DNA of 64,000 nucleotides, from the IMG/VR virus record IMGVR_UViG_3300048058_000019; one strand, 5' to 3'. This DNA comes from a virus. Taxonomy: Duplodnaviria; Heunggongvirae; Uroviricota; Caudoviricetes. The translations under genes were made by a program, and so were the position numbers. The number at the start of each line of letters is the position of its first letter. Position 1 is the first letter of the stretch. Positions 1-64,000 of this stretch are shown here, piece by piece. The notes under the pieces were generated by a model. It was not told the origin of the DNA. It did no database searches and saw only the letters and a list, made by a program, of their open reading frames with translations.

Positions 1-192
1 CTGTCTCCTTACAAGTAGTACAAGGTTCCTCATTAAGCTTACCCTTACCGTTGCATGTTGCACACACAACCTTAAGGGTAACAAGAGCCTTATCTTGCTT
101 CTCCACAACGTAGAGAATAGGATCAATTTCCAGTTCACTAGTGTATACCTGGACCGTAGCCGCAGGTTCGAACTCAATCATTCCAGCCATAA
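1..192 (-). CDS. hypothetical protein, 5' part only (gene runs off window start); CxxCxGxG-type zinc finger
   Basis: Reverse-complement of 1-192 reads MAGMIEFEPAATVQVYTSELEIDPILYVVEKQDKALVTLKVVCATCNGKGKLNEEPCTTCKE without a stop; ATG at 192-190. Confidence 0.4.
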
Positions 193-346
193 TAATAAAA
201 TACGTAGAGTTATTTCTCTACAATCCCCCAATATTCAGTGTTGTATCGTTCCAACCACATCGAACTGCTTTGATGTTTCCTATTAAATAGGCAAACAGCG
301 TTCCAGTGAGGCTCCCACATTTCTTCAATAGCAACTATCTTAAAGT

Positions 347-553
347 TCACTTAATCACCTTTAAGAGCTTATGCCATTTGTAGTGGGCGAAGTGTTCTGT
401 GATCCCATCCTCCATTTTAACCTCAATAGAACCATGATCTTCTCTGGGATTCTTGGGGTTATGTTTCCAAACCTTCCGGACGACACCCCGTGTTGGATTA
501 TCCCACTTGCCCATGGGGATGGTCTCAACTTTATCTCTCACTTTGATATCCAT
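347..553 (-). CDS. hypothetical small protein (68 aa)
   Basis: Minus-strand ORF from track, tightly packed against the downstream gene (9 nt gap). Confidence 0.4.
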   Translation of the reverse strand: MDIKVRDKVETIPMGKWDNPTRGVVRKVWKHNPKNPREDHGSIEVKMEDGITEHFAHYKWHKLLKVIK

Positions 554-561
554 ACAGCTTT

Positions 562-1542
562 CTACTTACTCAAGAAGTTCTTCTCATTGGACCTATCAAC
601 GCAATTCCATTCCAACCACGCTGGCCGAGATTCCAAGTCCCCGCGCTCAACGAGCAAAACACCCGCATCAGCCATTGCTTTCCACGGATCTTCCGAATGA
701 AGAGCATATTCTGCCATCACGTTAACGAGATCGAGGCGGGTGAATGGAGTGTTCGCCTGACGTCGATACATGGACCATTTATCAGAAACTCTGAGAAGTC
801 CGTGCTTTGTGAGCAGATCATCTGGATTGAGCATTCCCTTAGCCTTGTCCTTAGTCTTGTCAAGGACCTTGAGGCATTCCTCAAGAGAAGCCGTAATCCC
901 CCGAACCGTCTTCCATCGAGAGAGGACCCACTCGGCCATAGAACCAGCGAAGTGGTTCACAGCTCCTTTGGTGGCGCGGTAGATCCAATTCAACGGTTCA
1001 GATCCTTCAGGGACTGAGGTCTTGATCGTGCTGTCTCGATCTTTGAGAACCAGTACAGTTGAGCTCAATACTCTCTGCACGGCAGTCTGTAGGAGAATAG
1101 GAGCCGTAGCAGTATGCGGAATAGTGAGCATCACACCAAGTCTGAGAATTCCACCATCACCAGAGAACGCACTGTACATCTCCGTTCCAAAGACGAGCAT
1201 ATGGGTCTCTTTGGCGGTCACTTTACAGTGGGGTACGAGCCACTTCTCACTGAGAAGTCGGTTCTTGAGGGCGAGGGAATCATTTGGCGTGAATATGGGA
1301 TCCTTTGGGTCGAAGAGGGCAAGGGCCCTATTTCCTACTGTGTAGAGAATAACGGCCCGATTGGGCTCATTGCGGAGCCGCCAGATCAGTTCTCCGAAAT
1401 CAGGGTTCTTGACATTGAAGACGCGACCAAAAGACTCGATAAGTGTTTCACTTGTGGAAAGATCCTTGTCATTAAGGCGGAGTCCGCCGTTAACAAAATT
1501 CAAATCGCACAGCTTCAAGTTGTGATATTCAGCGCCTGCCAT
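562..1542 (-). CDS. hypothetical protein (326 aa)
   Basis: Long minus-strand ORF; no motif recognised by eye. Confidence 0.55.
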   Translation of the reverse strand: MAGAEYHNLKLCDLNFVNGGLRLNDKDLSTSETLIESFGRVFNVKNPDFGELIWRLRNEPNRAVILYTVGNRALALFDPKDPIFTPNDSLALKNRLLSEKWLVPHCKVTAKETHMLVFGTEMYSAFSGDGGILRLGVMLTIPHTATAPILLQTAVQRVLSSTVLVLKDRDSTIKTSVPEGSEPLNWIYRATKGAVNHFAGSMAEWVLSRWKTVRGITASLEECLKVLDKTKDKAKGMLNPDDLLTKHGLLRVSDKWSMYRRQANTPFTRLDLVNVMAEYALHSEDPWKAMADAGVLLVERGDLESRPAWLEWNCVDRSNEKNFLSK

Positions 1543-1708
1543 ACGATGATCCTAACAGGGTGGAGAGACACTGCAAGTACTGATTAGTTTAGTGTGCGAT
1601 CAAGAACACGCTCTATAAGATGGAGCGGTCGCTTGCCGCCTAGTAGGATATTGATTACCCATATCACGCAGCCAACCATAGCGAAACGGAATTTGTTGAA
1701 ATGTAGAT

Positions 1709-2458
1709 TCACTGAGTGATGAACCTCTTATGAATAGACATCACGGTTTTCTGAGCTAGATGATAGTCTGAATTCTTAGGAAGGTCAGTTCCTTCCGCCA
1801 GCTGAAAAATCCGCTTGTCTTCATCCTCGATCCACTTGAGGAATTCATCGCGGCTGAACTTGCCGCGCTTAACGGCTTTGATCTCTTCACGAATAGCTTT
1901 GTCAGGACGAACAACTAGTTCTCCCGTAAGGAAGAGCGTTTCTGCCATCTTCAAGAGACGGTAAGCATTGGCGGCGTGTTTTGTGTTGTAGCCATATTTC
2001 GCAATCAACAGCTTACCCTTAGCACCACTCTTTGCAGTGCTGTTACCCTTGATACGCTGGATATCACCCTTAGCAAAACCGCCGAGAGTCTTCCTAAGAT
2101 GCTTACCCAGAAAGCTCTTCCGTATCGCCTTGAGCTCGTCCCAAGCCCAATGCGGGTGATCACAATCCGGCCAGCAACGGACTTCAACGTCCTCTGGATA
2201 GAAAAGCATTTCCAATTGGAGCGGAGACCCTCTAAGGCAGAGCTTTACAAAATGTCGTAGCTCGTAACATTGTAAATCAATCGGGGCCTCTTCGGTGTAG
2301 GCTTCAACGTTCTCGAGTCCGTAGATTTGGGACGGTTGAGCTAGGAACACCCCGCGATAATCAAGGTCGCTTTCGGGAGTCCGCGTGGCATATGCAGACG
2401 AACCCGCTTGAACCATGTAGATCTGTTGGGAATTCCAGGGACCGTCATTCTTGAACAT
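1709..2458 (-). CDS. Pol-beta-superfamily nucleotidyltransferase (predicted)
   Basis: GSSAYATRTPESDLDYRGVF matches the GS-x(9-13)-D-x-D minimal NTase motif. Start trimmed to ATG 2458 (MFKNDGPW), which has a GAAGGAAAC RBS; the track start at 2494 would overlap the upstream gene by 50 nt. Confidence 0.5.
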   Translation of the reverse strand: MFKNDGPWNSQQIYMVQAGSSAYATRTPESDLDYRGVFLAQPSQIYGLENVEAYTEEAPIDLQCYELRHFVKLCLRGSPLQLEMLFYPEDVEVRCWPDCDHPHWAWDELKAIRKSFLGKHLRKTLGGFAKGDIQRIKGNSTAKSGAKGKLLIAKYGYNTKHAANAYRLLKMAETLFLTGELVVRPDKAIREEIKAVKRGKFSRDEFLKWIEDEDKRIFQLAEGTDLPKNSDYHLAQKTVMSIHKRFITQ

Positions 2459-3539
2459 TCGTTGTTTCCTTCGGAGTTTCCTTCGGAATTTCAATCACCG
2501 TTTCTACAAAAGGCTGTTGTAGAAGCGCAATTACCTCATCGATCCTTTTTACATACAGGTCGTTCTTTTTGAAGATTTGAGCATGCTTAGCATCATATTC
2601 TTCGTTTGCTTCCTTAGCCTTTTTGCGCCAATAATAAGATTTATATTTCTTACCAGGAAGTCTAATCGGCTTATCGGTCTCCTCATGGTTTTCGAGGCGG
2701 TAATTGCGGTCAATAGTATAGGACGATTTCTTAGAGCGAAGAGAGGCTATCAACTGCTTTTTAACTCTCTTAACCATCTCGTCGTGGTTGACGATGGGGA
2801 CTTCATACTCCCGAGAGTTCCTGGTCGTCCCCATAACCTTATGGGTCAGAGCCCTGATCTCATCACTGTTGGGTTGAAAAACGGGAGTAACATGGACTCT
2901 CATCTTATTTGAAGAGTATTGTTCCGTCTCATCATCGATGACAGGACCTTTTATTGTGAAACAGAGCTTAATCTTGTCGGTTTCACTTACTCCTCTCTCT
3001 TCGCTTTTATTACGCACGATGGTGAGATTTACGTCTTCCCAGAATTTCTTAGAATACTCTGCTAAGATCTTGACAGTTGATCCTTCATTTTTCTTCCTAG
3101 CAGCGTGGGTAGGACAAAAATGCCTCCGACCAATCTTCTCGAGACAGAGTTTATGTGTTGAAACGATGCACTCATCGTAATCGCAAGATGCTACAGGATT
3201 GGACAACTTCTGGCCGCAGGCTCCACAGTCGGGAGCGTGATTAGGGCAATATGAATTATACCAACCCTGATCATCATACATCTCAATGACACAGTCGGTA
3301 TGTTGAGCGGTAGTATTAGGACAGTTTTCGCACTCACCCTCATCGTCTTCAGATACGGGTTTGTTGCAAACAGTGCACTTGAATTTTTGTGGAATGTGTG
3401 TGTTACAATACGTCCCATCCCTCGTCTCAGTAATACAAATTTTGTGTTGACGATTCTTCTGCGGACACTTCTGACACTCATCGTCAGATGAATCTCGAGA
3501 CTTAATGGGTTCTGCACAGACGAAACAGATGCTGTTCAT
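2445..3539 (-). CDS. modular Cys-rich zinc-finger protein, family member A (three tandem CxxC..CxxCP..H..C..YC..H modules plus a conserved C-terminal domain)
   Basis: 364-aa ORF. Three repeats of the module C-x2-C-x(8-12)-C-x-x-CP-x(4-6)-H-x2-C-x(~10)-YC-x2-H, then ILAEYSKKFWEDVNLT..., which is shared with 3913-4524, 4524-5153 and 27691-28239. Confidence 0.6.
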   Translation of the reverse strand: MNSICFVCAEPIKSRDSSDDECQKCPQKNRQHKICITETRDGTYCNTHIPQKFKCTVCNKPVSEDDEGECENCPNTTAQHTDCVIEMYDDQGWYNSYCPNHAPDCGACGQKLSNPVASCDYDECIVSTHKLCLEKIGRRHFCPTHAARKKNEGSTVKILAEYSKKFWEDVNLTIVRNKSEERGVSETDKIKLCFTIKGPVIDDETEQYSSNKMRVHVTPVFQPNSDEIRALTHKVMGTTRNSREYEVPIVNHDEMVKRVKKQLIASLRSKKSSYTIDRNYRLENHEETDKPIRLPGKKYKSYYWRKKAKEANEEYDAKHAQIFKKNDLYVKRIDEVIALLQQPFVETVIEIPKETPKETTNVQE

Positions 3540-3542
3540 TAT

Positions 3543-3935
3543 TCACCTACAAAAACGATCAAGTGCCTTCTTCAAAAAGGGTTTGAGATCCTTCTGGCAC
3601 TTTTCACAGAGTTCAATACCCCATGTAGCAACGGCCACTACTTCAACTTCCTTAGAACCGCACCTTTCACAGGGCTTATGCCAGCCCTTCTCAATAGCGG
3701 AACGCATATCTATGTCAGCTCCACCATCGTCAGCTGGGAAATCAACACTTGAAGAGTAGCGCCAATCATGGATGTTGGCTTTGCGAAGCGCAGCTCCGAG
3801 AGCTGTAGACCCTCTTGTATCGGCTTTGAAGCTGAGCTTCTTACCATCTGCGAGGTCGCAGCCTACTTTTCCTCTAGTAACGCTGATGAAGGGGCCGATT
3901 GCTGCTATGGTTTCATTTTTCTTCTGCCGGGTCAT
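3543..3935 (-). CDS. hypothetical protein with C-terminal zinc ribbon (130 aa)
   Basis: ORF ending in CERCGSKEVEVVAVATWGIELCEKC. Confidence 0.5.
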   Translation of the reverse strand: MTRQKKNETIAAIGPFISVTRGKVGCDLADGKKLSFKADTRGSTALGAALRKANIHDWRYSSSVDFPADDGGADIDMRSAIEKGWHKPCERCGSKEVEVVAVATWGIELCEKCQKDLKPFLKKALDRFCR

Positions 3936-4524
3936 TCCCGAGTTCCTTCAATTTAGTTGTAACTGCATCCATCTTAGCCATATTAATTTGATGATGTTCG
4001 ATCTTGTCCTCGATCTCTTTCTTGTAGCGGTTAACTGCAGCAGTAAATGCGGCCTTCTTCGCTGCTAGCGAAGGTAGCAATTCTTTTCGTATTGCTCTAA
4101 GCGCTGATTTATGGTCGAAGACGGATGCTTCAAAAACCCGAGTCTTCTTTTTCGAGAGACCTTCAACCCTGTGTCTGATAGCAATAAGCTCTTTCTTATC
4201 ACCTTCCGACTTAATGGGTTCGACAGTAACGTTCAATTGTTGATCGAATACGTTGACTGAGATTGAGTTGCCACTCATCGTTGCTTCGAGTCCAACGTCT
4301 TTCCAGAACTTAAGTGCATAGCCTTCTATGATGGCTGCAAGTTCCTTTGCTTCTTTGCGAGCTGCAAAGTGCTCGGGGCAGTAACGTTCTTCGTAGTAAC
4401 CACTTCTTCCAGATCTTTTGGAACATTTTCTATGTAAGTCACGCTCACAATAACGGTGATTGCACGAAGTCTCTTCTCCCTTAGGGATAACAAGCTTACA
4501 ATAGTCGCACGTGACAGTCTTCAT
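3913..4524 (-). CDS. modular Cys-rich zinc-finger protein, family member B
   Basis: N-terminus CDYCK..CNHRYC..CPEH, then IEGYALKFWKDVGLEATMSGNSISVNVFDQQLNVTVEPI, homologous to ADYAKKMWDDVGFTGAVNDEGYVSAKVGPLDINIKPEY of the next gene. Confidence 0.6.
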   Translation of the reverse strand: MKTVTCDYCKLVIPKGEETSCNHRYCERDLHRKCSKRSGRSGYYEERYCPEHFAARKEAKELAAIIEGYALKFWKDVGLEATMSGNSISVNVFDQQLNVTVEPIKSEGDKKELIAIRHRVEGLSKKKTRVFEASVFDHKSALRAIRKELLPSLAAKKAAFTAAVNRYKKEIEDKIEHHQINMAKMDAVTTKLKELGNDPAEEK

Positions 4525-5153
4525 TATTCCGTCTCCTCATGCTTTTCCTTCTTCTTCGTGGAGCGATAGTCATCGTCCAAAGGAGGAAGGGTACCACCCA
4601 AATTAGCCATTACCTGCTCAATGATGACATCCAGATCCGCAACCTTTTCATCCATCTTCTTCTTCTGGATGGTGATCGAGGATTTGGTCGAACGAAGTGA
4701 CCTGACAATGGCCCCTTGAAGCTGCTTTACCACATCATCATGTGAATGAATGTTAGCAGCGAATTTTCGTTCTTTCTCGGCCAGACCTTCAACCACTAGA
4801 GTGAGCTTCGTTAGATTCTCCTCGTTCTTATCATATTCAGGCTTAATATTAATGTCAAGCGGGCCTACCTTAGCCGAGACGTAGCCTTCATCGTTGACTG
4901 CCCCTGTGAAGCCCACGTCATCCCACATCTTTTTGGCATAATCAGCGATAATTTGACCGTTCCTACCTCGGATAGCGTGATTGCTACAATACTTCCTTTT
5001 GAAGATGGTCTCAAGACATTCTTTGTGGAAATTTTGGCCTCGTGGGCACTCGCAACAGTTGAGTTCGGTTCCACCATAACCGTAGTAAGATCCGTTCTCG
5101 ATGTCAGCGCCGATTTGCTTCTGGCAAGTATCGCAAAAGAGTCGTAAAGGCAT
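4524..5153 (-). CDS. modular Cys-rich zinc-finger protein, family member C
   Basis: CDTC..CCECP..H..C..YC..H module plus the conserved ADYAKKMWDDVGF domain. ATGA-type junction with the previous gene at 4524. Confidence 0.6.
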   Translation of the reverse strand: MPLRLFCDTCQKQIGADIENGSYYGYGGTELNCCECPRGQNFHKECLETIFKRKYCSNHAIRGRNGQIIADYAKKMWDDVGFTGAVNDEGYVSAKVGPLDINIKPEYDKNEENLTKLTLVVEGLAEKERKFAANIHSHDDVVKQLQGAIVRSLRSTKSSITIQKKKMDEKVADLDVIIEQVMANLGGTLPPLDDDYRSTKKKEKHEETE

Positions 5154-5199
5154 GACAGTACCGTATCCTTCTAAGGAGAGTTGGCTAGTATTGGCAGTC

Positions 5200-5796
5200 T
5201 TACTGCATGAGGGTCCGCTCGTTCTCCTCGATGGTACGAAGAGCGCCCTTTAACTCATCTAATTTTCTGATCATAGGAACGTACTTGGACTTGTCCTTCT
5301 TGATCTGCTCGATGCGCTCTTCCAACTCAGTCTGCTCCTGATCGAGCTTGTCATATTCCGCACGAATACGACTAGCCTTATTCAAGAGGCCGTTGTCGAA
5401 CGTTGGAAGAGGCGAAGCCGTATCCTTGGGTTTGGGTCCGAAGCCGAGTCTAACTCGCGCTGCCCTTACGAGAGGGCCACGCAGAGAGACGTCAGGGAAT
5501 CTGGAATAGAACCGGTGCCTCACATCCTCGGTGAGCTCACCTTCAGACTGGCGGAAGAGTGGTAGGAGAAAAGCGAGTTCGTGAGCTCGCCTTCCGAAGC
5601 GCTCGACCTTAGAACCAAGGTGTTCGCCAATCTGGGTGTAGATCTTCCCGAGTGCAGTGGAATCGACTTCGAACTTGTTAATCATCTCCCGCGAGTCGGG
5701 ATCGTGGAACCATGCGATACCACATTCATCCTTACGCTGTTTGATAATGGGCAGGAAATGGTCCACGGCGGATTGTAACTTTTCGCTCAAATTCAT
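5200..5796 (-). CDS. hypothetical protein (198 aa)
   Basis: Minus-strand ORF; 4-nt overlap with the next gene. Confidence 0.5.
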   Translation of the reverse strand: MNLSEKLQSAVDHFLPIIKQRKDECGIAWFHDPDSREMINKFEVDSTALGKIYTQIGEHLGSKVERFGRRAHELAFLLPLFRQSEGELTEDVRHRFYSRFPDVSLRGPLVRAARVRLGFGPKPKDTASPLPTFDNGLLNKASRIRAEYDKLDQEQTELEERIEQIKKDKSKYVPMIRKLDELKGALRTIEENERTLMQ

Positions 5797-6188
5797 CGTT
5801 CTTCTCTCCGTACGCTAATCATAACCATAAAACTCAAATACTCTATTCCTCTCCAGGAGTATTCGATATCCCAATCAGCACCTTTGATATTAATGATACC
5901 AGTGCTCTCATGTGGCGAGGACATGGCAGCACCAGGATTGAGTCGGAAATCTCTCAGAACGGCGATGTTCTTCTCATCAGGAGAAGAGAGGTTAGTATCA
6001 ATCCTGACCTCAAAAAGAGAATGTCGAGGTAACCCTCCGCCTCCTCCATGATATTTCCGAAAGTCGGACCAGCGGAAAAAAGCGAGTTTCCCCGACACAA
6101 GTCCTTGCGAAGTTGGGAGGGCTCCCGCCAGCGCTTTCCAATTACGCTCACCACATTGATATTCAATAATTGGGTTGTGTTCAAGCAT
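5793..6188 (-). CDS. hypothetical protein (131 aa)
   Basis: Minus-strand ORF that tiles with its neighbours. Confidence 0.45.
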   Translation of the reverse strand: MLEHNPIIEYQCGERNWKALAGALPTSQGLVSGKLAFFRWSDFRKYHGGGGGLPRHSLFEVRIDTNLSSPDEKNIAVLRDFRLNPGAAMSSPHESTGIINIKGADWDIEYSWRGIEYLSFMVMISVRREER

Positions 6189-6804
6189 TGGGATATTTCT
6201 CGCGGAGCTTCTTCAATTCCCGAATTTCATTCTCTTTAAGCTTTTTAGCTGCGAGTTCATTGTCTGCAGCTTCTACGGCTGCTTTCTCACGCTCGAGTTG
6301 CTTCCCACTCTCAACCCGGGACGTATGAAGTGCAACTAACTCATCTTCAGAATAGAGTTCCTCCTCATGAACGTTCGATAGATCAATCTCCTGTCCACCA
6401 TAGAGACGTCCTTCGAAGCGAGGCGGATCTGACTGTCCTTCTAATTCGAAGGAGAAATCTCCAATTTCTTCAAGGAACCTGCGAATAAGGGTCTCACTAT
6501 AGACGTTGGACATGTTCCCAAGATATCCCATTATCTTGTGTTCTGGGTCTTTTGCGAAGACTTTCAAACTTGTCATCACCTCATCTCTTGTCATGGGAGT
6601 GAGGGCGATGTAACATTTCACATCTTCAGCAGACCAACATCCGCCGCAGTGGCTGCGATCGTATCCGAAATAAACTACGTTTAATCCTTGTGGATCTTTA
6701 GGAGATTCTCCAGGAACTGACATACCGAAAGTATCTCGATAACACGTAGGACAGCGCCCGCTCCACAGGAGTGAGCTAGTACCGCAGTTCAGACAACGAT
6801 CCAT
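6181..6804 (-). CDS. hypothetical protein with N-terminal zinc ribbon (207 aa)
   Basis: CLNCG..CPTCY at the N-terminus; charged coiled-coil tail. Confidence 0.5.
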   Translation of the reverse strand: MDRCLNCGTSSLLWSGRCPTCYRDTFGMSVPGESPKDPQGLNVVYFGYDRSHCGGCWSAEDVKCYIALTPMTRDEVMTSLKVFAKDPEHKIMGYLGNMSNVYSETLIRRFLEEIGDFSFELEGQSDPPRFEGRLYGGQEIDLSNVHEEELYSEDELVALHTSRVESGKQLEREKAAVEAADNELAAKKLKENEIRELKKLREKYPNA

Positions 6805-7142
6805 TATTCCTCAGCCTTAAGAGCAGATTTAAAATCTTTCAAGACTTCCTGGAGGTTCTCCGTGACTTTAAGTTCACATGCATCACAACCATATTCCACG
6901 AGGTATCCTTCCATGGCGCATGCATGTGCAGTATCGAGCTCAGCTTGGGCCGCTACACTCAATTTCTTGAGAAGATGCTCAAGTTTCTGATTCTTGATTA
7001 GAAGGGATGCCTCTTTCTTTTGGAGGGAGTCGATGCGGAGATCTCTATCCCTAATAATGCGCTGCTTACACTCGTGATCGGAATGATACTTGGCCCCAGG
7101 AGCTTCGCAATATACACAGTCTGCCATATTACATAATGACAA
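6804..7142 (-). CDS. hypothetical Cys-containing coiled-coil protein (112 aa)
   Basis: Minus-strand ORF sharing a junction with 6181-6804. Confidence 0.45.
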   Translation of the reverse strand: MSLCNMADCVYCEAPGAKYHSDHECKQRIIRDRDLRIDSLQKKEASLLIKNQKLEHLLKKLSVAAQAELDTAHACAMEGYLVEYGCDACELKVTENLQEVLKDFKSALKAEE

Positions 7143-7353
7143 AACGGCCCTGCCCCAGAGCCTTAATCACTCCATCGACACGGAGGAACACCTTAGGATT
7201 GTGAGGTAGCTCAGGTTTGAATTCCGTGCGACACGTCTTGCGAACCTCGACTTCCTTAGCTCGGATACAGCCCTTGGAAGTATGAAGGGTCCACGGATAC
7301 CCCTTTTTCCCCTTCTTGATCTCGAACTTGTTAACGTGTAGTCTAATAAGCAT
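7129..7353 (-). CDS. hypothetical small basic protein (74 aa)
   Basis: Minus-strand ORF in the tiling path. Confidence 0.35.
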   Translation of the reverse strand: MLIRLHVNKFEIKKGKKGYPWTLHTSKGCIRAKEVEVRKTCRTEFKPELPHNPKVFLRVDGVIKALGQGRFVIM

Positions 7354-7358
7354 ACAGA

Positions 7359-7586
7359 TTAAATACGATCCTCATTGTTCATATCGCGGCGTTCGAAAAT
7401 CATATCTAGTACGTAGGCTAGCATCTCACCAAGATCGCCGTCGCCACCCGTTCGGAAATCAAGAGAAAGATTGCAATACTCCATATCAATCTCCATGACT
7501 TCTTTCAGAAGTTTCACACTTTCAAGGTGATGAGGAATTCCCTGTTCCCAGCGTTTACCGGGATCGAGATTCCAATTATGACTCAT
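7359..7586 (-). CDS. hypothetical small acidic protein (75 aa)
   Basis: Minus-strand ORF in the tiling path. Confidence 0.35.
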   Translation of the reverse strand: MSHNWNLDPGKRWEQGIPHHLESVKLLKEVMEIDMEYCNLSLDFRTGGDGDLGEMLAYVLDMIFERRDMNNEDRI

Positions 7587-8874
7587 TTAATGCTCCTCCA
7601 GTTTTATCAGACACAATGAAATGATCGTTAATGAACTTAACGACCTTATCGGAATCTACGTCCTTATGGAACGCGATGTTAGGACCATGTCCCTCCAAGT
7701 ATGAGCAAAAGATCCCTGGTTGGATTTCCTTCATACTCGAGGCGGTGTTATTGCCGCACTCTACTGAGCCGCATTCGAAATGTTTTTGTGGAGCGGAAGG
7801 GAGCACATTGCTCACCCTTAAAGGTGAGTGAAAATGAACGATGGAGTGTACTTTATCACCCAGGGTTTTATAAATCGCTTGTTGGGTGTGTTCTCCAACC
7901 GAGGGACGACCTCCCATCGCAGTGATATATTTATCAGTCACATCCAGGATCTTGGCCATTCCAACTCTGAGAACCTGATTGTGGTCTTCTTTACGGCAAG
8001 AGGTGATAGTCTTGAATTCCTTACCCCAAACCTTACAACCAAAATGACCAGACGTCTTACCAAGGAAGGGTTTATAGGCTCTTGCGGCAATCAGGTGGCG
8101 CAATACTGGAAGGAAATTGCTAGGGATCGCGTTCTCGTTAGCCAAAAATTGAGGATCAATCCGTAATCCATCAACGACCTTAGTTCGTACGAAGTGGAGT
8201 TTCGTACGAGCAGCGATCATTTCAGAGAATGTCTTGACCGCTTCCTCTCTTGAGGAGGCGTGGTAGGGAAACTCTTCCGGAGTGATTACAACATTGTGGT
8301 GACTACGAATGTCGTTAGCAAAGACGAGATTCGCACTGCTTCTCTTGAGGAGTTTTAACCCATGTTCATAAGTTTCTTCAGGAGTGAGACCCGCAGTGGT
8401 CTTAAAGGCCGCGAGGAAGATATCCTTGCGGATCATCCGGATCATGGAGAGAATCTTCTCTGCTGGTCGGAGCATGAGCGTATACTTCTCCTTCGAGGAG
8501 AGTCTGGGACTGTCTTTACCGAAGAAGGTATCCCGCTTTCCAGAGAGAGCTTCCGGCTCAAAATCACAAACCGCCGCAGCCATTACGATACATCTGGTGT
8601 CTTTCTGAGACACAAGGTATCGTATGACTTTAGTAAGATCTTCGTTAGTCTCGAGACGGTCGACCCCAGCCTTAGATAGAACTTCCCTCGCCGGAGAAAG
8701 AAGATTCTGATCTGCCATTGTGGTAAAGAGCCGAATCACCTGAGTATCAGGCCCAGGATCGACACCAGCAAGAATCTGCTTACCAATAGTTCCATAAGCA
8801 GGAGCGCAGAGTGAGAAATGTGGTGCAATGTGCACCATTGTCCCACCTGCGATGATGTAGAATTTCTTTACCAC
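7576..8874 (-). CDS. PPCS (CoaB/DFP)-like N-terminal domain fused to a class II aldolase/adducin-like C-terminal domain
   Basis: N-terminus IIAGGTMVHIAPHFSLCAPAYGTIG and MAAAVCDF resemble the CoaB motifs [24 protein letters not shown] and AAAVADY. C-terminus RPSVGEHTQQAIYKTLGDKVHSIVHFHSP resembles the FucA-type PSSEWRFHMAAY..DANAVVHNH metal-site motif. Confidence 0.5.
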   Translation of the reverse strand: MVKKFYIIAGGTMVHIAPHFSLCAPAYGTIGKQILAGVDPGPDTQVIRLFTTMADQNLLSPAREVLSKAGVDRLETNEDLTKVIRYLVSQKDTRCIVMAAAVCDFEPEALSGKRDTFFGKDSPRLSSKEKYTLMLRPAEKILSMIRMIRKDIFLAAFKTTAGLTPEETYEHGLKLLKRSSANLVFANDIRSHHNVVITPEEFPYHASSREEAVKTFSEMIAARTKLHFVRTKVVDGLRIDPQFLANENAIPSNFLPVLRHLIAARAYKPFLGKTSGHFGCKVWGKEFKTITSCRKEDHNQVLRVGMAKILDVTDKYITAMGGRPSVGEHTQQAIYKTLGDKVHSIVHFHSPLRVSNVLPSAPQKHFECGSVECGNNTASSMKEIQPGIFCSYLEGHGPNIAFHKDVDSDKVVKFINDHFIVSDKTGGALNES

Positions 8875-9212
8875 CAGAACCTCGTCTTAATCTTGCGGCC
8901 TTTATAAAGCCTATTCATATAGGCTACACCTTCTCGTAGTTGTTCAAAGCTATCCGGTTCAGCCATATTGATCGTGAAATCCGGATCAGGGGGATTGTTT
9001 GCGATTTTCATTATCGATGGAGGTTGCACTCGCAGCTTCGGCCACATGTTGCGGATCACAGCCAACGAAATGTCGTATTTTTTGTGTACGACCAAGAAAT
9101 CGTCGTCGGATGGAGATCTACGGACTTTGATGGGAAACTCAAGTGGTTTAAGGGCGTTCTTGATGACTCTCGCTATTTCATGCCCTTCAGATCCTTCCAG
9201 CGGAACGGACAT
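8868..9212 (-). CDS. hypothetical protein, DPxFF-motif family member (114 aa)
   Basis: C-terminus INMAEPDSFEQLREGVAYM fits the recurrent (A/S)DPxFFxK motif found in at least 12 small ORFs in this window. Confidence 0.45.
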   Translation of the reverse strand: MSVPLEGSEGHEIARVIKNALKPLEFPIKVRRSPSDDDFLVVHKKYDISLAVIRNMWPKLRVQPPSIMKIANNPPDPDFTINMAEPDSFEQLREGVAYMNRLYKGRKIKTRFWW

Positions 9213-9471
9213 TTTGATCTCGCTTAATGCAATTGCGGATTCTGGATCTCGTCCACATATCCTTATTAGGGACTAAGTGAACCTCATCTTCTACCCATAC
9301 TCCTTGGCATGGGAGCTTGCATTCCGCGAGTGTGGTACGGATGAATTTCTCGATTTCTTTGTCGTTTGCGGCAACCGAGAAATCAAACCCTAAGGTTCGA
9401 GGACCTCCGCACCGTATGTCCACAGGATCGTTAGGACAACAATCTACTTCGACCTTTCGTACTTTCTTCAC
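9187..9471 (-). CDS. hypothetical protein (94 aa)
   Basis: Minus-strand ORF in the tiling path. Confidence 0.35.
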   Translation of the reverse strand: MKKVRKVEVDCCPNDPVDIRCGGPRTLGFDFSVAANDKEIEKFIRTTLAECKLPCQGVWVEDEVHLVPNKDMWTRSRIRNCIKRDQNVRSAGRI

Positions 9472-10226
9472 TTCTTGACCTCTACCTCTTCAACCTGCTC
9501 TGCATCTGCAAACATCTTGTCTGACATTCTAGCGAGGAATGCAGCAAGCCTGTAATAGATCGCTTTAAAGAACCTCTTGATCGGATCATTGAGCATTGTC
9601 CAGATGAAGCTCCACGGCCAATAAGTCATCCAAGTGAGGATGCGGGCCTTGTGCTTCCTAGGCTGAGGCTTATATTCAAAACAATAAGTCTCAGATGGAC
9701 ACGGTGTATAAAAATGTCCCTGCTTTACTATGGCAGCCCACTCTACCTTAGCGGTGGGTAGAATCTGATCATTTTCGTCATATTCTTCATCTTCAAGATC
9801 GAGTAGATCTTGGGGTTGCGGAGACCTACCTCTAGCACCTGCTAGGTGTTTCCTAGGCTTGTACTTGATAGGAGCAACGTAATGCCAATTGGGCTTACCG
9901 AAGTTCTCTGTAAAGGCCGCAAAAGCTTCGCTATATTTCTCTCGCTGATCTTTAACGAAGAACCACCACTTACTAACTCCCCAGAAGCTTCCAAAGACGA
10001 AATATGCTGCGATATATATTCCTGTCGTCCACGGGTTTTCTGTTACCCAACCAAATATATTGAGTTCGCCCCAGATATGGAGGGCGACCACCACCGCCGC
10101 AAGAGTCAGGAATGCTCCCCACCCCTTCTCATATTCAGTTGCTACGAATATCAAGACGGTCGCCGTGGCGACCAGAATCCAGAACCAAAGCGTTCCGAAT
10201 GCGAACAACAAGGCGGCAGTTTCCAT
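9468..10226 (-). CDS. integral membrane protein (252 aa), possible NfeD-like partner of the adjacent SPFH gene
   Basis: Several hydrophobic helices in the N-terminal half (LLFAFGTLWFWILVATATVLIFVA..., FLTLAAVVVALHIW..., GIYIAAYFVFGSFWGV...), then a soluble C-terminal half. Lies immediately upstream of the SPFH gene on the coding strand. Confidence 0.55.
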   Translation of the reverse strand: METAALLFAFGTLWFWILVATATVLIFVATEYEKGWGAFLTLAAVVVALHIWGELNIFGWVTENPWTTGIYIAAYFVFGSFWGVSKWWFFVKDQREKYSEAFAAFTENFGKPNWHYVAPIKYKPRKHLAGARGRSPQPQDLLDLEDEEYDENDQILPTAKVEWAAIVKQGHFYTPCPSETYCFEYKPQPRKHKARILTWMTYWPWSFIWTMLNDPIKRFFKAIYYRLAAFLARMSDKMFADAEQVEEVEVKK

Positions 10227-10235
10227 AACAGTTCC

Positions 10236-10422
10236 TTAGCTCCCTTGGTTTCCGTTATCCTTGAGACACATTATCTCGACTAATTTTTCTTCGATCTCGT
10301 CGTGCTTCTCTTTCACCAAGTCGAGCAAATATTTCGCTTCTTGTGCGGAAGGCTCTCTCCGATAGCGCCTTTCAAAGGCGTCCCATAACTCCTTGCGGAG
10401 TCCTGCAAACAAGAGTTCCATT
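10236..10422 (-). CDS. hypothetical small protein (MELLFAGLRKELWDAF..., about 61 aa)
   Basis: Internal ATG at 10422 is preceded by AAGGAGGTAAAA. The longer track ORF, 10236-10469, would extend into the GC-rich palindromic element. Confidence 0.3.
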
Positions 10423-10517
10423 TTTACCTCCTTGCACGTGACTCCGGGGACCCTCCCAGGACCCTCCACGCAGGAGAGCCCCAGGAGAGCCCCCGGAGGG
10501 GCTCCCCGTAGGGAGTT
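10423..10517. promoter_or_regulatory. GC-rich palindromic/repeat element between the SPFH gene and the next gene
   Basis: Locally GC-rich, unlike its surroundings. Perfect 7-bp inverted repeat gagcccc/ggggctc (10487-10493/10498-10504) around a 4-nt loop; tandem GGACCCTCC(C/A) and CAGGAGAGCCCC repeats. No U-tract follows the hairpin on the coding strand. Confidence 0.25.
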
Positions 10518-11489
10518 TTACTTCTTGTCCTCAGGGATCTGAATCAAGGGCATGACGTTGCCGTCCCCGCCCATCATGTAGCGAGGAAGGTCGCCCGACC
10601 ACTTCTCCAACCACTGACGCTGAATCAGAGCGGGAGTCAGCGAAGCGGCAACTCGCTCGTTGTATTCCGCTTGCGCTTCACCCTTGATCTTCAGAGCATC
10701 AGCTTCACCCTTAGCAGCCTCTCGAGCGGCATCGGCCTGACCTTTAGCGGTGGCCGCAGCGATTTCAGCCTGCTTCTCAGCACTCTGGAGCTGGTAGACC
10801 TTCTCCAAAGCCTGCTGTTCCTGAACCTGCTTCTTCTTAATGGCCGCTTCGTACTCGTCATCAAACCGAACGTCGGCAATCGAGATTTCGGTCAGCTGAA
10901 CGCCGTACTTCACCAGCCACTTGGCCAGGTTATCCTGGACCTTACTCTTCATCTGAGGACGTTTGACCAGAATCTCAGATGCCTTGTAGAGGGCCGTCTC
11001 GGCCTTCAAGACTTCCTGAGCCGCCGGGATGATAATGCGATCAGCATATTCGATACCAATCGTATCGAAAATCTTCGGGGCGGAATCAGCCAACATCTTG
11101 AAGTTCAGCGTCATATCAACTTCGATAGTCTGCTGATCGGCGGTGGCGCTTCCGTAGGTGGCGGTGTGCTTGTTGATCTGGCGGTCCATGGATTCGATAT
11201 CGGCCCAAGGCTTCACGAAGCTAACACCCGAATTGAGGGGGCGTTCCTGAACCTTACCGAACTCGACCACGACACCGACCTGACCAGGATCCACGATGCG
11301 AATCGTGGAATACGCCAGCATACCAAACAAGGCGACGAAAGCCAGAACGAAGCATGCGTTCCCACCGAACGCGAACGTGCCGTCGCTACCGGCGCGCTTA
11401 GACTCGTTGGTCTTACCGAGCGACTTGAGAACCTTGCCCAATATGAACAAGGCCGCGAACAAGACAACAGCAACAATCAGTTTACCCAT
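10518..11489 (-). CDS. SPFH/band-7 (prohibitin/HflK/C-like) membrane protein
   Basis: N-terminal TM helix KLIVAVVLFAALFILG, SPFH-like core, and a long Ala/Glu/Lys/Gln-rich coiled-coil C-terminus. GGAGGAAAAATG RBS. Confidence 0.8.
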   Translation of the reverse strand: MGKLIVAVVLFAALFILGKVLKSLGKTNESKRAGSDGTFAFGGNACFVLAFVALFGMLAYSTIRIVDPGQVGVVVEFGKVQERPLNSGVSFVKPWADIESMDRQINKHTATYGSATADQQTIEVDMTLNFKMLADSAPKIFDTIGIEYADRIIIPAAQEVLKAETALYKASEILVKRPQMKSKVQDNLAKWLVKYGVQLTEISIADVRFDDEYEAAIKKKQVQEQQALEKVYQLQSAEKQAEIAAATAKGQADAAREAAKGEADALKIKGEAQAEYNERVAASLTPALIQRQWLEKWSGDLPRYMMGGDGNVMPLIQIPEDKK

Positions 11490-11992
11490 TTTTCCTCCAA
11501 AATACCATTAGACTTCTTCAACTCAACCAGTTTGGATTTCCATTTCTTCACTTTCATCCGATCAAAGCTCTCTACCTCTACGCCATGTTTCATCAACTCC
11601 TTAAAGCGACGGTGTGCACTTCTAACCACCATAAATGGAATACGTCCGTATACACCCCTACTTCCCCTCTTCTTCTGGTTCTTAAGTAGCTGATTCCAGG
11701 GCGTGTCGAAGACGATAGCCTCTACTTCGTAGCCTTGACTCTTGGCCATCCTCGCCCAGCGCCGTCTGGTCTTCCCATCAACGAACTGAGCATCAACAAC
11801 GAAAGGTTCCTTGCTAGTAAAGAGCTCGAGGGCCATCTGACTTGCGTGTTTCCACGCAAGATTCGCCTTGCCGAAGGTCCATCTTCCCGCAACATAATCA
11901 TCGGGCGAAACACAGGCCAAATGCGAGAGATACTTCTTCCGATAGGTAGACTTCCCTGAACCGGTTGGCCCGATGAGCATGTAAAGGATCAT
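11477..11992 (-). CDS. P-loop polynucleotide-kinase-like protein (T4 Pnk kinase-domain-like, kinase only)
   Basis: MILYMLIGPTGSGKSTYRKKYL resembles the T4 Pnk N-terminus [22 protein letters not shown] (Walker A). At 171 aa there is no room for the HAD phosphatase domain. Confidence 0.65.
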   Translation of the reverse strand: MILYMLIGPTGSGKSTYRKKYLSHLACVSPDDYVAGRWTFGKANLAWKHASQMALELFTSKEPFVVDAQFVDGKTRRRWARMAKSQGYEVEAIVFDTPWNQLLKNQKKRGSRGVYGRIPFMVVRSAHRRFKELMKHGVEVESFDRMKVKKWKSKLVELKKSNGILEEKWVN

Positions 11993-11993
11993 A

Positions 11994-12299
11994 TTACCCT
12001 CTAATTAAGGAAGGACGAATCCCTCGTTTCCGGCGATCTTCTCGGTGCAATTTTCTGTAATCTTCGATGCCTAGCGCAACGTAGTGTTCAATCTTCTCAA
12101 AAAATTCCGGATCTTCAGCTTTAACAGGACCCTTGGGGGTTAATACTTTGTTCTTGAATACCTGAAGAATGTGAACCTGACCTCCTTTTACGGAGGCATA
12201 CCACATTCGCGAGTCATCACCCATGACTAGATTCTCATGCCAAGACTTTTTAGATTCGTTGGCCCAATCTGTGATCAAGTCATTAAGACTAGGTGACAC
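11994..12299 (-). CDS. hypothetical protein, DPxFF-motif family member (101 aa)
   Basis: Contains KAEDPEFFEKIEHYVALG. Confidence 0.45.
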   Translation of the reverse strand: MSPSLNDLITDWANESKKSWHENLVMGDDSRMWYASVKGGQVHILQVFKNKVLTPKGPVKAEDPEFFEKIEHYVALGIEDYRKLHREDRRKRGIRPSLIRG

Positions 12300-12828
12300 T
12301 TTTCCTCTCCTTCAACCGCCTGTCGTACAGAACAATATTTACAGCCGCTGCCAGATTTGCGCAATGCTTGGTGGGAATTACGACAAATCTGTGACAGTGC
12401 ATAACGTGGACCTTCTCTAGTGAGCCGTCTTCAGGACCAAAGACGTACACCGCATTCTCGGGGTGTATGAAGTCCGGAAGACTCTCTGCGTTCGGACGGA
12501 TCTCAACAGCAACCGGCGTTATACCCTTAGGGAAGTGATCAAAGGGATAGTCGAATTGAACCATTTCAACATCTCGATATCCTTTCATCCTCTCCTCGCG
12601 AGGAAGACGTTCACCCTTCTCAAGGTCGAGAGATACCCTGTTGCCGGTCCACCACACCTGCTTCGCATCGAAGTTCGACGCGGCGCGGACCGCCGCACCA
12701 ACGTTATGTGCATACTTAGGGTTGATTAAAATTACGGACGGTGTGGTACCCACCGGAGGTACATTCTTACCCCAGATTGCTTTTTTGAACCTTCCATCTA
12801 GAGGAGCGAGGTCTTCTTCACGCACCAA
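12289..12828 (-). CDS. SpoU/TrmH-family (SPOUT) RNA 2'-O-methyltransferase
   Basis: NVGAAVRAA (SPOUT motif 1) and VYVFGPEDGSL (motif 2 region); the size, 179 aa, is typical of minimal TrmL/SpoU enzymes. Confidence 0.7.
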   Translation of the reverse strand: MVREEDLAPLDGRFKKAIWGKNVPPVGTTPSVILINPKYAHNVGAAVRAASNFDAKQVWWTGNRVSLDLEKGERLPREERMKGYRDVEMVQFDYPFDHFPKGITPVAVEIRPNAESLPDFIHPENAVYVFGPEDGSLEKVHVMHCHRFVVIPTKHCANLAAAVNIVLYDRRLKERKSVT

Positions 12829-13258
12829 ACCATTCCTTAAGTTGGAGTGTCAATTTGTCGAAGAGTTGAGGATCAGCGATGTTTAATTTGGGCCATCTCT
12901 CAGGCCCATAACGGAGCTGAAGCTCGGGTTCATTAAACTCCACAACGAAATCACGATAACCACTACCGGAATTAACACTGACATCAATGGAGTCGCTGTA
13001 CGTCCCTCCGGTGAGGTCACACTTCTTATAATGAGAGGAGAGAGGTTTTAATGCTTTACGGACAATCCGCTTTCGCATATTCAGCTTGCGAACCAAGGGA
13101 TTTGGCTTCGTACGCTCGAACGTCCCTAAATCCTCAGTTTGGATCTTCAGATCCCGAATAACAGGAAGGGAATACAACTTGCTTTCAAAATCAGCGATTG
13201 TGGTCGATTCTGGAATGTTTAAATCAAGTGTAACCCTAAGTTTCCTCAACTTCATCAA
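12818..13258 (-). CDS. hypothetical protein, DPxFF-motif family member (146 aa)
   Basis: C-terminus KLNIADPQLFDKLTLQLKEWFGA. Confidence 0.45.
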   Translation of the reverse strand: MMKLRKLRVTLDLNIPESTTIADFESKLYSLPVIRDLKIQTEDLGTFERTKPNPLVRKLNMRKRIVRKALKPLSSHYKKCDLTGGTYSDSIDVSVNSGSGYRDFVVEFNEPELQLRYGPERWPKLNIADPQLFDKLTLQLKEWFGA

Positions 13259-13586
13259 ACTTTCCCCGAAGCTTAGTAAGCTGATTTGCTCGCTTGGTTA
13301 ACTTCTTAACCTTAGCATCAATAGCGTTTTGAATGCCCTTTCTGATATCCTTGATGATTGTCTCATCGTTGACAAGGGATACGTAACCTGTCACCTTGGT
13401 ATCGCGATTGCCAGCCTTCATCATCACTTTTCCATCTCTTGGAGTGATGAAGAGTTCGACGCTTCCAAAGTTCCCGATGGGTGCTTCTACTGATTGGTGA
13501 TAGACAACAGCTCTTGCTTTTAGGTCGAGCCTCTCTAGAAGGGTGACGAGATACACTCCCATATCTTCTTGGCGTTTATTCCACAT
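13236..13586 (-). CDS. hypothetical protein (116 aa)
   Basis: Minus-strand ORF in the tiling path. Confidence 0.4.
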   Translation of the reverse strand: MWNKRQEDMGVYLVTLLERLDLKARAVVYHQSVEAPIGNFGSVELFITPRDGKVMMKAGNRDTKVTGYVSLVNDETIIKDIRKGIQNAIDAKVKKLTKRANQLTKLRGKFDEVEET

Positions 13587-13974
13587 CGCAATTCTCGATC
13601 ATCTCCTTGATCTCGTCCAGGTAACGCTTCGCGGTTTTAAGCACATTACGAACGGCGGTTTTGGGTGTCCTCCCGTGGGCAACCCACCTTCCACCAGCGT
13701 CGTTTTTCGCACCTAAGAAGGCGGTGTAACCTGTTATCCTGCCCATGTAATCGTCTGCGTGGACTCTAATCCTGCCGCAAGGCGATTGAACATTGTAGTG
13801 CCAACCCAAGTTTTCATGTACGCGTGTAGTCCACCTTTTACCAAGGGCTAGAGCAAGTAACTTGCTCTCGTTCGTAGCCTTGTCGAATGCTGCTTTCGTG
13901 CAGTTTCCTCCACAGGCAGAGGCGCAGTAGATATGCCCTCTACGAATTGGTGTCCACGAGAGAGACTTTCCCAT
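13576..13974 (-). CDS. hypothetical Cys-containing protein (132 aa)
   Basis: Minus-strand ORF; contains CASACGGNC. Confidence 0.45.
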   Translation of the reverse strand: MGKSLSWTPIRRGHIYCASACGGNCTKAAFDKATNESKLLALALGKRWTTRVHENLGWHYNVQSPCGRIRVHADDYMGRITGYTAFLGAKNDAGGRWVAHGRTPKTAVRNVLKTAKRYLDEIKEMIENCDVE

Positions 13975-14179
13975 TTTCTTCCTTTAACCTCAGGCCTTTG
14001 AGAGGCCCGTAATGTGCTTCTGCACGTCCCTTAGCCCACAAAACAATACAACGAGGACAGAAGCTAACATTCTGAGGATTTTCATCCCAACAATTGATCA
14101 CACAATGCTTTACGCCTTTTTCGTTCTCTAAGAGCCATAAAGTTAGACCAAACATTACGCCAAGTGCATCTTTTTCCAC
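13940..14179 (-). CDS. hypothetical protein (79 aa)
   Basis: Minus-strand ORF; contains CVINCW..CPRC. Confidence 0.35.
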   Translation of the reverse strand: MEKDALGVMFGLTLWLLENEKGVKHCVINCWDENPQNVSFCPRCIVLWAKGRAEAHYGPLKGLRLKEENGKVSLVDTNS

Positions 14180-14586
14180 TACTTCTTCTCTTTCACAAGA
14201 CGCTTGATAGTCTTGTCGAGTACCGCAAGAACTTGGCGCTTAGAGCGCCCCTTGTGATCGTTATATGATACAACGATGTCAAGGTTCGACGCCAGCTTAA
14301 AAGCTTTGTATCCTTGACTTACGATGGTGTCTGCCAGAGCCTTCATTGGCGTCTCAACCGTCTTATGCTTACCAACGACCTTCTCCACAGCTCCAGCTAA
14401 ACAAAAGGAAAAAGCTTCCTTCTCGAAGCTCTCACAAATTCGCCCATCCTCAGTATAGGATGAGTAATCCTGTGCCCAGCGACCCCGCCCCTCAATGAGC
14501 TTGCGGGTCTTTTTTAGGATAGCGGAATTCTTCACAGCATCCTCTGTGCGATAACCTGTCCCACCGACTCCGCCAAGGCCTCGCAA
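14179..14586 (-). CDS. hypothetical protein (135 aa)
   Basis: Minus-strand ORF; shares a 1-nt junction with the previous gene. Confidence 0.4.
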   Translation of the reverse strand: MRGLGGVGGTGYRTEDAVKNSAILKKTRKLIEGRGRWAQDYSSYTEDGRICESFEKEAFSFCLAGAVEKVVGKHKTVETPMKALADTIVSQGYKAFKLASNLDIVVSYNDHKGRSKRQVLAVLDKTIKRLVKEKK

Positions 14587-15119
14587 TCATCGCCGGTCTC
14601 GATGAGTTGCTTTGATTTTACTCTGAACTTCCAGTGACCACTCTGACTTCCTTCAATCCTGAAGGAGCGCTCAGGACCGAAAAGTAGCTCAGTTATAGGC
14701 GATAGTTCGCTGTGAGCTTCCTTACGATGGATGATCCTGGCATACACCTGAGCCCTGATCTTGGGATCGTGGAGCTTCTTCTTGTCAACTTCAGAGAGTA
14801 CGAAATCGTCCTCAGTCACAAACTTCATCTCATCAATTTTGGATGAAGTCCCAATCTGTTTGGCGATCTCGGTCTGGATTTCGAACTCCTCCTCCGTGAC
14901 GTCTTCGTAACCCTTCGAGTACTTCTCGTCTGTCTTCCTGTCAATAAAATCGTCACGGGAGTAGGAATCAGAGAACTTTTTGACGGTAGGTTTCCCACCC
15001 TTTGTCCCCAAGCGACCGTGACGGGTTGTAACGACGTACTCGCCGTCTTCGTGCTCATACATCCAGAACTTGTTGCTTCCTTCCTCGGAACAGATTAAAA
15101 TCTTCTTCTGCATAAACAC
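14532..15119 (-). CDS. WGR-domain protein
   Basis: SNKFWMYEHEDGEYVVTTRHGRLGTKGGKP fits the WGR signature (SNKFY...W-G-R-I/L-G..G). Confidence 0.55.
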   Translation of the reverse strand: MFMQKKILICSEEGSNKFWMYEHEDGEYVVTTRHGRLGTKGGKPTVKKFSDSYSRDDFIDRKTDEKYSKGYEDVTEEEFEIQTEIAKQIGTSSKIDEMKFVTEDDFVLSEVDKKKLHDPKIRAQVYARIIHRKEAHSELSPITELLFGPERSFRIEGSQSGHWKFRVKSKQLIETGDDCEALAESVGQVIAQRML

Positions 15120-15121
15120 TC

Positions 15122-15583
15122 CTAGAGATTAGAACCAACCATATTCACTAACTCATCCTTACGAAGGGATGAATTCAAGTTCGATGCCTTAACCAAGTAC
15201 CAGATAGTTTTATTATCGCGATAACTCTTCAAACCCTTTTGGGCGTTTCGTTTCCCCAAGTCGAGGAAAGAGATTCGCCGGTAAAACTCATCCTCAAAAA
15301 GAAGATATGTCACCCCAGCCTTCCCTTCATAAACCGAAAGGAAGCCACGTCCAGGTCGGAATTTGAGCATGACCTTCCTATCGGGAGAAGCTAACATTTG
15401 GTTAGGGATGTCACTCCACGTTTCTATATCCCATCGGAAGGGGAATTCGACTTCGTGGACGTCGGAAATTTGTCCCTTCCTGAGAGACTTCCTTAGGATT
15501 CCAGGGATACGAAGATTATTCCTTACCGGGCCTATGAAGTCGACGGGGACGACCTGAACATCCTTGATTTCAAGGCGATTCAT
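15122..15583 (-). CDS. hypothetical protein (about 153 aa)
   Basis: The first codon of the track ORF at 15589 is GTG. An ATG at 15583 (MNRLEIK) forms an ATGA overlap with the upstream small ORF. Confidence 0.45.
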   Translation of the reverse strand: MNRLEIKDVQVVPVDFIGPVRNNLRIPGILRKSLRKGQISDVHEVEFPFRWDIETWSDIPNQMLASPDRKVMLKFRPGRGFLSVYEGKAGVTYLLFEDEFYRRISFLDLGKRNAQKGLKSYRDNKTIWYLVKASNLNSSLRKDELVNMVGSNL

Positions 15584-15744
15584 ACCCACTGAACCTCTCG
15601 AGTTCCATCTAACCAGCGATGGACAAAATCTCGTAATTCATCTAGACACGTCTGGCAGAGCACAGCAGTGATCAAGATACCTTCTCCAGGCATGATCTTA
15701 GTTTCACTACCGCTTCGCTTGCGACAGCGAGAACAAGCTACCAT
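15580..15744 (-). CDS. small zinc-ribbon protein (54 aa; MVACSRCRKRSG...CQTCLDEL)
   Basis: Not in the track (under 60 aa). Its TAATG and ATGA overlaps with both neighbours fill an otherwise 155-nt gap. Confidence 0.4.
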   Translation of the reverse strand: MVACSRCRKRSGSETKIMPGEGILITAVLCQTCLDELRDFVHRWLDGTREVQWV

Positions 15745-16160
15745 TACTTCACCTTGATTGTGAGGAGACCTGATGCTGCCATTTCCATCATCTGGTTTTC
15801 GGGAAGGGTCCCCGGTGGGAACACCGTCTTAGGTGTGAGAAGGTCGAACAAGCCAAGCGCATGGCCGAGCGCCATGAATTGGAGAGCCAACCCCTGACTA
15901 CCAAGCCAAGCTCCTAACTCGATGTAACTGTGTTCCTTACCATCTAGGGGAGTGATATCATCATCTGTCCACTCACCCTTGTGTTCATTGATTAGAGACT
16001 TCAGTTCTTCGAGCTTAGCTTCTCCCGTCACTGCTACCTTAAACAAAACCATGTCGACGGTGTGGTTCTCTAGATCAGGAAGATCTAGTCGATCGCAACA
16101 CTGGCCACATTTACATTCTCCACGCTTGGTATTGCGGGAAACGTATTCACCTAGATCCAT
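15744..16160 (-). CDS. hypothetical protein (138 aa)
   Basis: Minus-strand ORF; contains CKCGQCC near the N-terminus. Confidence 0.45.
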   Translation of the reverse strand: MDLGEYVSRNTKRGECKCGQCCDRLDLPDLENHTVDMVLFKVAVTGEAKLEELKSLINEHKGEWTDDDITPLDGKEHSYIELGAWLGSQGLALQFMALGHALGLFDLLTPKTVFPPGTLPENQMMEMAASGLLTIKVK

Positions 16161-16168
16161 TTTACACC

Positions 16169-16429
16169 TTAATAATTTGGGGTTTCAATCCACGTACCGT
16201 GAGGAGATCCATACTTCAACCAGAGTTCTCTTGACCAATACCATTCTCCAGGCTTGATTCCCTTCTTCCTACGCACCTCGCTCCAGAGGGGTCGCCATAA
16301 TGACCATTGATTATTGCGACCAATGATGTGGAAATTTACGAATTCGTGATCACCCTCTGATGGTAAGGGGTCCGACAATTTAAGCTTCTTCTTCACAGTT
16401 GGACTGTTTTGTTGAGAACTCTCCACCAC
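16169..16429 (-). CDS. hypothetical protein (86 aa)
   Basis: Minus-strand ORF; its start may lie later, since it overlaps the next ORF by 50 nt. Confidence 0.3.
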   Translation of the reverse strand: MVESSQQNSPTVKKKLKLSDPLPSEGDHEFVNFHIIGRNNQWSLWRPLWSEVRRKKGIKPGEWYWSRELWLKYGSPHGTWIETPNY

Positions 16430-16562
16430 AGTGGCGACAAGTCCACCAATTGAGTTGACCTAACGTTCCCATGAACATCAGATCTCCACCACAGAAATTA
16501 CAAATCATCTGTTTCTCGAAATACGCGTGCAACAATTTCTTGGATTCGCGCCCATGCTTCAA
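16380..16562 (-). CDS. small zinc-ribbon protein (60 aa)
   Basis: CNFCGG...CRHCGG. Confidence 0.35.
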   Translation of the reverse strand: MKHGRESKKLLHAYFEKQMICNFCGGDLMFMGTLGQLNWWTCRHCGGEFSTKQSNCEEEA

Positions 16563-16779
16563 GCCGCTCAGGCAGAGGGTCTGGCTCGATGTCTTTACCA
16601 GGATTAGCTGCCATCTCTACTTCGGCTCGAGTATGGTGTCCCTTTATCCCACAGTTTGCGATGTTACATGTGGTACAAAGATCCCGGCTCGAGAAGGTCA
16701 GCTCTCTAATGTCGCGGAGAGCTCCTCTCAGGAGGCGGAATTTACTCTTTAGATTCATCGCCTTCTTTCGCCTTCTCAC
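16498..16779 (-). CDS. hypothetical protein (93 aa)
   Basis: Minus-strand ORF; contains CTTCNIANC. Confidence 0.35.
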   Translation of the reverse strand: MRRRKKAMNLKSKFRLLRGALRDIRELTFSSRDLCTTCNIANCGIKGHHTRAEVEMAANPGKDIEPDPLPERLEAWARIQEIVARVFRETDDL

Positions 16780-16951
16780 GGGCGACGATTGTAGTGATCT
16801 CCCACAGCATCTTACTAGCGATGGTAAGAGCTTCCGCTCTCAGAGTCATTTTCTCAGCAGCCTCTGCGTCGGTTTCAGTGAGTTCTATTGCTTTTGCCCC
16901 GGCCTCTTGAGCGGCGGCTGCGACTTCCCTTACGACCTCGTGGACTTTCAT
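16742..16951 (-). CDS. hypothetical small acidic helical protein
   Basis: Minus-strand ORF; start uncertain (an internal Met at 16849 would remove the overlap with the next ORF). Confidence 0.3.
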   Translation of the reverse strand: MKVHEVVREVAAAAQEAGAKAIELTETDAEAAEKMTLRAEALTIASKMLWEITTIVAREKAKEGDESKE

Positions 16952-17189
16952 ACTTATTCTTCCTCATCTTGCGTTTCGGTAAGAGATTGTGTTTGGCTAG
17001 AATTAGGTCGCTGAGCCGATATTCAGAGTCGACATACTTATCCCATACTTCAACAAAGCTTGCTGCTGCTCGCAAGCCCGCATCCCATGCTTCACGATCT
17101 CGAAGGATTGGATGTTGGTCCTTCTTGGCCTTCTCATCCTTCTGCCATTCGAGAAAAGCAACGGGGACGGTCCAAATGGGTTCAGTCAT
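16875..17189 (-). CDS. hypothetical protein (104 aa)
   Basis: Minus-strand ORF; the low-complexity Arg/Ser C-terminus may be read-through. Confidence 0.3.
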   Translation of the reverse strand: MTEPIWTVPVAFLEWQKDEKAKKDQHPILRDREAWDAGLRAAASFVEVWDKYVDSEYRLSDLILAKHNLLPKRKMRKNKYESPRGRKGSRSRRSRGRGKSNRTH

Positions 17190-17325
17190 AATCTTCTTCG
17201 TGAAGATGCATCCACACTCGTGCCATCAAGAAATTCATCCTCACATCAGGATTATCGCTGATGCGATATGGAATCTCATCTACAAGATTAGAGCGTGACT
17301 TAGGTGCTACGATTTTGAAATTCAT
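17182..17325 (-). CDS. small protein of the N-F-K-I-x-A-P N-terminal-motif family (MNFKIVAPKSRSNL..., 47 aa)
   Basis: Trimmed to the ATG at 17325, so that the protein begins with MNFKIVAP, as do about 10 other small ORFs in the window. Confidence 0.45.
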   Translation of the reverse strand: MNFKIVAPKSRSNLVDEIPYRISDNPDVRMNFLMARVWMHLHEEDYD

Positions 17326-17428
17326 GACTCTCAACTCAAAATCCCCGCCACAACCACCATAGTTGTGACGACGAGGGCAATCACCATCAAGATTCTTGCA
17401 TCCCATGGTCGCTCAGTTTGACACTTCA

Positions 17429-18196
17429 TTATAAAATCCCAGCGCGCCGGTTCCGTTCAGACTGCTGAACCATCTTACGGATGTCCGAAGACATCTTATC
17501 GGCGTATTCCAGCGGAGTCTTGGCCTTAGCCTTGATATCCAAAATCTCGTTCACGATCTTCTGGCCGTGCTTGTTGGAGGGGTCCCTGTGACCTGCGATG
17601 AAGTCGATCAGGATGTAGCCGCCCCAATGCTGAAGATCGTTCAGATGATCGATCGCCAAGATGATCTTAGAAGGTGTCCTAGCCTCAAACAACTGGACGA
17701 CGGCCTTTGCGATGACAGGATATTTGTCCTTGTCGAATGTCGAGAGGTTGTCTGCGAACTTCTTGGTGTTCGCTTCCTCAGCCTTAGACTTACCCGATTC
17801 CGTATCTCCGCGCATCGACTTGACCATTCCCATCATGTCAAAGCCCATGCCCATTCGAGACATTTTGGCGGAGTCCTTCTTGACATGCTCCGCCAACTCA
17901 TCCTTCATAGTCTTGATCATGTCATCGATGGTCATCGCATTCTTACCATCGGGATGCCAATGGGCAAAACGCGTACGGAGAGCTTCCATGTAGGTCTTCC
18001 TCAAGACCTCAAGGGTCGTCTCGCAGATGGCCTTCTCATCCGGTTCCAATAGATCGAGATTGAGAGTCGCGATCCCATAAAAGTTGTAGAGATCTTCGGG
18101 GGTAACTGCCTTGAACTTGCTAGAGATGTCCATCTCTTTCTCCTTAATGTCCGTGATTGAAACCGTACTTAATCTTAATATCCTTCTTACCCACAC
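17429..18196 (-). CDS. hypothetical protein; paralogue of 25360-26034 (shared ...IDHLNDLQH... domain)
   Basis: 255 aa. Shares with 25360-26034: LYNFYG/VYDFYG, SRMGMGFDMM/SRTGLGFNMM, AIDHLNDLQHWGG/SIDHLNDLQHNCC, AKAKTPLEYADKMSSDIR/FKAKTPREFAGKMSSDVR. Confidence 0.55.
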   Translation of the reverse strand: MWVRRILRLSTVSITDIKEKEMDISSKFKAVTPEDLYNFYGIATLNLDLLEPDEKAICETTLEVLRKTYMEALRTRFAHWHPDGKNAMTIDDMIKTMKDELAEHVKKDSAKMSRMGMGFDMMGMVKSMRGDTESGKSKAEEANTKKFADNLSTFDKDKYPVIAKAVVQLFEARTPSKIILAIDHLNDLQHWGGYILIDFIAGHRDPSNKHGQKIVNEILDIKAKAKTPLEYADKMSSDIRKMVQQSERNRRAGIL

Positions 18197-18428
18197 GGGC
18201 GAAGGTCACAATCTCTTCGTGGGAGCCACAACACCCTGAATCAGCAACCGTTTGGTAGTAGCGCTCTTCTGCCTCGTTCCCAACGCGGGCCACTCGCCAA
18301 GCGTCAACGTAATCAAATACTTGATTTTTCTGGATGGTATCGTGAAAACTCCAAAACCGTCTCTCCCACTTCCTAAATGCATCGATCAGATCCTCCGGCC
18401 AATCTCCAGGGAGTTCGACCAAAATCAT
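18144..18428 (-). CDS. hypothetical protein (94 aa)
   Basis: Minus-strand ORF. Confidence 0.35.
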   Translation of the reverse strand: MILVELPGDWPEDLIDAFRKWERRFWSFHDTIQKNQVFDYVDAWRVARVGNEAEERYYQTVADSGCCGSHEEIVTFARVGKKDIKIKYGFNHGH

Positions 18429-18628
18429 TACTCTACTCTATGGATTCCGTAGAGCTCCGTGAGGCCGAAATAATCGACCATCTCATTCGCCTTCTCATTA
18501 CCCCACTTCTCAGCAACACAGCGGAGAATGGACGATATGAGATTGTGGGTGTATGGCCCCTGGTCCTCACCCACCAAATCCTCAATCTCAATAAAGTAAT
18601 CGTTTGCGGACTTCGCTTTTCTCGTCAT
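18428..18628 (-). CDS. hypothetical protein (66 aa)
   Basis: Minus-strand ORF with 1-nt junctions on both sides. Confidence 0.35.
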   Translation of the reverse strand: MTRKAKSANDYFIEIEDLVGEDQGPYTHNLISSILRCVAEKWGNEKANEMVDYFGLTELYGIHRVE

Positions 18629-18831
18629 TCTTCCACCTTGTGCTTTTCACACACGAATTTGGGATGGTCGGCTAGCTTCTTGGGCTTAGTTGCCCATCCA
18701 CCGACCTCATCAGGATGGGGCTCGCTGTGATAGCGGCTTGTACATTCAGCAATTGCTATCTCACCACAAGTCTTCCCATTGAGGAGAGCTTGACCACAGT
18801 ACTTCCATCGTTCATAAGTCGACACATTCAC
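18625..18831 (-). CDS. hypothetical Cys/His-containing protein (68 aa)
   Basis: Minus-strand ORF. Confidence 0.35.
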   Translation of the reverse strand: MNVSTYERWKYCGQALLNGKTCGEIAIAECTSRYHSEPHPDEVGGWATKPKKLADHPKFVCEKHKVEE

Positions 18832-19223
18832 TCCTGAGGAGTAAGAGATCCGTTTTTGAGGAACTTGGATTTCATCCGGGACACATTCTCTTTGATCTGT
18901 TCACCCAGAACCTCGGAGATGTTAGGAACCGCCAGACTGATCTCTCGCATCCCTCTACCGCGCAGATGATAGTGGAGTTTTTCTCCCTTGACCCGAATAT
19001 CTCCAAGAATATGGGTATTGGGAGAAGGGTATCCAGCGTCTGCAGTGGCTCCTCTGACCTTAAGACTCACCGCAAAAGGATCGATACCAGCGTGTTTGAA
19101 AGCATTTGCGATGATATCCGACAATAAAGCCAGTCCTACCGGGGAATAGTAGGAAAAATTTCCATAATAACTATTCCCCTGCTTATAGTGAACATAGAAG
19201 TCGTCATTAGCAAGTGGTTTCAC
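18828..19223 (-). CDS. hypothetical protein; paralogue of 29312-29719
   Basis: Shared segments: DFYVHYKQ/DFYVQKKW, AFKHAGIDPFAV/AFKKAGIDPNEV, VKGEKLHYHLRGRG/VEGEKLKFQARGRK, RMKSKFLKN/NMKSKYLKK. Confidence 0.5.
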   Translation of the reverse strand: MKPLANDDFYVHYKQGNSYYGNFSYYSPVGLALLSDIIANAFKHAGIDPFAVSLKVRGATADAGYPSPNTHILGDIRVKGEKLHYHLRGRGMREISLAVPNISEVLGEQIKENVSRMKSKFLKNGSLTPQE

Positions 19224-19225
19224 TA

Positions 19226-20005
19226 TTACTCCTTGTTCAGAAGTCGTCGGCCAATTGCGACAGGCAGACTAGGAAATTCATCTTTCTCGTCACAACACTG
19301 ACGATGGAGAGTGTAGCCAGGCTTGGATTTGAGTAACTTTCCACACCTCATGCACTCCAAGTCCTTGAACTCGGGGAGGAATTTATCAGCGAATTCTCCC
19401 AACTCGGAGAGAGGAAGCTTCTGTGCCAGAAAACTCACCATCTTCGACCCAACCTGCTGGCGGAGTCTGGTCCCCGGCGCGATCCATTTCTTCTCTGCCA
19501 AAACCTTGAGGCGATCAGCGGGGAATCGCTCGATGATAGCTTTCATCTGCGCCCAATCCCAGCTGGAAGCATACTCAGAAAACTTAACGTTCGCCAGAGC
19601 AACTTCAAGTACTTCAATATCAAGGTATTTAATACTACTTGCCTCAAGCATATAGAGCTTGCTGGGGGCAAGCGTTAGCAAATTGGACTTTCCGGCCTCT
19701 ACCAGACGAGGTGCGATGGTCTTGTAAGCGTAGTTGGCGTTCCAGTTGGTGGATCCCTCAATAGTCTTCATAACTTCTTCAGCTTGAGGGCTGGTGACAT
19801 CAACGGCTTTCGCCACATCGTTGATATGGCGATCATCGGTCAAGAAATACTTGCACATTTCGGGCTGACTTTCAAGAATCTTGCCCATGTTCCGCTGAGC
19901 ATATTCCATCACAGCGTCATCGAAGAACTTGAAGTCGAAATTCGGGTCGGCCAACAGCCGAGCGTACTTGCTACTCTCGCGATCGAGTGCCATCTCTTCC
20001 TCCAT
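19226..20005 (-). CDS. hypothetical protein (about 259 aa)
   Basis: Start trimmed to the internal Met (MEEEMALDRE) to avoid a 59-nt overlap with the next gene. Confidence 0.5.
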   Translation of the reverse strand: MEEEMALDRESSKYARLLADPNFDFKFFDDAVMEYAQRNMGKILESQPEMCKYFLTDDRHINDVAKAVDVTSPQAEEVMKTIEGSTNWNANYAYKTIAPRLVEAGKSNLLTLAPSKLYMLEASSIKYLDIEVLEVALANVKFSEYASSWDWAQMKAIIERFPADRLKVLAEKKWIAPGTRLRQQVGSKMVSFLAQKLPLSELGEFADKFLPEFKDLECMRCGKLLKSKPGYTLHRQCCDEKDEFPSLPVAIGRRLLNKE

Positions 20006-20006
20006 T

Positions 20007-20297
20007 CTACAAACAGTGAATTTTAACAGCCTTGATTGCTTTCTCGAAGAAATCAGGGTCAGCAAGATTCATTTGTCGAAATTCTGGCCGCATCACCCAA
20101 CCACTCTTTGTTGGGGGGCCATAACAAGTTACCTTAACAACATCGCCCTTTCCAGGTTGGGGAAATTGGAAAATAATGCCGCCTTTTACATCCTTCAGAG
20201 AGTGGACAGCGACTTTATACTTCTGATCATAGGATCCTTGGATTCCCATATCTAGCTGGGACCACAACTCTTGGGCGGCTAGGCGGCTTAAGTCCAT
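20007..20297 (-). CDS. hypothetical protein, DPxFF-motif family member (96 aa)
   Basis: C-terminus NLADPDFFEKAIKAVKIHCL. Confidence 0.5.
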   Translation of the reverse strand: MDLSRLAAQELWSQLDMGIQGSYDQKYKVAVHSLKDVKGGIIFQFPQPGKGDVVKVTCYGPPTKSGWVMRPEFRQMNLADPDFFEKAIKAVKIHCL

Positions 20298-20304
20298 CTG
20301 TGTG

Positions 20305-20592
20305 TTACGTTAGAAACTTGTTAATCATATCCATGGCTTTTTCAAAAAACCTGGGATCGGAAATATGGAGGTTGACGGGCTCCTTCTTGCGCGAAGTCAC
20401 AATGACTGTTCCAGGTTTGTACTTCCAGTGACGGAAGTAGAGCACCATCTCATCAGGACCGTGATTCACATGTCGTTTAGACATGAGACTCAACTTCCTT
20501 CCATCAAGGGTCAAGGTCGCTCCACAACCCTTAGGGATCATGCGCCACAGAGCGTCAGCCGCTATGTGGATCAAATCAGGCTCTTTTGTCAT
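20305..20592 (-). CDS. hypothetical protein, DPxFF-motif family member (95 aa), tandem to 20007-20297
   Basis: C-terminus HISDPRFFEKAMDMINKFLT. Confidence 0.5.
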   Translation of the reverse strand: MTKEPDLIHIAADALWRMIPKGCGATLTLDGRKLSLMSKRHVNHGPDEMVLYFRHWKYKPGTVIVTSRKKEPVNLHISDPRFFEKAMDMINKFLT

Positions 20593-20659
20593 GGTTATAG
20601 ATGGGAGGCTGGACGTTCTTACGAGCCGCCCAGCCTCCCGAGCATGGAGGAGAGCGGAT

Positions 20660-21898
20660 TTACAAGCTGATCAGGATCTTATCCCCGAAAGGAGGCTTGG
20701 CGTCCTCGGTGAGAAGCCACACAACCGGCGTCGGTGGAACCTCAGGAGGCCAACGTCCAACCTGCCCGTCAGTGAGAACCACAAGGATGTTGTTGAACAA
20801 GTGGTTTTCCTTGAGATAGGCGAACAGGTGAACAACATTTGTTCCACAACCACCCTTGGCCGGGATCTTTCTCCAGTCGCCCCGGTGATATCTCTTTGCG
20901 GGCATCTGGATCTTAGCGTCCCAAAGCACGAGGGAGATCTTGAAACGGTGGCTTGCAGCTTCCACTTCCGTGAAGAGTTGTTCGAGCATTTTGACGTTGC
21001 TGGCCACCGAACTGGAGACGTCGACCGCGAGGAGGAGCGGCACGGACGCGTGGTTGGAACGTCCAGCAAAGCCGAAGAGGTCAATGCGGCGGTTGCGCCG
21101 AGCGAAGGTCTTACGCTTGCCGCCCAGCTGACGACCGCAGAACTGACGGAACAAATACTTCCAGTTGACCTTCGGATCTTGAAGCTGCTCAATAGCATCT
21201 TTCAGGTGGCCTGGAGCCGAACCAGCTTTCTTGCTGGCCTGCTCAACCATGTCCTTGACGATCTGGCGGGTCTCTTCCTCACCGATTTCCGACTCTTCCC
21301 AGATGTCGTGATTGTCAACCGTCGTGCCCGAAATGACCTTCTGTCCAGGCTTCGGTTTCTTCTTGCCGCTGGCGAGATCACCACCCGGCATGTCGATGAA
21401 GATTTTCTTCTGGTTCTTGTCGAGCCAGTCGTAGACTTCCTCGTAGGTCGAGTTATTCTCGGGCGAGAGATCGCCCTCGGGGAAGTAAAGGGGCGGAGCT
21501 TCCGTCGTCTTGTTTCCGCCTTCATCGAAGACCGGAATCATCGGCAGGTTTTCGATGTTGGGCTTACTCTCGGGGCCATTCACGCACATATCCGCAGCCG
21601 TGTTGGCCATTTCGTGGTCTCGCGCACCATGACGAGTGATGTGCAGGCGAACGATATGCTCAATTTCGTGCTGAATTACCGCCATCAGAGCGTCAATCTC
21701 TCCAATGGCATCAACAAAAGGTCCTGACCATCGACACTCGACCCGGCCTCCGGCAATCATACGGACGCCCATGGTCCCAACCTTGTCGTCGCGCTTCCAC
21801 TCCATGAGGGATGCCATCGTGCCATACCAAACGTGCATGGTCACCAGACGGCATCGCGCCTTCATGATGAGGTCTTCAGCGCTGTCGTACATACCCAT
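20660..21898 (-). CDS. vWA-domain protein with N-terminal HExxH putative metallopeptidase domain (CoxE/DUF2201-like partner of a MoxR ATPase)
   Basis: HEIEHIVRLH (HExxH) sits in the N-terminal half; the C-terminal half has vWA-like features (ILVVLTDGQ). It lies immediately downstream of the AAA+ ATPase. Confidence 0.7.
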   Translation of the reverse strand: MGMYDSAEDLIMKARCRLVTMHVWYGTMASLMEWKRDDKVGTMGVRMIAGGRVECRWSGPFVDAIGEIDALMAVIQHEIEHIVRLHITRHGARDHEMANTAADMCVNGPESKPNIENLPMIPVFDEGGNKTTEAPPLYFPEGDLSPENNSTYEEVYDWLDKNQKKIFIDMPGGDLASGKKKPKPGQKVISGTTVDNHDIWEESEIGEEETRQIVKDMVEQASKKAGSAPGHLKDAIEQLQDPKVNWKYLFRQFCGRQLGGKRKTFARRNRRIDLFGFAGRSNHASVPLLLAVDVSSSVASNVKMLEQLFTEVEAASHRFKISLVLWDAKIQMPAKRYHRGDWRKIPAKGGCGTNVVHLFAYLKENHLFNNILVVLTDGQVGRWPPEVPPTPVVWLLTEDAKPPFGDKILISL

Positions 21899-21900
21899 TA

Positions 21901-22131
21901 CTAACTCTCCTCCACATGTCTGCGTAGTTTACGCTTAACTTGCTTACGCGTTGGTTTCGATCCTATCCAAAGGATCGTCGGGTCTTCATCCTCTAGCGGA
22001 GCTGGAGGTTTAACACCAGGATAGATCCTGCTCAGGTAGCCGAGTTTGGCGTGCTTAACCCTGCCCTTCTCGAGCAGATCGGCAACTTCGGTTCCCAACC
22101 CACAGGATCCTTCGAAGTAAAAAGCGAACAT
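21901..22131 (-). CDS. hypothetical protein (76 aa)
   Basis: Minus-strand ORF. Confidence 0.35.
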   Translation of the reverse strand: MFAFYFEGSCGLGTEVADLLEKGRVKHAKLGYLSRIYPGVKPPAPLEDEDPTILWIGSKPTRKQVKRKLRRHVEES

Positions 22132-22148
22132 CTCTCCTCCAATTGCTC

Positions 22149-22661
22149 TTAGTGACTGGCTCGTTGCAGAGCACGTTTAATCTCCTCAACGGAGATCTCG
22201 TGTGTCTTTTGAGCCAAGATTCGTTCAATGTTGGCAGTGTGATCTTGATCGGGGTCACCACAACTCTGGAGATGCTCAAGGAACTGATCTGTAAATCTGC
22301 GCATCCTCATCTTGATGTTAGCAAGAACCTTTTGAGCGATCTCGTAATTCCCCTCAAGAGCAGTTGCTATTTCCTTGAGATGAATTTCCTCCACGTATTC
22401 GTCGGCAGCACCTTGCGTTAAAATGATGTCGGGATCTCGATGAGCCTCAGGGTTATTCCAAAAGGCGTCCGCCATTTCGCGAACCAGTCGCGAGGAGGCT
22501 GTCTTGTGGTGAATGTTACTCACCACAGTTTCAGCGATGTCGTCAAAATCGTCCAGCATATTTGGTCTCCAGTGTGGTACATTATTTCTGCTCACCGGCA
22601 AGCCGGTGACGGGTAGCTCCGTGCTCTCCTCAGTGCGGAGTCCACAGTATCTACCCGCCAC
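22149..22661 (-). CDS. hypothetical protein (170 aa)
   Basis: Minus-strand ORF located between the AAA+ and vWA genes. Confidence 0.5.
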   Translation of the reverse strand: MAGRYCGLRTEESTELPVTGLPVSRNNVPHWRPNMLDDFDDIAETVVSNIHHKTASSRLVREMADAFWNNPEAHRDPDIILTQGAADEYVEEIHLKEIATALEGNYEIAQKVLANIKMRMRRFTDQFLEHLQSCGDPDQDHTANIERILAQKTHEISVEEIKRALQRASH

Positions 22662-22675
22662 CGGCTCATATTCGT

Positions 22676-24034
22676 TTAGCTCCCGTAAGAGACCTTCGAC
22701 ATGAGCTTCTGCAGCTCGGGGCGAGCGCTGATGGCAGCGATCCAGGAATTGGTCTTATCGGGCTTGTACCGAGCGGCCATCTTGGCGAGATGGACGTTGG
22801 AAAGCACCGCACCACCGAGGTTGACCGTTTCCTTCTCGACCAGAGTGCGGCCGAGCATGACCGCGAGGTCGCGCTCTGCGCGCTTGGCCACCAACTCCAT
22901 GAAGTCCAGCGTGTTGGTGATCAGCTTCTCCCGATCCTTACCCTTCACACCCTTGGTGTCCGCGAAGCGGTCCTTCGCGTGGGAGGCCACGCCCCAGACC
23001 AGACCGACCATCTGGTTCCGGTTGAAGCCCTTGAGCTTCGCGTCGATGGCCTTGAGACCCTTGTCCAGCACGTCACCCGGGGTGACTTCGACGCTGAACC
23101 GCTCGAACGCGTTGGCGAGATCGCGACCCACGATCCCGGCGAGGACTTCGCGGATTGCTTCCTTCGGATAGTTGCGGCGCTCGACCTCTTGAGCCACGCG
23201 GCCTACGAATTCCCAAGAGCGCGGGGACGACATGACAGTGAAACCGAGGTCACCGTCGATCTTGCCCATCAAGTTGTTCTTGTCGTAGGTCACGAACTGC
23301 AGGACCTTGTCGCCGACAGGACCCTTGAGCTTCTGAGTCATGTAATCCGACCAGTCGGCCACATAACCCTCGTCCACCGAGACGACCACGTGGCAGAACC
23401 TGTCGAGGAACGCCGGGTCGTTAAAGGTGTTGACGTTGTAACCGGTCTGGTAGTTTCCAGCGCAGGTCACACTCCAGCCCGAAGGCATGGTGTACCGACC
23501 GAGCTGACGGTCCAGAACCAGCTGGAAGCAGGCCTGAAGCACGTCGTCGTCGGCGCGGTTGAGCTCGTCCAGGAAGAGGATTCCTTCGTGGAGGATGATG
23601 ACGATTCCGTCATCCTTATCCGTCTTGGGCTGGTTCTTGTGACCATTCGGACAAACCGTGGGGATCTCCTTGGTGAGGGCATAACTGCCGTTCTCACCGA
23701 AGGTTCCGTGCCAACGGCCTCGAGGCCCGTTCTTCACAGGCGCGTCGGCGCATTCCAAACAGAGGAACTCTCCGTGCGGGAGATCCTCAGGCGGGCAGTA
23801 AATCGTGAGGCCGTTCTGTCGGTCGGGGAGACCGCGCAGATCGGACGATTCGATCTGACTGGCACGGAAATCCACAAACCCCCAAGGCCGCTTCGTGCCC
23901 GAATGCTTCGGGGCCTCTTGACACAGCTGCCTTACGAGGGAGCTCTTACCCAAGCCTCGGTGGCCCCACATGAACATGGCCACACCGGAATTGCGACAGA
24001 GCCGAGTCGCATGCTTGGTCATCGTAACGTTCAT
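22676..24034 (-). CDS. MoxR/AAA_5-like AAA+ ATPase with a Cys-rich insertion
   Basis: Walker A GHRGLGKSSLV; Walker B ILFLDELNRAD. About 90 aa between them contain CPPEDLPHGEFLCLECADAP...CPNGH. Confidence 0.75.
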   Translation of the reverse strand: MNVTMTKHATRLCRNSGVAMFMWGHRGLGKSSLVRQLCQEAPKHSGTKRPWGFVDFRASQIESSDLRGLPDRQNGLTIYCPPEDLPHGEFLCLECADAPVKNGPRGRWHGTFGENGSYALTKEIPTVCPNGHKNQPKTDKDDGIVIILHEGILFLDELNRADDDVLQACFQLVLDRQLGRYTMPSGWSVTCAGNYQTGYNVNTFNDPAFLDRFCHVVVSVDEGYVADWSDYMTQKLKGPVGDKVLQFVTYDKNNLMGKIDGDLGFTVMSSPRSWEFVGRVAQEVERRNYPKEAIREVLAGIVGRDLANAFERFSVEVTPGDVLDKGLKAIDAKLKGFNRNQMVGLVWGVASHAKDRFADTKGVKGKDREKLITNTLDFMELVAKRAERDLAVMLGRTLVEKETVNLGGAVLSNVHLAKMAARYKPDKTNSWIAAISARPELQKLMSKVSYGS

Positions 24035-24168
24035 CGGTCATTCTCCTCCAGAGAAAGATTCAAATACCTATCACGTCGCACCCATTCCCAAGCTCCAATG
24101 CGTGGGTCATATTCATATGAGAGCGAGCGATCAAACCATTTCCTCAAGAACGAAAAAAGCGCCAACAT
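24031..24168 (-). CDS. possible small leader ORF (MLALFSFLRKWFDRSLSYEYDPRIGAWEWVRRDRYLNLSLEENDR)
   Basis: Internal Met of track ORF 24031-24291; its stop overlaps the ATPase start codon. Speculative. Confidence 0.2.
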   Translation of the reverse strand: MLALFSFLRKWFDRSLSYEYDPRIGAWEWVRRDRYLNLSLEENDR

Positions 24169-24268
24169 CTTACCTCTCATTAAACCTCCATGAGACAGTC
24201 GCCACACGCCCCATCCCACCACGCGCCGCGAGGGCGGGCAATCATGGGTTGGCTGCGACGGCCAGATC

Positions 24269-25360
24269 TTACAATTTCGCCTTACAGGCACGTTGAACTT
24301 TCACACGCAGATATTCATCCTCTTTATCGACTTCAGTCAATTCTGAGCCTTTAAAGATATGAAGACCATCTCTGGTCGAGTACCGCTCCGGTTCAGTTTT
24401 GTACATGCTGAGATCGAATGGCCTCTTTCTCACTTTCTCCTGCAAGGCTGGTAGCTTCTGCCAGTTAACATAACCTTGGCCCCCATAGGGGTTAGCTTCC
24501 ACCGCTCCTTTGACTTTCGACCAGTCGATGATGTAATAATTCTTGACTTTTTTTACCTCATCATCACCAATGAGGACGTAATCACGAAGACCAGTTGGGT
24601 TCCTGTGACTCCACCCATAGGAAAAGACTAGAATTGGTTTGTAGCTTGGGTTGGCCAGAACCGCCGATTCAATCTTTTCCGACTGAGACACGAATCGATA
24701 GATCTCATCCCCCACATCCTCGAAGTAAATCATTGAATGCTTCGCATACTCATCGATACCACTAAGGTTGAAGGGACGTTTCTTGGCGCGGCCTAAGATG
24801 AGGGAGGAATGCTGCTTGAGGATGCCGAGAACTCGCGCGGCTTTATTCAGACTGCCTAACTCTCGCTTGAGAGAGTCCCAGGTCGGATTAGGTAGAAACT
24901 TGTCATCGAAGTAATACGGTACCGAGAGGCCGTCAAAACGAACCTTCACATACCTACCGCGTCGGTCCTTATGCACGGAGGGACCTACAGACAATTTCTC
25001 TGTCTTGTAGGTCTTGTCATCCTGGGTTAGTTCGATATACTCCGCATTCCCGCGAAGCCAGTGCAGGGTCTCGGTGAGAGAGAGATTGATCACCATCTCA
25101 TGAACAAGATGACCGTCCTGGGGTCTAAGATCCATTCCAATCTTGAGCGGACCAGATATGAGTTCAGGTCCCGAGTCTGCAATATAGACGCTATATTGGA
25201 AGTTGTAGAATGCATCGGAAATTGATTTCGACGCTTCGAAGTCATGAAGCGGCGTAGTAGCCCTTACGAGCACCGGCTTCGGATTCGAATCCTTGACCGG
25301 ATGGGGACCATATACCTTGAATAGACCCCGCTCACCTCGGAGGTTAGAGAATTGTTCCAT
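24269..25360 (-). CDS. hypothetical protein (363 aa)
   Basis: Long minus-strand ORF; no motif recognised. Confidence 0.55.
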   Translation of the reverse strand: MEQFSNLRGERGLFKVYGPHPVKDSNPKPVLVRATTPLHDFEASKSISDAFYNFQYSVYIADSGPELISGPLKIGMDLRPQDGHLVHEMVINLSLTETLHWLRGNAEYIELTQDDKTYKTEKLSVGPSVHKDRRGRYVKVRFDGLSVPYYFDDKFLPNPTWDSLKRELGSLNKAARVLGILKQHSSLILGRAKKRPFNLSGIDEYAKHSMIYFEDVGDEIYRFVSQSEKIESAVLANPSYKPILVFSYGWSHRNPTGLRDYVLIGDDEVKKVKNYYIIDWSKVKGAVEANPYGGQGYVNWQKLPALQEKVRKRPFDLSMYKTEPERYSTRDGLHIFKGSELTEVDKEDEYLRVKVQRACKAKL

Positions 25361-26034
25361 TAGATGATCCTATACTGCTTAAGGAAGTTGCGTACATCAC
25401 TGGACATCTTACCGGCAAACTCACGAGGAGTCTTGGCCTTGAACTTCTCATTGAGAACTGCCTGAACGGCGTTGTGGTTGCTGCCACCACCACCGCGAGT
25501 ACCGGTCAGATCGAAAATGACGTGGCAACAGTTATGTTGCAGATCATTCAAATGGTCGATAGACTCAATAATGGCCTTGTTGGACTTCGCCTTCTCAATG
25601 GCTAGGAAGGCTTCGCTGATCACAGCCCAAGGCTCGCCACCAAACGCGGACATTGACTTACCCTGCTTGGAGCGGAAAGCATCAGCTGCTCCCGCCATCT
25701 TGTCCTTGGGTTTATTATGTTCTTTGTGCTCGGACTTGATCAGCTCCATCATGTTGAAGCCGAGCCCCGTTCGCGACATCGAAGCAGCCTGAGCCTTGAT
25801 CTGCTCATCCATCTTGCCCTTCATGTCGCGAAGCATGGCTTCGATACTGGCACCGGCTACATCTAGACTCATGTAACCAGCTTCCTCTATGATGCGCTTC
25901 TTGAGCGTCTTAACGTAAGCCTGTTGGATTTCAGTCAGATAGAAACTGAAGAGATTCTTACCCTCCTCATCTAGGGTTTTCTCGTCAATGACGGAGAGGC
26001 CGTAGAAGTCGTATACATCACTTACTTTCAGCAT
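25360..26034 (-). CDS. hypothetical protein; paralogue of 17429-18196
   Basis: See 17429-18196. Start trimmed to MLKVSDVYDFYG, which aligns with the paralogue's MDISSKFKAVTPEDLYNFYG. Confidence 0.55.
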   Translation of the reverse strand: MLKVSDVYDFYGLSVIDEKTLDEEGKNLFSFYLTEIQQAYVKTLKKRIIEEAGYMSLDVAGASIEAMLRDMKGKMDEQIKAQAASMSRTGLGFNMMELIKSEHKEHNKPKDKMAGAADAFRSKQGKSMSAFGGEPWAVISEAFLAIEKAKSNKAIIESIDHLNDLQHNCCHVIFDLTGTRGGGGSNHNAVQAVLNEKFKAKTPREFAGKMSSDVRNFLKQYRII

Positions 26035-26275
26035 CTTTCTTCTTCCTTCCGAACAGGTCTTCACGGATTTCTTTGAGTCCCGCCAGCTTATCTCCAAGCT
26101 CTTGAGCTGATTTGAGTCCAGCCGCTACCTTTCGCCACCTTGCTCGCTCGCCCCGGTAGCGCTTAAGAAAAGCAACAGCTCGACTTAGAAGGAGGGTCTC
26201 GGCATTCTCCATGCCGTCTTTGAGGCCGATGAGGCCCTCAATGACCTCGTCTATTTCTTTTTCTTTCACGTTCAT
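26018..26275 (-). CDS. hypothetical small helical protein (85 aa)
   Basis: Minus-strand ORF. Confidence 0.35.
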   Translation of the reverse strand: MNVKEKEIDEVIEGLIGLKDGMENAETLLLSRAVAFLKRYRGERARWRKVAAGLKSAQELGDKLAGLKEIREDLFGRKKKDAESK

Positions 26276-26519
26276 GCTCCTCCATAGCGTCAGCCATTTT
26301 AGGTCCTGTAATTCCTAAGATCTCTAACCCCCAAATGGGCTCCATCTTACGAAACTTGGGGCTTGTCTTCTCAAGAAGAAGACGGTCGAGTTTCGCTTGA
26401 CCGCGACACTCTGCTTCCTTCCAACGATTCCCTAATCTAAGGAAAGGTTGGCGTCCTCGAGCCTCGAAATTCGCAGCATAACTGGGGGCCACGATCTTGA
26501 AATTAGGCTCCTGCATCAT
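26238..26519 (-). CDS. small protein of the N-F-K-I-x-A-P motif family (MMQEPNFKIVAPSYAANFE..., 93 aa)
   Basis: The motif sits at residues 6-12. Confidence 0.45.
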   Translation of the reverse strand: MMQEPNFKIVAPSYAANFEARGRQPFLRLGNRWKEAECRGQAKLDRLLLEKTSPKFRKMEPIWGLEILGITGPKMADAMEEHERERKRNRRGH

Positions 26520-27204
26520 CCAGCTTCTTGAAGATCCGATCTCTCAGATCTCGGGCAACTGCCGCTCGACGGACGTCGTGAGACTCGTCAGCGTCATATT
26601 CTCCATGCTTGTAAAGCCGGTTTAGGTTCCGACCGGAAAACGCCATACGGACTTTGCCCGCTTCCTTCTTGTCCATGATGTGGAAGATACCCTCGATGGC
26701 ACGTCCCGACATCTCAGCAAAATCCATGCGCACTTTCTCGTTCATCTCCCCGGGTTTGAAGACCTCTCCGTAGTGACGGAGAGCTTCACCCAGAACCTCG
26801 GACTCTTCTAGGTTCACGAAGAGGGAGACCAAGGAGTTAACAGCGGGCATTACGGGCTCCGCCCCAGGAATGATGATCTTAGGAGTCGAGGGGACCGCAG
26901 CCGGAGCCGCAGTTGGCACAGGAGCAGGGGCCACAGGCGGCGGCTTGACACCCATCCGCTCGGCCATCTCCTCGAAGGAGAAGATGTTCTTACCAGTTTT
27001 GGTCTGCCACTTCTCGTCGGCAGCCTTCGGGTCTTTCTCGTCGTAGCCCGGTTCATCCTTAGTAGAAGTCCGGATGACAACCTCGCGGCTACAATTACAG
27101 GTAATGTGCCGCTCGATCATCTTCTTTCCATTCTCTTCGATTTCCGCGCAGGGCCAATCGAAGATTCGGTGGTTGATACCACACGTGCAGAAGATCTTCA
27201 TCAC
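26503..27204 (-). CDS. hypothetical protein with N-terminal Cys cluster (233 aa)
   Basis: MMKIFCTCGINHRIFDWPC...CNCSREV at the N-terminus, then a Pro/Ala-rich linker. Confidence 0.5.
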   Translation of the reverse strand: MMKIFCTCGINHRIFDWPCAEIEENGKKMIERHITCNCSREVVIRTSTKDEPGYDEKDPKAADEKWQTKTGKNIFSFEEMAERMGVKPPPVAPAPVPTAAPAAVPSTPKIIIPGAEPVMPAVNSLVSLFVNLEESEVLGEALRHYGEVFKPGEMNEKVRMDFAEMSGRAIEGIFHIMDKKEAGKVRMAFSGRNLNRLYKHGEYDADESHDVRRAAVARDLRDRIFKKLDDAGA

Positions 27205-27713
27205 TCCTCCATATTGAGTCTAATTTGACTCACGTAGGTTAGAACAGCAGAATCCGCCCGACAATGATCCGGAATTTTACTCAGTAAGGTTTCAGTGTTT
27301 GAACGATAACCTTTTGTGAATTTCACGGGCTTAAGCTTGAAATCTCGCGTATTATCACATCGATCAGCGAGTTTAAGTAAGACGCCATCTCGCGATAGCC
27401 GAGCAAAACGCGCGAAGTATTCAGCCTCTTTTTCAGCCTTAGGGAGAGACTTAACCTTAGTCACTCCCATGACCAGCTCAGTCATGTCGCTCCCGAAGTA
27501 GAGTCGGATTGTACCGGAAGTAACATCGGTGTCTTCAATCACATCATGAAGTACACCTGCAGTCGCCAACTTAATATTGCCGGTACGAGCAAAGAGATCA
27601 TCCGCAACCCGTAAAGGGTGGAGGATATAAGGTTCGTCAACGAACTTGCGACGTTGTCCATCGTGGGCCTTGGTCGCAAGGAGGATTGCTCTATTGTAGT
27701 TCTGAAGCCACAT
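27201..27713 (-). CDS. RelA/SpoT-family HD-domain (p)ppGpp hydrolase (small alarmone hydrolase)
   Basis: KAHDGQRRKFVDEPYILHPLRVA and AGVLHDVIEDTDV match the SpoT/Mesh1 HD hydrolase motifs. Confidence 0.8.
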   Translation of the reverse strand: MWLQNYNRAILLATKAHDGQRRKFVDEPYILHPLRVADDLFARTGNIKLATAGVLHDVIEDTDVTSGTIRLYFGSDMTELVMGVTKVKSLPKAEKEAEYFARFARLSRDGVLLKLADRCDNTRDFKLKPVKFTKGYRSNTETLLSKIPDHCRADSAVLTYVSQIRLNMEE

Positions 27714-28239
27714 GTTTTTCTACCTTATTAAGAAGGGCTCGGATTTTCTTATGATCCTCATTGTGATAGGAGATCTTACGCTCCGTTGCCTCTATATTGT
27801 CCTTAATCATCCTAACCAACAATTCTTCGAGCTTCTCGCCCACCTTCTCGTGGTTATGTAAGGGGATAAAGATTTCGAGATGTCCCCTGCCAAACGTTAG
27901 ACCTCCCTTAAGGGCGTTGTGGCGGGCCGCATATATCTGATCTAGGTGACCAATAGTCACACAAATTCTTCGATGATCTTGATCATTGGAGAATAGCTCA
28001 TGTGTCAGAACTCGTGCGCCGATCTTATCGAGCCTGCGCTCACGCCAGACTTTCTGGATATAGTCAGCCACAACCCGTTTTTGTCCTTCCGAGTTGTAAT
28101 GTTTCGTACAGAGTAAGTCTCCCGAAAGCTTCTTCAAGCAACGACTATGATAGTGACCATCAGCACCGCACTTCTCACAGATGGCAAACCGGTTGTTATA
28201 GATTAGACCTTTACATTTATCGCAGAAAGTCTTAGTCAT
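27691..28239 (-). CDS. modular Cys-rich zinc-finger protein, family member D
   Basis: Trimmed to MTKTFCDKCKG..CEKCG..H..C..LC..H. VADYIQKVWRERRL aligns with the ADYAKKMWDDVGF domain of 4524-5153. Confidence 0.55.
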   Translation of the reverse strand: MTKTFCDKCKGLIYNNRFAICEKCGADGHYHSRCLKKLSGDLLCTKHYNSEGQKRVVADYIQKVWRERRLDKIGARVLTHELFSNDQDHRRICVTIGHLDQIYAARHNALKGGLTFGRGHLEIFIPLHNHEKVGEKLEELLVRMIKDNIEATERKISYHNEDHKKIRALLNKVEKHVASELQ

Positions 28240-28486
28240 CGCTCCATCTTCCACTCGCGTGCGGTTCTCCCTTACCATAACCACGGGGATCGAGACGGTT
28301 GATTTCCTTAAATTGGCCCTCATCCATGATCTCGATCTCGCCTGCCGTCTTGTGACCGTAAGCCATCCGTCCTTTTTTCATCGGGACGTCTCCGTCCGCG
28401 ATTACACATGGAACGCAGGTTCTCGCGTTAGGGAGGGCTTCCAGGCGCTCAGCGGAGATTAGCTTACCGCAACGTTCACAACTCAT
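28232..28486 (-). CDS. DksA/TraR-type C4 zinc-finger protein
   Basis: CERCGKLISAERLEALPNARTCVPC is C-x2-C-x17-C-x2-C with the conserved I..R..A.P.A residues of PF01258-type fingers. Confidence 0.6.
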   Translation of the reverse strand: MSCERCGKLISAERLEALPNARTCVPCVIADGDVPMKKGRMAYGHKTAGEIEIMDEGQFKEINRLDPRGYGKGEPHASGRWSDD

Positions 28487-28614
28487 TCATCCTCCTCTAA
28501 TTCTTCATATTCCTCTTCGTCTTCTTCAACTTCTTCGTCGTCGTACCAGCCAAATTGTTCTCGCCAATCATTTTGGAAGAGAGCAATTTTGAGTGCAATT
28601 CTTTTGAAGTTCAC
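28483..28614 (-). CDS. tiny acidic-tailed ORF with GTG start, NFK-motif family (VNFKRIALKIALFQNDWREQFGWYDDEEVEEDEEEYEELEEDE)
   Basis: GTG at 28614; its stop overlaps the ATG of 28232-28486 as ATGA. The N-terminal NFK(R)IA matches the family motif. Confidence 0.25.
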   Translation of the reverse strand: MNFKRIALKIALFQNDWREQFGWYDDEEVEEDEEEYEELEEDE

Positions 28615-28886
28615 GTTCTCTGTCGCTTTCCGTTGAGTGTGTACCACTGACCTTCGCTCCAAGCGCCTAGGATCTCTTCAATGACTGATTTCTTAGCAGA
28701 AAGAGTCACCCGATAAAGACTCTTACCAACTTTATCACATGTTAGGATCTTGAATTCGCCTCTGGCGAGGGCCACGCCTAGGTTAGGATCCTTGAGCATA
28801 TAACGCATCGCTTGTTTGCGTGCGGAGGGCGTGATTGCATCGTCAAGATCCGGCCAACCTCCATGTTGTCTATATGAGAGTCTCAT
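28611..28886 (-). CDS. hypothetical protein (MRLSYRQHGGW..., about 91 aa)
   Basis: Trimmed to the ATG at 28886 that overlaps the stop of the upstream tiny ORF. Confidence 0.4.
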   Translation of the reverse strand: MRLSYRQHGGWPDLDDAITPSARKQAMRYMLKDPNLGVALARGEFKILTCDKVGKSLYRVTLSAKKSVIEEILGAWSEGQWYTLNGKRQRT

Positions 28887-29002
28887 GGACGAATTCCTCC
28901 TGGAGGGGGATTCCAATAACTACTGCATTCATAACAGCAGTTACATTCAGGGTTCTCCTGGCAGAGATCCATATCGCTATGAGCGATGATTGTGAAGTTC
29001 AA
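28883..29002 (-). CDS. tiny Cys-rich ORF with TTG start, NFK/NFT-motif family (LNFTIIAHSDMDLCQENPECNCCYECSSYWNPPPGGIRP)
   Basis: TTG overlaps the upstream stop as TTGA; the N-terminus copies the MNFTIIAP of its upstream neighbour. Confidence 0.2.
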   Translation of the reverse strand: MNFTIIAHSDMDLCQENPECNCCYECSSYWNPPPGGIRP

Positions 29003-29148
29003 AATTCGTCATCCTCATTACACGATCTACAATCACAGATTACATCCGAGATAAAGTAGCCAGAAGGATTACAATCGATGCAATCGCATTGCTTTTCATG
29101 GGGGACTTTATCAAGCGCCTCTTCGGGAGCAATGATTGTGAAGTTCAT
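28999..29148 (-). CDS. tiny Cys-rich ORF, NFK/NFT-motif family (MNFTIIAPEEALDKVPHEKQCDCIDCNPSGYFISDVICDCRSCNEDDEF)
   Basis: 49 aa, so below the track threshold. ATGA overlap with the upstream ORF. Confidence 0.35.
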   Translation of the reverse strand: MNFTIIAPEEALDKVPHEKQCDCIDCNPSGYFISDVICDCRSCNEDDEF

Positions 29149-29312
29149 GATTCTCTAATACAGCCTTCACACTGGCAGCGGACGCTAGAAAGATCACCGC
29201 AGATTTCATAACCCTGCTCAGCTACCCAATGTTCACAGCGACCGCACTCCCATGCGGGAGTGCCCTGCTTCTCTGCCTTGAACATCTCGGACCCACAGTA
29301 CTTACAAAGCAT
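29145..29312 (-). CDS. tiny zinc-finger ORF (MLCKYCGSEMFKAEKQGTPAWECGRCEHWVAEQGYEICGDLSSVRCQCEGCIRES)
   Basis: 55 aa. TAATG junction with 29312-29719 and ATGA junction with 28999-29148. Confidence 0.35.
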   Translation of the reverse strand: MLCKYCGSEMFKAEKQGTPAWECGRCEHWVAEQGYEICGDLSSVRCQCEGCIRES

Positions 29313-29719
29313 TATTCGGCTCCCTTCTTCTCTTTCTTAAGATACTTCGACTTCATGTTCTTCGTGCGCTCAACAATCAGCGCCGCGATTCGATCAATGA
29401 GATCAGGAACAGCTAGAGGAATGACCTCAAATTCCTGATGCCCGTACCCGTACTTCCTTCCCCTCGCCTGGAACTTGAGTTTCTCTCCTTCCACATGGAC
29501 TTCGCTGATAAGAGAACTCATGGGAGAGGGCCACCGGAAAGATAATCTACTCCCTCTATAAGTGACATACCCTGTGCTGACCGCAACCGCAACCTCGTTT
29601 GGATCAATACCAGCCTTCTTAAAGGCTTCTAGGAAGGTCTCACTGAGAATCATCATCCCAGTAACAGAATACCATTTCTTCTGAACGTAGAAGTCACCAA
29701 CATCAACTGAGGATCTCAT
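29312..29719 (-). CDS. hypothetical protein; paralogue of 18828-19223
   Basis: See 18828-19223. Confidence 0.5.
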   Translation of the reverse strand: MRSSVDVGDFYVQKKWYSVTGMMILSETFLEAFKKAGIDPNEVAVAVSTGYVTYRGSRLSFRWPSPMSSLISEVHVEGEKLKFQARGRKYGYGHQEFEVIPLAVPDLIDRIAALIVERTKNMKSKYLKKEKKGAE

Positions 29720-30192
29720 TTAACACCCTTCGTCGCGGCCCACTTCCGTATCAGCTTTTGCGTTTTCTTCCGTTCTCTCTTTGCCTTATCGGTTTCAACT
29801 AGTTCCCGCAACTTTTTGTCATAGACATCTTTCTTCTTGAGACTCTTAACAAGCTTGGTGTCAGTCTCGAACAGCGTTCTTAAAAGACCAAGAAGGTCAG
29901 ATGTCGGTTCAGCAATGTTCATGTAATAAACCCATCCATCTTTATTCGTTGACAGGTCTTGCTTGCGCGAGAAGATGACCTCAACCTCATTTTGAACGAA
30001 CACGTGGATTGCAGGGATAAAGTATCCTCCCCGAATCTGGAGATGAGGTTGGATATAAGGTGTCGAACCGCCGTACAAGGACACCTTAAATCCCTCGTTA
30101 ATGAGCCACACCTTTAGTTGGCCTAGCGTGGCAACTTTCTCTTGATGGGTCATTTCGCAAACTGACGCTTGGCCAGCTCCTCCTTGTACCAC
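29716..30192 (-). CDS. hypothetical protein (158 aa)
   Basis: Minus-strand ORF with a 4-nt overlap with the next gene. Confidence 0.5.
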   Translation of the reverse strand: MVQGGAGQASVCEMTHQEKVATLGQLKVWLINEGFKVSLYGGSTPYIQPHLQIRGGYFIPAIHVFVQNEVEVIFSRKQDLSTNKDGWVYYMNIAEPTSDLLGLLRTLFETDTKLVKSLKKKDVYDKKLRELVETDKAKRERKKTQKLIRKWAATKGVK

Positions 30193-31121
30193 TCAGGAAG
30201 GCCAGCAGTCGCTCCACGCAAGATCTTGGGAAGCGCCCACTTTAGAAGCGCCTCAGCGATGGGCGAGTTGGGACCCTTCGCCTCTTCCTCAGTGAGATCC
30301 TTGTGGACTTCCTTGATAAGCTTGCCGATGTCCTTCGGAGCATTTTCAAGCTCACCACGTTCCTCGAGGTGCATTACTGCCTTGCTCCAGCGAGCAGGGG
30401 TTTGATACGACATGATGAGCTTCTGAAGGATATCACCCTGCTTGGGGTTGGATTCCTTCCACTCGACCCCGTGCTTCTCCTTGAACTCCTCGCTGACGAA
30501 CTTCCCCATCATGGCCTTGCCATCCGAACCAAAACGGTTGTAGTTCTTGACGACAACACCTTCGATCTTCTCTTCGCCTAGGACACTCATGGTCTCGTCC
30601 ACGAGCTTCCGGAAGACGTCGTAGTTATCGATCTTGCCACGGAAGAAACAAGGGACGCACTCGAGGCCGATCCGATCGGCTTCAGCCTTCTTCTCTTCGG
30701 GAGAGAGATACTGCTCGTACGAGGGGCTGATATCGAAGATGATCAGATGGTCTTTGGGGACCCGGCCGTAAGCCCGAGTGTGATGCTTGGGCTTCGACAG
30801 GTATTCTGCCCGGTAGGTCCAGCCCAGCTTGAGATTGGGTTGAAGCTTTAGGATGGTTTCTACCGCCTTGATGAAGAGCTTCTCAGGGGCAATCAGGTTG
30901 ATCTGGGCACCCTTCGAACGGGCACGCAGCTCGGGACCCTCACCAAAATCGAAGACACCAAAGCTGAATTGGGACCCGTCCACTTTCTCTTCGAGGATCA
31001 CTTCCTCCAGGAAAAGCTCTGTGATCGCATGGTGACCCAGAGCGTGGATCTTCGTGTATGAATGATACGACGTTGCGGTTACAGGCTTCTTTGCAACCAG
31101 GGGCTTCTCTTCAGGAACCAT
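30150..31121 (-). CDS. ATP-dependent polynucleotide ligase, RNA-ligase-like (nucleotidyltransferase domain, no OB domain)
   Basis: Motif I EEKVDGSQFSF (KxDG); motif III HLIIFDI; motif IV KIEGVVVKN; motif V MMGKFVSEEFK. Start trimmed to the ATG at 31121 (MVPEEKPLV), which has a GAGGGAAAG RBS. Confidence 0.6.
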   Translation of the reverse strand: MVPEEKPLVAKKPVTATSYHSYTKIHALGHHAITELFLEEVILEEKVDGSQFSFGVFDFGEGPELRARSKGAQINLIAPEKLFIKAVETILKLQPNLKLGWTYRAEYLSKPKHHTRAYGRVPKDHLIIFDISPSYEQYLSPEEKKAEADRIGLECVPCFFRGKIDNYDVFRKLVDETMSVLGEEKIEGVVVKNYNRFGSDGKAMMGKFVSEEFKEKHGVEWKESNPKQGDILQKLIMSYQTPARWSKAVMHLEERGELENAPKDIGKLIKEVHKDLTEEEAKGPNSPIAEALLKWALPKILRGATAGLPEWYKEELAKRQFAK

Positions 31122-31464
31122 TCTTTCCCTCACAATCTTTACAGCAGCACTTGATACATACGCATTCGCTACCACCACATGGAGTAGTGCAATGCTTATG
31201 ACTACAACCACATGTCTCGTAATCGGAGAAGGGAAGTATCGACGCTAACTGCTTCCTTTCTCGATCATAGACAACCTTGAGCATCTGCTTTTCATGCTCA
31301 ACCAGGAAGATGGAAACCCGGTGGGAGTCTTTATGGTAGAATCTCGCATCTCCCACACGGATCTTGTCCACGATACGACACTGGTCCTCCTCTCTGAGGA
31401 CCAGCCCAAATCGCTGGAAGGCACGCCGTTGAGCGTGCAACCGCTGAGATTTATCTTTCTTCAT
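31111..31464 (-). CDS. Cys-rich hypothetical protein (117 aa)
   Basis: C-terminus CGCSHKHCTTPCGGSECVCIKCCCKDCEGK. Confidence 0.45.
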   Translation of the reverse strand: MKKDKSQRLHAQRRAFQRFGLVLREEDQCRIVDKIRVGDARFYHKDSHRVSIFLVEHEKQMLKVVYDRERKQLASILPFSDYETCGCSHKHCTTPCGGSECVCIKCCCKDCEGKNGS

Positions 31465-31465
31465 G

Positions 31466-31561
31466 TTAATCTCCTACCCCGCCGAAGCCGAGACTGAGGT
31501 ACCACCGATAGTAAGTTATGTTACGTCTCCTCGCCGGTGGCGCTATAATCTTGAAATTCAT
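31466..31561 (-). CDS. tiny ORF of the NFK-motif family (MNFKIIAPPARRRNITYYRWYLSLGFGGVGD, 31 aa)
   Basis: TGATG junction with the upstream gene and 2-nt spacing to the downstream ATG; begins MNFKIIAP. Confidence 0.3.
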   Translation of the reverse strand: MNFKIIAPPARRRNITYYRWYLSLGFGGVGD

Positions 31562-31926
31562 CAAGCCCATGCAAACCTGTGGAAGGATTCAATCTCCTTT
31601 GAGCGGACACATTCATCGCAGATTGGTTTAATAGGTCCATCTGTGTCCTGAAAGACTCCAGTTGCTGTGGCAGCGCAGCGAGAGCACTCCCACTCTTCGT
31701 CCTCTTCCTTCTCCTGAGGGATGAAGCGCTCATCAATCTCGCCCATTGTTTTTTGGATCGCTTTGAACCAGAGAGTCTCGTCGTGACCCGAGCATCCAAA
31801 TTCGCTCAAGATCGTCTTGAGATGATCAAACATCTCAAATGCTTTATCGTGGGTCTTGCAACGCTGAATGATGGGGAAAGGCATCCCCTGCTCGGGCTCT
31901 AAGACTTTACAAGCACACGTAGACAT
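31561..31926 (-). CDS. Cys-containing hypothetical protein (121 aa)
   Basis: Preferred over the alternative-frame ORF 31521-31799, which is low complexity. Confidence 0.4.
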   Translation of the reverse strand: MSTCACKVLEPEQGMPFPIIQRCKTHDKAFEMFDHLKTILSEFGCSGHDETLWFKAIQKTMGEIDERFIPQEKEEDEEWECSRCAATATGVFQDTDGPIKPICDECVRSKEIESFHRFAWA

Positions 31927-32176
31927 ATTGCATCCTCCTAATCATGTCAGCGAGATCTTCAAAGAAGTTGGGGTCGGCCATGTTTAATATACGCGGACGA
32001 CCTATCCCCATGACTGTGATCTTCGGTAGCTCATCTAGAATGAGCCTACCATGAGCCGAATTATCGATGAGAGATTCGATATAAAAGACGTCTCCAGCGT
32101 CGTTGATCTTGATCGGGGTCCCGCGATATTCCTCTTTCAGCCATTCAACAAGAGCTGTCTCAAAGTCGAGTTTCAT
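31907..32176 (-). CDS. hypothetical protein, DPxFF-motif family member (89 aa)
   Basis: C-terminus NMADPNFFEDLADMIRRMQYV. Confidence 0.5.
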   Translation of the reverse strand: MKLDFETALVEWLKEEYRGTPIKINDAGDVFYIESLIDNSAHGRLILDELPKITVMGIGRPRILNMADPNFFEDLADMIRRMQYVYVCL

Positions 32177-32376
32177 CGTCTCATCCAGGTTCTACCTGTC
32201 CAAACGACCCTAGACCACGCATTACAGTGGACCACATGAGGAATACCCTCTTTGTTGACGTGTCTAAAAAACTCAAGTGCTTCCGGGAATTTAGACGGAG
32301 GAGTCGTGTGATCTTTATAGAGAAAGACCTTTCCCAACAAATAGCCCGTGTAAGGGACCAAAATCTTGAAGTTCAT
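32173..32376 (-). CDS. small protein of the NFK-motif family (MNFKILVPYTGYLL..., 67 aa)
   Basis: Begins MNFKILVP. Confidence 0.45.
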   Translation of the reverse strand: MNFKILVPYTGYLLGKVFLYKDHTTPPSKFPEALEFFRHVNKEGIPHVVHCNAWSRVVWTGRTWMRR

Positions 32377-32627
32377 TTCTTCCTCTTTCTGCGTCCTTCA
32401 AGGATCTTGATCTGAGCCTCATCGAGAGAGGGGCGGAGGTCCGCAACACGAGCACGAATGTCAATCAACTCGTCCGTCATAGCACGAATCTTATCGAGAA
32501 GACGAAGGTCCCCACAAATCTTGAGGTTCCCATCACAAGTGTAAGCTGTGGTGCAACAAGCGAATGTTCCTACTCGCTCGTCACAGAAATCGCACTTATC
32601 CCCGTTTATCATTCCTAAGACGCGCAT
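32373..32627 (-). CDS. Cys-rich hypothetical protein (84 aa)
   Basis: CDFCDERVGTFACCTTAYTCDGNLKIC. Confidence 0.4.
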   Translation of the reverse strand: MRVLGMINGDKCDFCDERVGTFACCTTAYTCDGNLKICGDLRLLDKIRAMTDELIDIRARVADLRPSLDEAQIKILEGRRKRKK

Positions 32628-32860
32628 TAGGACACGTGAGATACGTGAACGGCTACTTGGACATATTCAGCAGACCATCTAACGCTTCCCTGACTGGCTT
32701 GCTTAGCGTTCTCGGGCTCGAACGCTTCGCTCCAGACCTCAGGTCCATTCTCTCCAGGAATGTTGAACGGCGAGTTAGGGAGCGCCATCAATAAACTGGC
32801 GAGTTCGTGCGTATCTTGAACCCCTCTCAGATTCTGATATTGATCTCTCGAGATTTCCAT
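32627..32860 (-). CDS. hypothetical protein (77 aa)
   Basis: Minus-strand ORF. Confidence 0.35.
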   Translation of the reverse strand: MEISRDQYQNLRGVQDTHELASLLMALPNSPFNIPGENGPEVWSEAFEPENAKQASQGSVRWSAEYVQVAVHVSHVS

Positions 32861-32870
32861 TTGATCCTCC

Positions 32871-33203
32871 TTAGTGATGGGGGTCCCACTTCATCATCTT
32901 ATCAATGTGACGCTTGAGCTTCGCGAACATGTGAGGATCGGTGATACTCACTTCTTTCCTCGCGAAGCACCCTCGAGACCTTCGTGCCAATGGATGAGAG
33001 TAGATGATTTTCATTTGATCTCCCTCACCTTGAAGATTGAAAACCGTATACCAGATGAAAGGATCAAACTTGATATCCTTCGGGATCAGTTTGAGTTGAG
33101 GACCAATCTGACCATCCTCTTCAGCTCGGAGAGTGTAAACATCAATAGCTGGATACCTATCTCGTATCCAATACCTGATTATTTCGATGCCAGTGATAGT
33201 CAT
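32871..33203 (-). CDS. hypothetical protein, DPxFF-like family member (110 aa)
   Basis: C-terminus SITDPHMFAKLKRHIDKMM. Confidence 0.45.
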   Translation of the reverse strand: MTITGIEIIRYWIRDRYPAIDVYTLRAEEDGQIGPQLKLIPKDIKFDPFIWYTVFNLQGEGDQMKIIYSHPLARRSRGCFARKEVSITDPHMFAKLKRHIDKMMKWDPHH

Positions 33204-33331
33204 TTCTTCTCCTTGAACTTCTGGATGATCTCAACCATCAAGCAGATGTAAAGGGTTAAGGCTGTCCCTTCCACACCGAAGGTCAGGAGACCTAATCCGA
33301 TAAGGAATAAAAAGAGAAGGAAATTTCTCAT
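33200..33331 (-). CDS. tiny hydrophobic peptide (MRNFLLFLFLIGLGLLTFGVEGTALTLYICLMVEIIQKFKEKK, 43 aa)
   Basis: ATGA overlaps on both sides; one predicted TM helix. Confidence 0.35.
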   Translation of the reverse strand: MRNFLLFLFLIGLGLLTFGVEGTALTLYICLMVEIIQKFKEKK

Positions 33332-33528
33332 TTTACCTCAGGTAAAACCTCAGGACCCCAATCTAGATCATAGTCTAGATTCCAATGCCAATCGGAATAA
33401 TGACCTTGGGGCCGTTGGCACCGGATAGGCTTATTGTCTGGAGTCAATGCAGACCAACAAGCATTTTCACAAAGAACCTCTTTATAGGCAGCATTTGGGG
33501 CGAAGATCTTAAATTTTTCTGAACTCAT
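33328..33528 (-). CDS. small Cys/Trp-rich protein with an N-proximal FKIFAP motif (MSSEKFKIFAPNAAYKE...)
   Basis: Variant of the NFKIxAP motif at residues 6-11. Confidence 0.4.
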   Translation of the reverse strand: MSSEKFKIFAPNAAYKEVLCENACWSALTPDNKPIRCQRPQGHYSDWHWNLDYDLDWGPEVLPEVK

Positions 33529-33839
33529 TCACCCGCCGCTTCTACCGTAGCAGACATAGAACCTGCACAACGTGGGATCCTTGGGTCTCGCCCGTAAGCG
33601 TGGACCTTATCTCTCTTGAATTCAGCATATTCAAGAGCGCCCGAATATACAATCACCTTTCCGGTCGCATCGACCTCAACTGCCATCCTGAATGCCTTCT
33701 CCTTGGAGTGACCGAAGACCACTCCAAGCATTTCGATCACATACTCGTATGTGTGATCATCATCATTCCACAGGATAACGTTGTAAGGAGGCTGTGTCTT
33801 GACATCCTCCTTGACTTCATCTTTTACTTCTGTCGACAT
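33525..33839 (-). CDS. clpS: ClpS-like N-degron adaptor (copy 1)
   Basis: PPYNVILWNDDDHTYEYVIEMLGVVFGHSKEKAFRMAVEVDATGKVIVYSGALEYAEFKRDKV aligns with the E. coli ClpS core [52 protein letters not shown]. Confidence 0.8.
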   Translation of the reverse strand: MSTEVKDEVKEDVKTQPPYNVILWNDDDHTYEYVIEMLGVVFGHSKEKAFRMAVEVDATGKVIVYSGALEYAEFKRDKVHAYGRDPRIPRCAGSMSATVEAAGE

Positions 33840-34066
33840 TACTTCTTCTCCCGTGTGGTACGTTCGGTGAATTGAGACATCTTATCGAGACTTCCGAGGT
33901 CATCAAATTTTGTGTCAAGTAATTTGACATCATTAATCTCGGCTGCACCAAATTCTCGCAGATAGTCGAGGAAATCTTCCTCACGCTCATCACCGAGAGG
34001 TACGGCATAAGTGATGCAATAAACAAGTGTCTTGCCGAGTTTCTCACAGGCCTTTTTGCGGTCCAT
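33839..34066 (-). CDS. hypothetical protein (75 aa)
   Basis: Minus-strand ORF with 1-nt junctions; preferred over the alternative-frame ORF 33817-34047. Confidence 0.4.
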   Translation of the reverse strand: MDRKKACEKLGKTLVYCITYAVPLGDEREEDFLDYLREFGAAEINDVKLLDTKFDDLGSLDKMSQFTERTTREKK

Positions 34067-34266
34067 CAGAGTCCTTTCATCTCTTCAAGGATGTCTTTCC
34101 AGTCTTTTCCAGTTCGAGTAGCTATATCCTTAATACGGAGGAGACCTTCTTTAAGAGAACAATCATAACAAAGAATATGACTTATTGGATGCAATCGTGG
34201 TTTCGCCTTGCAAGTCAAGCAAGGCACTGCAGCTATCGGCGCAGTCATTTTGAAGTTCCCGAGCAT
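34066..34266 (-). CDS. small Cys-containing protein with an N-proximal NFKMTAP motif (MLGNFKMTAPIAAVPCLTCK...)
   Basis: Motif variant at residues 4-10. Confidence 0.4.
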   Translation of the reverse strand: MLGNFKMTAPIAAVPCLTCKAKPRLHPISHILCYDCSLKEGLLRIKDIATRTGKDWKDILEEMKGL

Positions 34267-34269
34267 CTA

Positions 34270-34446
34270 CCTCACCAATCCCACGTACACGAGATCCCTC
34301 GACTTCGACTTCTTCGATCCATCCACGCTCGTCTCCGTCACGGTGACTTGACGGCCCTTTCGGGTCTTCATCTTCCTCCGGACGCCGTGCTTCGCGTCGG
34401 TCCTGGAGTAGAAACCGTGAACCATCTTACTGTTGCTGCGCCGCAT
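34270..34446 (-). CDS. possible small highly basic protein (MRRSNSKMVHGFYSRTDAKHGVRRKMKTRKGRQV..., 58 aa)
   Basis: Fills the gap on the coding strand. The competing plus-strand ORF 34027-34518 is antisense to everything else nearby. Confidence 0.3.
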
Positions 34447-34717
34447 CGTTTTCCTCCTTGTAAGCTTCCGTATCCAACTGGTTTAAGCGAGCATTATTTC
34501 TCTCTACCCAGAGATTGAATTCTGGTCTTTCTTGAAGGGTAGTGAGAATCTCCATTGTCTTGGGCTCATCAAGCTGCCCTGGCAGAACATAGAGCTTCCA
34601 GATCCTTTTAAAACGTTTGAACCCCTCCAGATCTCTCACCGCATCATGCTCATATGCGGCGAGTATCTTCATCCGATCGATGCCGAGGATCTTGAAGTTG
34701 CTCCTACTCTCCATTCT
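34427..34717 (-). CDS. small protein of the NFK-motif family (MESRSNFKILGIDRMKILAAYEHDAVRDLEGF...)
   Basis: Trimmed to the internal Met. It is a paralogue of 34856-35089 (IDRMRELERFEHDAVKDIAWF). Confidence 0.4.
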   Translation of the reverse strand, partial: RMESRSNFKILGIDRMKILAAYEHDAVRDLEGFKRFKRIWKLYVLPGQLDEPKTMEILTTLQERPEFNLWVERNNARLNQLDTEAYKEENDAAQQQ

Positions 34718-34928
34718 TCTCCGCCTTGAGCTCCGAGTCGGCCCTGCTCCATCCATCAATTTCGGTTCCATCCGCTTTATCGGTGGCCTCTTGTTCGGAG
34801 TCGGCCTCGACCTCGATTGAGTAATAGACGCTATAACTCACAGTCCATTTGGGCTTCACAAGCTCTTCTCTTTCTTCTGATCTTCTCGAGAGAGATCTAC
34901 AACGGTAAATCCATTCCGGCCCCACCAC
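34704..34928 (-). CDS. hypothetical acidic protein (74 aa)
   Basis: Minus-strand ORF. Confidence 0.35.
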   Translation of the reverse strand: MVGPEWIYRCRSLSRRSEEREELVKPKWTVSYSVYYSIEVEADSEQEATDKADGTEIDGWSRADSELKAEKNGE

Positions 34929-35089
34929 GAGCCGTAACGAAGACCGTAAACTTCGTGCATCTTCTTTCCGTCACAATGTGCGTTAAAAAACTTTTTGAGC
35001 CTTTGAAACCAAGCAATATCCTTAACTGCATCGTGTTCAAATCGTTCCAACTCCCTCATTCGATCGATGCCGACTATCTTGAAATTCAT
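34856..35089 (-). CDS. small protein of the NFK-motif family (MNFKIVGIDRMRELERFEHDAV..., 77 aa)
   Basis: Begins MNFKIVGID; paralogue of 34427-34717. Confidence 0.45.
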   Translation of the reverse strand: MNFKIVGIDRMRELERFEHDAVKDIAWFQRLKKFFNAHCDGKKMHEVYGLRYGSWWGRNGFTVVDLSREDQKKEKSL

Positions 35090-35265
35090 CTTCCACTCGA
35101 GTAGAGACTACCGGTCACTGCCATGGCCAAGAACCCGATCAGCGAAAGCGGCCAGATAGCCATCAGCCCGATACATTTCCAATCGACACGTCTCCCGCGT
35201 TTAGGACCCCAGAAGGCCGTTAGCCCGAGTAACATGATTATCAAGTACGCCCATACCCAAATCAT
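35086..35265 (-). CDS. tiny membrane protein (MIWVWAYLIIMLLGLTAFWGPKRGRRVDWKCIGLMAIWPLSLIGFLAMAVTGSLYSSGR, 59 aa)
   Basis: ATGA overlaps with both neighbours; two hydrophobic segments. Confidence 0.35.
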   Translation of the reverse strand: MIWVWAYLIIMLLGLTAFWGPKRGRRVDWKCIGLMAIWPLSLIGFLAMAVTGSLYSSGR

Positions 35266-35510
35266 TTCTTATCATGGTCACTTGCATGACCAAGCGCCGC
35301 TGCTTGAGCTAAAAGGCCCCATAAAAGCATCACTATGGCGATGGGAACAGAGATCCAAGGGGTCATCCACATGTTTTTGATGAGTTCGATACATCCCTCT
35401 TGGCCTACGATGTCCTGAAAAAGAGACATGGCTGCAGCCATAGAGAGAACTCCGCACCACCATGAAGTCCCAGCAACAGACTTCATTGAATGTTTCTTCT
35501 CTTTTGCCAT
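35262..35510 (-). CDS. small membrane protein (82 aa)
   Basis: Two predicted TM helices (SWWCGVLSMAAAMSLF, WISVPIAIVMLLWGLLAQAAAL). Confidence 0.45.
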   Translation of the reverse strand: MAKEKKHSMKSVAGTSWWCGVLSMAAAMSLFQDIVGQEGCIELIKNMWMTPWISVPIAIVMLLWGLLAQAAALGHASDHDKK

Positions 35511-35810
35511 TTAATCCTCCGGCTCAATAGAGAAGGTCAGAGGGAATTTATTCATTCGGGCTATCGCGTGAGCCTTCTCTACATGGAATTCAGCTCGTTC
35601 GAGAGGTTCCACCACAACCAGGGCTACTTGCTTCGAGTGAGCCTCGAGCATGATCCGCGTAGATTCCGCGAGATCCTTATTGAAGACTTTGGATAGAACC
35701 AGAACTACGAAATCCATCGGAGTCTTCGGATCATCGTGGATGAGTACCCGATACATCTTGATGTATCCGGTACGCGTTTTAGTCTCCTGAATGGTATCCG
35801 TATCAGACAC
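35511..35810 (-). CDS. clpS: ClpS-like N-degron adaptor (copy 2)
   Basis: YRVLIHDDPKTPMDFVVLVLSKVFNKDLAESTRIMLEAHSKQVALVVVEPLERAEFHVEKAHAIAR matches the ClpS core. The two copies are only about 30% identical to each other. Confidence 0.75.
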   Translation of the reverse strand: MSDTDTIQETKTRTGYIKMYRVLIHDDPKTPMDFVVLVLSKVFNKDLAESTRIMLEAHSKQVALVVVEPLERAEFHVEKAHAIARMNKFPLTFSIEPED

Positions 35811-36150
35811 ATCGATCTCCTTCAGGGAGAGTTTCTTCGAACTGAGTCAGCTTGCCGGTCAGAGGCGAACGTCGCCGTAGCTCGTGTTCCTCTACTTGCG
35901 GAGGAGGAATGGGCTTCTTATCGGCCAACTCGATATAATCCTTGTCATGGACAACAGTCCGTCCGTTAATAGACGTCACGAGATTCCTCTTCTCGTTCTC
36001 CATCAGGTCATACTCGAAAAGGACGATCGTCCCGATTTCAAGTCCTGACTCACGGAGACGAATGAACTCGTCCAAAGCTTCCTTTTCGTTCTCTTCCTGA
36101 TAAAGGTTGATATACTCAGCTTTCCAATCAACCACGCCAAAAAGCTTCAT
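35803..36150 (-). CDS. hypothetical protein (115 aa)
   Basis: Minus-strand ORF. Confidence 0.45.
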   Translation of the reverse strand: MKLFGVVDWKAEYINLYQEENEKEALDEFIRLRESGLEIGTIVLFEYDLMENEKRNLVTSINGRTVVHDKDYIELADKKPIPPPQVEEHELRRRSPLTGKLTQFEETLPEGDRCV

Positions 36151-36848
36151 TACAGACTCTCCTTCAGCTTTTGAACAACCTCATCAATATGAGATACACC
36201 TGAAGGAGGTGGAGCACACCTTACTCCATGGTGTTCATTACGACGACTCAAAGTCTCCGTCGAGCCTCCAGGACGGGTCCACCAAGAATCAAGTGCCCAC
36301 TTATCCTCAATAAGGTCGTAAAGAGCGACCATGTTGGGGTGAGCGTTGTGATAACAACTCGTTGCGAGGTTAACCAAGATGGCGATTGCATCAGGCTTAG
36401 TATCCGGTTTAGCCAGTTCCTGGTCAGAATAGCGACGGTAAATAATCCTCTTACACTTGGCTTTGTCGGCTCTTATCAGGGTAGGAGGACCTTGATTGGG
36501 ATGTTTAACCTTACACCAAGAATATTTACATCCTGCATCAAAGTGCTTGAGAGTCTCTCTAAGCCGATCTTCATTGTGACGCCCCCAACCGAAAAAGCTC
36601 GAACGTTTCTCAGAGCGGTAGTCAGCTAAGTCCTTTATAACTCTTTCTCTTGTCATGCTATGGACTTCACTGCATTGCCAGTTTGTCCGCTGAGCCCTGT
36701 TCTCGTAAATGGCACTCTTTTCTTTGTAGCCACAATCTTCGTGAGTACACGTCTCCGACAGTGTGGTACGCTTAAAAAAGCCGAGAGTCTCGGCCTCCAA
36801 GACGAACGCTTTATGCTTAAGGAGGGGTTCTTTCTTCATCGGTCCCAC
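36150..36848 (-). CDS. hypothetical Cys/His/Trp-rich protein (232 aa)
   Basis: Minus-strand ORF; no motif recognised. Confidence 0.5.
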   Translation of the reverse strand: MGPMKKEPLLKHKAFVLEAETLGFFKRTTLSETCTHEDCGYKEKSAIYENRAQRTNWQCSEVHSMTRERVIKDLADYRSEKRSSFFGWGRHNEDRLRETLKHFDAGCKYSWCKVKHPNQGPPTLIRADKAKCKRIIYRRYSDQELAKPDTKPDAIAILVNLATSCYHNAHPNMVALYDLIEDKWALDSWWTRPGGSTETLSRRNEHHGVRCAPPPSGVSHIDEVVQKLKESL

Positions 36849-37342
36849 TCATTCCCGCCCAATTCAACTGGCTCCACTTTCATGCCCTTAGGAATCCGAC
36901 TCCGGTAAACGAAATAGATCAACTCGCCATCCTTGATGTGGCGAAAACGCCTCTTAATCCAGTCGGATTCAGGCTTCTTGCGTCTATCGTCAGTCACAAG
37001 CTTCCAGGTTGATTCACCTTCATTACCTATAATAGAAACCCATGCTCTCCTGGTATAAGGGGAGTTGGTCGCCTCAACCAAGGAAGCAATCCTATTTGCC
37101 GGATTTGCGATACCTTTACGGCGAAGAACGATGTAATGTGTCATCACGAGATAAGCATTGTCCTCTTCCAGTTCTCGGGGATGCTCTTTCCACCCGAAGG
37201 AGAGGTGATAATACGCTTGTAGCTTACTCAGCGGATCCTTTGGGAGAGGTTTGAGATGACTCACTACTCCAACTTTTTCGTCCGAGATCAAGCTACAACC
37301 GTCCTTCCATCGGCACCGTCGCGCCACTTGATCTTGATCCAA
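36836..37342 (-). CDS. hypothetical protein (168 aa)
   Basis: Minus-strand ORF. Confidence 0.5.
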   Translation of the reverse strand: MDQDQVARRCRWKDGCSLISDEKVGVVSHLKPLPKDPLSKLQAYYHLSFGWKEHPRELEEDNAYLVMTHYIVLRRKGIANPANRIASLVEATNSPYTRRAWVSIIGNEGESTWKLVTDDRRKKPESDWIKRRFRHIKDGELIYFVYRSRIPKGMKVEPVELGGNEWDR

Positions 37343-37914
37343 TTGGGGTTCTTCTTCGACTCCTTCGTGTCTCCAACCAACTTGCTGAGCTTCCCCTTAA
37401 GGACGATCCCCTCGGTCGTCTTATCCGTCTTCGACCAAGCGAAGAGCTCCGAATAAGGAGTGAGACTCTTCCCATCAGAAACCCACTTGGGAAGCTGAAG
37501 CGGGAAAGCCTCGGGGTCATCGAGTTTCGAGAACACGCCCTCGAAAATCTTAATCACCTTGTCCCAGCGAAAGGCTTCGGGATCTCTTCCCAACCACTCT
37601 CCGTTGAACCAAGGCATCCCGATTACATATAGCAGTTCTGGCCCATCGTAATCAGGGCGACGGCGCATCCACTCAGTATCGAGGACGGTGGCTGGGGGAA
37701 GGTCCAAGAACTTAACGGCCTTCCTCATCTCGTCGGCGACGGGAAGAGGCTTATTAACTCTCGACCAGAATGAGATATCGTCGTTGATGGTCACAGCACA
37801 TCGCCATCCGTCATACTTCGCGGTCGCGATGTAGCCGCCCTGCATATCGAGATCAGGGAGGGATTTAGGGTCCCTACGCCAGGGCTTGTCGGGGAATCTA
37901 CGAAGCAAATTCAT
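37288..37914 (-). CDS. minimal ATP-dependent ligase (nucleotidyltransferase domain only, 208 aa)
   Basis: Motif I ATAKYDGWR; motif III VLDTEWM; motif IV TEGIVLKG; motif V PNWIKIKWR. All of these fall within 208 aa, leaving no room for an OB domain. Confidence 0.6.
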   Translation of the reverse strand: MNLLRRFPDKPWRRDPKSLPDLDMQGGYIATAKYDGWRCAVTINDDISFWSRVNKPLPVADEMRKAVKFLDLPPATVLDTEWMRRRPDYDGPELLYVIGMPWFNGEWLGRDPEAFRWDKVIKIFEGVFSKLDDPEAFPLQLPKWVSDGKSLTPYSELFAWSKTDKTTEGIVLKGKLSKLVGDTKESKKNPNWIKIKWRDGADGRTVVA

Positions 37915-38300
37915 TTTCTCTCCTCCGGGTTACCACAATAAATGCAATGATCTTCATTCTCCTGATGAGCATCGTGATCGGAAGGAATTGTGTAGTGTTT
38001 ACCATCAATTCCTTCAACGTAGTTGTCCTGTCCATCAGAATAAGAATTCTCTGGGCAGGTGCTGTAATAGTGGCAGGCGCTGTCTGGAGACTTCTTGCAA
38101 CGCCAACCAAAGTCCTTACCGCAGCCAACACACCTTGCCCCAACGGACATCCATTCGTCCGCTAGATCCTTTGAAGACAGTGGAGAGAAGGAATGTTTAC
38201 ACTCTTCCGTCAGTTTCAGAATCGCTCTCCTGAGATCAAGACACTTGCTCTCAAGGGAACGAATCAAGGCTCGACGGTCTTTATGCGACAAGTCGTTCAT
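37911..38300 (-). CDS. Cys/His-rich hypothetical protein (129 aa)
   Basis: Contains several CxxC/CxxxxC pairs (CVGCGKDFGWRC, CHYYSTC, CIYCG). Confidence 0.45.
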   Translation of the reverse strand: MNDLSHKDRRALIRSLESKCLDLRRAILKLTEECKHSFSPLSSKDLADEWMSVGARCVGCGKDFGWRCKKSPDSACHYYSTCPENSYSDGQDNYVEGIDGKHYTIPSDHDAHQENEDHCIYCGNPEERK

Positions 38301-38318
38301 CTCTCCACCATTAAAGAG

Positions 38319-38347
38319 GGTGGGCCGGGGAGTGGCCCCGGCCCACC
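38319..38347 (-). terminator. probable intrinsic terminator (12-bp GC stem)
   Basis: ggtgggccgggg (38319-38330) pairs perfectly with ccccggcccacc (38336-38347). On the coding (minus) strand it is followed by CUCUUUAAU. It sits between the stop of 38382-38987 and the start of 37911-38300. Confidence 0.45.
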
Positions 38348-38381
38348 GAAGACAGGAGGGTGCACTACGACAAAAAGAACG

Positions 38382-38987
38382 CTAAGCTCTCTTCACCGAA
38401 GCCTTCACCGGCCGAAGGATTCCGGCGTCAATCAGCTTGTTAGCCTTCTTCGCCACGTCGGGATTCGTGGACCGACCCTCGTGAAGGGCGTCGGTCGGCT
38501 TGATGAACTGCTTCACTTCGAAGTAGTTCTGGAAATTCTCCGCGCCAACCGCATTGATCAGCTTCTGGAGGATTGCCTGATCACTGAGAGCGGCGTCCGT
38601 GAGCGAGATCTCAGTCACGTCCTTGAAGAGATGGGCCTTGTCGTCACCGAAAGCGTCTTCAAGTTGGCCGTTGTCGGAAGGGTCAATCGGAGAATACTTG
38701 TTCGCCACACTGACGGTGATCTTCCCATCGACCTTGACGGACGAGTAATACTTGCCGTCCCTGCGACACTCTTCGAGCCGCTTCTTTTCAACGGACTCCA
38801 TGAAGGTATCCGCAGTCTCTTCCTTGCGGGACTTTGCGTCCTTTTCGTCCATGTGGGCTTGACACCACTTGTCGATCTGTTCCCTCAGATCGGGCAGTGA
38901 GACCGTGGGGGTTTTGGACTTGGACTTCCCGGCGGGTTTCTTACTGGCAGCCTGGGCCAGCATTCCAGCAACATCGAGCTTCGCCAT
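38382..38987 (-). CDS. hypothetical protein (about 201 aa)
   Basis: Trimmed to the ATG at 38987 (MAKLDVAG), which is preceded by AAGGAGATGGTCG. Confidence 0.5.
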   Translation of the reverse strand: MAKLDVAGMLAQAASKKPAGKSKSKTPTVSLPDLREQIDKWCQAHMDEKDAKSRKEETADTFMESVEKKRLEECRRDGKYYSSVKVDGKITVSVANKYSPIDPSDNGQLEDAFGDDKAHLFKDVTEISLTDAALSDQAILQKLINAVGAENFQNYFEVKQFIKPTDALHEGRSTNPDVAKKANKLIDAGILRPVKASVKRA

Positions 38988-39139
38988 CGACCATCTCCTT
39001 ATCAAGTGGGTTCGTCGGCTTTTCGTTGGCGGACGGCAACATGCCGCCTCGCAGACCTCAGATTAGCGTCCTGAACCCAGTGTCAGGAATCAAGTGTCAA
39101 ATACAGCAGCGAGGGCCACCACCAGCCCATCACGGGCGG

Positions 39140-39523
39140 TCAGCGGCCGCAATCATCCGTTGGCTCGACCAGCCACTTGGTCCATTCCAACGGTTTGAGG
39201 GCACATTCAAGGAGTTCAAAATAGTTTGGTCTACTCAAGCAAGGTACAGCAATCGGTTCGAAAAATGATTTGGGGAGTTCTTTCTCCTCTGCTGGATAGA
39301 TGGCGGCCTCACGATACATTGAATTAGCCCCATTGTGAGATTTAACAACCAGATAAGCTGCCGCACGTCTCTTCGGTTCCCACCCCGCCCCCGTGAGCAA
39401 GGGAATTGGCCCCAAAGTTGCTCGAATAAAGACTACCTCAGGCAGGGAGGGGTCGGCTTGAGCGGCCCAGCCTCGCTCCCTTAAACCTTCTGCTACTAGT
39501 TCAGCTGCGCTCGGTAACCCCAT
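39140..39523 (-). CDS. hypothetical protein (127 aa)
   Basis: Minus-strand ORF. Confidence 0.45.
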   Translation of the reverse strand: MGLPSAAELVAEGLRERGWAAQADPSLPEVVFIRATLGPIPLLTGAGWEPKRRAAAYLVVKSHNGANSMYREAAIYPAEEKELPKSFFEPIAVPCLSRPNYFELLECALKPLEWTKWLVEPTDDCGR

Positions 39524-39728
39524 ATTTCTGGTGTTCTTTAATGAGGAGGTCAGTCAGGGCTTCTTTCTCTTCTTCGAGATGGGCAACCTTCTTCTGGAGA
39601 TTGTTCCGCTCCGTGTCAAGATTCGTGTAGCAAAACGAACACACAACATGTGAATCTGTTTTAGGACTATGTTTCTTAGAAGGACAGAAAATGTCCTCTA
39701 ATTCAACGTTTTTCATATCAGAAGCCAC
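39501..39728 (-). CDS. hypothetical coiled-coil/Cys protein (75 aa)
   Basis: Minus-strand ORF. Confidence 0.4.
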   Translation of the reverse strand: MASDMKNVELEDIFCPSKKHSPKTDSHVVCSFCYTNLDTERNNLQKKVAHLEEEKEALTDLLIKEHQKYGVTERS

Positions 39729-39782
39729 AGGATGAGAGTTACAAAAACCACGGCGTCAAACACCATCAACAAAGTGAAAGGA

Positions 39783-40244
39783 TCACAGTTTCGATAGAGC
39801 TTTGTCCACATGGCTGCTCAACCACGCTTTATTGAGTGAAGGAATCCGGAAACGTCCCCGTTTATTGAGGGGTCTTAAGTAGAGGATTCTCTTGCCCTCT
39901 TCGGGATGCATCATCTCAATGATGTATTCATGTCCATCGTAAAGAGCAAGTGACGTGTGTCCCTGTTGCTGAACGATGAGAGCTACGTTCTTATTGGGGT
40001 TCGCCAATTCACCGATCTTTAGATTATATTGGTTGTCATCGAATGTGAAGGGAGTCACAGATGCGTAACGACGCTCTGGGATGTTGATGACAAATGCCTC
40101 CTCAGCACAAGTCAACTTCAGACCCGGTGAAGTTTCCATCTTTAGAACCTCTGTCATCATAATGACAGGTTCACCATGTTGGCACTCGCCGGGGAAATTT
40201 GGGTGCATCTTCCGATAGAGACACCCGCAGCTTCTACGCTTCAT
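39783..40244 (-). CDS. hypothetical protein (153 aa)
   Basis: Minus-strand ORF; N-terminal CGCLYRKMHPNFPGECQHG. Confidence 0.45.
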   Translation of the reverse strand: MKRRSCGCLYRKMHPNFPGECQHGEPVIMMTEVLKMETSPGLKLTCAEEAFVINIPERRYASVTPFTFDDNQYNLKIGELANPNKNVALIVQQQGHTSLALYDGHEYIIEMMHPEEGKRILYLRPLNKRGRFRIPSLNKAWLSSHVDKALSKL

Positions 40245-40473
40245 CGAATTTCACTCCTAATCCTTCAAGCTCTTTACGAGCAAGATCAAGATACCTGCGC
40301 TTTTGATCTCTATCCATCTTCTTCCAAGTCCCAGCACGAGCAGGGAGCTCAATATTGTCTAGAGATTTGCGACCATCTCTAAACGTAGATTCAATGTACT
40401 TGAGCTTGCTCTCCGGCGAGGTGTAGAAGTGTTGCTGGGCGTAGAGATCAACCAAGAATTCGGAAGGTGTCAT
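40234..40473 (-). CDS. hypothetical protein (about 79 aa, MTPSEFLVDLYAQQ...)
   Basis: Trimmed to the internal ATG that overlaps the stop of the upstream small ORF as ATGA. Confidence 0.4.
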   Translation of the reverse strand: MTPSEFLVDLYAQQHFYTSPESKLKYIESTFRDGRKSLDNIELPARAGTWKKMDRDQKRRYLDLARKELEGLGVKFDEA

Positions 40474-40634
40474 GATTTCTTGGCGCGCTTGGTGTCCCAC
40501 CAAGGCATCTGAGTCATGGCATCAGTATCAAAATGATCCTTACACATGTGCACGTCACCGATGCCATCGACCCACACATGTTCGAGCATTGCGTCCGTAC
40601 CGCGAGCTTCACAAACGTAGCAGAAGGGTTCCAT
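40470..40634 (-). CDS. small Cys/His protein (MEPFCYVCEARGTDAMLEHVWVDGIGDVHMCKDHFD..., 54 aa)
   Basis: Fills the coding-strand gap; the competing plus-strand ORF 40533-40835 is antisense. Confidence 0.35.
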   Translation of the reverse strand: MEPFCYVCEARGTDAMLEHVWVDGIGDVHMCKDHFDTDAMTQMPWWDTKRAKKS

Positions 40635-40658
40635 GTTGCTTTCCTAATTAGACATCCC

Positions 40659-40808
40659 TTAAATACTACGGTCTCGTTTCATTCGTTCCTCACGAAAGGG
40701 ATTAGCCATGTCAGGGACTCCTTTTGGCTTCTTCCCAAGATAGCGGCAAAGTTCAAAACCGCCGACAATAAAACAAAAGAGAACAATAACCCCGATAATC
40801 CAGATCAT
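40659..40808 (-). CDS. tiny membrane peptide (MIWIIGVIVLFCFIVGGFELCRYLGKKPKGVPDMANPFREERMKRDRSI, 49 aa)
   Basis: ATGA overlap with 40805-41134; one TM helix. Confidence 0.35.
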   Translation of the reverse strand: MIWIIGVIVLFCFIVGGFELCRYLGKKPKGVPDMANPFREERMKRDRSI

Positions 40809-41134
40809 AACGGCCCCATTTCTCTTATTCGCTGACCAACAACATGGTCATTGTAGGACCGAAGCATCCTGTAGAACTTCGGGAAGAACTCAGGATCAGC
40901 AGCAGGTAACTCTATTCCCGATTCAGGAAGGTGCATGTGTTCGAGGTTTTTTATCCACCTTACACTAGCGTCCTTAATGAGGAAAACAACGTTAGCAGTT
41001 TGGTGTTTAGGGAGATGATAGAGATATCGATACCCTAAATGCTCCCCCGTATGCCACTGACGAGGACTCGCATGAGCATCGTACTCACTCTGAGCCGCCA
41101 ACCAATCCTTGATGATCCATTGTAGGTGGATCAC
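40805..41134 (-). CDS. hypothetical protein, DPxFF-motif family member (109 aa)
   Basis: Contains LPAADPEFFPKFYRMLRSY. Confidence 0.45.
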   Translation of the reverse strand: MIHLQWIIKDWLAAQSEYDAHASPRQWHTGEHLGYRYLYHLPKHQTANVVFLIKDASVRWIKNLEHMHLPESGIELPAADPEFFPKFYRMLRSYNDHVVGQRIREMGPL

Positions 41135-42510
41135 TTATCACCAAGAACGATATTCAGGATTTCGTAGGGATCCTTTAAACCCTTCTCATACTGAACCTCT
41201 CGGCACTTCTTGATGATGGTACCGAACTCTGGCGAGGGTTTCATATCGCGCTCAAGGAGATGTCTACCCATCACGACATCCTTCTCGGGCCTCTTATCAA
41301 CGGAAATAACCCGAGCCATCCGCATGAACTCGTCGCCATGTTTGAAATCCTTGGCGAGAGCATCCGGTGACGTGCGGCCGAAGTGATCGGCGGACGACAC
41401 TTTGTAAAGCATTTCCATCGTCGTGCCAGCCTCAGCTAAACGCCGGGCGAGCTTACGATAGCCCTTCGGGCCCACATTCGACTTTGGATGGGCGAAGTGT
41501 GCCGGAGCAAGATGGTCCTTGACCAAAGCAGATACCTGCGACACCAGGGCGAGCGGCGCTCGGAGTCGCTCCAAGAAGGCACGCGCAGGTTCCATACCTG
41601 CTTCTTCATGCCCGCGAGCCCTCCACCGACCCTCCTCAAATTGGGTCGTAGCGGCCTTACCGAAATCGTGAGCCAAAGCTCCAAACATCAGCGGGAGGTC
41701 GTGCTCGGGGACTCCCGTCCGCAGTTCAGCGGCGCAGTCGATCACCATCAGAGTATGGATATAGACGTCCCCCTCAGGATGCCAAACGGGATCCTGCTGA
41801 ACATCAACGAGGTTATGGATCTCGGGAGCGATAATCCTATTGGCGTCGATTTCCTGTAAGAAGGCCACTCCTCGCGAGGGCTGAGATCCCTTGAGGAGAA
41901 GCTTGACCCACTCTTCCCAGAGTCGCTCGCCTGGAAGCTCCTTAAGAGCGTCAACAGTCGCTTTACACAAATCCAACGTCTCCGCATCCGGGCGTAGGTG
42001 GAATCGGGCAATAAACTGTGCGGCCCGCAAGATCCGAAGGGGATCCTCAACGAAGGTCTGGGGATCGGTAACACGGATGATCCTCTTACGGAGATCATCC
42101 TGCCCACCGAACGGATCGATGATCTCGCTGGTAAGAGGATCCATCGCGATGGAGTTCATCGTGAAGTCACGCCTACGCGCAGCATCTTTGATGGACATGG
42201 AGGGATCCGGCTTAACCGTGAAACCCTTATGACCAACGCCGATCTTGGAATCACGGCGGGGAACCGAGATATCAAAACCTCCAACCTTTAAGATGCCAAA
42301 AGCCCTACCTACCGCGTGGACGTCCCCAAAACGCTTCAGGGTGGTTTCGAGACGCTCCATAGGGAGCCCATAGACTTCGATATCGACATCCTTAGGAGGT
42401 AAGCCTAGAAGTTGGTCGCGGACATAGCCGCCTACAACAAGAGCTCGACCACCTTGGCGGCGGATCGAATTTGCGATTTCTTTTACTTTGGTGTCCATAT
42501 CTCTCCTCAC
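41131..42510 (-). CDS. cca: CCA-adding tRNA nucleotidyltransferase with HD domain
   Basis: N-terminal Pol-beta NTase head (GGYVRDQLLGLPPKDVDIEV), then an HD domain (HTLMVIDCAA...LAHDFGK). At 459 aa it matches the bacterial class II CCA enzyme architecture. Confidence 0.8.
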   Translation of the reverse strand: MRRDMDTKVKEIANSIRRQGGRALVVGGYVRDQLLGLPPKDVDIEVYGLPMERLETTLKRFGDVHAVGRAFGILKVGGFDISVPRRDSKIGVGHKGFTVKPDPSMSIKDAARRRDFTMNSIAMDPLTSEIIDPFGGQDDLRKRIIRVTDPQTFVEDPLRILRAAQFIARFHLRPDAETLDLCKATVDALKELPGERLWEEWVKLLLKGSQPSRGVAFLQEIDANRIIAPEIHNLVDVQQDPVWHPEGDVYIHTLMVIDCAAELRTGVPEHDLPLMFGALAHDFGKAATTQFEEGRWRARGHEEAGMEPARAFLERLRAPLALVSQVSALVKDHLAPAHFAHPKSNVGPKGYRKLARRLAEAGTTMEMLYKVSSADHFGRTSPDALAKDFKHGDEFMRMARVISVDKRPEKDVVMGRHLLERDMKPSPEFGTIIKKCREVQYEKGLKDPYEILNIVLGDK

Positions 42511-42758
42511 GCGTAAATGTCGATGTGCTCAACAGGTTTTTCTTGCCTGACTGGTTCTGTAACTTTCTTTTGAGTCCTGCCTATATCCCATCCAAGCCAC
42601 AACGAGAACGGTATCAATGCGATCATAACCCAGAAGATGCCAAATGGCGTTTCAATCATCGGATATCTCCCTACGTGTGGTACAGCTACCCATTGGGGTG
42701 CTGTCTTTTCCAATAACTGTAGTAAGGTCCCTCGGGGCAGGATTGTTGATGCTGCCAC
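42507..42758 (-). CDS. small membrane protein (83 aa)
   Basis: TM helix IFWVMIALIPFSLWLGW. Confidence 0.4.
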   Translation of the reverse strand: MAASTILPRGTLLQLLEKTAPQWVAVPHVGRYPMIETPFGIFWVMIALIPFSLWLGWDIGRTQKKVTEPVRQEKPVEHIDIYA

Positions 42759-43282
42759 CAGAGAGTCTTACATTGTTCACACTGCGTGTCCGAAGGTTTA
42801 AGATTGACAAACTTTTTGATTACGTCACCAATTTGGGTAAGACTATCTGGATGAGCAAGATTAATTGTTGTGTCTCCGATATTGAGAGCTTTAGCTATAA
42901 GCCCATTTTGGATTTTAAAACAGGCTTCATTCTCAATAGTCTGAAAGGTTAGTTCTGGATTGACATGAGGAATACTGATATAGAAGGTGTAAACCTTGAG
43001 ATATCTCGCCCAGCCTCCACCTCTAAAATTAACGGCGTCTTTCAATCCTGCTTGATTAATAGCAAGATTCATGACCCGCAGATATTCATTGTATCTACGA
43101 GCGCCCATATTGACAGTTGACTCACGCTCCACGATCTCGTGGTTCTCGATCTTAGAATCCAACATCTTAGCCCCTGGCTTGAGAACCAGATACCGCTTAA
43201 CTGCTTGAATTGGATCCTGGTTTAGGTCTGTAGCTGGACATTCGAATTCCAGCGTGAGTTTAATTCTGCGGGCTTTTCGCAT
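42686..43282 (-). CDS. hypothetical protein (198 aa)
   Basis: Minus-strand ORF; C-terminal CEQCK...CPEG. Confidence 0.5.
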   Translation of the reverse strand: MRKARRIKLTLEFECPATDLNQDPIQAVKRYLVLKPGAKMLDSKIENHEIVERESTVNMGARRYNEYLRVMNLAINQAGLKDAVNFRGGGWARYLKVYTFYISIPHVNPELTFQTIENEACFKIQNGLIAKALNIGDTTINLAHPDSLTQIGDVIKKFVNLKPSDTQCEQCKTLWWQHQQSCPEGPYYSYWKRQHPNG

Positions 43283-43309
43283 GACAATCCTTGATAATAA
43301 GACGCCGCC

Positions 43310-43519
43310 TTAGATGTCCCACCTAAACCACTGGCAGAGGTAATTTGTACGTTTATCTACCTTATGCTTCTTCTTCAGCATCTTGTAATGCTTCTCAGCT
43401 TCGGCATCAGTGACACAAGGGTGGGTGTAATGCTTAGATTTTGCCGTCTTGCGCCATGGCCAGACGATGAAGAAGTAGCACATAGGTTTCTTCTTCTTTG
43501 ATTTCCTCTTTGACATCAA
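43310..43519 (-). CDS. small basic protein (69 aa)
   Basis: Minus-strand ORF. Confidence 0.35.
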   Translation of the reverse strand: MMSKRKSKKKKPMCYFFIVWPWRKTAKSKHYTHPCVTDAEAEKHYKMLKKKHKVDKRTNYLCQWFRWDI

Positions 43520-43773
43520 ACCTCCTTATCAAGCTCTCTAAGGATTTCAAGCAGAAATGTAATTGATTCTGGATTATGTAGTCGGAGCTTCTGATGGCGT
43601 ACCCCATCAATTTCGATACGAGGGTCATTACCGTCAGAAATCCAGATATCTACATCCCTCCATTTAATACGGCGAATATTCACCCTGATGTGGCCGTAAA
43701 AGCTTTTGGCTTCAAAACCTTGATCTCTAAGATAAGATGCAAAGAGCTCGCTCGTGCCTAACATAGAATCCAC
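43516..43773 (-). CDS. hypothetical protein (85 aa)
   Basis: Minus-strand ORF. Confidence 0.4.
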   Translation of the reverse strand: MDSMLGTSELFASYLRDQGFEAKSFYGHIRVNIRRIKWRDVDIWISDGNDPRIEIDGVRHQKLRLHNPESITFLLEILRELDKEV

Positions 43774-44027
43774 GAATGAAGTTGATCAAAGAATTTAGGG
43801 GCGGCTGGATGGAGTTCAATCGTGAATGGCCACTCATTCGCAGTGTCCTCCCCAACATGCGTCCTCGCCATTCCAGCATTCCATTTAGCGACATTGACCA
43901 ATCCATCTGGAGTTTCCATGAGCGAAGTCTCACCAATGTGGAGGGAACCTGAGCCGCGAGGATCAGTCATCGTTACCTTATAACCTTCCTCTTCCGCCCA
44001 CATCCTTAAGAGAATCATAAGGTTCAT
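43758..44027 (-). CDS. hypothetical protein, DPxFF-like family member (89 aa)
   Basis: C-terminus HPAAPKFFDQLHSWILC. Confidence 0.4.
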   Translation of the reverse strand: MNLMILLRMWAEEEGYKVTMTDPRGSGSLHIGETSLMETPDGLVNVAKWNAGMARTHVGEDTANEWPFTIELHPAAPKFFDQLHSWILC

Positions 44028-44419
44028 TGAACACCCGGAATCAAGAACTTTTCTCTCTCCTGGCGGAAGATAGTCTTCGTGCCATCCATGTCGTATGCCT
44101 TGGCGATAAAACCTTCACCATAGAAAGTGATGGCGTCCTCGATTTCGGCGTTATAGTGAGCCGCATCGGGACATTCTACAAGCGTCCAATCTCCTTCGGC
44201 ATAGGTGAGGGTGAGGAACTTGGTCTTATTGACCCAAACCCCGAAGTAGTGAGCATCCTGGTCCGTATCGAACTGCTCCCAGCCCTCTGAGGTGAAATCG
44301 TCAGCGAAGTCGACGGCATATCGTTCGCTGGGGAAAAACATCCGACGAAGTGTGCTCCCACGTTTATTGGTTGTGATTTCCTTCTTCTGCATCAGCTTGA
44401 CGAGTGTGGCGACTTTCAT
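44024..44419 (-). CDS. hypothetical protein (131 aa)
   Basis: Minus-strand ORF. Confidence 0.45.
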   Translation of the reverse strand: MKVATLVKLMQKKEITTNKRGSTLRRMFFPSERYAVDFADDFTSEGWEQFDTDQDAHYFGVWVNKTKFLTLTYAEGDWTLVECPDAAHYNAEIEDAITFYGEGFIAKAYDMDGTKTIFRQEREKFLIPGVQ

Positions 44420-44548
44420 TTTCTCCTCCTTGACTTATGAAATTCTCCGCTTCTTTCCTTGTAGTAAAAGAAGCCGAATAAACAATGGCGGGGCTTCCGA
44501 TGAGGATAAAAGCGTCGAAGAACGCATTTTCTCCAATCCAGGTTTTGG

Positions 44549-44902
44549 TCATTTCACATATTTCCTGCCGAGGGTCTTGCGAAGGAGAGACTTCTCCTCG
44601 TCCATGAATTTCTGATGGCTCTTGTGTTCTCTTTTAGTATGACCTCGCAAGAAGGACATGAAGTCTTTCAGTCGAGCAAAGAAATTGGGGTCTGCTGCTT
44701 TCACTAAGAATCCCCAATAGGAACAAGTCACTTCATCTTCGTGAATCACCAGAATATGAATGGAGTTCGCCTTTCCTGGAGGCGCGATGTAATATCTCTT
44801 GTTATGGAGACCATCAAAAAACCAGCTTCGGAACTCGGTGTTACGGATCCACTTCTCGATCATCCGTGAGAGAGTGATTTCTTTCGCCATCTCTTCCTCC
44901 AT
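44549..44902 (-). CDS. hypothetical protein, DPxFF-motif family member (117 aa)
   Basis: Contains VKAADPNFFARLKDFMSF. Confidence 0.45.
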   Translation of the reverse strand: MEEEMAKEITLSRMIEKWIRNTEFRSWFFDGLHNKRYYIAPPGKANSIHILVIHEDEVTCSYWGFLVKAADPNFFARLKDFMSFLRGHTKREHKSHQKFMDEEKSLLRKTLGRKYVK

Positions 44903-44906
44903 GAAA

Positions 44907-44983
<77 letters not shown>

Positions 44984-44988
44984 AAAAC

Positions 44989-45492
44989 CTACAGGTAGAT
45001 TCCCATCTGCTTGCGGACTTCGGAGATGACTCTCCTTATATCTCTTGATGTGATATGTTTAGGCATATCGTTCTTTGCACGCAAAGATGTCTCAACCTGC
45101 TCGACAATTAGGTCATCATCTATGTCACCAGCTTCGAGGACCTTCCTCACTTCTGCGTTGATGTTCGGGGTATTGGCATACCTGATTGACATTTTTAGCA
45201 TGTGGGGGTTCAAGAACATTGTGAGACCAAGGTTGCCTGAAGTCATTTGGTTCCTCACCCTCTCAACTGCGGCGGGTCCATATTCAGGCAATAAATGCTC
45301 TGTAATCCTTTCGGCTAGGATTCTCGGTAACTTGATCTTATCTGCGGGGATCTCGTCCCACGGAGCCAGAACGGAATCTCCTTCGATCTTCCACTGATCG
45401 AGCCATTCTATCCAGTTCGCATCGAGGCCTTTTTTAAGCTCGTCAAGTGTCTTGCCTCGAAGAATCTCGATCTTGAGTGAGTGATATTTCAT
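44989..45492 (-). CDS. hypothetical protein (167 aa)
   Basis: Minus-strand ORF. Confidence 0.5.
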   Translation of the reverse strand: MKYHSLKIEILRGKTLDELKKGLDANWIEWLDQWKIEGDSVLAPWDEIPADKIKLPRILAERITEHLLPEYGPAAVERVRNQMTSGNLGLTMFLNPHMLKMSIRYANTPNINAEVRKVLEAGDIDDDLIVEQVETSLRAKNDMPKHITSRDIRRVISEVRKQMGIYL

Positions 45493-45626
45493 TACATCCC
45501 TCTGGCGTAGTCGTACTGACCTTCTTCGATCTTTTTGGTTTCGATGATGCCACGAAGTCGGGCAATCTCTTGTAGGAGAGAGCGAACGATGATCGCCTCT
45601 TTGGAGAGCTTCTTTTTTCTTTTCAT
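45492..45626 (-). CDS. small basic coiled-coil ORF (MKRKKKLSKEAIIVRSLLQEIARLRGIIETKKIEEGQYDYARGM, 44 aa)
   Basis: GGAGGTAAG RBS; TAATG overlap with the downstream gene. Confidence 0.3.
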   Translation of the reverse strand: MKRKKKLSKEAIIVRSLLQEIARLRGIIETKKIEEGQYDYARGM

Positions 45627-45627
45627 C

Positions 45628-45825
45628 TTACCTCCAGAATTTGGAGAGGTCGCAGCCCTTGGGACACTTCACGCCTCTAAAGGTGATCCCTTCAAACTCT
45701 CCTTCATAGAGGCGAAGCTTTCTCTTGCACCCGGGACAAGAATCTTTCTGCATCTCTAAGGCGTGGTCCCGTACGACCATCTGCTTCTTGAAGGTGTCGA
45801 GGTCTTTTATTTTGGTTCTTGACAT
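45628..45825 (-). CDS. small zinc-ribbon protein (65 aa)
   Basis: CPGCKRK...CPKGC. Confidence 0.4.
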   Translation of the reverse strand: MSRTKIKDLDTFKKQMVVRDHALEMQKDSCPGCKRKLRLYEGEFEGITFRGVKCPKGCDLSKFWR

Positions 45826-45986
45826 TTCTTCAGCTCTTCGAGGGCTTCACGAAGCCGCTCTCCATCGTTCTCGTCAGTATCGGCGTAGTGAGGCCAGATA
45901 CCTGCTCCGTGCTCTTCAAATCCCGCCATCACTCTGGCGGCGAAAACAGCAATGCGCTCAAGGATTTCTTTTCTATTCGCTGTCAT
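45807..45986 (-). CDS. hypothetical small protein
   Basis: Trimmed to the internal Met MTANRKEIL. Confidence 0.3.
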   Translation of the reverse strand: MTANRKEILERIAVFAARVMAGFEEHGAGIWPHYADTDENDGERLREALEELKKCQEPK

Positions 45987-46140
45987 CGAATTCAAACCAA
46001 TCGTTGAGTTTCCTTAGTGTCTCACCTGAGAGCTTCTCTTGATTATAAGGACCGACTTCGATCCAGATCTTCTGGAGAAGCTCTTCTGCCTTCTCAGCCC
46101 TTTGAAAGAGTTGGATTAGCTCTAGAAAGGTAACTGCCAT
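45973..46140 (-). CDS. small acidic ORF (MAVTFLELIQLFQRAEKAEELLQKIW..., 55 aa)
   Basis: Fills the coding-strand gap 45996-46147. Confidence 0.3.
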   Translation of the reverse strand: MAVTFLELIQLFQRAEKAEELLQKIWIEVGPYNQEKLSGETLRKLNDWFEFDDSE

Positions 46141-46147
46141 TTTATCC

Positions 46148-46396
46148 TCAAATACGGATTGCCTTTATGGCCTTGGAAGATGCATCATCCATCACGGAGA
46201 TCTCTGCGAGGTTGTAGGGCGGCAGATTTACATTCTGAATACCATCGACCCGATATACAAAACCATCCGCAAAGGTGAGTCGATTTGTGTAGACAGATTC
46301 GAGTCTCAACGTGGTCTTCAGATCGCGAGCTGTGTAGACTCGGTTAACACGGATTTTGGCCGCATCACTTCTGTATGCGAGGAACTTGATACTCAC
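46148..46396 (-). CDS. hypothetical protein (82 aa)
   Basis: Minus-strand ORF. Confidence 0.4.
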   Translation of the reverse strand: MSIKFLAYRSDAAKIRVNRVYTARDLKTTLRLESVYTNRLTFADGFVYRVDGIQNVNLPPYNLAEISVMDDASSKAIKAIRI

Positions 46397-46404
46397 TTTC
46401 CCTC

Positions 46405-46650
46405 CTAATAGCCCTTTTGGGCTCTTTCAATATCATTGCGCCAGAATCGTTCTGGCCTCAGCCAGTAACCACCATCCTGACCAACAATTTCTACAAAGTA
46501 TTCTTGAGTATCCCACTTCATCCATAGACACCCAGAGGGTAACACACGATAGTTCGTGATCTTTCCCCTCCATGGGACGCCTCCACCTCCGTGGAAGAAC
46601 CTGACGGTCTCTCCGATCTTGTATTCTTGTTTCATTTGAAATCCTCCCAC
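46405..46650 (-). CDS. hypothetical protein (81 aa)
   Basis: Minus-strand ORF. Confidence 0.4.
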   Translation of the reverse strand: MGGFQMKQEYKIGETVRFFHGGGGVPWRGKITNYRVLPSGCLWMKWDTQEYFVEIVGQDGGYWLRPERFWRNDIERAQKGY

Positions 46651-46853
46651 CTTCGCTCGTAGGCCAACTGGAGAGCTCTCATATTAAAGCGTCCTTGCTG
46701 CTCCCTCTTGAAGCACTCGTTACATATGTCCAGAGTGTACCAAGGATGGTGAGTGTACTGTTCTTTGCAACTTTGGCAGCGAGGGAAGGCGTAAAACTTT
46801 CCACAGCTGGACCTTACTTCGAAGCCAGCCTTTTGCGCTTTAGTTCCAGCCAT
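46632..46853 (-). CDS. small Cys-rich protein (73 aa)
   Basis: CGKFYAFPRCQSC...CNEC. Confidence 0.4.
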   Translation of the reverse strand: MAGTKAQKAGFEVRSSCGKFYAFPRCQSCKEQYTHHPWYTLDICNECFKREQQGRFNMRALQLAYERRWEDFK

Positions 46854-47068
46854 ATCTGCTCAATCTCAGCCTCAAGAGAGGCTGTCATCATTGCCAAGAA
46901 TGCGCCGCCAAAAAGAGTTGCAAATCCTGCGGCGATATTCCAAGCCCAAAGACCAACACAAATAGAGAAGAGGAAGAGAAAGACAGACATTAAACCGACA
47001 ACCGCCTTGTCGGTCATCTTCTTGGATGGAGATTCCAGCTCCTCGTCCTCGAGTTCTTTAGGCTCCAC
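46814..47068 (-). CDS. small membrane protein (84 aa)
   Basis: Two TM segments: VVGLMSVFLFLFSICVGLWAW and FATLFGGAFLAMM. Confidence 0.4.
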   Translation of the reverse strand: MEPKELEDEELESPSKKMTDKAVVGLMSVFLFLFSICVGLWAWNIAAGFATLFGGAFLAMMTASLEAEIEQIWLELKRKRLASK

Positions 47069-47264
47069 GTTTCCTCCAGAGGTTCTTGTACTCCTCCAGT
47101 TTCTCGCGGAGGATGGGCTGCTTTTCCTCAGGGAAAGAAAGAATCGCGCTTTCGAGCTCTTCGGGAGTCAGACCTTCTTCAACACCGACTTGAAAGAGTG
47201 CCTTCTCCGTGGGAGCCTCAGCCAACCTTCTGATAGAATCACCGAGTTCGTTGAAGGGATTCAT
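47058..47264 (-). CDS. hypothetical protein (68 aa)
   Basis: Minus-strand ORF. Confidence 0.35.
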   Translation of the reverse strand: MNPFNELGDSIRRLAEAPTEKALFQVGVEEGLTPEELESAILSFPEEKQPILREKLEEYKNLWRKRGA

Positions 47265-47582
47265 TTATCCTCCATGTTTCTCACAAGGGAGTTCACGAGC
47301 ACAGACCTGGACCCCATTGAGTTGGCCATAAGGCTCATACTCCGTGCATCGACCTTGTTTTGCTACTTCTCGCCTATCCTCAGCTGCACAGCTGCGACAG
47401 CCCATGTGACAGGAAGGACACCACTTATACGTCCCATCAAGGCGAGCAGAATGCGAGGGACCAAAGCCGTAAACAACGTTCAGTTTTCCACCGCAAAGCG
47501 TACAGTAGTCACTCATCATTCTCCAGATGGTGAGGAAGAAGTGACCAATAGCCTTGCCGATGGACTTGAGGATCTTCACCAC
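47265..47582 (-). CDS. Cys-rich hypothetical protein (105 aa)
   Basis: CTLCGG...CPSCHMGCRSC...C..C. Confidence 0.4.
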   Translation of the reverse strand: MVKILKSIGKAIGHFFLTIWRMMSDYCTLCGGKLNVVYGFGPSHSARLDGTYKWCPSCHMGCRSCAAEDRREVAKQGRCTEYEPYGQLNGVQVCARELPCEKHGG

Positions 47583-47727
47583 TTAACTCCTATATGGAGG
47601 CGACCCAAAAAGAGCCACAGGATTCCTCGCTTGGCCCCATACCTCTTGAGATAGCGATACCACCACTTTGATTCTCTCGCAGAGATCACTGCAACGTCGA
47701 AAGTGGATGCAATAATTCGAGGGGGTC

Positions 47728-47919
47728 TCATGTCGCCCATCCACAATCTGGGCAGTAATCGCCCATTTCACCCATCGTACAAACCTTGTACGCTTTCGGG
47801 TGCTCACAATGGGTCTCAAGAATCTCCATTTCGAGTTGGATTCGCTGCTCTTGCGCTTGTGCTTCTTTAAGTCGAGTTTTCAACTCTTTGTACTTCGTTT
47901 TGATCTCTTCTCGGGTCAT
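47728..47919 (-). CDS. small coiled-coil/zinc-finger protein (63 aa)
   Basis: C-terminus CEHPKAYKVC...CPDCGW. Track ORF 47583-47819 overlaps it by 92 nt in another frame and is not called. Confidence 0.4.
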   Translation of the reverse strand: MTREEIKTKYKELKTRLKEAQAQEQRIQLEMEILETHCEHPKAYKVCTMGEMGDYCPDCGWAT

Positions 47920-48143
47920 GCTGGTTGTTCCCCATAACTCGGCTTAGGGAGGAGAGATTTACTCTCCGCCTTCTTGAGCTCTGCATCCTTCACCTGGGGG
48001 AAGAGAGACTGCGCCATCTGTAACGCGAGAGGAAGGCTTTCTATCGGAATCTCAACACGAAATGTTGAGTAACATGCGCCCTCTACTCCTCCAGCTTTGG
48101 TGGACTTCTCATACTCAAGAGTCCAGAGTCTCTTTTTGTTCAT
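47916..48143 (-). CDS. hypothetical protein (75 aa)
   Basis: Minus-strand ORF. Confidence 0.4.
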   Translation of the reverse strand: MNKKRLWTLEYEKSTKAGGVEGACYSTFRVEIPIESLPLALQMAQSLFPQVKDAELKKAESKSLLPKPSYGEQPA

Positions 48144-48394
48144 CAGCAGATCTTCTTTTCTTCAAAGTCGGGCGAGGAAGTCAGAACTGCACGTGCGTCC
48201 TCGAGGTCTCCATCGAACTCATAGGTTGACTCGCCCAGCTCATAAAATCCATCGGGAACATCCGCCTCATCAAGACCCTCGTCTAAGAGGGTCCCCTCTG
48301 AGTCGAAATGCTCCTTTGGAGTAATGGCGAACGCCGGGTTGCCGATATCGGCCATGACAGCCCTACCAAGATACTGCCAGTAGAATTTCACCAT
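48143..48394 (-). CDS. hypothetical acidic protein (83 aa)
   Basis: Minus-strand ORF. Confidence 0.4.
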   Translation of the reverse strand: MVKFYWQYLGRAVMADIGNPAFAITPKEHFDSEGTLLDEGLDEADVPDGFYELGESTYEFDGDLEDARAVLTSSPDFEEKKIC

Positions 48395-49032
48395 TAGTTG
48401 GCCTTCACAACCTCAGGTGCCTTCTCGACGCCCGCTTCCTTCTTGGCGGCGATCAATTCCTTCTGGTGTTCGAGCTGCTTTTCGAAACCAGCAATGACGG
48501 CTTCCATCGCGCCAGTCAGGGCGAAGGTGAGAGCCAGCCCACGAACATCATGAATGGACTTCTCAGCCTTGGCGAGGAGACGCTTCGTCTCGGTCTCGAG
48601 GTTCTCGTCGGCGAGAGTGCCGATCCGTTGAAGCTCTGCCTTGGGAGTCACGCTGTTATCATCGGCCAGAGCTGCCTCGATGGACTTCTTCGTGTCCTCG
48701 TGGTTCTTCTCGGCTTCCTCGAGCTTCTTCCTCATCTGGTCGTGGGCGTGCTTCATCAGCTGACGGAGCCCGCGCTGAGCGGCTTTCTCGAGGTCCGCGC
48801 TCTGAGAGCTGTCGAACTTGTAAACGCCCGATTCGATGACGTTGGGATTCTGCGAGTTGATTTCACTCAGGATATCCTCGATCTCCTTCTTCTTGCCCCA
48901 GGGGATCAAGTAAGCGCTCCAGTTCAGAGCGATGGTCTTGCTGCGGATCTTCTTGCGCAGGCGGTTGTACACGGTGCGCTGGGTCACAGGAACGTCGTAG
49001 GTCAGAAGGCCGTACTCAATGCTTGTAGGCAT
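48394..49032 (-). CDS. hypothetical coiled-coil protein (212 aa)
   Basis: Minus-strand ORF with a long helical, charged C-terminal half. Confidence 0.5.
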   Translation of the reverse strand: MPTSIEYGLLTYDVPVTQRTVYNRLRKKIRSKTIALNWSAYLIPWGKKKEIEDILSEINSQNPNVIESGVYKFDSSQSADLEKAAQRGLRQLMKHAHDQMRKKLEEAEKNHEDTKKSIEAALADDNSVTPKAELQRIGTLADENLETETKRLLAKAEKSIHDVRGLALTFALTGAMEAVIAGFEKQLEHQKELIAAKKEAGVEKAPEVVKAN

Positions 49033-49053
49033 GGTTCTAACTCCTAAAGTAGT

Positions 49054-49356
49054 TTACCAACGAGCGCCCATCGGGCCCCAGGGCGTCATCATAATATGTC
49101 TTTCCGAGCCCAGATTCGCCAACGTGCGGTAAGCTGCCCCGATTTTTTCGTTCTCTGATGCCTCCACCTTCTGGTTTTCAAGCTTGTGAACCTTCTCCTT
49201 CTGGGTGGAGAGGTCATCTCTCAGTTGATCTCTCATCTTGCGACCATCTTGAGACTGATCCTCCAGACATCGATACTGGTAATTGAGACTCATCAATTGC
49301 TGGATCAAATCATCTTTGGATTTCTTACGCAAATCCTTCTCATTCAACTCGTTCAT
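49054..49356 (-). CDS. hypothetical coiled-coil protein (100 aa)
   Basis: Minus-strand ORF. Confidence 0.4.
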   Translation of the reverse strand: MNELNEKDLRKKSKDDLIQQLMSLNYQYRCLEDQSQDGRKMRDQLRDDLSTQKEKVHKLENQKVEASENEKIGAAYRTLANLGSERHIMMTPWGPMGARW

Positions 49357-49556
49357 TTCAATGCCTCCAAAAGGTCTTCTCGGTGTTCCAAGATCTCTTC
49401 AACAACTTCGCTCGCAAACATGTTGCTGGCGAAGAACTTATCAACAAGTGCCGTCACCGCCTTTTTTCTACGAAGAGTGTTTTCGTGGTCGCACGCTTCG
49501 CCTTCGTCGCTGAAGACTCTGCCATCCGTGGTTTCCCACGCCTGAATCGGCTTCAT
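49353..49556 (-). CDS. hypothetical protein (67 aa)
   Basis: Minus-strand ORF. Confidence 0.35.
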   Translation of the reverse strand: MKPIQAWETTDGRVFSDEGEACDHENTLRRKKAVTALVDKFFASNMFASEVVEEILEHREDLLEALK

Positions 49557-49563
49557 AACTCAC

Positions 49564-49917
49564 TTATCCTCTCACGGAGATCTTTCTTCGCCCGCGACCT
49601 CTTGAACTTCGTGCGGACTTCGTGGATTCTCGAAGGTGGAGGAAGGGGCGATCGGGGCTTGGGATTCCTCTTACGTCGGCAGCCTCCACGCATGACATCT
49701 TCCTTTCTACGAAGGTCCAACCCTCTTGCCGACAGACATCTTTGACGATTTGGGTTTTTCCAATCCCACGAGAGCCCCAAACCATGGGAATTGGTCGGGT
49801 GCGAGTAATCGCTTCCCGAAAAATCTGAGTCCAGTGCTTTGGCTTAAAGATCTCTACAAGCGTAGCAGGGGCCGCAACCACCAACCCCAACAAACCAAGA
49901 AAGCCACGTCTTTTCAT
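49564..49917 (-). CDS. hypothetical protein with a Tat-signal-like N-terminus and a P-loop-like GSRGIGKT segment (117 aa)
   Basis: MKRRGFLGLLGLVVAAPA resembles an RR-x-FL twin-arginine signal; WGSRGIGKTQIV resembles a Walker A. Both readings are tentative. Confidence 0.4.
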   Translation of the reverse strand: MKRRGFLGLLGLVVAAPATLVEIFKPKHWTQIFREAITRTRPIPMVWGSRGIGKTQIVKDVCRQEGWTFVERKMSCVEAADVRGIPSPDRPFLHLRESTKSARSSRGRGRRKISVRG

Positions 49918-50114
49918 CGCTTCACCCGGGTGAATTCATCGAAGTGAGAATCACACATCCTACCTTGCGGTGTAACGTGTTTTCCTCCTCGAAGATCACT
50001 GACGGGAAAGAGCTGAGGCATCCCATCGTCACTGCAAGCGACGTAGGGTTGCACGCATCTTATACAGGGGCCGTGTTGTGCGACTTCCCGCTTTAAACGC
50101 TCTTGGTGTGTCAT
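49914..50114 (-). CDS. small Cys-rich protein (66 aa)
   Basis: CIRCVQPYVACSDD. Confidence 0.35.
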   Translation of the reverse strand: MTHQERLKREVAQHGPCIRCVQPYVACSDDGMPQLFPVSDLRGGKHVTPQGRMCDSHFDEFTRVKR

Positions 50115-50602
50115 CCAATCACCTTCTCTTTGGTGGGAATATCGCCTCCATAAGGGAAGCCGTAATCAACAATCACAATTCGACCTTCTCTGTCGACTCC
50201 CCAGTTGGTGCCACTGGTGTCTTCATCAAGGTCGCCCACGTTGTATTGCTCCCCCAGTCTATCAACGATATCCAGCATTCGATCGTACCCGGGTTCACTC
50301 ATCGGATCTCCGATAAATCTGATGAATTGTTGAGCTACCCAGTACATCTTATCATTGAGGTTCCCCCATTCGACCAGAGGAGCGAAGTACTTTCGATCCC
50401 TCTTTTTCAGGGATCTCCAAACCCTAATCTCCCATTTGGACTGATTGACACCAAGCTCAGCACCGCTATCGATCTTTACAATCAGATCTCGGTATCTGTA
50501 GTAGCTATGGCGAGTTCCCTCCAGGGCCGTTAGGCGCATCCTCTTTCCCAGATAGAAAGGGACGCCCAGTTTACTGAATGTGATCATTTCCGTCCTGCCC
50601 AT
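50111..50602 (-). CDS. hypothetical protein (163 aa)
   Basis: Minus-strand ORF. Confidence 0.5.
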   Translation of the reverse strand: MGRTEMITFSKLGVPFYLGKRMRLTALEGTRHSYYRYRDLIVKIDSGAELGVNQSKWEIRVWRSLKKRDRKYFAPLVEWGNLNDKMYWVAQQFIRFIGDPMSEPGYDRMLDIVDRLGEQYNVGDLDEDTSGTNWGVDREGRIVIVDYGFPYGGDIPTKEKVIG

Positions 50603-50804
50603 TTGTCCATCGTATTGATGGTCGTTTTGGGAGACGACGCAATTCGCTTGCAGAATGCAACGAATAGATCAGGCTCAAGTACCAGTCTAGAAACACGGTC
50701 GAATCGAGTGTCACCTTGGGAATCTCGAGTATCATCTCGAGGGGAGGCGTCAACCCCATGTTGAAGATCACGAAGAAGTCCAAGAGCTCTTTTTCTACTC
50801 ATCT

Positions 50805-51485
50805 TCATCGCAGATCACCCCAGGAATCATTGATTCCTTCCTCGCTGAAGAAGAACTCATCACACTTAGCGCAGTGATACTGCCCGAAGAACGTCTCGCG
50901 GGGGCCCTGTGGCATCTTGGCCACAGCCCGTCCGCTATAACCGCAGCTTCGGCAATCATACGAGATATGCTCAGCCTCGCACTTTCTTCCCGGGATTCCA
51001 CCGAACTGCTTGCTCTTTTCGCCAAGAGACTTTCCACAGGACTTGCGAGATCCGTCAGCCGACACGAGCGCTTGACAGGCGAGATTGGGAAGAGCTTTCT
51101 GCTCTGCAGCTTGAGTACCTCCCGCGTTGATCCCATCACCGATGCCAGGGCAATTCGGATAGTGCTTCACACCCACTCCCTTATTCCAAGCGATCATTGA
51201 TCCCTTATCAACCCAATCACCGCAGCTACAGCACTTGGAATTGAACTTGGAGGGCATGACCGTCCCAACACCTCTGATGTACTTGCCTTTCTTCTCGGTG
51301 TGTGGTACAGAAGGCTGTCCGGTCGGAGCAGGGGAGGAGGGATTCGCACCAAAGCGAGTGATCAGCTCATCGAATCCCTCAAGCATGTATCGGAATTCCA
51401 GGTTATCGGTCTTAGAGAGCTTGCTGGCAATCCAGGACTTCCACTGGGGGAGTGACGCGCCTCTGATTTTGAGATTGTCGTTCAT
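50805..51485 (-). CDS. Cys-rich hypothetical protein (226 aa)
   Basis: Multiple Cys clusters (CCSCGDW...C, CEAEHISYDCRSCGYSG, CAKCDEF). Confidence 0.5.
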   Translation of the reverse strand: MNDNLKIRGASLPQWKSWIASKLSKTDNLEFRYMLEGFDELITRFGANPSSPAPTGQPSVPHTEKKGKYIRGVGTVMPSKFNSKCCSCGDWVDKGSMIAWNKGVGVKHYPNCPGIGDGINAGGTQAAEQKALPNLACQALVSADGSRKSCGKSLGEKSKQFGGIPGRKCEAEHISYDCRSCGYSGRAVAKMPQGPRETFFGQYHCAKCDEFFFSEEGINDSWGDLR

Positions 51486-51548
51486 GGCACCATCCTACGA
51501 TAGGGAACAAACGGATACAATCATGGACATGTTCATATGGACAGTGAA

Positions 51549-51779
51549 TTATTCGGGGTCTGAGAACTTGACGTCGTCGGGGTGAAGTGCTTGGATTACA
51601 AATTTGTTCGCCGCCGACTCTGCGTGGAGTTTCAAGACTTGCGACTGGAGATTATTGATTTTAGATTCCAGGCGTTGAATCCTGTCACCAACTGTGGGAA
51701 CGGTGAAGATTAAAACGAAACAGATAACGATCACGACCATACTTGAGATAGCCGCGAAGATGCTGAGTCTGAATTTCAT
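51549..51779 (-). CDS. small membrane/coiled-coil protein (76 aa)
   Basis: N-terminal TM helix, then a helical region. Confidence 0.4.
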   Translation of the reverse strand: MKFRLSIFAAISSMVVIVICFVLIFTVPTVGDRIQRLESKINNLQSQVLKLHAESAANKFVIQALHPDDVKFSDPE

Positions 51780-51785
51780 TATGGG

Positions 51786-52082
51786 TTACTCTTCCTTCTT
51801 ATCGCCCTTGCGGTAAGTGGATTTCAGGGCGAGTAGGCGCTTGCGGAGCTGGTACTCAACCTTACCCTGATCCTCCATGTCGCTGAGGATTGATGTCTCA
51901 GCTTTCAGAACTTCAAGGAAGTCAATCTTGTCACCCTCGATCAGCTGGCGCTGATCGAAGATCTCATTCAACAACTCAACAGCCACCAATGAAAGATTAG
52001 GCTTCTTTTCAACTTTGGTCTCCATGAGCGTTCTCCTTTGCTGCTCTACCTTATATTTCGTTGTTGAAGCGTTTACGATCAC
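51786..52082 (-). CDS. hypothetical protein (98 aa)
   Basis: Minus-strand ORF. Confidence 0.4.
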   Translation of the reverse strand: MIVNASTTKYKVEQQRRTLMETKVEKKPNLSLVAVELLNEIFDQRQLIEGDKIDFLEVLKAETSILSDMEDQGKVEYQLRKRLLALKSTYRKGDKKEE

Positions 52083-52165
52083 GTCGTTTCACAATCGAGC
52101 GGACTCTCCGGTTCTCGATCTTCTTGTCTTTGCGATCGGACGGACCACAATAACTACAATAACCT

Positions 52166-52390
52166 TTACAGGTCCTCACCCCGTGCTTGATCGGCTTCGG
52201 CATCTTCCTCGACCTCCTCTACTTCCTCTACTTGAAACGGTTTCAGCAACTCTTCCATCCGCGCCGCAACAACGCAAACTAGAGCGGCTATGATGTAGAG
52301 GGAAGCCTGCGCCGAGTCGTGCGGCCAGAAATAGCTGTATACAGCTACAGCCATAAAGAGCACAGCCATCGACACCCAGGCGAAGGTCAT
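52166..52390 (-). CDS. small membrane protein (74 aa)
   Basis: Two TM helices, then an acidic tail. Confidence 0.4.
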   Translation of the reverse strand: MTFAWVSMAVLFMAVAVYSYFWPHDSAQASLYIIAALVCVVAARMEELLKPFQVEEVEEVEEDAEADQARGEDL

Positions 52391-52560
52391 TGTTCGCGGA
52401 GCTCCTTTGCACGCGCCATCAAGGCGGCGTCTGCACGCTCACGGGCCTCATCCCAGAATTTGCTGGCTTCTTCTGTGGTGGGCGAGCGCCCGTACTTCTC
52501 CTCGAACTCCTGTCCAATCGCCTCGTAGTAAGTCCAGAGGTACTCTTTCATCATCCCCAT
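52387..52560 (-). CDS. small helical ORF (MGMMKEYLWTYYEAIGQEFEEKYGRSPTTEEASKFWDEARERADAALMARAKELREQ, 57 aa)
   Basis: ATGA and TAATG overlaps with both neighbours fill the gap. Confidence 0.35.
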   Translation of the reverse strand: MGMMKEYLWTYYEAIGQEFEEKYGRSPTTEEASKFWDEARERADAALMARAKELREQ

Positions 52561-52832
52561 TACTTCACCTCCACAGTAACGGTTTTACGGGGTTTCTCTT
52601 TCTCGTACATCTTGCGCTCTGCTTCAACAACAGCGCGCTTGAGGAGCTTGGGAGGGACCTTCTTACCCTCCCTGTCCTTGATATCGAAAATTTCATCTAT
52701 AAACCAAACTGTACACATGCCGCCTGGATACGACACGGCGAACTCAGCCGCCGCGTTGTAACCAGCTCTCGGATTGAGCCCCCGAGAGGCCGGGACGGGC
52801 TTGTTGCCCTTGAACTTGATCCTGAATTTCAC
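52560..52832 (-). CDS. hypothetical protein (90 aa)
   Basis: Minus-strand ORF. Confidence 0.4.
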   Translation of the reverse strand: MKFRIKFKGNKPVPASRGLNPRAGYNAAAEFAVSYPGGMCTVWFIDEIFDIKDREGKKVPPKLLKRAVVEAERKMYEKEKPRKTVTVEVK

Positions 52833-53122
52833 TTCGCCTTGATCTCCACCGTGGTGCGGGCGCGTCTGATCAGTTTCTCAACATCTTCCGCGCTCAACAT
52901 CTCATCGACTTTAGGTTCAATGGTGTTGATGGTCTTTGTTACTCGGTACTTACCCTGATTAATGTGCCCGGTGTGAAGCTCCAAAACGACTTTCCGATCT
53001 TTCATCTTCAGATCCTTATCAATGTAATAACATATGTGCTTCCGCCCCCAGCCTATCACGCGCCGCAAGCGCCCGTAATCATCGCTTAGTTGTGCTGATC
53101 TCAGTGTCCAGCGCACCGCCAC
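52829..53122 (-). CDS. hypothetical protein (97 aa)
   Basis: Minus-strand ORF. Confidence 0.4.
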   Translation of the reverse strand: MAVRWTLRSAQLSDDYGRLRRVIGWGRKHICYYIDKDLKMKDRKVVLELHTGHINQGKYRVTKTINTIEPKVDEMLSAEDVEKLIRRARTTVEIKAK

Positions 53123-53454
53123 TTTTCCAAGCGATTGTCAATCGCTACTTTCCCTGTGAACATGGATTCTCTGAGCTTGTCGAGGAAAAGAGGATCAGCA
53201 GCAGCAATGGGAAGATAATTTGGTGTATTGATCACCGGAGCGTCGAGCTTGACCTCAACACCTTCACACTCAAGGACGATTAACGGTTCTGCACGATATG
53301 AAATTACCCTTGTCAATCCGTCTGCTGCAACTTGCGCCCCAGCAATGAGTCTTCCCATTTCAAATTCGCTGAAAACGGTCCTGAGTATCTCATCCTTCTC
53401 GATGAAAGAGAGGACGACATCACCGATTGTCATTCGATTCGTTGTCGGCTTCAT
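53101..53454 (-). CDS. hypothetical protein, DPxFF-like family member (117 aa)
   Basis: Contains AAADPLFLDKLRESMF. Confidence 0.45.
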   Translation of the reverse strand: MKPTTNRMTIGDVVLSFIEKDEILRTVFSEFEMGRLIAGAQVAADGLTRVISYRAEPLIVLECEGVEVKLDAPVINTPNYLPIAAADPLFLDKLRESMFTGKVAIDNRLEKWRCAGH

Positions 53455-53677
53455 CGGCAGCTTCCCGCAAAAGATCGGAGATTCCGTCAGCCAGGGACAC
53501 GGTGGAAGAGTGGTGATCTGTGACGATCTCGCCAGGACGCTCTGTCATGAAAGCTATCGTGCAAGCATCACAAACGATGTAACTCTCAGGCTTCGTCTTA
53601 GGAATCTCTCCATTTTCACAAGGGCACATACAAGCCATATCACTGCCCTTGCAGTGCATCTGAGCTACACTAGCCAT
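53420..53677 (-). CDS. Cys-rich hypothetical protein (85 aa)
   Basis: CKGSDMACMCPCENG...CDAC. Confidence 0.4.
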   Translation of the reverse strand: MASVAQMHCKGSDMACMCPCENGEIPKTKPESYIVCDACTIAFMTERPGEIVTDHHSSTVSLADGISDLLREAADEADNESNDNR

Positions 53678-54097
53678 TTACTCCGCCCCTACCAGCCACA
53701 TCGTGAGTCTGTACCCCATGGAAACCAAAGCACCCCAAGCTCCAACAAAGAATCCAAAGAGGAGTAGAACGACGAAACCAAGGAAATACTGTCCTGCTGT
53801 CGGGGGGTCCTTCTTCTGGGTTTCGGACTTCGGCCCGGTGCTAGCGGTTTCAGGTTCGTCCACAGGCGCTTCTCCCTTCATAGAACTCAGGATCTCCTTG
53901 GGAAGGAGATGCTCCGGGATGCTTCCGATAGGCCCGGATGTCTTCATTTTACGAGTCACCTCGTTAATGACCTGACAACCCATCATGAGTTCTGGGTCAT
54001 CCTCGTGGTCACTCAGGAATTTACTGGCTTCGTCATGCTTCTTCAACATGAGAAGGATCGTGTACTGCTTGAGAAGCCGTTCCCGTTCAGGGTCCAT
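53678..54097 (-). CDS. membrane protein (139 aa)
   Basis: C-terminal TM helices: FLGFVVLLLFGFFVGAWGALVSMG. Confidence 0.45.
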   Translation of the reverse strand: MDPERERLLKQYTILLMLKKHDEASKFLSDHEDDPELMMGCQVINEVTRKMKTSGPIGSIPEHLLPKEILSSMKGEAPVDEPETASTGPKSETQKKDPPTAGQYFLGFVVLLLFGFFVGAWGALVSMGYRLTMWLVGAE

Positions 54098-54101
54098 TGA
54101 T

Positions 54102-54302
54102 TTACCCCTCGATTTTTACGCAACCATTTTGGTGGATAGTAAACTTCTGTCCTTCTTTCAGGCCATAGCCTTTATCGATAGACTTCACGATAAAGTACTG
54201 CTTGAATCTTTCCTCACGTTCCGTGGCAGCTCCAATCCACTTACCGTCACCGGAGCCGACTCGGAGCGTTCCTGTCCTTGTGTGGAACCAGACGTTGGCC
54301 AT
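54102..54302 (-). CDS. hypothetical protein (66 aa)
   Basis: Minus-strand ORF. Confidence 0.4.
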   Translation of the reverse strand: MANVWFHTRTGTLRVGSGDGKWIGAATEREERFKQYFIVKSIDKGYGLKEGQKFTIHQNGCVKIEG

Positions 54303-54395
54303 ATTTATTAAATACTCCTCATTATTGTGGTAAGCGGCCGCCTGACCACATCACCGCCAGAAAGGTCACAATCAACAAGAAAGCCCAAAACCCGA

Positions 54396-54650
54396 CTAGG
54401 AAGTCTTTACTCTCCGCTTTTTCTCGGCATCCAAGTCTTTCTTGATTTCGGTCAATTTTTTGTTGGCCCATTTCATCTCCTCTGATGTCGCAGGGCGAAT
54501 GTTGATGGGGGTGCCTTCATCAAGGGCTACTTGAACAAACCCCCAGTCATATCGATATCGTCCGTTGACAGTGTAGAGGCAACTCATGATAGTTCCACTA
54601 TCGAAATAGTGGTTGCCTTTGAGGTAAAAAAGCTCAATTGCTTTCTTCAT
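54396..54650 (-). CDS. hypothetical protein (84 aa)
   Basis: Minus-strand ORF. Confidence 0.4.
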   Translation of the reverse strand: MKKAIELFYLKGNHYFDSGTIMSCLYTVNGRYRYDWGFVQVALDEGTPINIRPATSEEMKWANKKLTEIKKDLDAEKKRRVKTS

Positions 54651-54658
54651 TTGAACCC

Positions 54659-54937
54659 CTAATGAAGGTTATCTCTAACAGGTGCAAACCAACCGCCAGC
54701 GTCGACTTCAGCGTATAACTCCTGCGGACATTCATCGAGTGAAACTGAGTAAACGAAAAGGTTCCGCCACTCAGTACCCTCACCACACCAGTCACACATT
54801 CTTCGCTCTTGAGTAATTGCTTCAATAGGGCTCCCAAATTTGAATGTGGAGCGGCGGTAACCACTACGGTACTGGCGCTTACCGAGTTTGTGCCCCATCT
54901 TCTCACAGTGTCTGAACAACTTCCGAAGCCATCTCAC
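54659..54937 (-). CDS. hypothetical protein with CDWCGEG zinc motif (92 aa)
   Basis: Chosen over the alternative-frame ORF 54634-54906. Confidence 0.4.
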   Translation of the reverse strand: MRWLRKLFRHCEKMGHKLGKRQYRSGYRRSTFKFGSPIEAITQERRMCDWCGEGTEWRNLFVYSVSLDECPQELYAEVDAGGWFAPVRDNLH

Positions 54938-54948
54938 AGACCCCCCTG

Positions 54949-55197
54949 TCAGTATAGATCCTCACTCATGAGGATTGGATGAAGTTTCTGTACTTGACCA
55001 GCTTCAAAAGCAATCTTAGCTGCTTCCGCACGGTCAACGAACTTTCCGCATTCGGTGACAAATCCTTGAGTTCCCCTGACGGGAGCTGCTTTGGGTCCCA
55101 ACTCTTTGACAATCTTCCCGATTACATCGCTGTGTCTTCGACCGGTCCAAACTGATCCTTCATGGAAGATCGCCGCTTCTTTGATTCTTAGTTCCAC
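54949..55197 (-). CDS. hypothetical protein (82 aa)
   Basis: Minus-strand ORF. Confidence 0.4.
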   Translation of the reverse strand: MELRIKEAAIFHEGSVWTGRRHSDVIGKIVKELGPKAAPVRGTQGFVTECGKFVDRAEAAKIAFEAGQVQKLHPILMSEDLY

Positions 55198-55532
55198 TTG
55201 CCCTCCAGGAGATCCTTGATCGTCGCATCGATCGCCTTGATCAGGGGTTCAAGATTGGAAATATCCTTGGCGGAAATAGCGCACGTGTTATCCTTGTAGA
55301 GAGTTTTCTTCTCCACGTTGTAATTCCAGGAATAATAGAGATCGGTACTGACGGGTTTACTGTGATAACCTTTCCGGCCAGTTCCTGCTACAAACCAAAG
55401 ATCAACCATGAACGTCGGTACAGCGTCCGGATGTTCAATCCCCTTCTTCCTCACCTTGCGGGGAATAATGGTCCGTACCTTGAACTTAGCAACAGTGCCA
55501 GGAACAATGCGTTCGATGGTAGGAAGCTTCAT
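55188..55532 (-). CDS. hypothetical protein (114 aa)
   Basis: Minus-strand ORF. Confidence 0.45.
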   Translation of the reverse strand: MKLPTIERIVPGTVAKFKVRTIIPRKVRKKGIEHPDAVPTFMVDLWFVAGTGRKGYHSKPVSTDLYYSWNYNVEKKTLYKDNTCAISAKDISNLEPLIKAIDATIKDLLEGKWN

Positions 55533-55551
55533 TTCACCTCCGGGACATATT

Positions 55552-55722
55552 TTACGATATGGTGTTTCTACAGCGACAGTCCCACCCAGCGTGACCTATG
55601 TTATCCAAAGCCTCATCGGCATGGAAGTCATTTGAGTAAACCGCCATACGGTCCTCATGGTCGATGTAGATTGACCCATTATCACAAAGGATAACGTAAA
55701 GAGGTTTAGATTCGAGTTTCAT
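55552..55722 (-). CDS. small ORF (MKLESKPLYVILCDNGSIYIDHEDRMAVYSNDFHADEALDNIGHAGWDCRCRNTIS, 56 aa)
   Basis: ATGA overlap with 55719-55958. Confidence 0.3.
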   Translation of the reverse strand: MKLESKPLYVILCDNGSIYIDHEDRMAVYSNDFHADEALDNIGHAGWDCRCRNTIS

Positions 55723-55958
55723 CTCTTCATCTCCACGACCACAACGTCAACGTATTCTCCTGAGCGTCGGTCTCGGACACGCCAAACGCCACGTCCATAG
55801 GCCACGGTAGAAAACGGCCCCTCGAACTCGGTTACAAACGAGACGGCTTCCTCATGATCTCCGTGCACGGTTGCGTCGATGAAGGGACTGTCTAGTCCTC
55901 CGGCGACTCCCTTTGGATTCACGATATGGAAGGACCTCACCAGTTGTCTCCCTTTCAC
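55719..55958 (-). CDS. hypothetical protein (79 aa)
   Basis: Minus-strand ORF. Confidence 0.4.
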   Translation of the reverse strand: MKGRQLVRSFHIVNPKGVAGGLDSPFIDATVHGDHEEAVSFVTEFEGPFSTVAYGRGVWRVRDRRSGEYVDVVVVEMKR

Positions 55959-56011
55959 TATACTTCTTAATCTTGCGATAAAGTGAGCGCAAGACCTTCA
56001 TATCCGGCATT

Positions 56012-56695
56012 TTACTTGCCATAGACCTGTACCAAAGCTTTCTTGATGTGGTCACATTGGCCTACGGGCTTCTTCTTCGCGTGGTGAAACCGGAAACCGG
56101 GACAGGTGCACTCAGCGTAGCTCGTATCAAGATCAATTGAAATGTGATAGGGATCCCCTTTAGATCCCAAAATCTCAATTACCTTGGTCGAGGGATCCGA
56201 ATCGTCAGGTATCACGGCCCCCTTCTCACGCTCCTGAGGAGTCTGATACTTCATCCCAAGCGCCTTGAACACGTCCTCTTCCGTGCGCGAGGCGATATTG
56301 TCTTTGTCGCGGAAAACGCCGTACTGGTTTAGGAGCAGATTTCGTCCTCTCGCACGGGCTCTCATCGCGACAGCTAGTTGGTGAGGCCCAGTAGCATAAC
56401 AGAGCATCGCCCCCCAGTGCTCGTCGTCGGTGGTCCAAACCTGGACCTCAATCTCCTTGAAGAGGCCCATCATCCGCTTTTCGCCGCCCGTGAAACCAAG
56501 CTCGCGGAGAGCCTCAAACATCGGGGTGGAGGGGTGAGCCACAACGTCAATGTCCCCGGCCGTCTTCTTACCCCGCCGCAAGCTCCCACAGATCAAGACC
56601 CTGGTGGTGAGGGGAGTTATGATTGCCTCAAGCTCCTCTGCGATGGGTCGGACGACAGAAGAGGGGTGCCGTTTCCTATCCTTTTTGTTTCCCAT
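56012..56695 (-). CDS. minimal family-X DNA polymerase (Pol beta palm plus thumb) with C-terminal SWIM zinc finger
   Basis: ICGSLRRGKKTAGDIDVVAHP matches the Pol beta segment [29 protein letters not shown]...MLCYATGPHQLAVAMRARARGRNLLLNQYGVF...EEDVFKALGMKYQTPQER matches Pol beta [60 protein letters not shown]. C-terminus YAECTCPGFRFHHAKKKPVGQCDHIKKA is CxC-x(n)-CxH (SWIM). Confidence 0.75.
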   Translation of the reverse strand: MGNKKDRKRHPSSVVRPIAEELEAIITPLTTRVLICGSLRRGKKTAGDIDVVAHPSTPMFEALRELGFTGGEKRMMGLFKEIEVQVWTTDDEHWGAMLCYATGPHQLAVAMRARARGRNLLLNQYGVFRDKDNIASRTEEDVFKALGMKYQTPQEREKGAVIPDDSDPSTKVIEILGSKGDPYHISIDLDTSYAECTCPGFRFHHAKKKPVGQCDHIKKALVQVYGK

Positions 56696-56865
56696 CTTGT
56701 CCCTTTACCCGTAATAGACGTGGGTAGTTATCTCTTCCTCCTCGATCTTGCAACGCCGACATTTGCGCCGATGATAGACGTGGGCCCAAGAGATTGCTTT
56801 ATTAACAGTCTCTTTCCACTTGTGTCCGAGCCACCGGCATAGAAAAAGCTTCAGGGTTTTCAACA

Positions 56866-57522
56866 TCAGATGCTTACGACCTCTTCACTCTTCTGGAAGG
56901 AGCGGCGAGGAAGGATCGGGCCGGTGGGCTGGACGCCAAGAGGATTCCTGGTGTACCCCACAAACCATGGAGCGTGCGAGGGCATTGAGAGCCGCATAAA
57001 GCCACGTTCCGTCTGATCCTCCATAGGGAGGGACTCATGGACACAGAGAGGATTCATCCAGTAAGCCGTGTTGGGCTGCAGCGTGGTTGCGCTCTCGGGG
57101 TGCGCTTGGCTGTGTAGGTGCTCACATTCGCCCTCGGATTTCGGCCAGCCATTGAAGGTCTGGTTCCAGGCGCGACAACCTGCGGGATTGGAAACGGTGA
57201 TCATCCCTTTACCTGCCCAAGGTGCCCCACCACCCCAACCGCCAGCGCCGTCTTTGTAAATCCCATCGACATGGAGCCCGGGACGACGAAGACTCTCACC
57301 AGAGCTGAGGTCACGCTCATCAATGGTAAGATACCCAACACCCTTCTTGACGTAACTCATATTGAAGAGTCCCGCCACAGCTCGCTTGTAGCGACTGAGG
57401 GCCGCAGGAAGAGAATTGATATCGTTCATGATGATAGGCATCATCATGATCCGAGTCCCTGAGAAGGGAGGAAGGACGATTCTTCCTACTTCACGGAAAC
57501 GGGAATTGAAACTGGTTCGCAT
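56866..57522 (-). CDS. hypothetical protein (218 aa)
   Basis: Minus-strand ORF; Gly/Trp-rich; no motif assigned. Confidence 0.5.
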   Translation of the reverse strand: MRTSFNSRFREVGRIVLPPFSGTRIMMMPIIMNDINSLPAALSRYKRAVAGLFNMSYVKKGVGYLTIDERDLSSGESLRRPGLHVDGIYKDGAGGWGGGAPWAGKGMITVSNPAGCRAWNQTFNGWPKSEGECEHLHSQAHPESATTLQPNTAYWMNPLCVHESLPMEDQTERGFMRLSMPSHAPWFVGYTRNPLGVQPTGPILPRRSFQKSEEVVSI

Positions 57523-57755
57523 TATAAACCTTTCACCATTTCGGAACCTTCACGCGCGGTCACGATATCAATCAGTTTTTGACGAGACGACAACTGTAAA
57601 CGGATAGGTAGAGTTGCCGTTAACCAAGCCAAAAGGATGTCGGTATCAGCTTTTGGGTTAACGAGCTCGATTATCAGATCCAGTTGGGTGGCTGTAGATG
57701 ATTCTACTAGATTGTAGATATCGTCAATTGCTGTTTGCTTATCCTCAGGACTCAT
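57522..57755 (-). CDS. hypothetical protein (77 aa)
   Basis: Minus-strand ORF. Confidence 0.4.
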   Translation of the reverse strand: MSPEDKQTAIDDIYNLVESSTATQLDLIIELVNPKADTDILLAWLTATLPIRLQLSSRQKLIDIVTAREGSEMVKGL

Positions 57756-57822
57756 CCCTTCACCTCGAACAGATGCCAGATCAACTCTCCCTTTATTGGG
57801 ACCTCGTACTTGAAGACCTTTC

Positions 57823-58005
57823 TCACTTTATCTCCTTCGCAACGACGGAGACTACTTTACCATCAGCCCAGCCCCATTTCCACATCTGTTCTCTGGCCCA
57901 CTCCTTGGCAAGTTCGCCATCAGGAGCGAGTGCTTCGATGTTGATCACAGGCTTGGATTTGGCTTCCTTGAGCTGAAGCATGAACGGAACGCTGCGACGA
58001 GTCAT
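57823..58005 (-). CDS. hypothetical protein (60 aa)
   Basis: Minus-strand ORF. Confidence 0.35.
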   Translation of the reverse strand: MTRRSVPFMLQLKEAKSKPVINIEALAPDGELAKEWAREQMWKWGWADGKVVSVVAKEIK

Positions 58006-58014
58006 GTTTTCTCC

Positions 58015-58239
58015 TTATTTCAGGGAGTCCAGCGCGAGATTGATCATCAGATCATTCTCCTCTGATAATCTCGACGCGAGTTTCTTAACACAGATTTCAC
58101 ATCTCGTTGGTTGAGTAGGGACATTCACCCCGAAACCAAAAGAAGCGAGTTGGTCACAAATGTAACACTTCAGCTCATCGGGGGGACACCAGAAGATCTT
58201 CCACCCCGATGTAAAACTGCCAAGTTCGAGCATCTCCAT
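58015..58239 (-). CDS. small zinc-finger protein (74 aa)
   Basis: CPPDELKCYICDQ...CEICVKK. Confidence 0.4.
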   Translation of the reverse strand: MEMLELGSFTSGWKIFWCPPDELKCYICDQLASFGFGVNVPTQPTRCEICVKKLASRLSEENDLMINLALDSLK

Positions 58240-58386
58240 AACTTAGGGATAGTAAGATCCGCCGTCCATGACGCGGGCAATAGTAAAAAGGGCCCAAGCT
58301 AGAAGAGCGAGCCCGCCTCCGATTGCGAGGCCGAGACAGCCGAGACCAGAAGCGATCTTCCCACCGATATTGTCTGGATCTTCCAT
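58240..58386 (-). CDS. tiny membrane peptide (MEDPDNIGGKIASGLGCLGLAIGGGLALLAWALFTIARVMDGGSYYP, 48 aa)
   Basis: Exactly fills the gap between its neighbours; Gly-rich TM helix. Confidence 0.35.
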
Positions 58387-59439
58387 TTACTTGACAACCT
58401 CTCGGACAGCCCAGCCGATGTTCGGAGACAGTGCGAGCGTCTCGGGGTTCTGAACGACGGAACTGACACCAGCCAGAAGCTCCATGTTATAGATCTGGCC
58501 GTAGTAGTTCCATTCGAACGGGACCTTCGACAGCGAGCTCGGATATTGCCGTTCCGACAGGCCATCTCCATATTCGAGATTGGACAGGCCCATCTTGGGG
58601 TTCTGAATGAGATCGTCGTCTCTTCCCCACTCTTGACGGACGTAAGGGAAGAGTGTATTGATCCAGCCGGAAACTTTTGAAACAGCACCTGATCCACGAC
58701 CGGAGTTTTTCTTATAGAAGGATTCCCACCACTCTCGATCGACCTTGCCCTTGGCTGCCGAGACGAAGCCGTCCAGAACTCGCGTGAGCGGCATCGTCCA
58801 CCAGGAAAGGTCTGCCTCGCCCTTGAACATCCAACCTTCGATCTTGGCGCGGAGCTTTTCCCAGTCCTCGACCTTACCAGTCAGTTCGATATCGGGAATG
58901 CCACACATCGTCATCATTCCGTATTCGAAGTAAGACTGCATGGAGTCCATAAGGACGACCTCAGAAGCGGCTTTCTCGACCACTCCAGTCGTTGAGAAAT
59001 CGGAAACGATCATTTGGTGATTAGCGTTGCCGATGTAACTCTTGATCTTCTCGGAGAATTCCGCAAAAGCGCCTTCCCAGTCGTTGTCCTCGGCACCCTT
59101 GAGGAAGCTGTCTCGGCGAACGATGATCTTGACTTTCCCCTCATGATCAACGAACTGCTTCCGGACGGCTTCTGCATGCCGGTTGATGTGGGTGGCCAGA
59201 CCTTGCGAGAGGGTAATCCAGATCGAATCCGGTGACAGGACGAGCGGATAATGCTCTGCAAACGAGGTTCCAACCGCACCGACCAACTGGTGAGATGGCG
59301 TCCACGCGAGTACTTCACCCTTGGGGACACGCGATACCGCCTCAAGAGGCGAGTGGGCCAGATTTTCGAAATGTTTCTTGTATGCCCCGACTTGAGCGGC
59401 GTGCGTTTTCTTCTCAACTTTCGATAGCGTGAAGTGCAT
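58387..59439 (-). CDS. hypothetical protein (350 aa)
   Basis: Long minus-strand ORF with AAGGAGAAAATTC RBS; no motif recognised. Confidence 0.55.
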   Translation of the reverse strand: MHFTLSKVEKKTHAAQVGAYKKHFENLAHSPLEAVSRVPKGEVLAWTPSHQLVGAVGTSFAEHYPLVLSPDSIWITLSQGLATHINRHAEAVRKQFVDHEGKVKIIVRRDSFLKGAEDNDWEGAFAEFSEKIKSYIGNANHQMIVSDFSTTGVVEKAASEVVLMDSMQSYFEYGMMTMCGIPDIELTGKVEDWEKLRAKIEGWMFKGEADLSWWTMPLTRVLDGFVSAAKGKVDREWWESFYKKNSGRGSGAVSKVSGWINTLFPYVRQEWGRDDDLIQNPKMGLSNLEYGDGLSERQYPSSLSKVPFEWNYYGQIYNMELLAGVSSVVQNPETLALSPNIGWAVREVVK

Positions 59440-59462
59440 GAATTTTCTCCTTAGTTAGAAAA

Positions 59463-59490
59463 GGGGCCGGGAGGAGAGTCTCCCGGCCCC
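59463..59490 (-). terminator. intrinsic terminator
   Basis: ggggccgggag (59463-59473) pairs perfectly with ctcccggcccc (59480-59490) around a 6-nt loop. On the coding (minus) strand it is followed directly by UUUUCU, then by the RBS of the next gene. Confidence 0.6.
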
Positions 59491-59498
59491 TCGGTTAG

Positions 59499-59906
59499 TT
59501 ACGGCTTATCCGGTCCGCGCTGACCCTGACGACCCTTGATTTCGCTATGAGAGGCGTCCTGGCAATTCGAGGCGTGCGTAGCTTTGATGATATTGCGGTT
59601 GGACGAGAAGAAACTCAAACGCCAACCAGCAACCTTCGCGCTGTAAGAGTGACCGACCTTGAGACGGGCATACCTGTCGGACGAATCCCAACTTCCGAAG
59701 AGGAGAGTATCCGCGACTTCGAAGGTCTCGACGTTCGAACCCGACTCGGTAAAAACGAGCCACTTCGAATCTTGACCCTTCGTGAAGCGCTCCTTGTCCG
59801 TGACGGTAAACGTCGCGGAATCCTCGGACCCCAAGTAAGCGACAGGATACACAACGATGAGGCCGATGACAAACAGCGCGACCCCGATGACAGCCAAATT
59901 CTTCAC
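59499..59906 (-). CDS. membrane-anchored hypothetical protein (135 aa)
   Basis: N-terminal TM anchor LAVIGVALFVIGLIVVYPVAYL. Preferred over the plus-strand ORF 59547-59942. Confidence 0.45.
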   Translation of the reverse strand: MKNLAVIGVALFVIGLIVVYPVAYLGSEDSATFTVTDKERFTKGQDSKWLVFTESGSNVETFEVADTLLFGSWDSSDRYARLKVGHSYSAKVAGWRLSFFSSNRNIIKATHASNCQDASHSEIKGRQGQRGPDKP

Positions 59907-59934
59907 AACATCCTCCGTAAAAGAAGTTCAAATA

Positions 59935-60120
59935 CTACTTGAGCCGACCAATATCCAACTTCTGATCAAACGATTTGAGCAGGTTACCATCAACCACGGC
60001 GAAATCCCCAGGATTTGCCGACTTACTGAGACTGAGAAGTTCGTCTCGGGTCATGCGATATAGAACCGGTTCTTCATCCTCCCTTTCACATGAGAAAACA
60101 AGCCAAGTCTTTTTACCCAT
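59935..60120 (-). CDS. hypothetical protein (61 aa)
   Basis: Minus-strand ORF. Confidence 0.35.
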   Translation of the reverse strand: MGKKTWLVFSCEREDEEPVLYRMTRDELLSLSKSANPGDFAVVDGNLLKSFDQKLDIGRLK

Positions 60121-60695
60121 TAGAAACCTTCCCGTTGTCCAACAAGGATCTCATTGACAACGAGCTTCTTGATCGCATCGGTGAAGATCCTGAGACCCAC
60201 CTCACTGTCAATGTGATATGACCTCACATATCCACGCGGTTTGATGTGAACAGCTGTGTCGTGCTTCTTGACGGGTGACCACAACTCATCAGCCTTCACA
60301 AACCGCTTCCCCTGCATGACCGACTCAGGGAGTTGCTTGTTCTTGACGAAGTGCTCGAATTGTTTCTTCTCACTGTGGTGAACAAGAAGGTCGTCCTTCT
60401 CATCGTAGTAATCCGCCCACTCTTCTGGAGGTGGGCACGCACAATGACCAGCAACCCGAATGTCGGTCTTCCCTACTGGGTCCTCATAGAGATCTTGCGC
60501 CACATGGAGCGGTACACGACCTTCGACCACCCAATAATACCAAGCGCGGGTAAATTCGAAATCCCCAAGCTTCCCCATCTTGGTGTAAGGGACCTCACCC
60601 TTGTGAGGAGGGGCGTCAATGACCGGTATTCGGACTCTCTTGAGCTCGTCCAAGATAAACTTATCGGCGTCTTTGTCGCCCGCAAGATTCTTCAT
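60120..60695 (-). CDS. hypothetical protein (191 aa)
   Basis: Minus-strand ORF. Confidence 0.5.
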   Translation of the reverse strand: MKNLAGDKDADKFILDELKRVRIPVIDAPPHKGEVPYTKMGKLGDFEFTRAWYYWVVEGRVPLHVAQDLYEDPVGKTDIRVAGHCACPPPEEWADYYDEKDDLLVHHSEKKQFEHFVKNKQLPESVMQGKRFVKADELWSPVKKHDTAVHIKPRGYVRSYHIDSEVGLRIFTDAIKKLVVNEILVGQREGF

Positions 60696-60901
60696 GGAGT
60701 GAACCTCTTCTTGAATCTGAGTCCGTTAATGAAATCTTCGGCCCTCTGAAGGCGTTCTCGAGAGTCGAGAGTGGACATTGTACTTCCCGTCCAATCGGCC
60801 CTCCGGACGAGCTCCGTTCGGACCTCCTGGATCTCCTTTAAGAGGAGTTCGAGGACGGTGAGGACTGTCCGTTCATAACCGTGTCTTTCCTCTTCGTCCA
60901 T
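60692..60901 (-). CDS. hypothetical protein (69 aa)
   Basis: Minus-strand ORF. Confidence 0.35.
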   Translation of the reverse strand: MDEEERHGYERTVLTVLELLLKEIQEVRTELVRRADWTGSTMSTLDSRERLQRAEDFINGLRFKKRFTP

Positions 60902-61146
60902 TATTCCTTCCCCTTTAATTCCTCAACCCTGCGTTCAAGCCGATAGATGTCGCTTTTCAGAGGAGCGACTACTTTTTTGACTCTGTCCTCGTAAGCGAGC
61001 TCCCAGTGAATACAAGATTCTACCTGGAAACCTATAACGACGACAACAATCAGGATGAAAATAGCCAGCACCTTCTGACCAAGGTTGAGGTCTTCATTAT
61101 CACTCATCTTAACGTTCTTTCGGATTGAACACGCAGTCCTTGGCAT
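60901..61146 (-). CDS. small membrane/coiled-coil protein (81 aa)
   Basis: TM helix VLAIFILIVVVVIGF. Confidence 0.4.
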   Translation of the reverse strand: MPRTACSIRKNVKMSDNEDLNLGQKVLAIFILIVVVVIGFQVESCIHWELAYEDRVKKVVAPLKSDIYRLERRVEELKGKE

Positions 61147-62287
61147 CCTTATCGGTCCGGATTCCCGACCCGGCCTTCATTGCGGGGTGGCGAAGTGCCC
61201 CACTCTTGAATTGGCCGAAGTGAGAGATCGTGATGACCTTACCCTTGTACTGCTCGAAGCTCGAGGCGAACTCCTGACTCCAAGCGCTGGACATCGAGCC
61301 CACGCGGACCAGCGATTTTAGAGTGCCCCCAACGTACTGACCGCAGACGAGGCTCTCAACCATCGGGACGCTTGATTTCGTCTCCGCCGTGGAGAGATTG
61401 ATGTCCATGATCACCATGTCAGCCTCAAAGGACTTCTTGGCCTTCCGCCAGTGTGGTACCTTGAGTCCTTTGCCCTGATACGCGGTGTCTGAACCCTTCG
61501 CCTTCTTCAGTACAAGACCCTCGTGTTCGAGGCTAAGCTGCTTGGCAAAGCCCTTGGTGAAACGAGGAGCGAGCAGGAAGTATTCCTTGAGCTTCCCACT
61601 GAGCGAGGCGTGGAACTTCTCGAGTATCGCGCGCCGATCTGTCTCATCGAGACCGAGCTGAGACTTGTAATCCTGATACAGGATTCCGTACACGTCCATG
61701 AAGTCGTGGCCAATCTTGGCCCGTCGCTCCAAAGCGTGTTCGGACCCAAACCCCAACTCCCCGATTAAAAGGGTCCCGGCGGGGAGCCCCATGTTGTCCA
61801 GGCCGTAGGGTTTCTCATTCCGGTTGCGGGACCAGAAGCGGTTTTTGCCTCCGTCCGAAAACGCGGCAATCCAGATGCCGTCATATTTGGGTTCGGCAAC
61901 GTACTTGCCGCCTTTCTCAACCACCTCGAGCTCGGCCGCAATGGCCTCTGTGTCACCAGGGATTGCGTCCCCGCAACCCTGATAGAACATCTGGGCCTGG
62001 AAGTTGTTCGACACGAACGTTGAGGGATCCACCTCATTTGGGAGCCCAGTGGCAACCTTCACGGATTTTGCTGTGGCGAGCTTGGGGGCGGGAGCCGCAG
62101 GAGCAGCCGGAGCGGGATTGCCGCTGGAAGCTCCATATTGCTTGAGATGGGTGCAAGTCTTGGGAATGAGCCTGCTCATCTTCCATCCTCTGCAATCGCA
62201 GTAAATCATTCCATCCCCGCCCCTCATGACCTTGTATTCCTTGCCGGGGCTGGACTTGGACGGATAGGTCTCAAGTACTTCGGCCAT
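61109..62287 (-). CDS. ATP-dependent DNA ligase with N-terminal SWIM zinc finger
   Basis: Trimmed to the ATG at 62287 (MAEVLETY; GGAGGAAATCTGATG RBS and a TGATG junction). SWIM finger YCDCRGWKMSRLIPKTCTHLKQ, then a PAPAAPAAPAP linker. Ligase motif I EPKYDGIW, motif III LLIGEL, motif IV HEGLVLKKA, motif V PHWRKAK, plus C-terminal sequence in the position of an OB domain. Confidence 0.7.
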   Translation of the reverse strand: MAEVLETYPSKSSPGKEYKVMRGGDGMIYCDCRGWKMSRLIPKTCTHLKQYGASSGNPAPAAPAAPAPKLATAKSVKVATGLPNEVDPSTFVSNNFQAQMFYQGCGDAIPGDTEAIAAELEVVEKGGKYVAEPKYDGIWIAAFSDGGKNRFWSRNRNEKPYGLDNMGLPAGTLLIGELGFGSEHALERRAKIGHDFMDVYGILYQDYKSQLGLDETDRRAILEKFHASLSGKLKEYFLLAPRFTKGFAKQLSLEHEGLVLKKAKGSDTAYQGKGLKVPHWRKAKKSFEADMVIMDINLSTAETKSSVPMVESLVCGQYVGGTLKSLVRVGSMSSAWSQEFASSFEQYKGKVITISHFGQFKSGALRHPAMKAGSGIRTDKDAKDCVFNPKER

Positions 62288-62607
62288 CAGATTTCCTCCA
62301 GGTAAAAAGATTTTTCGGGTCCGCTGACTACTCGAGCATTTCTCACCGCGAGCAGCTTCCAAGTCTTCATGTCGCGAGTGGCAGCAATCGGCATTGATTC
62401 CGACACTCTGAATCCAAGGCCCTTGACTACGAGTGTCATACATTCGTTGCAGCTAGACGCGTGGTAAAGCGCGTTGTCGATCCTTGGTATTCGACAGACC
62501 ATTCCCGCATATCCAAGGTCCTCCGCCGCTGCGTGCTTTGGACACGGCGGAAGAGCCCGCAGATCGAGAATCTGAGGCGGCTGCTTAGCCCGAGAATCTT
62601 GGTTCAT
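62287..62607 (-). CDS. hypothetical protein (106 aa)
   Basis: Minus-strand ORF. Confidence 0.4.
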   Translation of the reverse strand: MNQDSRAKQPPQILDLRALPPCPKHAAAEDLGYAGMVCRIPRIDNALYHASSCNECMTLVVKGLGFRVSESMPIAATRDMKTWKLLAVRNARVVSGPEKSFYLEEI

Positions 62608-62840
62608 TCGTATTCCTTCAAGGCGTCCGGGACCTTCATCCCGTGCAGCTCCATCAAAGAGACAGCTATATTCAGCATCTTCTTATACGACTCAACGATT
62701 GATTTGAGATGCTTGACCTGCGATTCCAGCGCCTCAATGGTTTCATCACCGGCTTCGTTGATCTTTTCGGTGATATGGAGGATCTCCTCGGTGGAGCACT
62801 GTTTGCATGTGCAATCGTCGTTATGAAGAGGGATTCCCAT
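62604..62840 (-). CDS. hypothetical protein (78 aa)
   Basis: Minus-strand ORF; contains CTCKQC. Confidence 0.4.
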   Translation of the reverse strand: MGIPLHNDDCTCKQCSTEEILHITEKINEAGDETIEALESQVKHLKSIVESYKKMLNIAVSLMELHGMKVPDALKEYE

Positions 62841-63141
62841 CTTCGCCCTCCAAAAACGTCTTAACCATTACCTCCACAGTGTCCTGGGCGAGGGTAGCGG
62901 CGTATTCAGCTTCAGTCACTCGGGCCTGAAGGTTGTGGAGATGAGGGAGATTGGTCTGAAACTCGATGTCCACACGTCCCTTGGCGGCTTCCTCAATCGC
63001 CTGAAGACGAGTCTCTTCCTGGATGACCTCCGCTTTGACTTGGGAGAAGAACTTGTGCTCAGCACGGTTCTTACTCATCACAAGCTCGGCGATAAGCTGT
63101 TTGCATTCTGCAACGCGGGCGGGCGTCAGGTCGGTCTTCAT
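62821..63141 (-). CDS. hypothetical helical protein (106 aa)
   Basis: Minus-strand ORF. Confidence 0.4.
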   Translation of the reverse strand: MKTDLTPARVAECKQLIAELVMSKNRAEHKFFSQVKAEVIQEETRLQAIEEAAKGRVDIEFQTNLPHLHNLQARVTEAEYAATLAQDTVEVMVKTFLEGEDGNPSS

Positions 63142-63554
63142 ACGGTAACCTCCATTTTCTCTTCAAGTTTCTTCCAAGGTCTCCTGCAAGACTGGTGGGC
63201 GAGTTCCCGGAAGAGCTCGGAATCCTTCCAAGTGTCATCAAGCACTTTGAACGCCCAGTGGAGCTTATGCCCAGATGGGGCTACTGCACTCACACGAACA
63301 GAGAGGTCATCCGACTGGATCCTCACGTCAACGATCTCGCAGTACAAATAATCCTTGGTGCTGATCGAGACCCAGCTACCGTGATCGAGATGGAGTGTCC
63401 TGACTTCACGAGCCATATCAAGACGGATTTCTGGCACCCAGTTACGACCTTCGTGCGAGACCACGATAAGAAGAGGTTTCCCAACAATAAGCTTGGTGAT
63501 GGATCTTGCCCACCATTCGGCTTCCGGCTGAGTCATGTATTTCTTTGACATCAT
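63138..63554 (-). CDS. hypothetical protein (about 138 aa)
   Basis: Trimmed to the ATGATG at 63554/63551, which overlaps the stop of the upstream ORF. Confidence 0.45.
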   Translation of the reverse strand: MMSKKYMTQPEAEWWARSITKLIVGKPLLIVVSHEGRNWVPEIRLDMAREVRTLHLDHGSWVSISTKDYLYCEIVDVRIQSDDLSVRVSAVAPSGHKLHWAFKVLDDTWKDSELFRELAHQSCRRPWKKLEEKMEVTV

Positions 63555-63907
63555 ACACAGAGCCTCCACTGCTGGAAAACGATGGTAAAGAAGTCGTGTT
63601 GAACGATTTCTGCCTCTCCCCAGAGCTTCTGACCACAACAGTCTCGTCCATCGAAGTCGCAGCGACACTGTCTGGGTCGAGGAGCAAACTCATCCATGAG
63701 CTTCACTAGACTCTCATGAGAGCCGTCGATGGGAGGGACAATCCTGAATTCCATTCCGGATTCCCCGTCTTCGGAACGAACAGAAATAGTCTCTCCGTAA
63801 GAATGATCGGAACCTTCCTGGATTCCTTCTCGCCGGGCATCTTGGTTGACTGCGTCAATCACGCTTTGGAAGCCGGTGAATGTGGACGATTTTTGGTCCC
63901 GGATCAA
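63551..63907 (-). CDS. hypothetical protein (118 aa)
   Basis: Minus-strand ORF; contains CRCDFDGRDCCGQ. Confidence 0.4.
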   Translation of the reverse strand: MIRDQKSSTFTGFQSVIDAVNQDARREGIQEGSDHSYGETISVRSEDGESGMEFRIVPPIDGSHESLVKLMDEFAPRPRQCRCDFDGRDCCGQKLWGEAEIVQHDFFTIVFQQWRLCV

Positions 63908-64000
63908 AAAAGCATCACCGTGCTCGGGATGGGCCTCCTCGAGGGTGATGATCTCACCGAGGGGGATTCCGTGACACGTTGTGTCGTTGGTGACACGAAC

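Follow-up and report, generated by a model that had tools for sequence, protein, structure and literature searches.

Does a T4 Pnk-like kinase gene, lying one small open reading frame (ORF) away from a SpoU RNA methyltransferase gene, form a single RNA-repair unit with it? Both genes are found in a 64,000-nucleotide stretch of viral DNA ('the window' in what follows) that is part of a 384,188-bp phage-like contig. A sequence-only reading of the window had grouped them with an RNA ligase, a CCA enzyme and a tRNA as a toolkit for healing, sealing and modifying RNA ends, in which 2'-O-methylation of the repaired junction would make repair irreversible. On balance we favour a looser arrangement, in which a Pnk-clade kinase serves in dispersed end repair and the SpoU methyltransferase is independent of it, probably acting on tRNA.

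Gene layout

The order kinase, small ORF, SpoU enzyme and the coordinates first read for them hold, all on the minus strand. In the direction of transcription, the start of the methyltransferase gene (12289..12828; 179 aa from TTG, or 178 aa from a GTG start at 12825 in the JGI annotation) overlaps the stop of the gene upstream, and its stop overlaps by 11 nt the start of an ORFan, ORF101 (11994..12299; 101 aa, GTG start). A single base separates ORF101 from the kinase gene (11477..11992; 171 aa, ATG start, kinase domain only), whose stop in turn overlaps by 13 nt the gene for an SPFH/Band-7 membrane protein (10518..11489, minus strand; Pfam Band_7, 1.7e-30; phrog_200, 4.9e-53). A GGAG-type ribosome-binding site precedes every start in the cluster, and no promoter or terminator signal was found between the methyltransferase, ORF101 and kinase genes. 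The kinase and methyltransferase are probably co-transcribed, and the tight overlap of the three genes is compatible with functional coupling.

Kinase and methyltransferase can be taken as real genes because their Pfam matches are above cut-off and their homologues are conserved. ORF101 matches no Pfam, PHROG or NCBIfam profile, finds only itself in a database search, and has no clear similarity to the ORFs preceding the kinase in related phages. The SPFH gene is missing from related kinase loci, and its adjacency to the kinase is not conserved. Upstream of the cluster is a WGR-domain protein gene (14532..15119, minus strand; Pfam WGR, 7.3e-10).

The kinase

By sequence, profile and predicted fold, the 171-aa protein is classed as a stand-alone 5'-OH polynucleotide kinase of the T4 Pnk and bacterial Pnkp clade. 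It matches Pfam AAA_33 at 1.1e-18 (68 bits; cut-off 27) and positions 4-150 of the 295 in phrog_505 ('polynucleotide kinase') at 7.5e-13, and its best NCBIfam match is the kinase region of bacter_Pnkp (2.9e-10). A PDB sequence search gave T4 Pnk (1ly1, 1.3e-9) followed by the CthPnkp kinase (4gp7), with no other significant matches. The likeness to T4 Pnk goes beyond the generic P-loop noticed in the sequence-only reading, with ~29% identity across residues 3-134 and its strongest segment at 65-134. When the AF2 model (pLDDT 81) was compared with the PDB using Foldseek, ranks 1-20 were all polynucleotide kinases (CthPnk and T4 Pnk; E ~2e-8, TM 0.67-0.75), the best being CthPnk 4gp6 (E 1.8e-8, TM 0.75), the kinase domain of Clostridium thermocellum Pnkp. 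The DNA repair enzyme mammalian PNKP is also among the fold matches; zeta toxin, AvrRxo1, PSTK and 6-phosphofructo-2-kinase rank lower, and the zeta toxin profile falls below threshold (E 0.014). With polynucleotide kinases as the top PDB matches by both sequence and fold, the protein does not class as an adenylate, shikimate or gluconate kinase or as a zeta toxin.

T4 Pnkp (PseT), like the window kinase the product of a phage with an RNA ligase of its own, shares the P-loop kinase fold (1LY1 and 1LTQ; TM 0.68-0.76) but carries a C-terminal HAD 3'-phosphatase domain that its window counterpart does not have. This absence, pointed out earlier, is borne out by the single Pfam match (AAA_33 alone, with no C-terminal DxDxT acylphosphatase domain in the 171 aa) and by the relatives, which are mostly stand-alone proteins of 154-190 aa. 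The window kinase instead has an extra beta-rich tail of ~35 aa at its C-terminus, modelled as a small beta sheet at low confidence.

In T4 Pnk the general-base Asp that contacts the 5'-OH is Asp35 (Asp38 in CthPnk), Asp85 is structural, Arg126 is the lid Arg on the NTP beta-phosphate, and Arg38 binds the acceptor 3'-phosphate. The P-loop, with T4 Lys15 and Ser16, binds the NTP beta-phosphate (PMC2831316). Five of the six essential T4 kinase residues are conserved in the window kinase (T4 numbers in brackets): K14 (K15), S15 (S16), D31 (D35), D67 (D85) and R109 (R126). The P-loop reads G8-P-T-G-S-G-K14-S15-T16, with G8, G11, G13, K14 and T16 invariant in the family alignment. S29-P30-D31 is invariant in 7/7 family members, D31 aligning with T4 D35 of the DDY motif; D67 (in VVDAQF) and R109 (in KKRG, paired with T4 R126 in the HMMER alignment) are invariant also, as are the nucleobase-pocket residues P119 and V122, counterparts of T4 P132 and V135. 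At the T4 Arg38 position the window kinase has V34, and its family V or I, with only a K/R at 37, three residues later, conserved nearby, so that acceptor recognition may differ. Mammalian PNKP is also without an Arg38 counterpart (PMC2831316), and the missing Arg therefore does not exclude membership of the clade.

Where related kinases are fused, their partners are all end-healing or tRNA-repair domains: CCA nucleotidyltransferase plus HD plus kinase, HD plus kinase, kinase plus calcineurin-like phosphoesterase, and full Pnkp. The nearest multidomain relative, P0136, is a CCA-adding enzyme with an HD domain and a C-terminal kinase. Its kinase is 36% identical to that of the window, and its CCA/HD part is 29% identical (4e-42) to a CCA/HD enzyme encoded separately in the window; phrog_6931 matches both window proteins. 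This fusion points the kinase toward tRNA end repair.

A small-molecule or other non-polynucleotide substrate, such as those of zeta toxins, AvrRxo1 or nicotinamide riboside kinases, we regard as extremely unlikely. AAA_33 is a broad family, some such enzymes do appear low in the fold list, and T4 Arg38 is not conserved in place; yet the top sequence, profile and fold matches are all polynucleotide kinases, the general-base Asp, lid Arg and pocket residues are invariant, and the fusion partners are RNA-end enzymes.

Kinase, WGR and RlaP genes keep their synteny in related phages. WGR homologues lie upstream of the kinase in two related loci (L001 and L004), and a homologue, 63% identical, of the window's RlaP gene lies downstream in L001 and L002; in one related locus PTH2 and NADAR are directly upstream of the WGR-kinase pair. 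The kinase is a conserved gene of this giant-phage lineage.

The methyltransferase

The 179-aa protein is, by its motifs and modelled fold, a SpoU/TrmH-class SPOUT 2'-O-ribose RNA methyltransferase of a distinct subfamily, in agreement with the earlier SPOUT call. It matches Pfam SpoU_methylase at 1.2e-14 (55.1 bits; cut-off 29.7), and its homologues, at 60-75% identity, number over 4100. Motifs 1, 2 and 3 read N42-V-G-A-A-V-R48, F130-G-P-E-D-G135 and I151-P152...N158-L159, respectively, their key residues invariant across 50 homologues. Matches to the AF2 model (pLDDT 87) are all SpoU-class 2'-O-methyltransferases: TARBP1, TrmJ, TrmH, RlmB, AviRb and TrmL (E ~1e-8, TM 0.6-0.78).

By family profile TrmJ is nearest, then TrmL and TrmH. 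These enzymes modify internal positions of intact tRNA, in the anticodon loop for the nearest relatives. With TrmJ and TrmL (tRNA Nm32 and Nm34) the window enzyme shares SpoU motifs 1-3, the SPOUT fold and a small single-domain size, but it differs in an invariant subfamily-specific insert, R74-L-P-R-E-E-R-M-K-G-Y84, and in a conserved C145/H146/H155/C156 quartet. The protein does not class as a TrmJ, TrmL or TrmH orthologue, scoring far below NCBIfam cut-offs (39.5 bits against 167 for the TrmJ/YjtD subfamily; 23 against 350 for archaeal TrmJ) and being 15-20% identical to solved members.

Adjacency of the two genes

The adjacency of kinase and methyltransferase is not conserved, and they are not an obligate pair. 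The methyltransferase is absent from all four related kinase loci, in which the kinase is at the corresponding syntenic position, and of 145 loci with a methyltransferase homologue a single one has a kinase homologue inside 6 kb. We read the methyltransferase as variable cargo that in this phage alone came to lie between the WGR and kinase genes.

These counts weigh against the proposal that the two enzymes form one module to heal, seal and methylate, like Pnkp-Hen1, with a 2'-O-methyl group at the repaired junction blocking recutting. The three overlapping genes with no intervening promoter or terminator signal would fit such a module. Homologues of the methyltransferase also occur now and then in RNA-repair neighbourhoods, as at a viral RtcB-Tpt1-SpoU locus (L015) and a bacterial locus in which RlaP/Hen1 face RtcB-MTase-SpoU (L148), with RtcB within 6 kb in 9 of the 145 loci; and known repair clusters do contain methyltransferases (Runella cluster, PMC6097658). 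The bacterial homologues, however, are mostly among unrelated housekeeping genes, and the window enzyme has a SPOUT fold, not the Rossmann fold of Hen1; with its nearest characterised relatives acting inside intact tRNA, the Hen1-type junction methylation of the sequence-only reading is left unsupported. At the bacterial locus L148 a true Hen1 (PF12623, 2.3e-112) is found near the SpoU homologue, which argues for distinct, non-redundant roles of the two. Likeness to the Pnkp-Hen1 cassette is conceptual, a matter of kinase and RNA 2'-O-methyltransferase genes side by side. Hen1 there joins Hen1_L to a Rossmann methyltransferase and methylates the terminal 3' nucleoside ahead of sealing, and Pnkp is trifunctional, whereas the window has neither architecture; nor does its pair show the conserved linkage. 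We consider a joint module quite improbable.

A proposed dispersed end-repair repertoire

We see the kinase as part of an end-repair repertoire scattered along the window, not of a compact cassette. The RNA ligase, CCA enzyme and tRNA named in the sequence-only reading are all present, together with an RlaP nucleotidyltransferase. The RlaP-family gene (1709..2494, minus strand; Pfam RlaP, 2.1e-11; phrog_388, 1.6e-44) is 9 kb downstream of the kinase. A candidate sealing enzyme, an ATP-dependent RNA ligase (30150..31211, minus strand; Pfam RNA_ligase PF09414, 1e-12; phrog_548 'RNA ligase', 1.3e-23), with its motif I lysine in EEKVDGSQF, is 18 kb upstream. The CCA-adding enzyme with an HD phosphohydrolase domain (41131..42510, minus strand; Pfam PolyA_pol, 2.1e-19, PolyA_pol_RNAbd and HD) is 29 kb upstream; it matches the NCBIfam 'multifunctional CCA addition/repair protein' at 5.4e-61 and carries GGYVRD...DVDIE and HD motifs. 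The only tRNA in the window is a tRNA-Met (CAT) at 44907..44983 on the minus strand (ARAGORN; Rfam tRNA, 74.7 bits). Since these genes are spread over 40 kb, their cooperation is something we infer.

In the pathway that we envisage, the kinase would use NTP to phosphorylate 5'-OH ends left by transesterifying nucleases, and the ATP-dependent ligase could then reseal the break. T4 Pnk heals the 3' end through its fused HAD domain. In repertoires of this kind the 3' healer may be a phosphoesterase of HAD, 2H, calcineurin-like, HD or cRec type. Among 46 further window ORFs, Pfam found no stand-alone phosphoesterase; two candidates are the CCA enzyme's HD domain and, beyond the window, a LigD_N-like gene. 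The HD domain would most likely supply 3' healing in trans, because the same two proteins are elsewhere joined in one CCA-HD-kinase polypeptide. In Runella slithyformis HD-Pnk an HD domain can serve as 3' healer (PMC6097658). Both in that enzyme and in CthPnkp the kinase is fused, whereas in the window phage it is a separate polypeptide with its candidate HD partner in the distant CCA enzyme, and the window system has neither Hen1 nor the Pnkp-type ligase domain.

The RNA-repair genes listed for jumbo phages are ATP-dependent RNA ligase, polynucleotide kinase, phosphoesterase, RlaP, CCA-adding enzyme and tRNAs (Iyer et al. 2021, PMC7824862). Every component is in the window except a dedicated phosphoesterase gene, the role that the HD domain may fill, and that survey does not mention SPOUT/SpoU methyltransferases. 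The toolkit of the sequence-only reading thus stands as a repertoire of the jumbo-phage kind, but not as a conserved kinase/SpoU module. Both enzymes are unexceptional examples of kinds already known, and such repertoires have been described before. The kinase is a further stand-alone Pnk-type enzyme in the RNA-repair equipment known from giant phages. From the CCA-HD-kinase fusion comes the testable prediction that the missing 3'-end healer is the HD domain of the CCA enzyme; tRNA repair in this phage would then be split across separate proteins.

RNA or DNA as kinase substrate

The kinase might instead mainly heal 5'-OH DNA ends, in a phage break-repair set with the WGR protein, DNA ligases, a LigD-type 3'-phosphoesterase and a PolX-like polymerase. 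The best fold matches include structures of T4 Pnk and CthPnkp in complex with DNA; mammalian PNKP matches too, and both T4 Pnk and CthPnkp can use either DNA or RNA. On its upstream side the kinase has the WGR-domain gene as conserved neighbour, and genes for suitable partners are at hand: a PolX-like gene (56012-56695) and two ATP-dependent DNA ligase-like genes (37288-37914 and 61109-62443) in the window, the LigD_N phosphoesterase gene ~7.5 kb past its end, and an NAD-dependent DNA ligase gene before its start. Yet a tRNA CCA-adding enzyme is the closest partner seen in fusions, and the window has an RNA ligase. PTH2 and NADAR precede the WGR-kinase pair in one related locus, and the syntenic neighbour RlaP belongs to a family that acts on RNA, adding nucleotides to damaged 3' ends (PMC12776372). 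We therefore think a mainly DNA-directed role unlikely and infer RNA as the substrate; the two roles are compatible with each other, not mutually exclusive.

Substrate of the methyltransferase

Conservation of the methyltransferase subfamily between large phages and Acidobacteriota/Planctomycetota is 60-75%, and in its genomic setting it is associated most strongly with tRNA gene arrays. Within 6 kb of the methyltransferase gene, tRNA or tmRNA genes are present at 35 of 65 non-redundant viral loci, with three or more at 22 of the loci and 10 or more at nine. Nearly all of these genes (302/306) are co-oriented with the methyltransferase, several at most 30 nt from it. tRNA density is ~0.30 per kb around the viral loci as against 0.016 per kb in the window, the background for enrichment being estimated from published tRNA counts per genome, not from random genes. 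In the window itself 32 kb separate the methyltransferase gene from the single tRNA gene. Neighbours of homologues elsewhere include MetRS, Thg1, RtcB, Tpt1 and tmRNA. The substrate is most likely tRNA.

A more speculative, and on present evidence unlikely, extension is that the subfamily serves phage counter-defence, 2'-O-methylating an anticodon-loop nucleotide of phage or host tRNAs and so immunising them against transesterifying anticodon nucleases. Removal of the 2'-OH would shield the tRNAs from host enzymes that cleave by transesterification, and recruitment of the gene next to a 5' kinase would allow prevention and repair to be expressed together. The recurrence of this conserved subfamily inside large-phage tRNA arrays, sometimes beside RtcB, Tpt1 or Hen1, is perhaps the more useful side result. 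Protection of tRNAs against host nucleases, should that be its role, would add a new layer to phage counter-defence; should the subfamily do no more than mature phage tRNAs, it would be one more entry in the growing list of large-phage translation genes.

An rRNA target, as for RlmB and the thiostrepton and avilamycin resistance methylases, would have the enzyme tuning host ribosomes during infection. We judge this improbable to a high degree. The fold search matches RlmB, AviRb, Tsr/Nhr and RlmP about as well as it does tRNA enzymes, but the significant sequence profiles are those of tRNA enzymes alone (TrmJ, TrmL and TrmH), the N-terminal L30e-like RNA-binding domain of the ~250-aa rRNA enzymes is missing, and in many phages the gene is embedded in tRNA arrays.

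Locus and gene structure

The window is part of the 384,188-bp metagenome contig Ga0589155_0000001, which is of jumbo-phage size, and is densely packed with genes, nearly all of them on the minus strand. No close relative was found when 15 kb of it was searched by megablast against 50,697 phage records. Three minus-strand genes lie where the sequence-only reading had placed them: a P-loop kinase of 171 aa (11477-11992), a 101-aa ORF (ORF101, 11994-12299) and a SpoU-family methyltransferase of 179 aa (12289-12828). They overlap or abut one another and both flanking genes, each is preceded by a GGAG-type ribosome-binding site of its own, and no promoter-like or convincing terminator-like signal was found between them. 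ORF101 is without homologues and bears no convincing likeness to the small ORFs that precede the kinase gene in related contigs.

Identity of the kinase

On all lines of evidence, from sequence, profiles and modelled fold, the kinase is a member of the polynucleotide kinase clade, with the corresponding activity predicted. It matches Pfam AAA_33 (1.1e-18) and the PHROG ‘polynucleotide kinase’ family (7.5e-13), and in NCBIfam the bacterial Pnkp kinase region scores best, followed by eukaryotic PNK and PSTK. Among solved structures searched by sequence, only T4 Pnk (1.3e-9) and the C. thermocellum Pnkp kinase domain are significant, and residues 3-134 match 781 T4-like phages at ~29% identity (tblastn). 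When the AlphaFold2 model (mean pLDDT 81) was compared with the PDB using Foldseek, polynucleotide kinases made up the top 20 (TM 0.67-0.75), followed by fungal and mammalian polynucleotide kinases and then, lower, by AvrRxo1, zeta toxin and PSTK. The Pnk-like assignment made from sequence alone is thus upheld by the top sequence, profile and fold matches, which are to polynucleotide kinases; no profile of adenylate, shikimate, gluconate or zeta type emerged, the zeta toxin match being sub-threshold at 0.014.

Six residues are essential to the kinase activity of T4 Pnk: Lys15, Ser16, Asp35, Arg38, Asp85 and Arg126 (PMC2831316). In an alignment of the kinase with six close homologues, the T4 counterparts K14, S15 (or T), D31, D67 and R109 are invariant, and the same holds for the nucleobase-pocket residues P119 and V122. 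The Arg38 position is Val or Ile in this family, with a conserved Lys or Arg three residues on. Since mammalian PNKP also lacks a counterpart of Arg38 (PMC2831316), the replacement may have changed acceptor preference rather than abolished function.

The protein consists of the kinase domain alone, without a phosphatase, as had been proposed; it is complete, and its homologues are 154-190 aa long. An exhaustive profile search over 1.84 billion representatives showed its own subfamily to be very small (6 representatives below 1e-30) and its next relatives to be mostly stand-alone proteins of 150-175 aa, so that a Pnk without a phosphatase is common rather than odd. Truncation or frameshift of the gene was considered and rejected, since relatives are equally long and the neighbouring members of the family mostly stand alone at 150-175 aa.

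Fused relatives and a split-Pnkp prediction

The closest multidomain relative of the kinase is P0136, a 640-aa protein encoded on a phage-like contig (L164 8001-9923), which runs from a CCA-adding nucleotidyltransferase through RNA-binding and HD domains to a Pnk-type kinase at the C terminus; it is a candidate enzyme for tRNA end repair in a single chain. Its kinase part shares 36% identity with the window kinase, and its CCA/HD part shares 29% with the window CCA enzyme (41131-42510; 4e-42 over 390 residues), whose nucleotidyltransferase and HD motifs are intact. Both the kinase and, through its HD part, the CCA enzyme of the window are also matched by the uncharacterised family phrog_6931. 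Other multidomain relatives of the kinase are full-length Pnkp, kinase joined to a calcineurin-like phosphoesterase, and HD joined to kinase, the last being the architecture of Runella HD-Pnk (PMC6097658).

By the Rosetta-stone argument, the fusion in P0136 suggests that the separate kinase and CCA/HD enzyme of the window share a substrate. The HD domain of the CCA enzyme would then heal 3′ ends, as the HAD domain does in T4 Pnk; Yakunin et al. reportedly found in 2004 that the HD domain of the E. coli CCA enzyme has 2′,3′-cyclic phosphodiesterase and phosphatase activities. This testable prediction of a split Pnkp, kinase plus CCA/HD, is one of the two main sources of interest in the locus.

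Repair genes of the window

The components of the RNA-repair toolkit proposed from sequence alone are present: besides the CCA/HD enzyme there are an ATP-dependent RNA ligase (30150-31211) bearing a KxDG motif and one tRNA-Met (44907-44983), to which an RlaP nucleotidyltransferase (1709-2494) is now added. The ligase has no significant PDB match by sequence and hence was not placed as Rnl1, Rnl2 or Rnl3. RlaP enzymes extend damaged RNA 3′ ends by 1-2 nucleotides and aid the functional recovery of repaired tRNA (PMC12776372). No hidden phosphatase was found, Pfam searches of 46 further window ORFs yielding only two ClpS-like proteins. Since the repair genes are scattered over >40 kb, we only infer their cooperation. 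The same list of components has been reported for jumbo phages (Iyer et al. 2021, PMC7824862), so the toolkit is known as a kind, and the kinase is a further Pnk-clade member in a phage repair repertoire of an already described type.

The related contigs, with kinases 46-54% identical to that of the window, share a syntenic block running from AAA ATPase and DUF2201 through WGR and the kinase to RlaP, with further genes before each of the last three; in one of these contigs PTH2 and NADAR lie just upstream. The DUF2201 (metallopeptidase/VWA-like) and AAA ATPase pair of the window (20660-21898, 22676-24034) is 67-72% identical in related phages (L001). Directly upstream of RlaP is a paralogous family (2445-5153; ORFs 2445-3539, 3913-4524 and 4524-5153) with no Pfam match, and in related contigs the corresponding position (L001 10410-13403) holds at least four paralogues. 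Two other ORFs (18828-19223 and 29312-29719; 35-37% identity) are paralogous to each other, and one of them follows the RNA ligase gene at a distance of 431 nt, with ORF 29716-30192 intervening.

A role of the kinase in DNA repair, as an alternative or second function, is a real rival to RNA repair, because the substrates of Pnk enzymes include DNA. The window encodes a PolX-like protein (56012-56695) and ATP-dependent DNA ligase-like proteins (37288-37914, 61109-62443). In the flanks of the same contig are a LigD_N-type 3′-phosphoesterase of 120 aa (L163 1443-1805, ~7.5 kb past window position 64000) and, on the other side, before window position 1, a gene for an NAD-dependent DNA ligase (L162 17066-18943). 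Together these genes suggest a DNA end-processing set.

Methyltransferase subfamily

All three SpoU motifs are present in the methyltransferase, and its score exceeds the Pfam cut-off. Its model (pLDDT 87) is matched about equally by every SpoU-class 2′-O-methyltransferase, at 15-20% identity. The family profile is significant only for tRNA enzymes, TrmJ ahead of TrmL and TrmH; NCBIfam agrees, yet with scores so far under the orthologue cut-offs that a separate SpoU subfamily is indicated. Its hallmarks are an invariant insert, R74-L-P-R-E-E-R-M-K-G-Y84, and a conserved Cys/His quartet. We conclude that the enzyme belongs to a distinct, uncharacterised SpoU subfamily and probably acts on tRNA.

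The quartet (C145, H146, H155, C156) flanks SpoU motif 3; among 50 homologues both Cys are invariant and both His at least 90% conserved. It could be a metal site, which would be atypical for TrmJ, TrmL and TrmH.

The subfamily comprises >4100 clusters at 60-75% identity, from many viral contigs >200 kb and from Acidobacteriota and Planctomycetota genomes. The possibility that the bacterial genes lie in defence islands or prophages was rejected, their neighbours being mainly unrelated housekeeping genes.

Kinase-methyltransferase adjacency and the Hen1 analogy

The sequence-only reading had placed kinase and methyltransferase in one repair toolkit, with 2′-O-methylation of the repaired junction in the manner of Hen1. 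Gene neighbourhoods speak against a kinase-methyltransferase module: the related kinase loci lack the methyltransferase, ORF101 and the SPFH gene, and conversely, when 145 loci were centred on methyltransferase homologues, a kinase homologue lay within 6 kb in only 1. The WGR gene and the kinase are separated by two genes in the relatives and by seven in the window. The adjacency is specific to this lineage.

Burroughs and Aravind (2016) reportedly linked SPFH/Band-7 repair modules to a tRNA-like non-coding RNA. The only Rfam match above the gathering thresholds is tRNA-Met, SPFH is not beside the kinase in relatives, and the link was given no weight.

The tie of the methyltransferase to tRNA biology and RNA repair is real but facultative. 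RtcB is found within 6 kb of a methyltransferase homologue in 9/145 loci, representing about six independent contexts. In one, a 183-kb viral contig (L015), RtcB, Tpt1/KptA and SpoU form a run; in another locus, from an Acidobacteriaceae MAG (L148 1-6823), RlaP-like and Hen1 genes face RtcB, a class-I methyltransferase, SpoU and a BCS1-like AAA ATPase. That a genuine Hen1 stands beside SpoU there argues against the SpoU enzyme taking Hen1's part, and the proposed Hen1-like mechanism is unsupported. To our knowledge, the SpoU-class enzymes characterised to date target internal nucleotides of folded RNAs.

The L015 run belongs to a longer series (1834-8673) of VWA, exoribonuclease-like, RtcB, Tpt1/KptA, SpoU, 129-aa ORF and Cpn60 genes. 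In 9 genome loci the gene directly after SpoU encodes a BCS1-like AAA ATPase, and in 2 others such a gene is no more than three genes away, making 11; in 7 viral loci it lies within ~4 kb upstream.

Association with tRNA genes

De novo clustering of the neighbours of the methyltransferase gave no dominant partner. Its protein neighbours include MetRS, Thg1, a tRNA-binding domain, RF-1-like, RNase J, RtcB and Tpt1. Among 65 non-redundant viral loci, 35 have at least one tRNA or tmRNA gene within 6 kb, 22 at least three and 9 at least ten; 302 of these 306 genes are co-oriented with the methyltransferase, several at a distance of ≤30 nt. The tRNA density is ~0.30 per kb; a distance-decay analysis was flat across ±6 kb, which shows that density is high but is not a control. 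SPFH relatives, sought in viral contigs as a neutral comparison for tRNA proximity, gave no hits. The published average of 4.5-22 tRNAs per jumbo-phage genome (PMC7824862) corresponds to ~0.02-0.1 per kb by our own estimate, which is not a matched control. The most economical reading is a tRNA 2′-O-methyltransferase that large phages carry along with their tRNAs, which it may either mature or protect against nucleases, and this tRNA-array-associated subfamily is the other main source of interest.

Dense co-oriented arrays hold methyltransferase homologues in many large phage contigs (L013-L092; for example L045 1362-6001, L019 587-12253 and L029 1873-11929), with up to 20 tRNAs within 12 kb, and tmRNA genes lie near the homologue in L015, L038, L042 and L064. 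In several large viral contigs ARAGORN called suppressor-type tRNAs with anticodons CTA (‘tRNA-Pyl’) or TTA (‘tRNA-Stop’), namely at L032 2629-2701, L044 2622-2694, L048 10464-10538, L070 8499-8575 and L027 11766-11840, which hints at stop-codon reassignment in those phages.

Other genes of the window

A 170-aa HD_4 protein (27201-27713) matches the RelA/SpoT hydrolase domain (TIGR00691, 6.5e-26), making it a candidate for a phage-encoded small alarmone ((p)ppGpp) hydrolase; its homologues occur near the methyltransferase in 6 viral loci. The two ClpS-like adaptor proteins (33525-33839, 35511-35810; Pfam ClpS, best E 2e-22) are 33-36% identical to what we take to be the E. coli ClpS sequence. 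The N-terminal region of a 432-aa protein (7576-8874) resembles phosphopantothenate-cysteine ligase (CoaB/DFP; Pfam 3.2e-9, NCBIfam 1.3e-10), which is unusual in a phage.

Follow-up and report, generated by a model that had tools for sequence, protein, structure and literature searches.

A conserved N-terminal tag on small phage proteins

At least 28 small phage proteins open with the same short peptide, a tag of ∼7 to 12 residues with the consensus (M)-N-F-[KR]-I-[IVL]-[AG]-P; 13 of the copies lie in the window (the whole 64,000-nucleotide stretch analyzed here, part of a 384-kb contig of an uncultivated phage) and 15 in related DNA. A six-frame scan of the window with the pattern [NK]F[KT][IMR][IVLTF][AGV] returned 13 matches, all on the minus (coding) strand, the plus strand giving none. 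Twelve of these stand 0 to 5 codons downstream of a start codon, with the first base of the Asn codon at 35086, 34699, 34257, 33516, 32373, 31558, 29145, 28999, 28611, 26504, 17322, and 347, and the remaining one (11105) is internal to a Band_7 protein. Given the composition of the proteome, chance would give 0.10 matches over the whole set of predicted proteins, or 0.007 if only the first eight residues are counted. NFKI alone, the sole recurrent N-terminal 4-mer of the window, was observed 7 times against 0.13 expected, and the DNA pattern AAYTTYAARATNNTNGS matched 7 times versus 0.00 in 100 shuffles.

The tag is therefore real and stronger than first reported: a preliminary description had recognized a shared N-proximal motif on small ORFs, and 12 N-terminal copies against ∼0.1 expected bear this out. 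The clustered copies that it listed were all recovered by the scan, but it missed a GTG-started copy at 350 and a copy at 16336, the latter an extra match under a looser scan, at residue 21 of a 75-aa ORF. The start it gave as 34717 belongs at an ATG at 34714, and the ORF that it started at 17325 is indeed tagged but could also start at an in-frame ATG at 17406. The tagged ORFs of the window are as follows.

210..350, minus strand: 46 aa, GTG start, (M)NFKIVAIEEMWEPHW...; member of a W-x-x-W sub-family
16169..16396, minus strand: 75 aa, tag NFHIIGRNNQWSLW at residue 21; W-sub-family with an N-terminal extension, membership uncertain; the codon preceding the tag Asn is GTA, not a start codon
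17182..17325, minus strand: 47 aa, MNFKIVAPKSRS...; the ATG at 17406, if used, puts the tag at residue 28
26238..26519, minus strand: 93 aa, basic, MMQEPNFKIVAPS..., offset +4; the Asn codon is overlapped by the stop codon of the upstream gene
28483..28614, minus strand: 43 aa, GTG start, (M)NFKRIALK..., very acidic tail
28883..29002, minus strand: 39 aa, TTG start, Cys-rich, (M)NFTIIAHSDMDLC...
28999..29148, minus strand: 49 aa, Cys-rich, MNFTIIAPEE...
31466..31561, minus strand: 31 aa, MNFKIIAPPARRR...; exactly fills the gap between two genes, has a low coding score, and is absent from the database gene calls
32173..32376, minus strand: 67 aa, MNFKILVPYTGY...
33328..33528, minus strand: 66 aa, MSSEKFKIFAPN..., Lys for Asn, offset +3; its ATG overlaps the stop codon of a ClpS gene, ClpS-A (ATGA)
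34066..34266, minus strand: 66 aa, Cys-rich, MLGNFKMTAPI..., offset +2
34427..34714, minus strand: 95 aa, predicted helical, MESRSNFKILGIDRM...; paralogue of 34856-35089
34856..35089, minus strand: 77 aa, MNFKIVGIDRM...; searches of 5.8e9 and 1.84e9 proteins gave no homologue except the protein itself and its paralogue

Of the 10 clustered ORFs, 8 also appear in the independent gene predictions of the source databases. The Phe is unchanged in all 28 tags, Leu, Tyr, and Trp never taking its place, and the next residue is Lys or Arg in 21 of the 28 (otherwise T, I, H, Q, or N, and never D or E). Conservation extends five or six residues past the Phe, with none before the Asn, while the offset of the tag from the start codon ranges from 0 to +5 and possibly +20.

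Selection on the encoded peptide

Selection acts on the tag at the peptide level, since codon positions 1 and 2 are fixed (∼2 bits each), position 3 is free (0.1 to 1.3 bits over 6 to 7 codons), and nothing is conserved 5′ of the start codons. The resulting three-base periodicity bears out the earlier proposal that the peptide, and not a nucleotide signal, is conserved. NTN at codon 5 and G[CG]N at codon 6 form an amino acid rather than an RNA signature, and two-fold sites favor C or G (TTC 10 : TTT 2).

Every tagged ORF has its start inside the preceding gene or where that gene ends, an overlap on which it relies; the ORFs tile gap-free, neighboring genes overlapping by 4 nt. A strong Shine-Dalgarno sequence precedes 0 of 12 tagged ORFs versus 51 of 155 others (p 0.019). 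Such weak ribosome-binding signals are more in keeping with proteins made in small amounts than with bulk internal proteins. The T4-like late promoter TATAAATA has no match at the window cluster, which sits among small early-type genes.

Taken together with the first four tag codons, which are drawn from AT-rich codon families, and with the presence of the tag at indel edges, these starts could suggest a nucleic acid or translation signal (an operator or repressor site, a re-initiation enhancer, or a recombination micro-homology) of which the peptide is a by-product. We consider this highly improbable: the free third positions and the signature at codons 5 and 6 contradict it, flanking nucleotides are unconserved, and the offset copies keep the motif sequence rather than its distance from the start codon.

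Variable bodies and turnover of the array

Behind the tag, the bodies span 12 to 88 residues, differ in charge and Cys content, and may be helical, Cys-rich, poly-acidic, or basic, mostly with no similarity detectable by BLAST. The tagged ORFs were first described as otherwise unrelated, which holds for most of them but fails for 34714/35089 (E 2e-8), for 29148 and its weakly similar copy on another contig (L069 8170-8292, E 3e-4), and for a short sub-family, NFxI[IV]Axxxx-W-xx-W, of ∼8 members. The adjacent ORFs 29148 and 29002 are both Cys-rich and both carry NFTIIA. None of the tagged ORFs matched Pfam, PHROG, or NCBIfam, so within these libraries the tag has, as claimed, no described equivalent. 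An AF2 model of 34427-34714, built on a two-sequence alignment, has an all-helical body and a pLDDT below 50 for tag residues 1 to 12, a weak indication that the tag may behave as an appendage to the body.

The ORF at 34427..34714 has an orthologue (P0002) in a diverged relative, L103, which begins MNFRILGIDRM and thus keeps the tag with a K-to-R change. With a dN/dS of 0.075 and a dS of 1.1, this pair shows that strong purifying selection acts on at least one tagged member. The sequence that the window shares with L103 starts exactly at the Asn codon, a boundary at which the window holds three genes absent from L103, one of them a tagged paralogue, and L103 has an additional tagged ORF at another indel edge. 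We suggest that the array may grow by tandem duplication, with gain and loss of genes at tag boundaries. Tag-bearing genomes also contain a second multi-copy family, DPxFFxKL.

ClpS genes beside the cluster

As initially noted, two ClpS homologues lie by the cluster, and both match PF02617 (E 6e-20 and 2e-22).

33525..33839, minus strand: ClpS-A, 104 aa, PF02617
35511..35810, minus strand: ClpS-B, 99 aa, PF02617

The two are 28% identical to each other. Compared with the E. coli pocket, ClpS-A keeps N34, D35, and D36 and carries T38H, M40Y, and H66D, and ClpS-B keeps T38, P39, M40, and H66 and carries N34D (Asn in the L103 orthologue) and D36P. ClpS-A is 60 to 76% identical to Planctomycetota ClpS from cellular contexts and is thus a gene of the host type, not a specialized adaptor. 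A placement of both genes this near the cluster has a probability of ∼0.03 within the window if positions are random, an estimate made post hoc, and the packaging of tagged proteins considered below leaves it unexplained.

Possible roles of the tag

Our tentative reading is that the tag serves as a portable N-terminal peptide for docking or sorting, common to the members of a rapidly diversifying effector array, with the core of a T4-type prohead as its likeliest partner. The tagged small proteins would most likely be host-directed effectors, in which the conserved handle binds one common partner and the variable bodies carry individual activities. This handle would probably bind as an extended strand, one face lined by Phe, Ile, and Ala and the end marked by Pro.

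A different explanation, which we regard as unlikely, is timed destruction by host Clp proteases. In its strict form, one hypothesis of the preliminary description, a cut after the Asn would expose a Phe-Lys-Ile N-degron that the phage ClpS delivers to ClpAP, a route supported by no test; in a looser form, resembling N-terminal ClpX/ClpA recognition signals, the uncleaved tag is read by an adaptor or by the N-domain of a Clp ATPase. Both ClpS genes flank or overlap the cluster, the L103 orthologue of ClpS-B lies 1 to 3 kb from two tagged ORFs, each ClpS retains part of the canonical pocket, and weak ribosome-binding sites would suit short-lived regulatory proteins. Jumbo phages are known to encode ClpS, which is presumed to feed host ClpAP (PMC7824862). 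The basic residue said to follow the exposed Phe is found in only 21 of the 28 tags. Its distribution, with D and E never used, nevertheless agrees with the preference that ClpS reportedly has for the residue after Phe. Canonical ClpS, however, takes F, L, W, and Y about equally, and a generic N-degron would be expected to drift, because one base change suffices to turn F into L or Y and dS is ∼1 between orthologues; the Phe is invariant despite this saturated synonymous divergence. A conserved stretch confined to P1 through P6′ would be unusual for an endoprotease site and exceeds what ClpS needs. To our knowledge, Met-Asn is not a substrate of methionine aminopeptidase, and no candidate endoprotease was identified. 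Moreover, the second cluster, of 11 tags in a related contig (L147), lacks ClpS throughout its 21.5 kb, the 82 kb of contig examined showed no Clp ATPase or peptidase, ClpS-A is almost a copy of ClpS of the host type, and neither pocket is fully canonical.

The sequence evidence for a docking peptide in general applies equally to a short linear motif that docks the tagged proteins on another common partner, with neither packaging nor degradation. Such a partner might be a host hub (chaperone, clamp, RNA polymerase, or ribosome) or a phage chaperone or regulator. Alternating hydrophobic residues ending in Pro would be typical of strand-addition motifs, and the early-type context and weak expression signals suit host-takeover miniproteins; still, no partner can be named, the convergence of ∼28 proteins on one host site is left unexplained, and we know of no bacterial docking motif, such as the clamp-binding QL[SD]LF or the SSB tail, that the tag matches. 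We see this as a minority possibility that deserves attention. The tandem pairs and sub-families, together with the multi-copy DPxFFxKL proteins of the same genomes, could also point to an ordinary, fast-diverging paralogue family in which an N-terminal strand is the sole structural constraint, for instance for oligomerization, and no targeting occurs. The dissimilarity of the bodies in length and type, the variable offset, and the position of the tag outside the confident fold in the single AF2 model obtained make this rather improbable. A conserved N-terminus with hypervariable C-termini in tandem precursors is likewise the pattern of RiPPs, in which a modifying enzyme would act on the cores behind a leader; roughly half a dozen bodies are Cys-rich, and PhyH/2OG oxygenases lie near tags in L147 and L103. 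But seven residues would be unusually short for a leader, many bodies of 60 to 90 residues are helical or charged and devoid of Cys, and the scanned neighbors include no recognition element, cyclase, radical-SAM enzyme, or leader peptidase, so that we give a RiPP-like leader very little credence.

For docking on a prohead core, the closest known analogue is the capsid-targeting sequence of T4, and the tag might bring a variety of small proteins into the head, to be injected along with the DNA. A T4-like sorting or packaging tag, raised earlier as an alternative, gains context from contig IMGVR_UViG_3300048496_000010, which comes from the same samples as the window, shares the DPxFFxKL paralogue family with it, and may not belong to the same genome. 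This contig has a complete T4-type head module (Gp20 portal, S77 prohead protease, scaffold, and Gp23 capsid) and 11 tags located 3 to 9 kb downstream of the head genes. What the analogy lacks is a T4-like sequence, the tag showing no similarity to MKTYQEFIAE, and a cleavage site. The T4 prohead protease gp21 has the specificity [LI]-x-E, and, against packaging, no consistent site of this kind follows the tags in the sequences inspected, whereas the phage capsid protein has I-L-E|D at the expected position. The early-type surroundings of the window cluster, its lack of a late promoter match, and the weak ribosome-binding signals speak against packaging as well. In L002, the tags downstream of the capsid gene would lie outside its transcription unit, because an intrinsic terminator follows that gene. 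The capsid protein is shared at 74 to 85% with relatives, the scaffold at only 35 to 39% (65% in one), and the tag is absent from the portions examined of these capsid-sharing relatives; a lineage-restricted tag fits a fast-evolving partner.

RESULTS

A recurrent N-proximal peptide on small minus-strand genes

The tag, an N-proximal peptide of the form (M)-N-F-[KR]-I-[IVL]-[AG]-P carried by small ORFs, is real and highly non-random. A six-frame scan of the window with the pattern [NK]F[KT][IMR][IVLTF][AGV] yielded 13 matches, every one of them on the minus strand, 12 of the 13 sitting 0-5 codons from a start codon, when the amino-acid composition of the predicted proteome leads one to expect 0.10 matches overall and 0.007 within the first eight residues. 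NFKI, the sole recurrent N-terminal 4-mer in the window, was observed 7 times versus 0.13 expected, and the enrichment held against shuffled controls, with 7 matches of a degenerate DNA pattern in the window versus 0.00 in shuffles. The motif-bearing ORFs of the preliminary description were borne out, except that the start listed as 34717 is wrong, the ATG being at 34714, and that a GTG-initiated copy at 350 had been overlooked; a looser scan added a copy at window 16336, internal to a 75-aa ORF. Tagged ORFs and their neighbors fit exactly end to end, mostly via 4-nt ATGA, GTGA, or TTGA overlaps, and the independent gene finders of the source databases predict 8 of the 10 clustered tagged ORFs. 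Over 28 copies, the consensus reads N (27), F (28), K/R (21), I (24), [IVLFT], A/G (24), P (13), followed by recurrent Met at +10 and Trp at +11, each in 8 of the 28. The relaxed motif also fits an internal ...TLNFKMLADS... at window 11105, within a 323-aa SPFH/Band_7 protein (10518-11489); this match, the only one in a large annotated protein, is probably due to chance.

Selection acts on the peptide

When 18 copies (12 from the window and 6 from a second contig) were aligned in register, the first two positions of tag codons 1-4 held about 2 bits of information, and the content was still high at the second position of codon 5 (NTN, hydrophobic) and the first position of codon 6 (G[CG]N, giving Ala or Gly). 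Third codon positions carried 0.1-1.3 bits, only what two-fold degeneracy imposes, with no preference for A or T (TTC 10, TTT 2), and the 18 aligned copies displayed no conservation 5' of the start codon. Since positions 1 and 2 are fixed, third positions are free, and nothing upstream is conserved, selection acts on the peptide and not on a nucleotide signal, as had been claimed from the sequence alone. The codon periodicity rules against an RNA operator, a "downstream box," or a recombination site, all of which are unlikely, and we regard as very improbable the view that the signal acts at the level of translation rather than as a peptide.

A strong Shine-Dalgarno sequence (5-nt match) precedes 51 of 155 other genes but none of 12 tagged ORFs (Fisher p 0.019); the 432-aa gene at 8874, counted among the 12, is probably a false positive. 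Every tagged ORF starts within, or at the end of, its upstream gene, an arrangement that suggests translation by coupling. The T4 late promoter (TATAAATA) occurs nowhere in the window, where sigma-70-like matches are at shuffle level.

Diverse bodies behind a constant N terminus

With the tag removed, an all-against-all BLAST returned only two similar pairs, namely, 34714/35089 (E 2e-8) and 29148 with a tagged ORF from a different contig (E 3e-4). Among the bodies are a 95-aa helical protein, peptides rich in Cys that resemble zinc ribbons, basic peptides, and a poly-acidic tail, and no tagged ORF had a match in Pfam, PHROGs, or NCBIfam. The earlier view that the bodies are otherwise unrelated agrees with the scarcity of significant BLAST pairs but has to make room for a recognizable sub-family of short proteins, whose roughly eight members, 20-50 aa long, share the pattern NFxI[IV]Axxxx-W-xx-W. 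Some neighboring tagged ORFs, such as 29148 and 29002, have the look of ancient tandem duplicates, and no untagged paralogs of the tagged bodies were found within the window and related DNA. Taken together, the tagged ORFs best fit the picture of a rapidly diverging array that keeps only its first 7-12 residues constant. One low-confidence model depicts the tag as an N-terminal appendage that is not integrated in the fold.

The 10-kb flank past the left end of the window (L086) holds two further tags, both of the W-x-x-W sub-family to which the copy at 350 also belongs, and the flank past the right end holds none:

L086 12492-12635, about 1 kb beyond window coordinate 1: tagged ORF beginning MNFIIIAKHAVWSHW...
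L086 12670-12822, about 1 kb beyond window coordinate 1: tagged ORF beginning MNFRIVATIIHWPSW...

A second multi-copy family, composed of 90-125-aa proteins ending in D-P-x-[FML]-F-x-[KDE]-L, is common to the window and to contig IMGVR_UViG_3300048496_000010 (from which L147 and L002 are taken), and its genes are interspersed with tagged ORFs in both:

Window 12113, 12874, 31975, 32939, 40897, and 44692, minus strand: DPxFFxKL family genes
L147 14309 and 17854: DPxFFxKL family genes
L069: several further DPxFFxKL family genes

The phage and its ClpS genes

The window has about 168 predicted genes, all on the minus strand and mostly small. Its sequence is identical to roughly positions 18-82 kb of the JGI metagenome contig 3300060479 Ga0589155_0000001 (384,188 bp), near-identical copies are present in several further samples, and every other copy of the region matches it at 99.99% identity or higher. 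At the DNA level, the window resembles no phage in the INPHARED collection; its gene content is typical of a very large phage. The recognizable genes include the following:

Window, minus strand: RNA ligase; CCA-adding/poly(A) polymerase-type enzyme; HD_4 hydrolase; DNA-ligase-like proteins
Window 20660-24034, minus strand: MoxR-type AAA ATPase of 452 aa paired with a 412-aa DUF2201 putative metallopeptidase/VWA protein, 2-4 kb away from the tag cluster
Window 33525-33839, minus strand: ClpS-A
Window 35511-35810, minus strand: ClpS-B

ClpS-A and ClpS-B, noted from the start as clpS homologs beside the tag cluster, are both bona fide PF02617 proteins that share 28% identity. With ClpS of Planctomycetota metagenome-assembled genomes, where the gene lies in ordinary bacterial contexts, ClpS-A shares 60-76% identity, and a pattern search with ClpS-A found no viral relatives. 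This closeness to cellular ClpS marks ClpS-A as a gene of host type that the 384-kb phage captured recently, and its host is thus probably a planctomycete. Relative to the E. coli protein, the ClpS-A pocket keeps N34, D35, and D36 and carries T38H, M40Y, and H66D, whereas that of ClpS-B keeps T38, P39, M40, and H66 and carries N34D (Asn in the ortholog on the syntenic contig L103) and D36P. ClpS is already known in jumbo phages (PMC7824862).

The tag is restricted to one narrow lineage

Strict motif scans at the DNA level covered IMG/VR twice and the JGI metagenomes and GTDB genomes once each. The sole other tag-rich contig that they returned was IMGVR_UViG_3300048496_000010 (31.9 kb), from the same samples as a copy of the window; every other match was isolated, and the frequency of these matches was about that expected by chance. 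This contig carries 11 tagged ORFs within 6.2 kb, with variants such as NFQVTAP, NFNIIAP, NFIIIAP, and NFRIVV. In this AT-richer contig (L002), the tag is often written AAT TTT AAA ATT, a perfect 12-nt palindrome, because of which NFKI can also be read on the opposite strand (816 and 977 on the plus strand; 827 and 988 on the minus strand); as a palindrome of coding sequence, the opposite-strand readings were rejected as a second gene set.

A word-index search with 35089 found only itself, and with 34714 one ortholog. A full HMMER profile search with 34714/35089 against 1.84e9 representative proteins retrieved the queries and one further protein, P0002, which is 84% identical and is encoded on a 5.3-kb ENA contig (L103). 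L103 is syntenic with the window at 70-82% nucleotide identity and carries a ClpS-B ortholog and two tagged ORFs. P0002 begins MNFRILGIDRM, so that this ortholog keeps the tag, with K changed to R, directly at the N terminus. The dN/dS is 0.075 at dS 1.1, comparable to neighboring genes, and at least this tagged ORF is thus a genuine gene, maintained by strong purifying selection. The nucleotide homology shared by the window and L103 opens precisely at the Asn codon of the tag (window 34699 = L103 4749), and at this edge the window holds three extra genes, the tagged paralog 35089 among them; the other tagged ORF of L103 (267) is an extra one at another indel edge. This arrangement suggests that tags may mark edges of gene gain and loss.

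The tag is absent from the curated libraries searched and from the other genomes searched beyond its own lineage. The capsid protein of the 11-tag contig is common to about 170 IMG/VR contigs, including several 340-395 kb genomes, and the best 80 matches are 74-85% identical. Within 10 kb of the capsid gene in these best 80 of about 170 loci, no convincing tag was found, only scattered single N-proximal matches to a loosened pattern, and the motif-pattern scans gave no match in the named 340-395 kb genomes or in the contig of locus L149. RNA-ligase loci (47-58% identity) contain neither tags nor any other recurrent N-terminal 4-mer, and the single syntenic locus found with the ligase-like gene, in a 371-kb relative, has neither tags nor ClpS. 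On these results, the tag is restricted to one narrow lineage.

A T4-type head module on the 11-tag contig

IMGVR_UViG_3300048496_000010 encodes a complete T4-type head module, composed of a Gp20 portal (PF07230, E 5e-71), an S77 prohead protease (PF03420, E 3e-19), a scaffold-like protein, and a Gp23 capsid protein (PF07068, E 7e-81). The prohead core machinery is thus present on the 11-tag contig, GC content and tetranucleotide composition leaving undecided whether this contig and the window belong to one genome or two. A strong intrinsic terminator hairpin follows the capsid gene (L002 about 4380-4460) and lies between it and the downstream tags. About 80 nt upstream of the scaffold gene (L002 about 6843) is CATAAATA, one mismatch from the T4 late-promoter consensus. 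The scaffold is only 35-39% identical to those of capsid-sharing relatives, with 65% in one.

DISCUSSION

A short N-terminal peptide that stays invariant across many diversifying, tandem-expanded small proteins bears the hallmark of a handle for trafficking or processing. Among phages, the one well-established precedent known to us is the T4 capsid-targeting sequence (CTS), propeptides of 10-19 residues through which otherwise unrelated internal proteins (IPI, IPII, IPIII, and Alt) enter the prohead core, after which gp21 cleaves the propeptide off (PMC9026906, PMC3012670). Like the CTS, the tag (28 copies on mostly unrelated bodies) is a short conserved N-terminal peptide on fast-evolving small proteins encoded by variable-region genes, in a lineage with a T4-type portal, S77 protease, scaffold, and Gp23, and in this sense it resembles a known device, a conserved targeting peptide on diverse phage miniproteins. 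We tentatively favor a portable docking or sorting peptide, most likely CTS-like, in which case the rapid divergence of the scaffold would explain why the tag is specific to one lineage. However, the tag consensus MNF[KR]I[IV]AP does not align with the T4 peptide MKTYQEFIAE and has no similarity to it, and no recurrent [LI]xE protease site follows the tag: by inspection, few of the 28 copies have [LI]xE within 25 residues, at no fixed position, whereas the capsid protein itself reads ILE|D where T4 gp23 is cut. Because these two defining features, cleavage site and sequence relatedness, fail, the tag is not classed here as a member of the T4 CTS family. It also differs in copy number (at least 28 versus 3-4 CTS proteins in T4), in the smaller size of the tagged proteins (20-96 aa), and in its variable offset, and the weak ribosome-binding sites of the tagged ORFs, the lack of a T4-type late promoter in the window, and the terminator separating the capsid gene from the downstream tags all weigh against a simple CTS. 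A docking motif for some other partner is possible, if rather doubtful.

The preliminary description had connected the tag with the bacterial N-degron pathway. In the strict form of this idea, about 28 small effector proteins would each be cut by an endoprotease behind their invariant Asn, and one of the two phage ClpS adaptors, perhaps a Phe-specific variant, would take the exposed Phe-(Lys/Arg)-Ile to host ClpAP, so that the whole effector set would gain a programmed, synchronized lifetime. The part that stood is the setting: tags and ClpS co-occur in the window, where two adaptors adjoin the tag cluster, and in L103; the residue after Phe is mostly Lys or Arg and never acidic; and the N-degron substrate Dps would parallel a pro-form needing cleavage. 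The part that did not stand concerns recognition itself. Phe is found in 28 of 28 tags, never the L, W, or Y that would be interchangeable with it at position 1 of a ClpS substrate, and the conserved stretch runs on for five or six residues after Phe, much more than ClpS reads, with none before Asn. Unlike the Phe of N-degron substrates, that of the tag is not N-terminal as encoded but lies behind (M)N or a stretch of up to 5 or more residues, and we know of no processing enzyme that would offer a route to expose it; the MoxR-type ATPase and DUF2201 metallopeptidase/VWA pair is a conceivable candidate. Co-occurrence also fails in L147, with 11 tags and no ClpS in 21.5 kb. Overall, we consider Clp-linked instability doubtful, and its strict pro-N-degron form quite improbable. 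An ordinary, fast-evolving family in which the tag is a purely structural strand also seems unlikely: sub-families exist, but the tagged proteins lack the detectable full-length similarity that a single homologous family displays.

Systems that join a conserved handle to a hypervariable payload, such as RiPP leaders, encapsulin cargo-loading peptides, and polymorphic toxins, follow the same logic of a constant short peptide for trafficking or processing ahead of bodies that diversify in tandem arrays, but the resemblance is conceptual only, and none of the cognate machinery (RiPP enzymes, encapsulin shell, or secretion systems) was found here. A RiPP-like reading is very unlikely. Among the larger neighbors scanned with Pfam and PHROGs, no modifying enzyme or recognition element was found. 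The prepilin-type (type IV pilin) signal G|F-T-L-I-E is abundant in Planctomycetota and has Gly at -1, Phe at +1, and Glu at +5, followed by a hydrophobic helix of about 20 residues. GFTLIE superficially resembles NFTIIA or NFKIIA, and its cleavage would likewise expose Phe, but the tag has Asn for the obligatory Gly at -1 (27 of 28), no Glu at +5, and polar sequence in place of the hydrophobic helix, and membership was rejected on these grounds.

If the tag is an address label, it would single out, by sequence alone, a whole set of miniproteins trafficked together in this uncultivated phage of 384 kb, and these miniproteins could be candidate injected or host-takeover effectors; to our knowledge, almost no phage biology exists for planctomycetes. 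The tag would then be a new portable handle of 7-10 residues comparable to the T4 CTS, already a tool in protein packaging and delivery. Should the tag instead prove to be a Clp-linked degron, a virus would for the first time be seen to direct a whole family of its own proteins into the bacterial N-degron pathway, and the presence of ClpS in many jumbo phages would be explained. In either case, the invariance of Asn-Phe and the lineage restriction define a sharply testable peptide-partner pair.

Of note, the 371-kb relative, IMGVR_UViG_3300030385_002649, has a miniprotein family of its own that is unrelated to the NFKI tag, with tandem ORFs of about 50 aa (L226 19163-20041) sharing the motif C-x-C...W...C-W-x-S-Y-[QR]-I.
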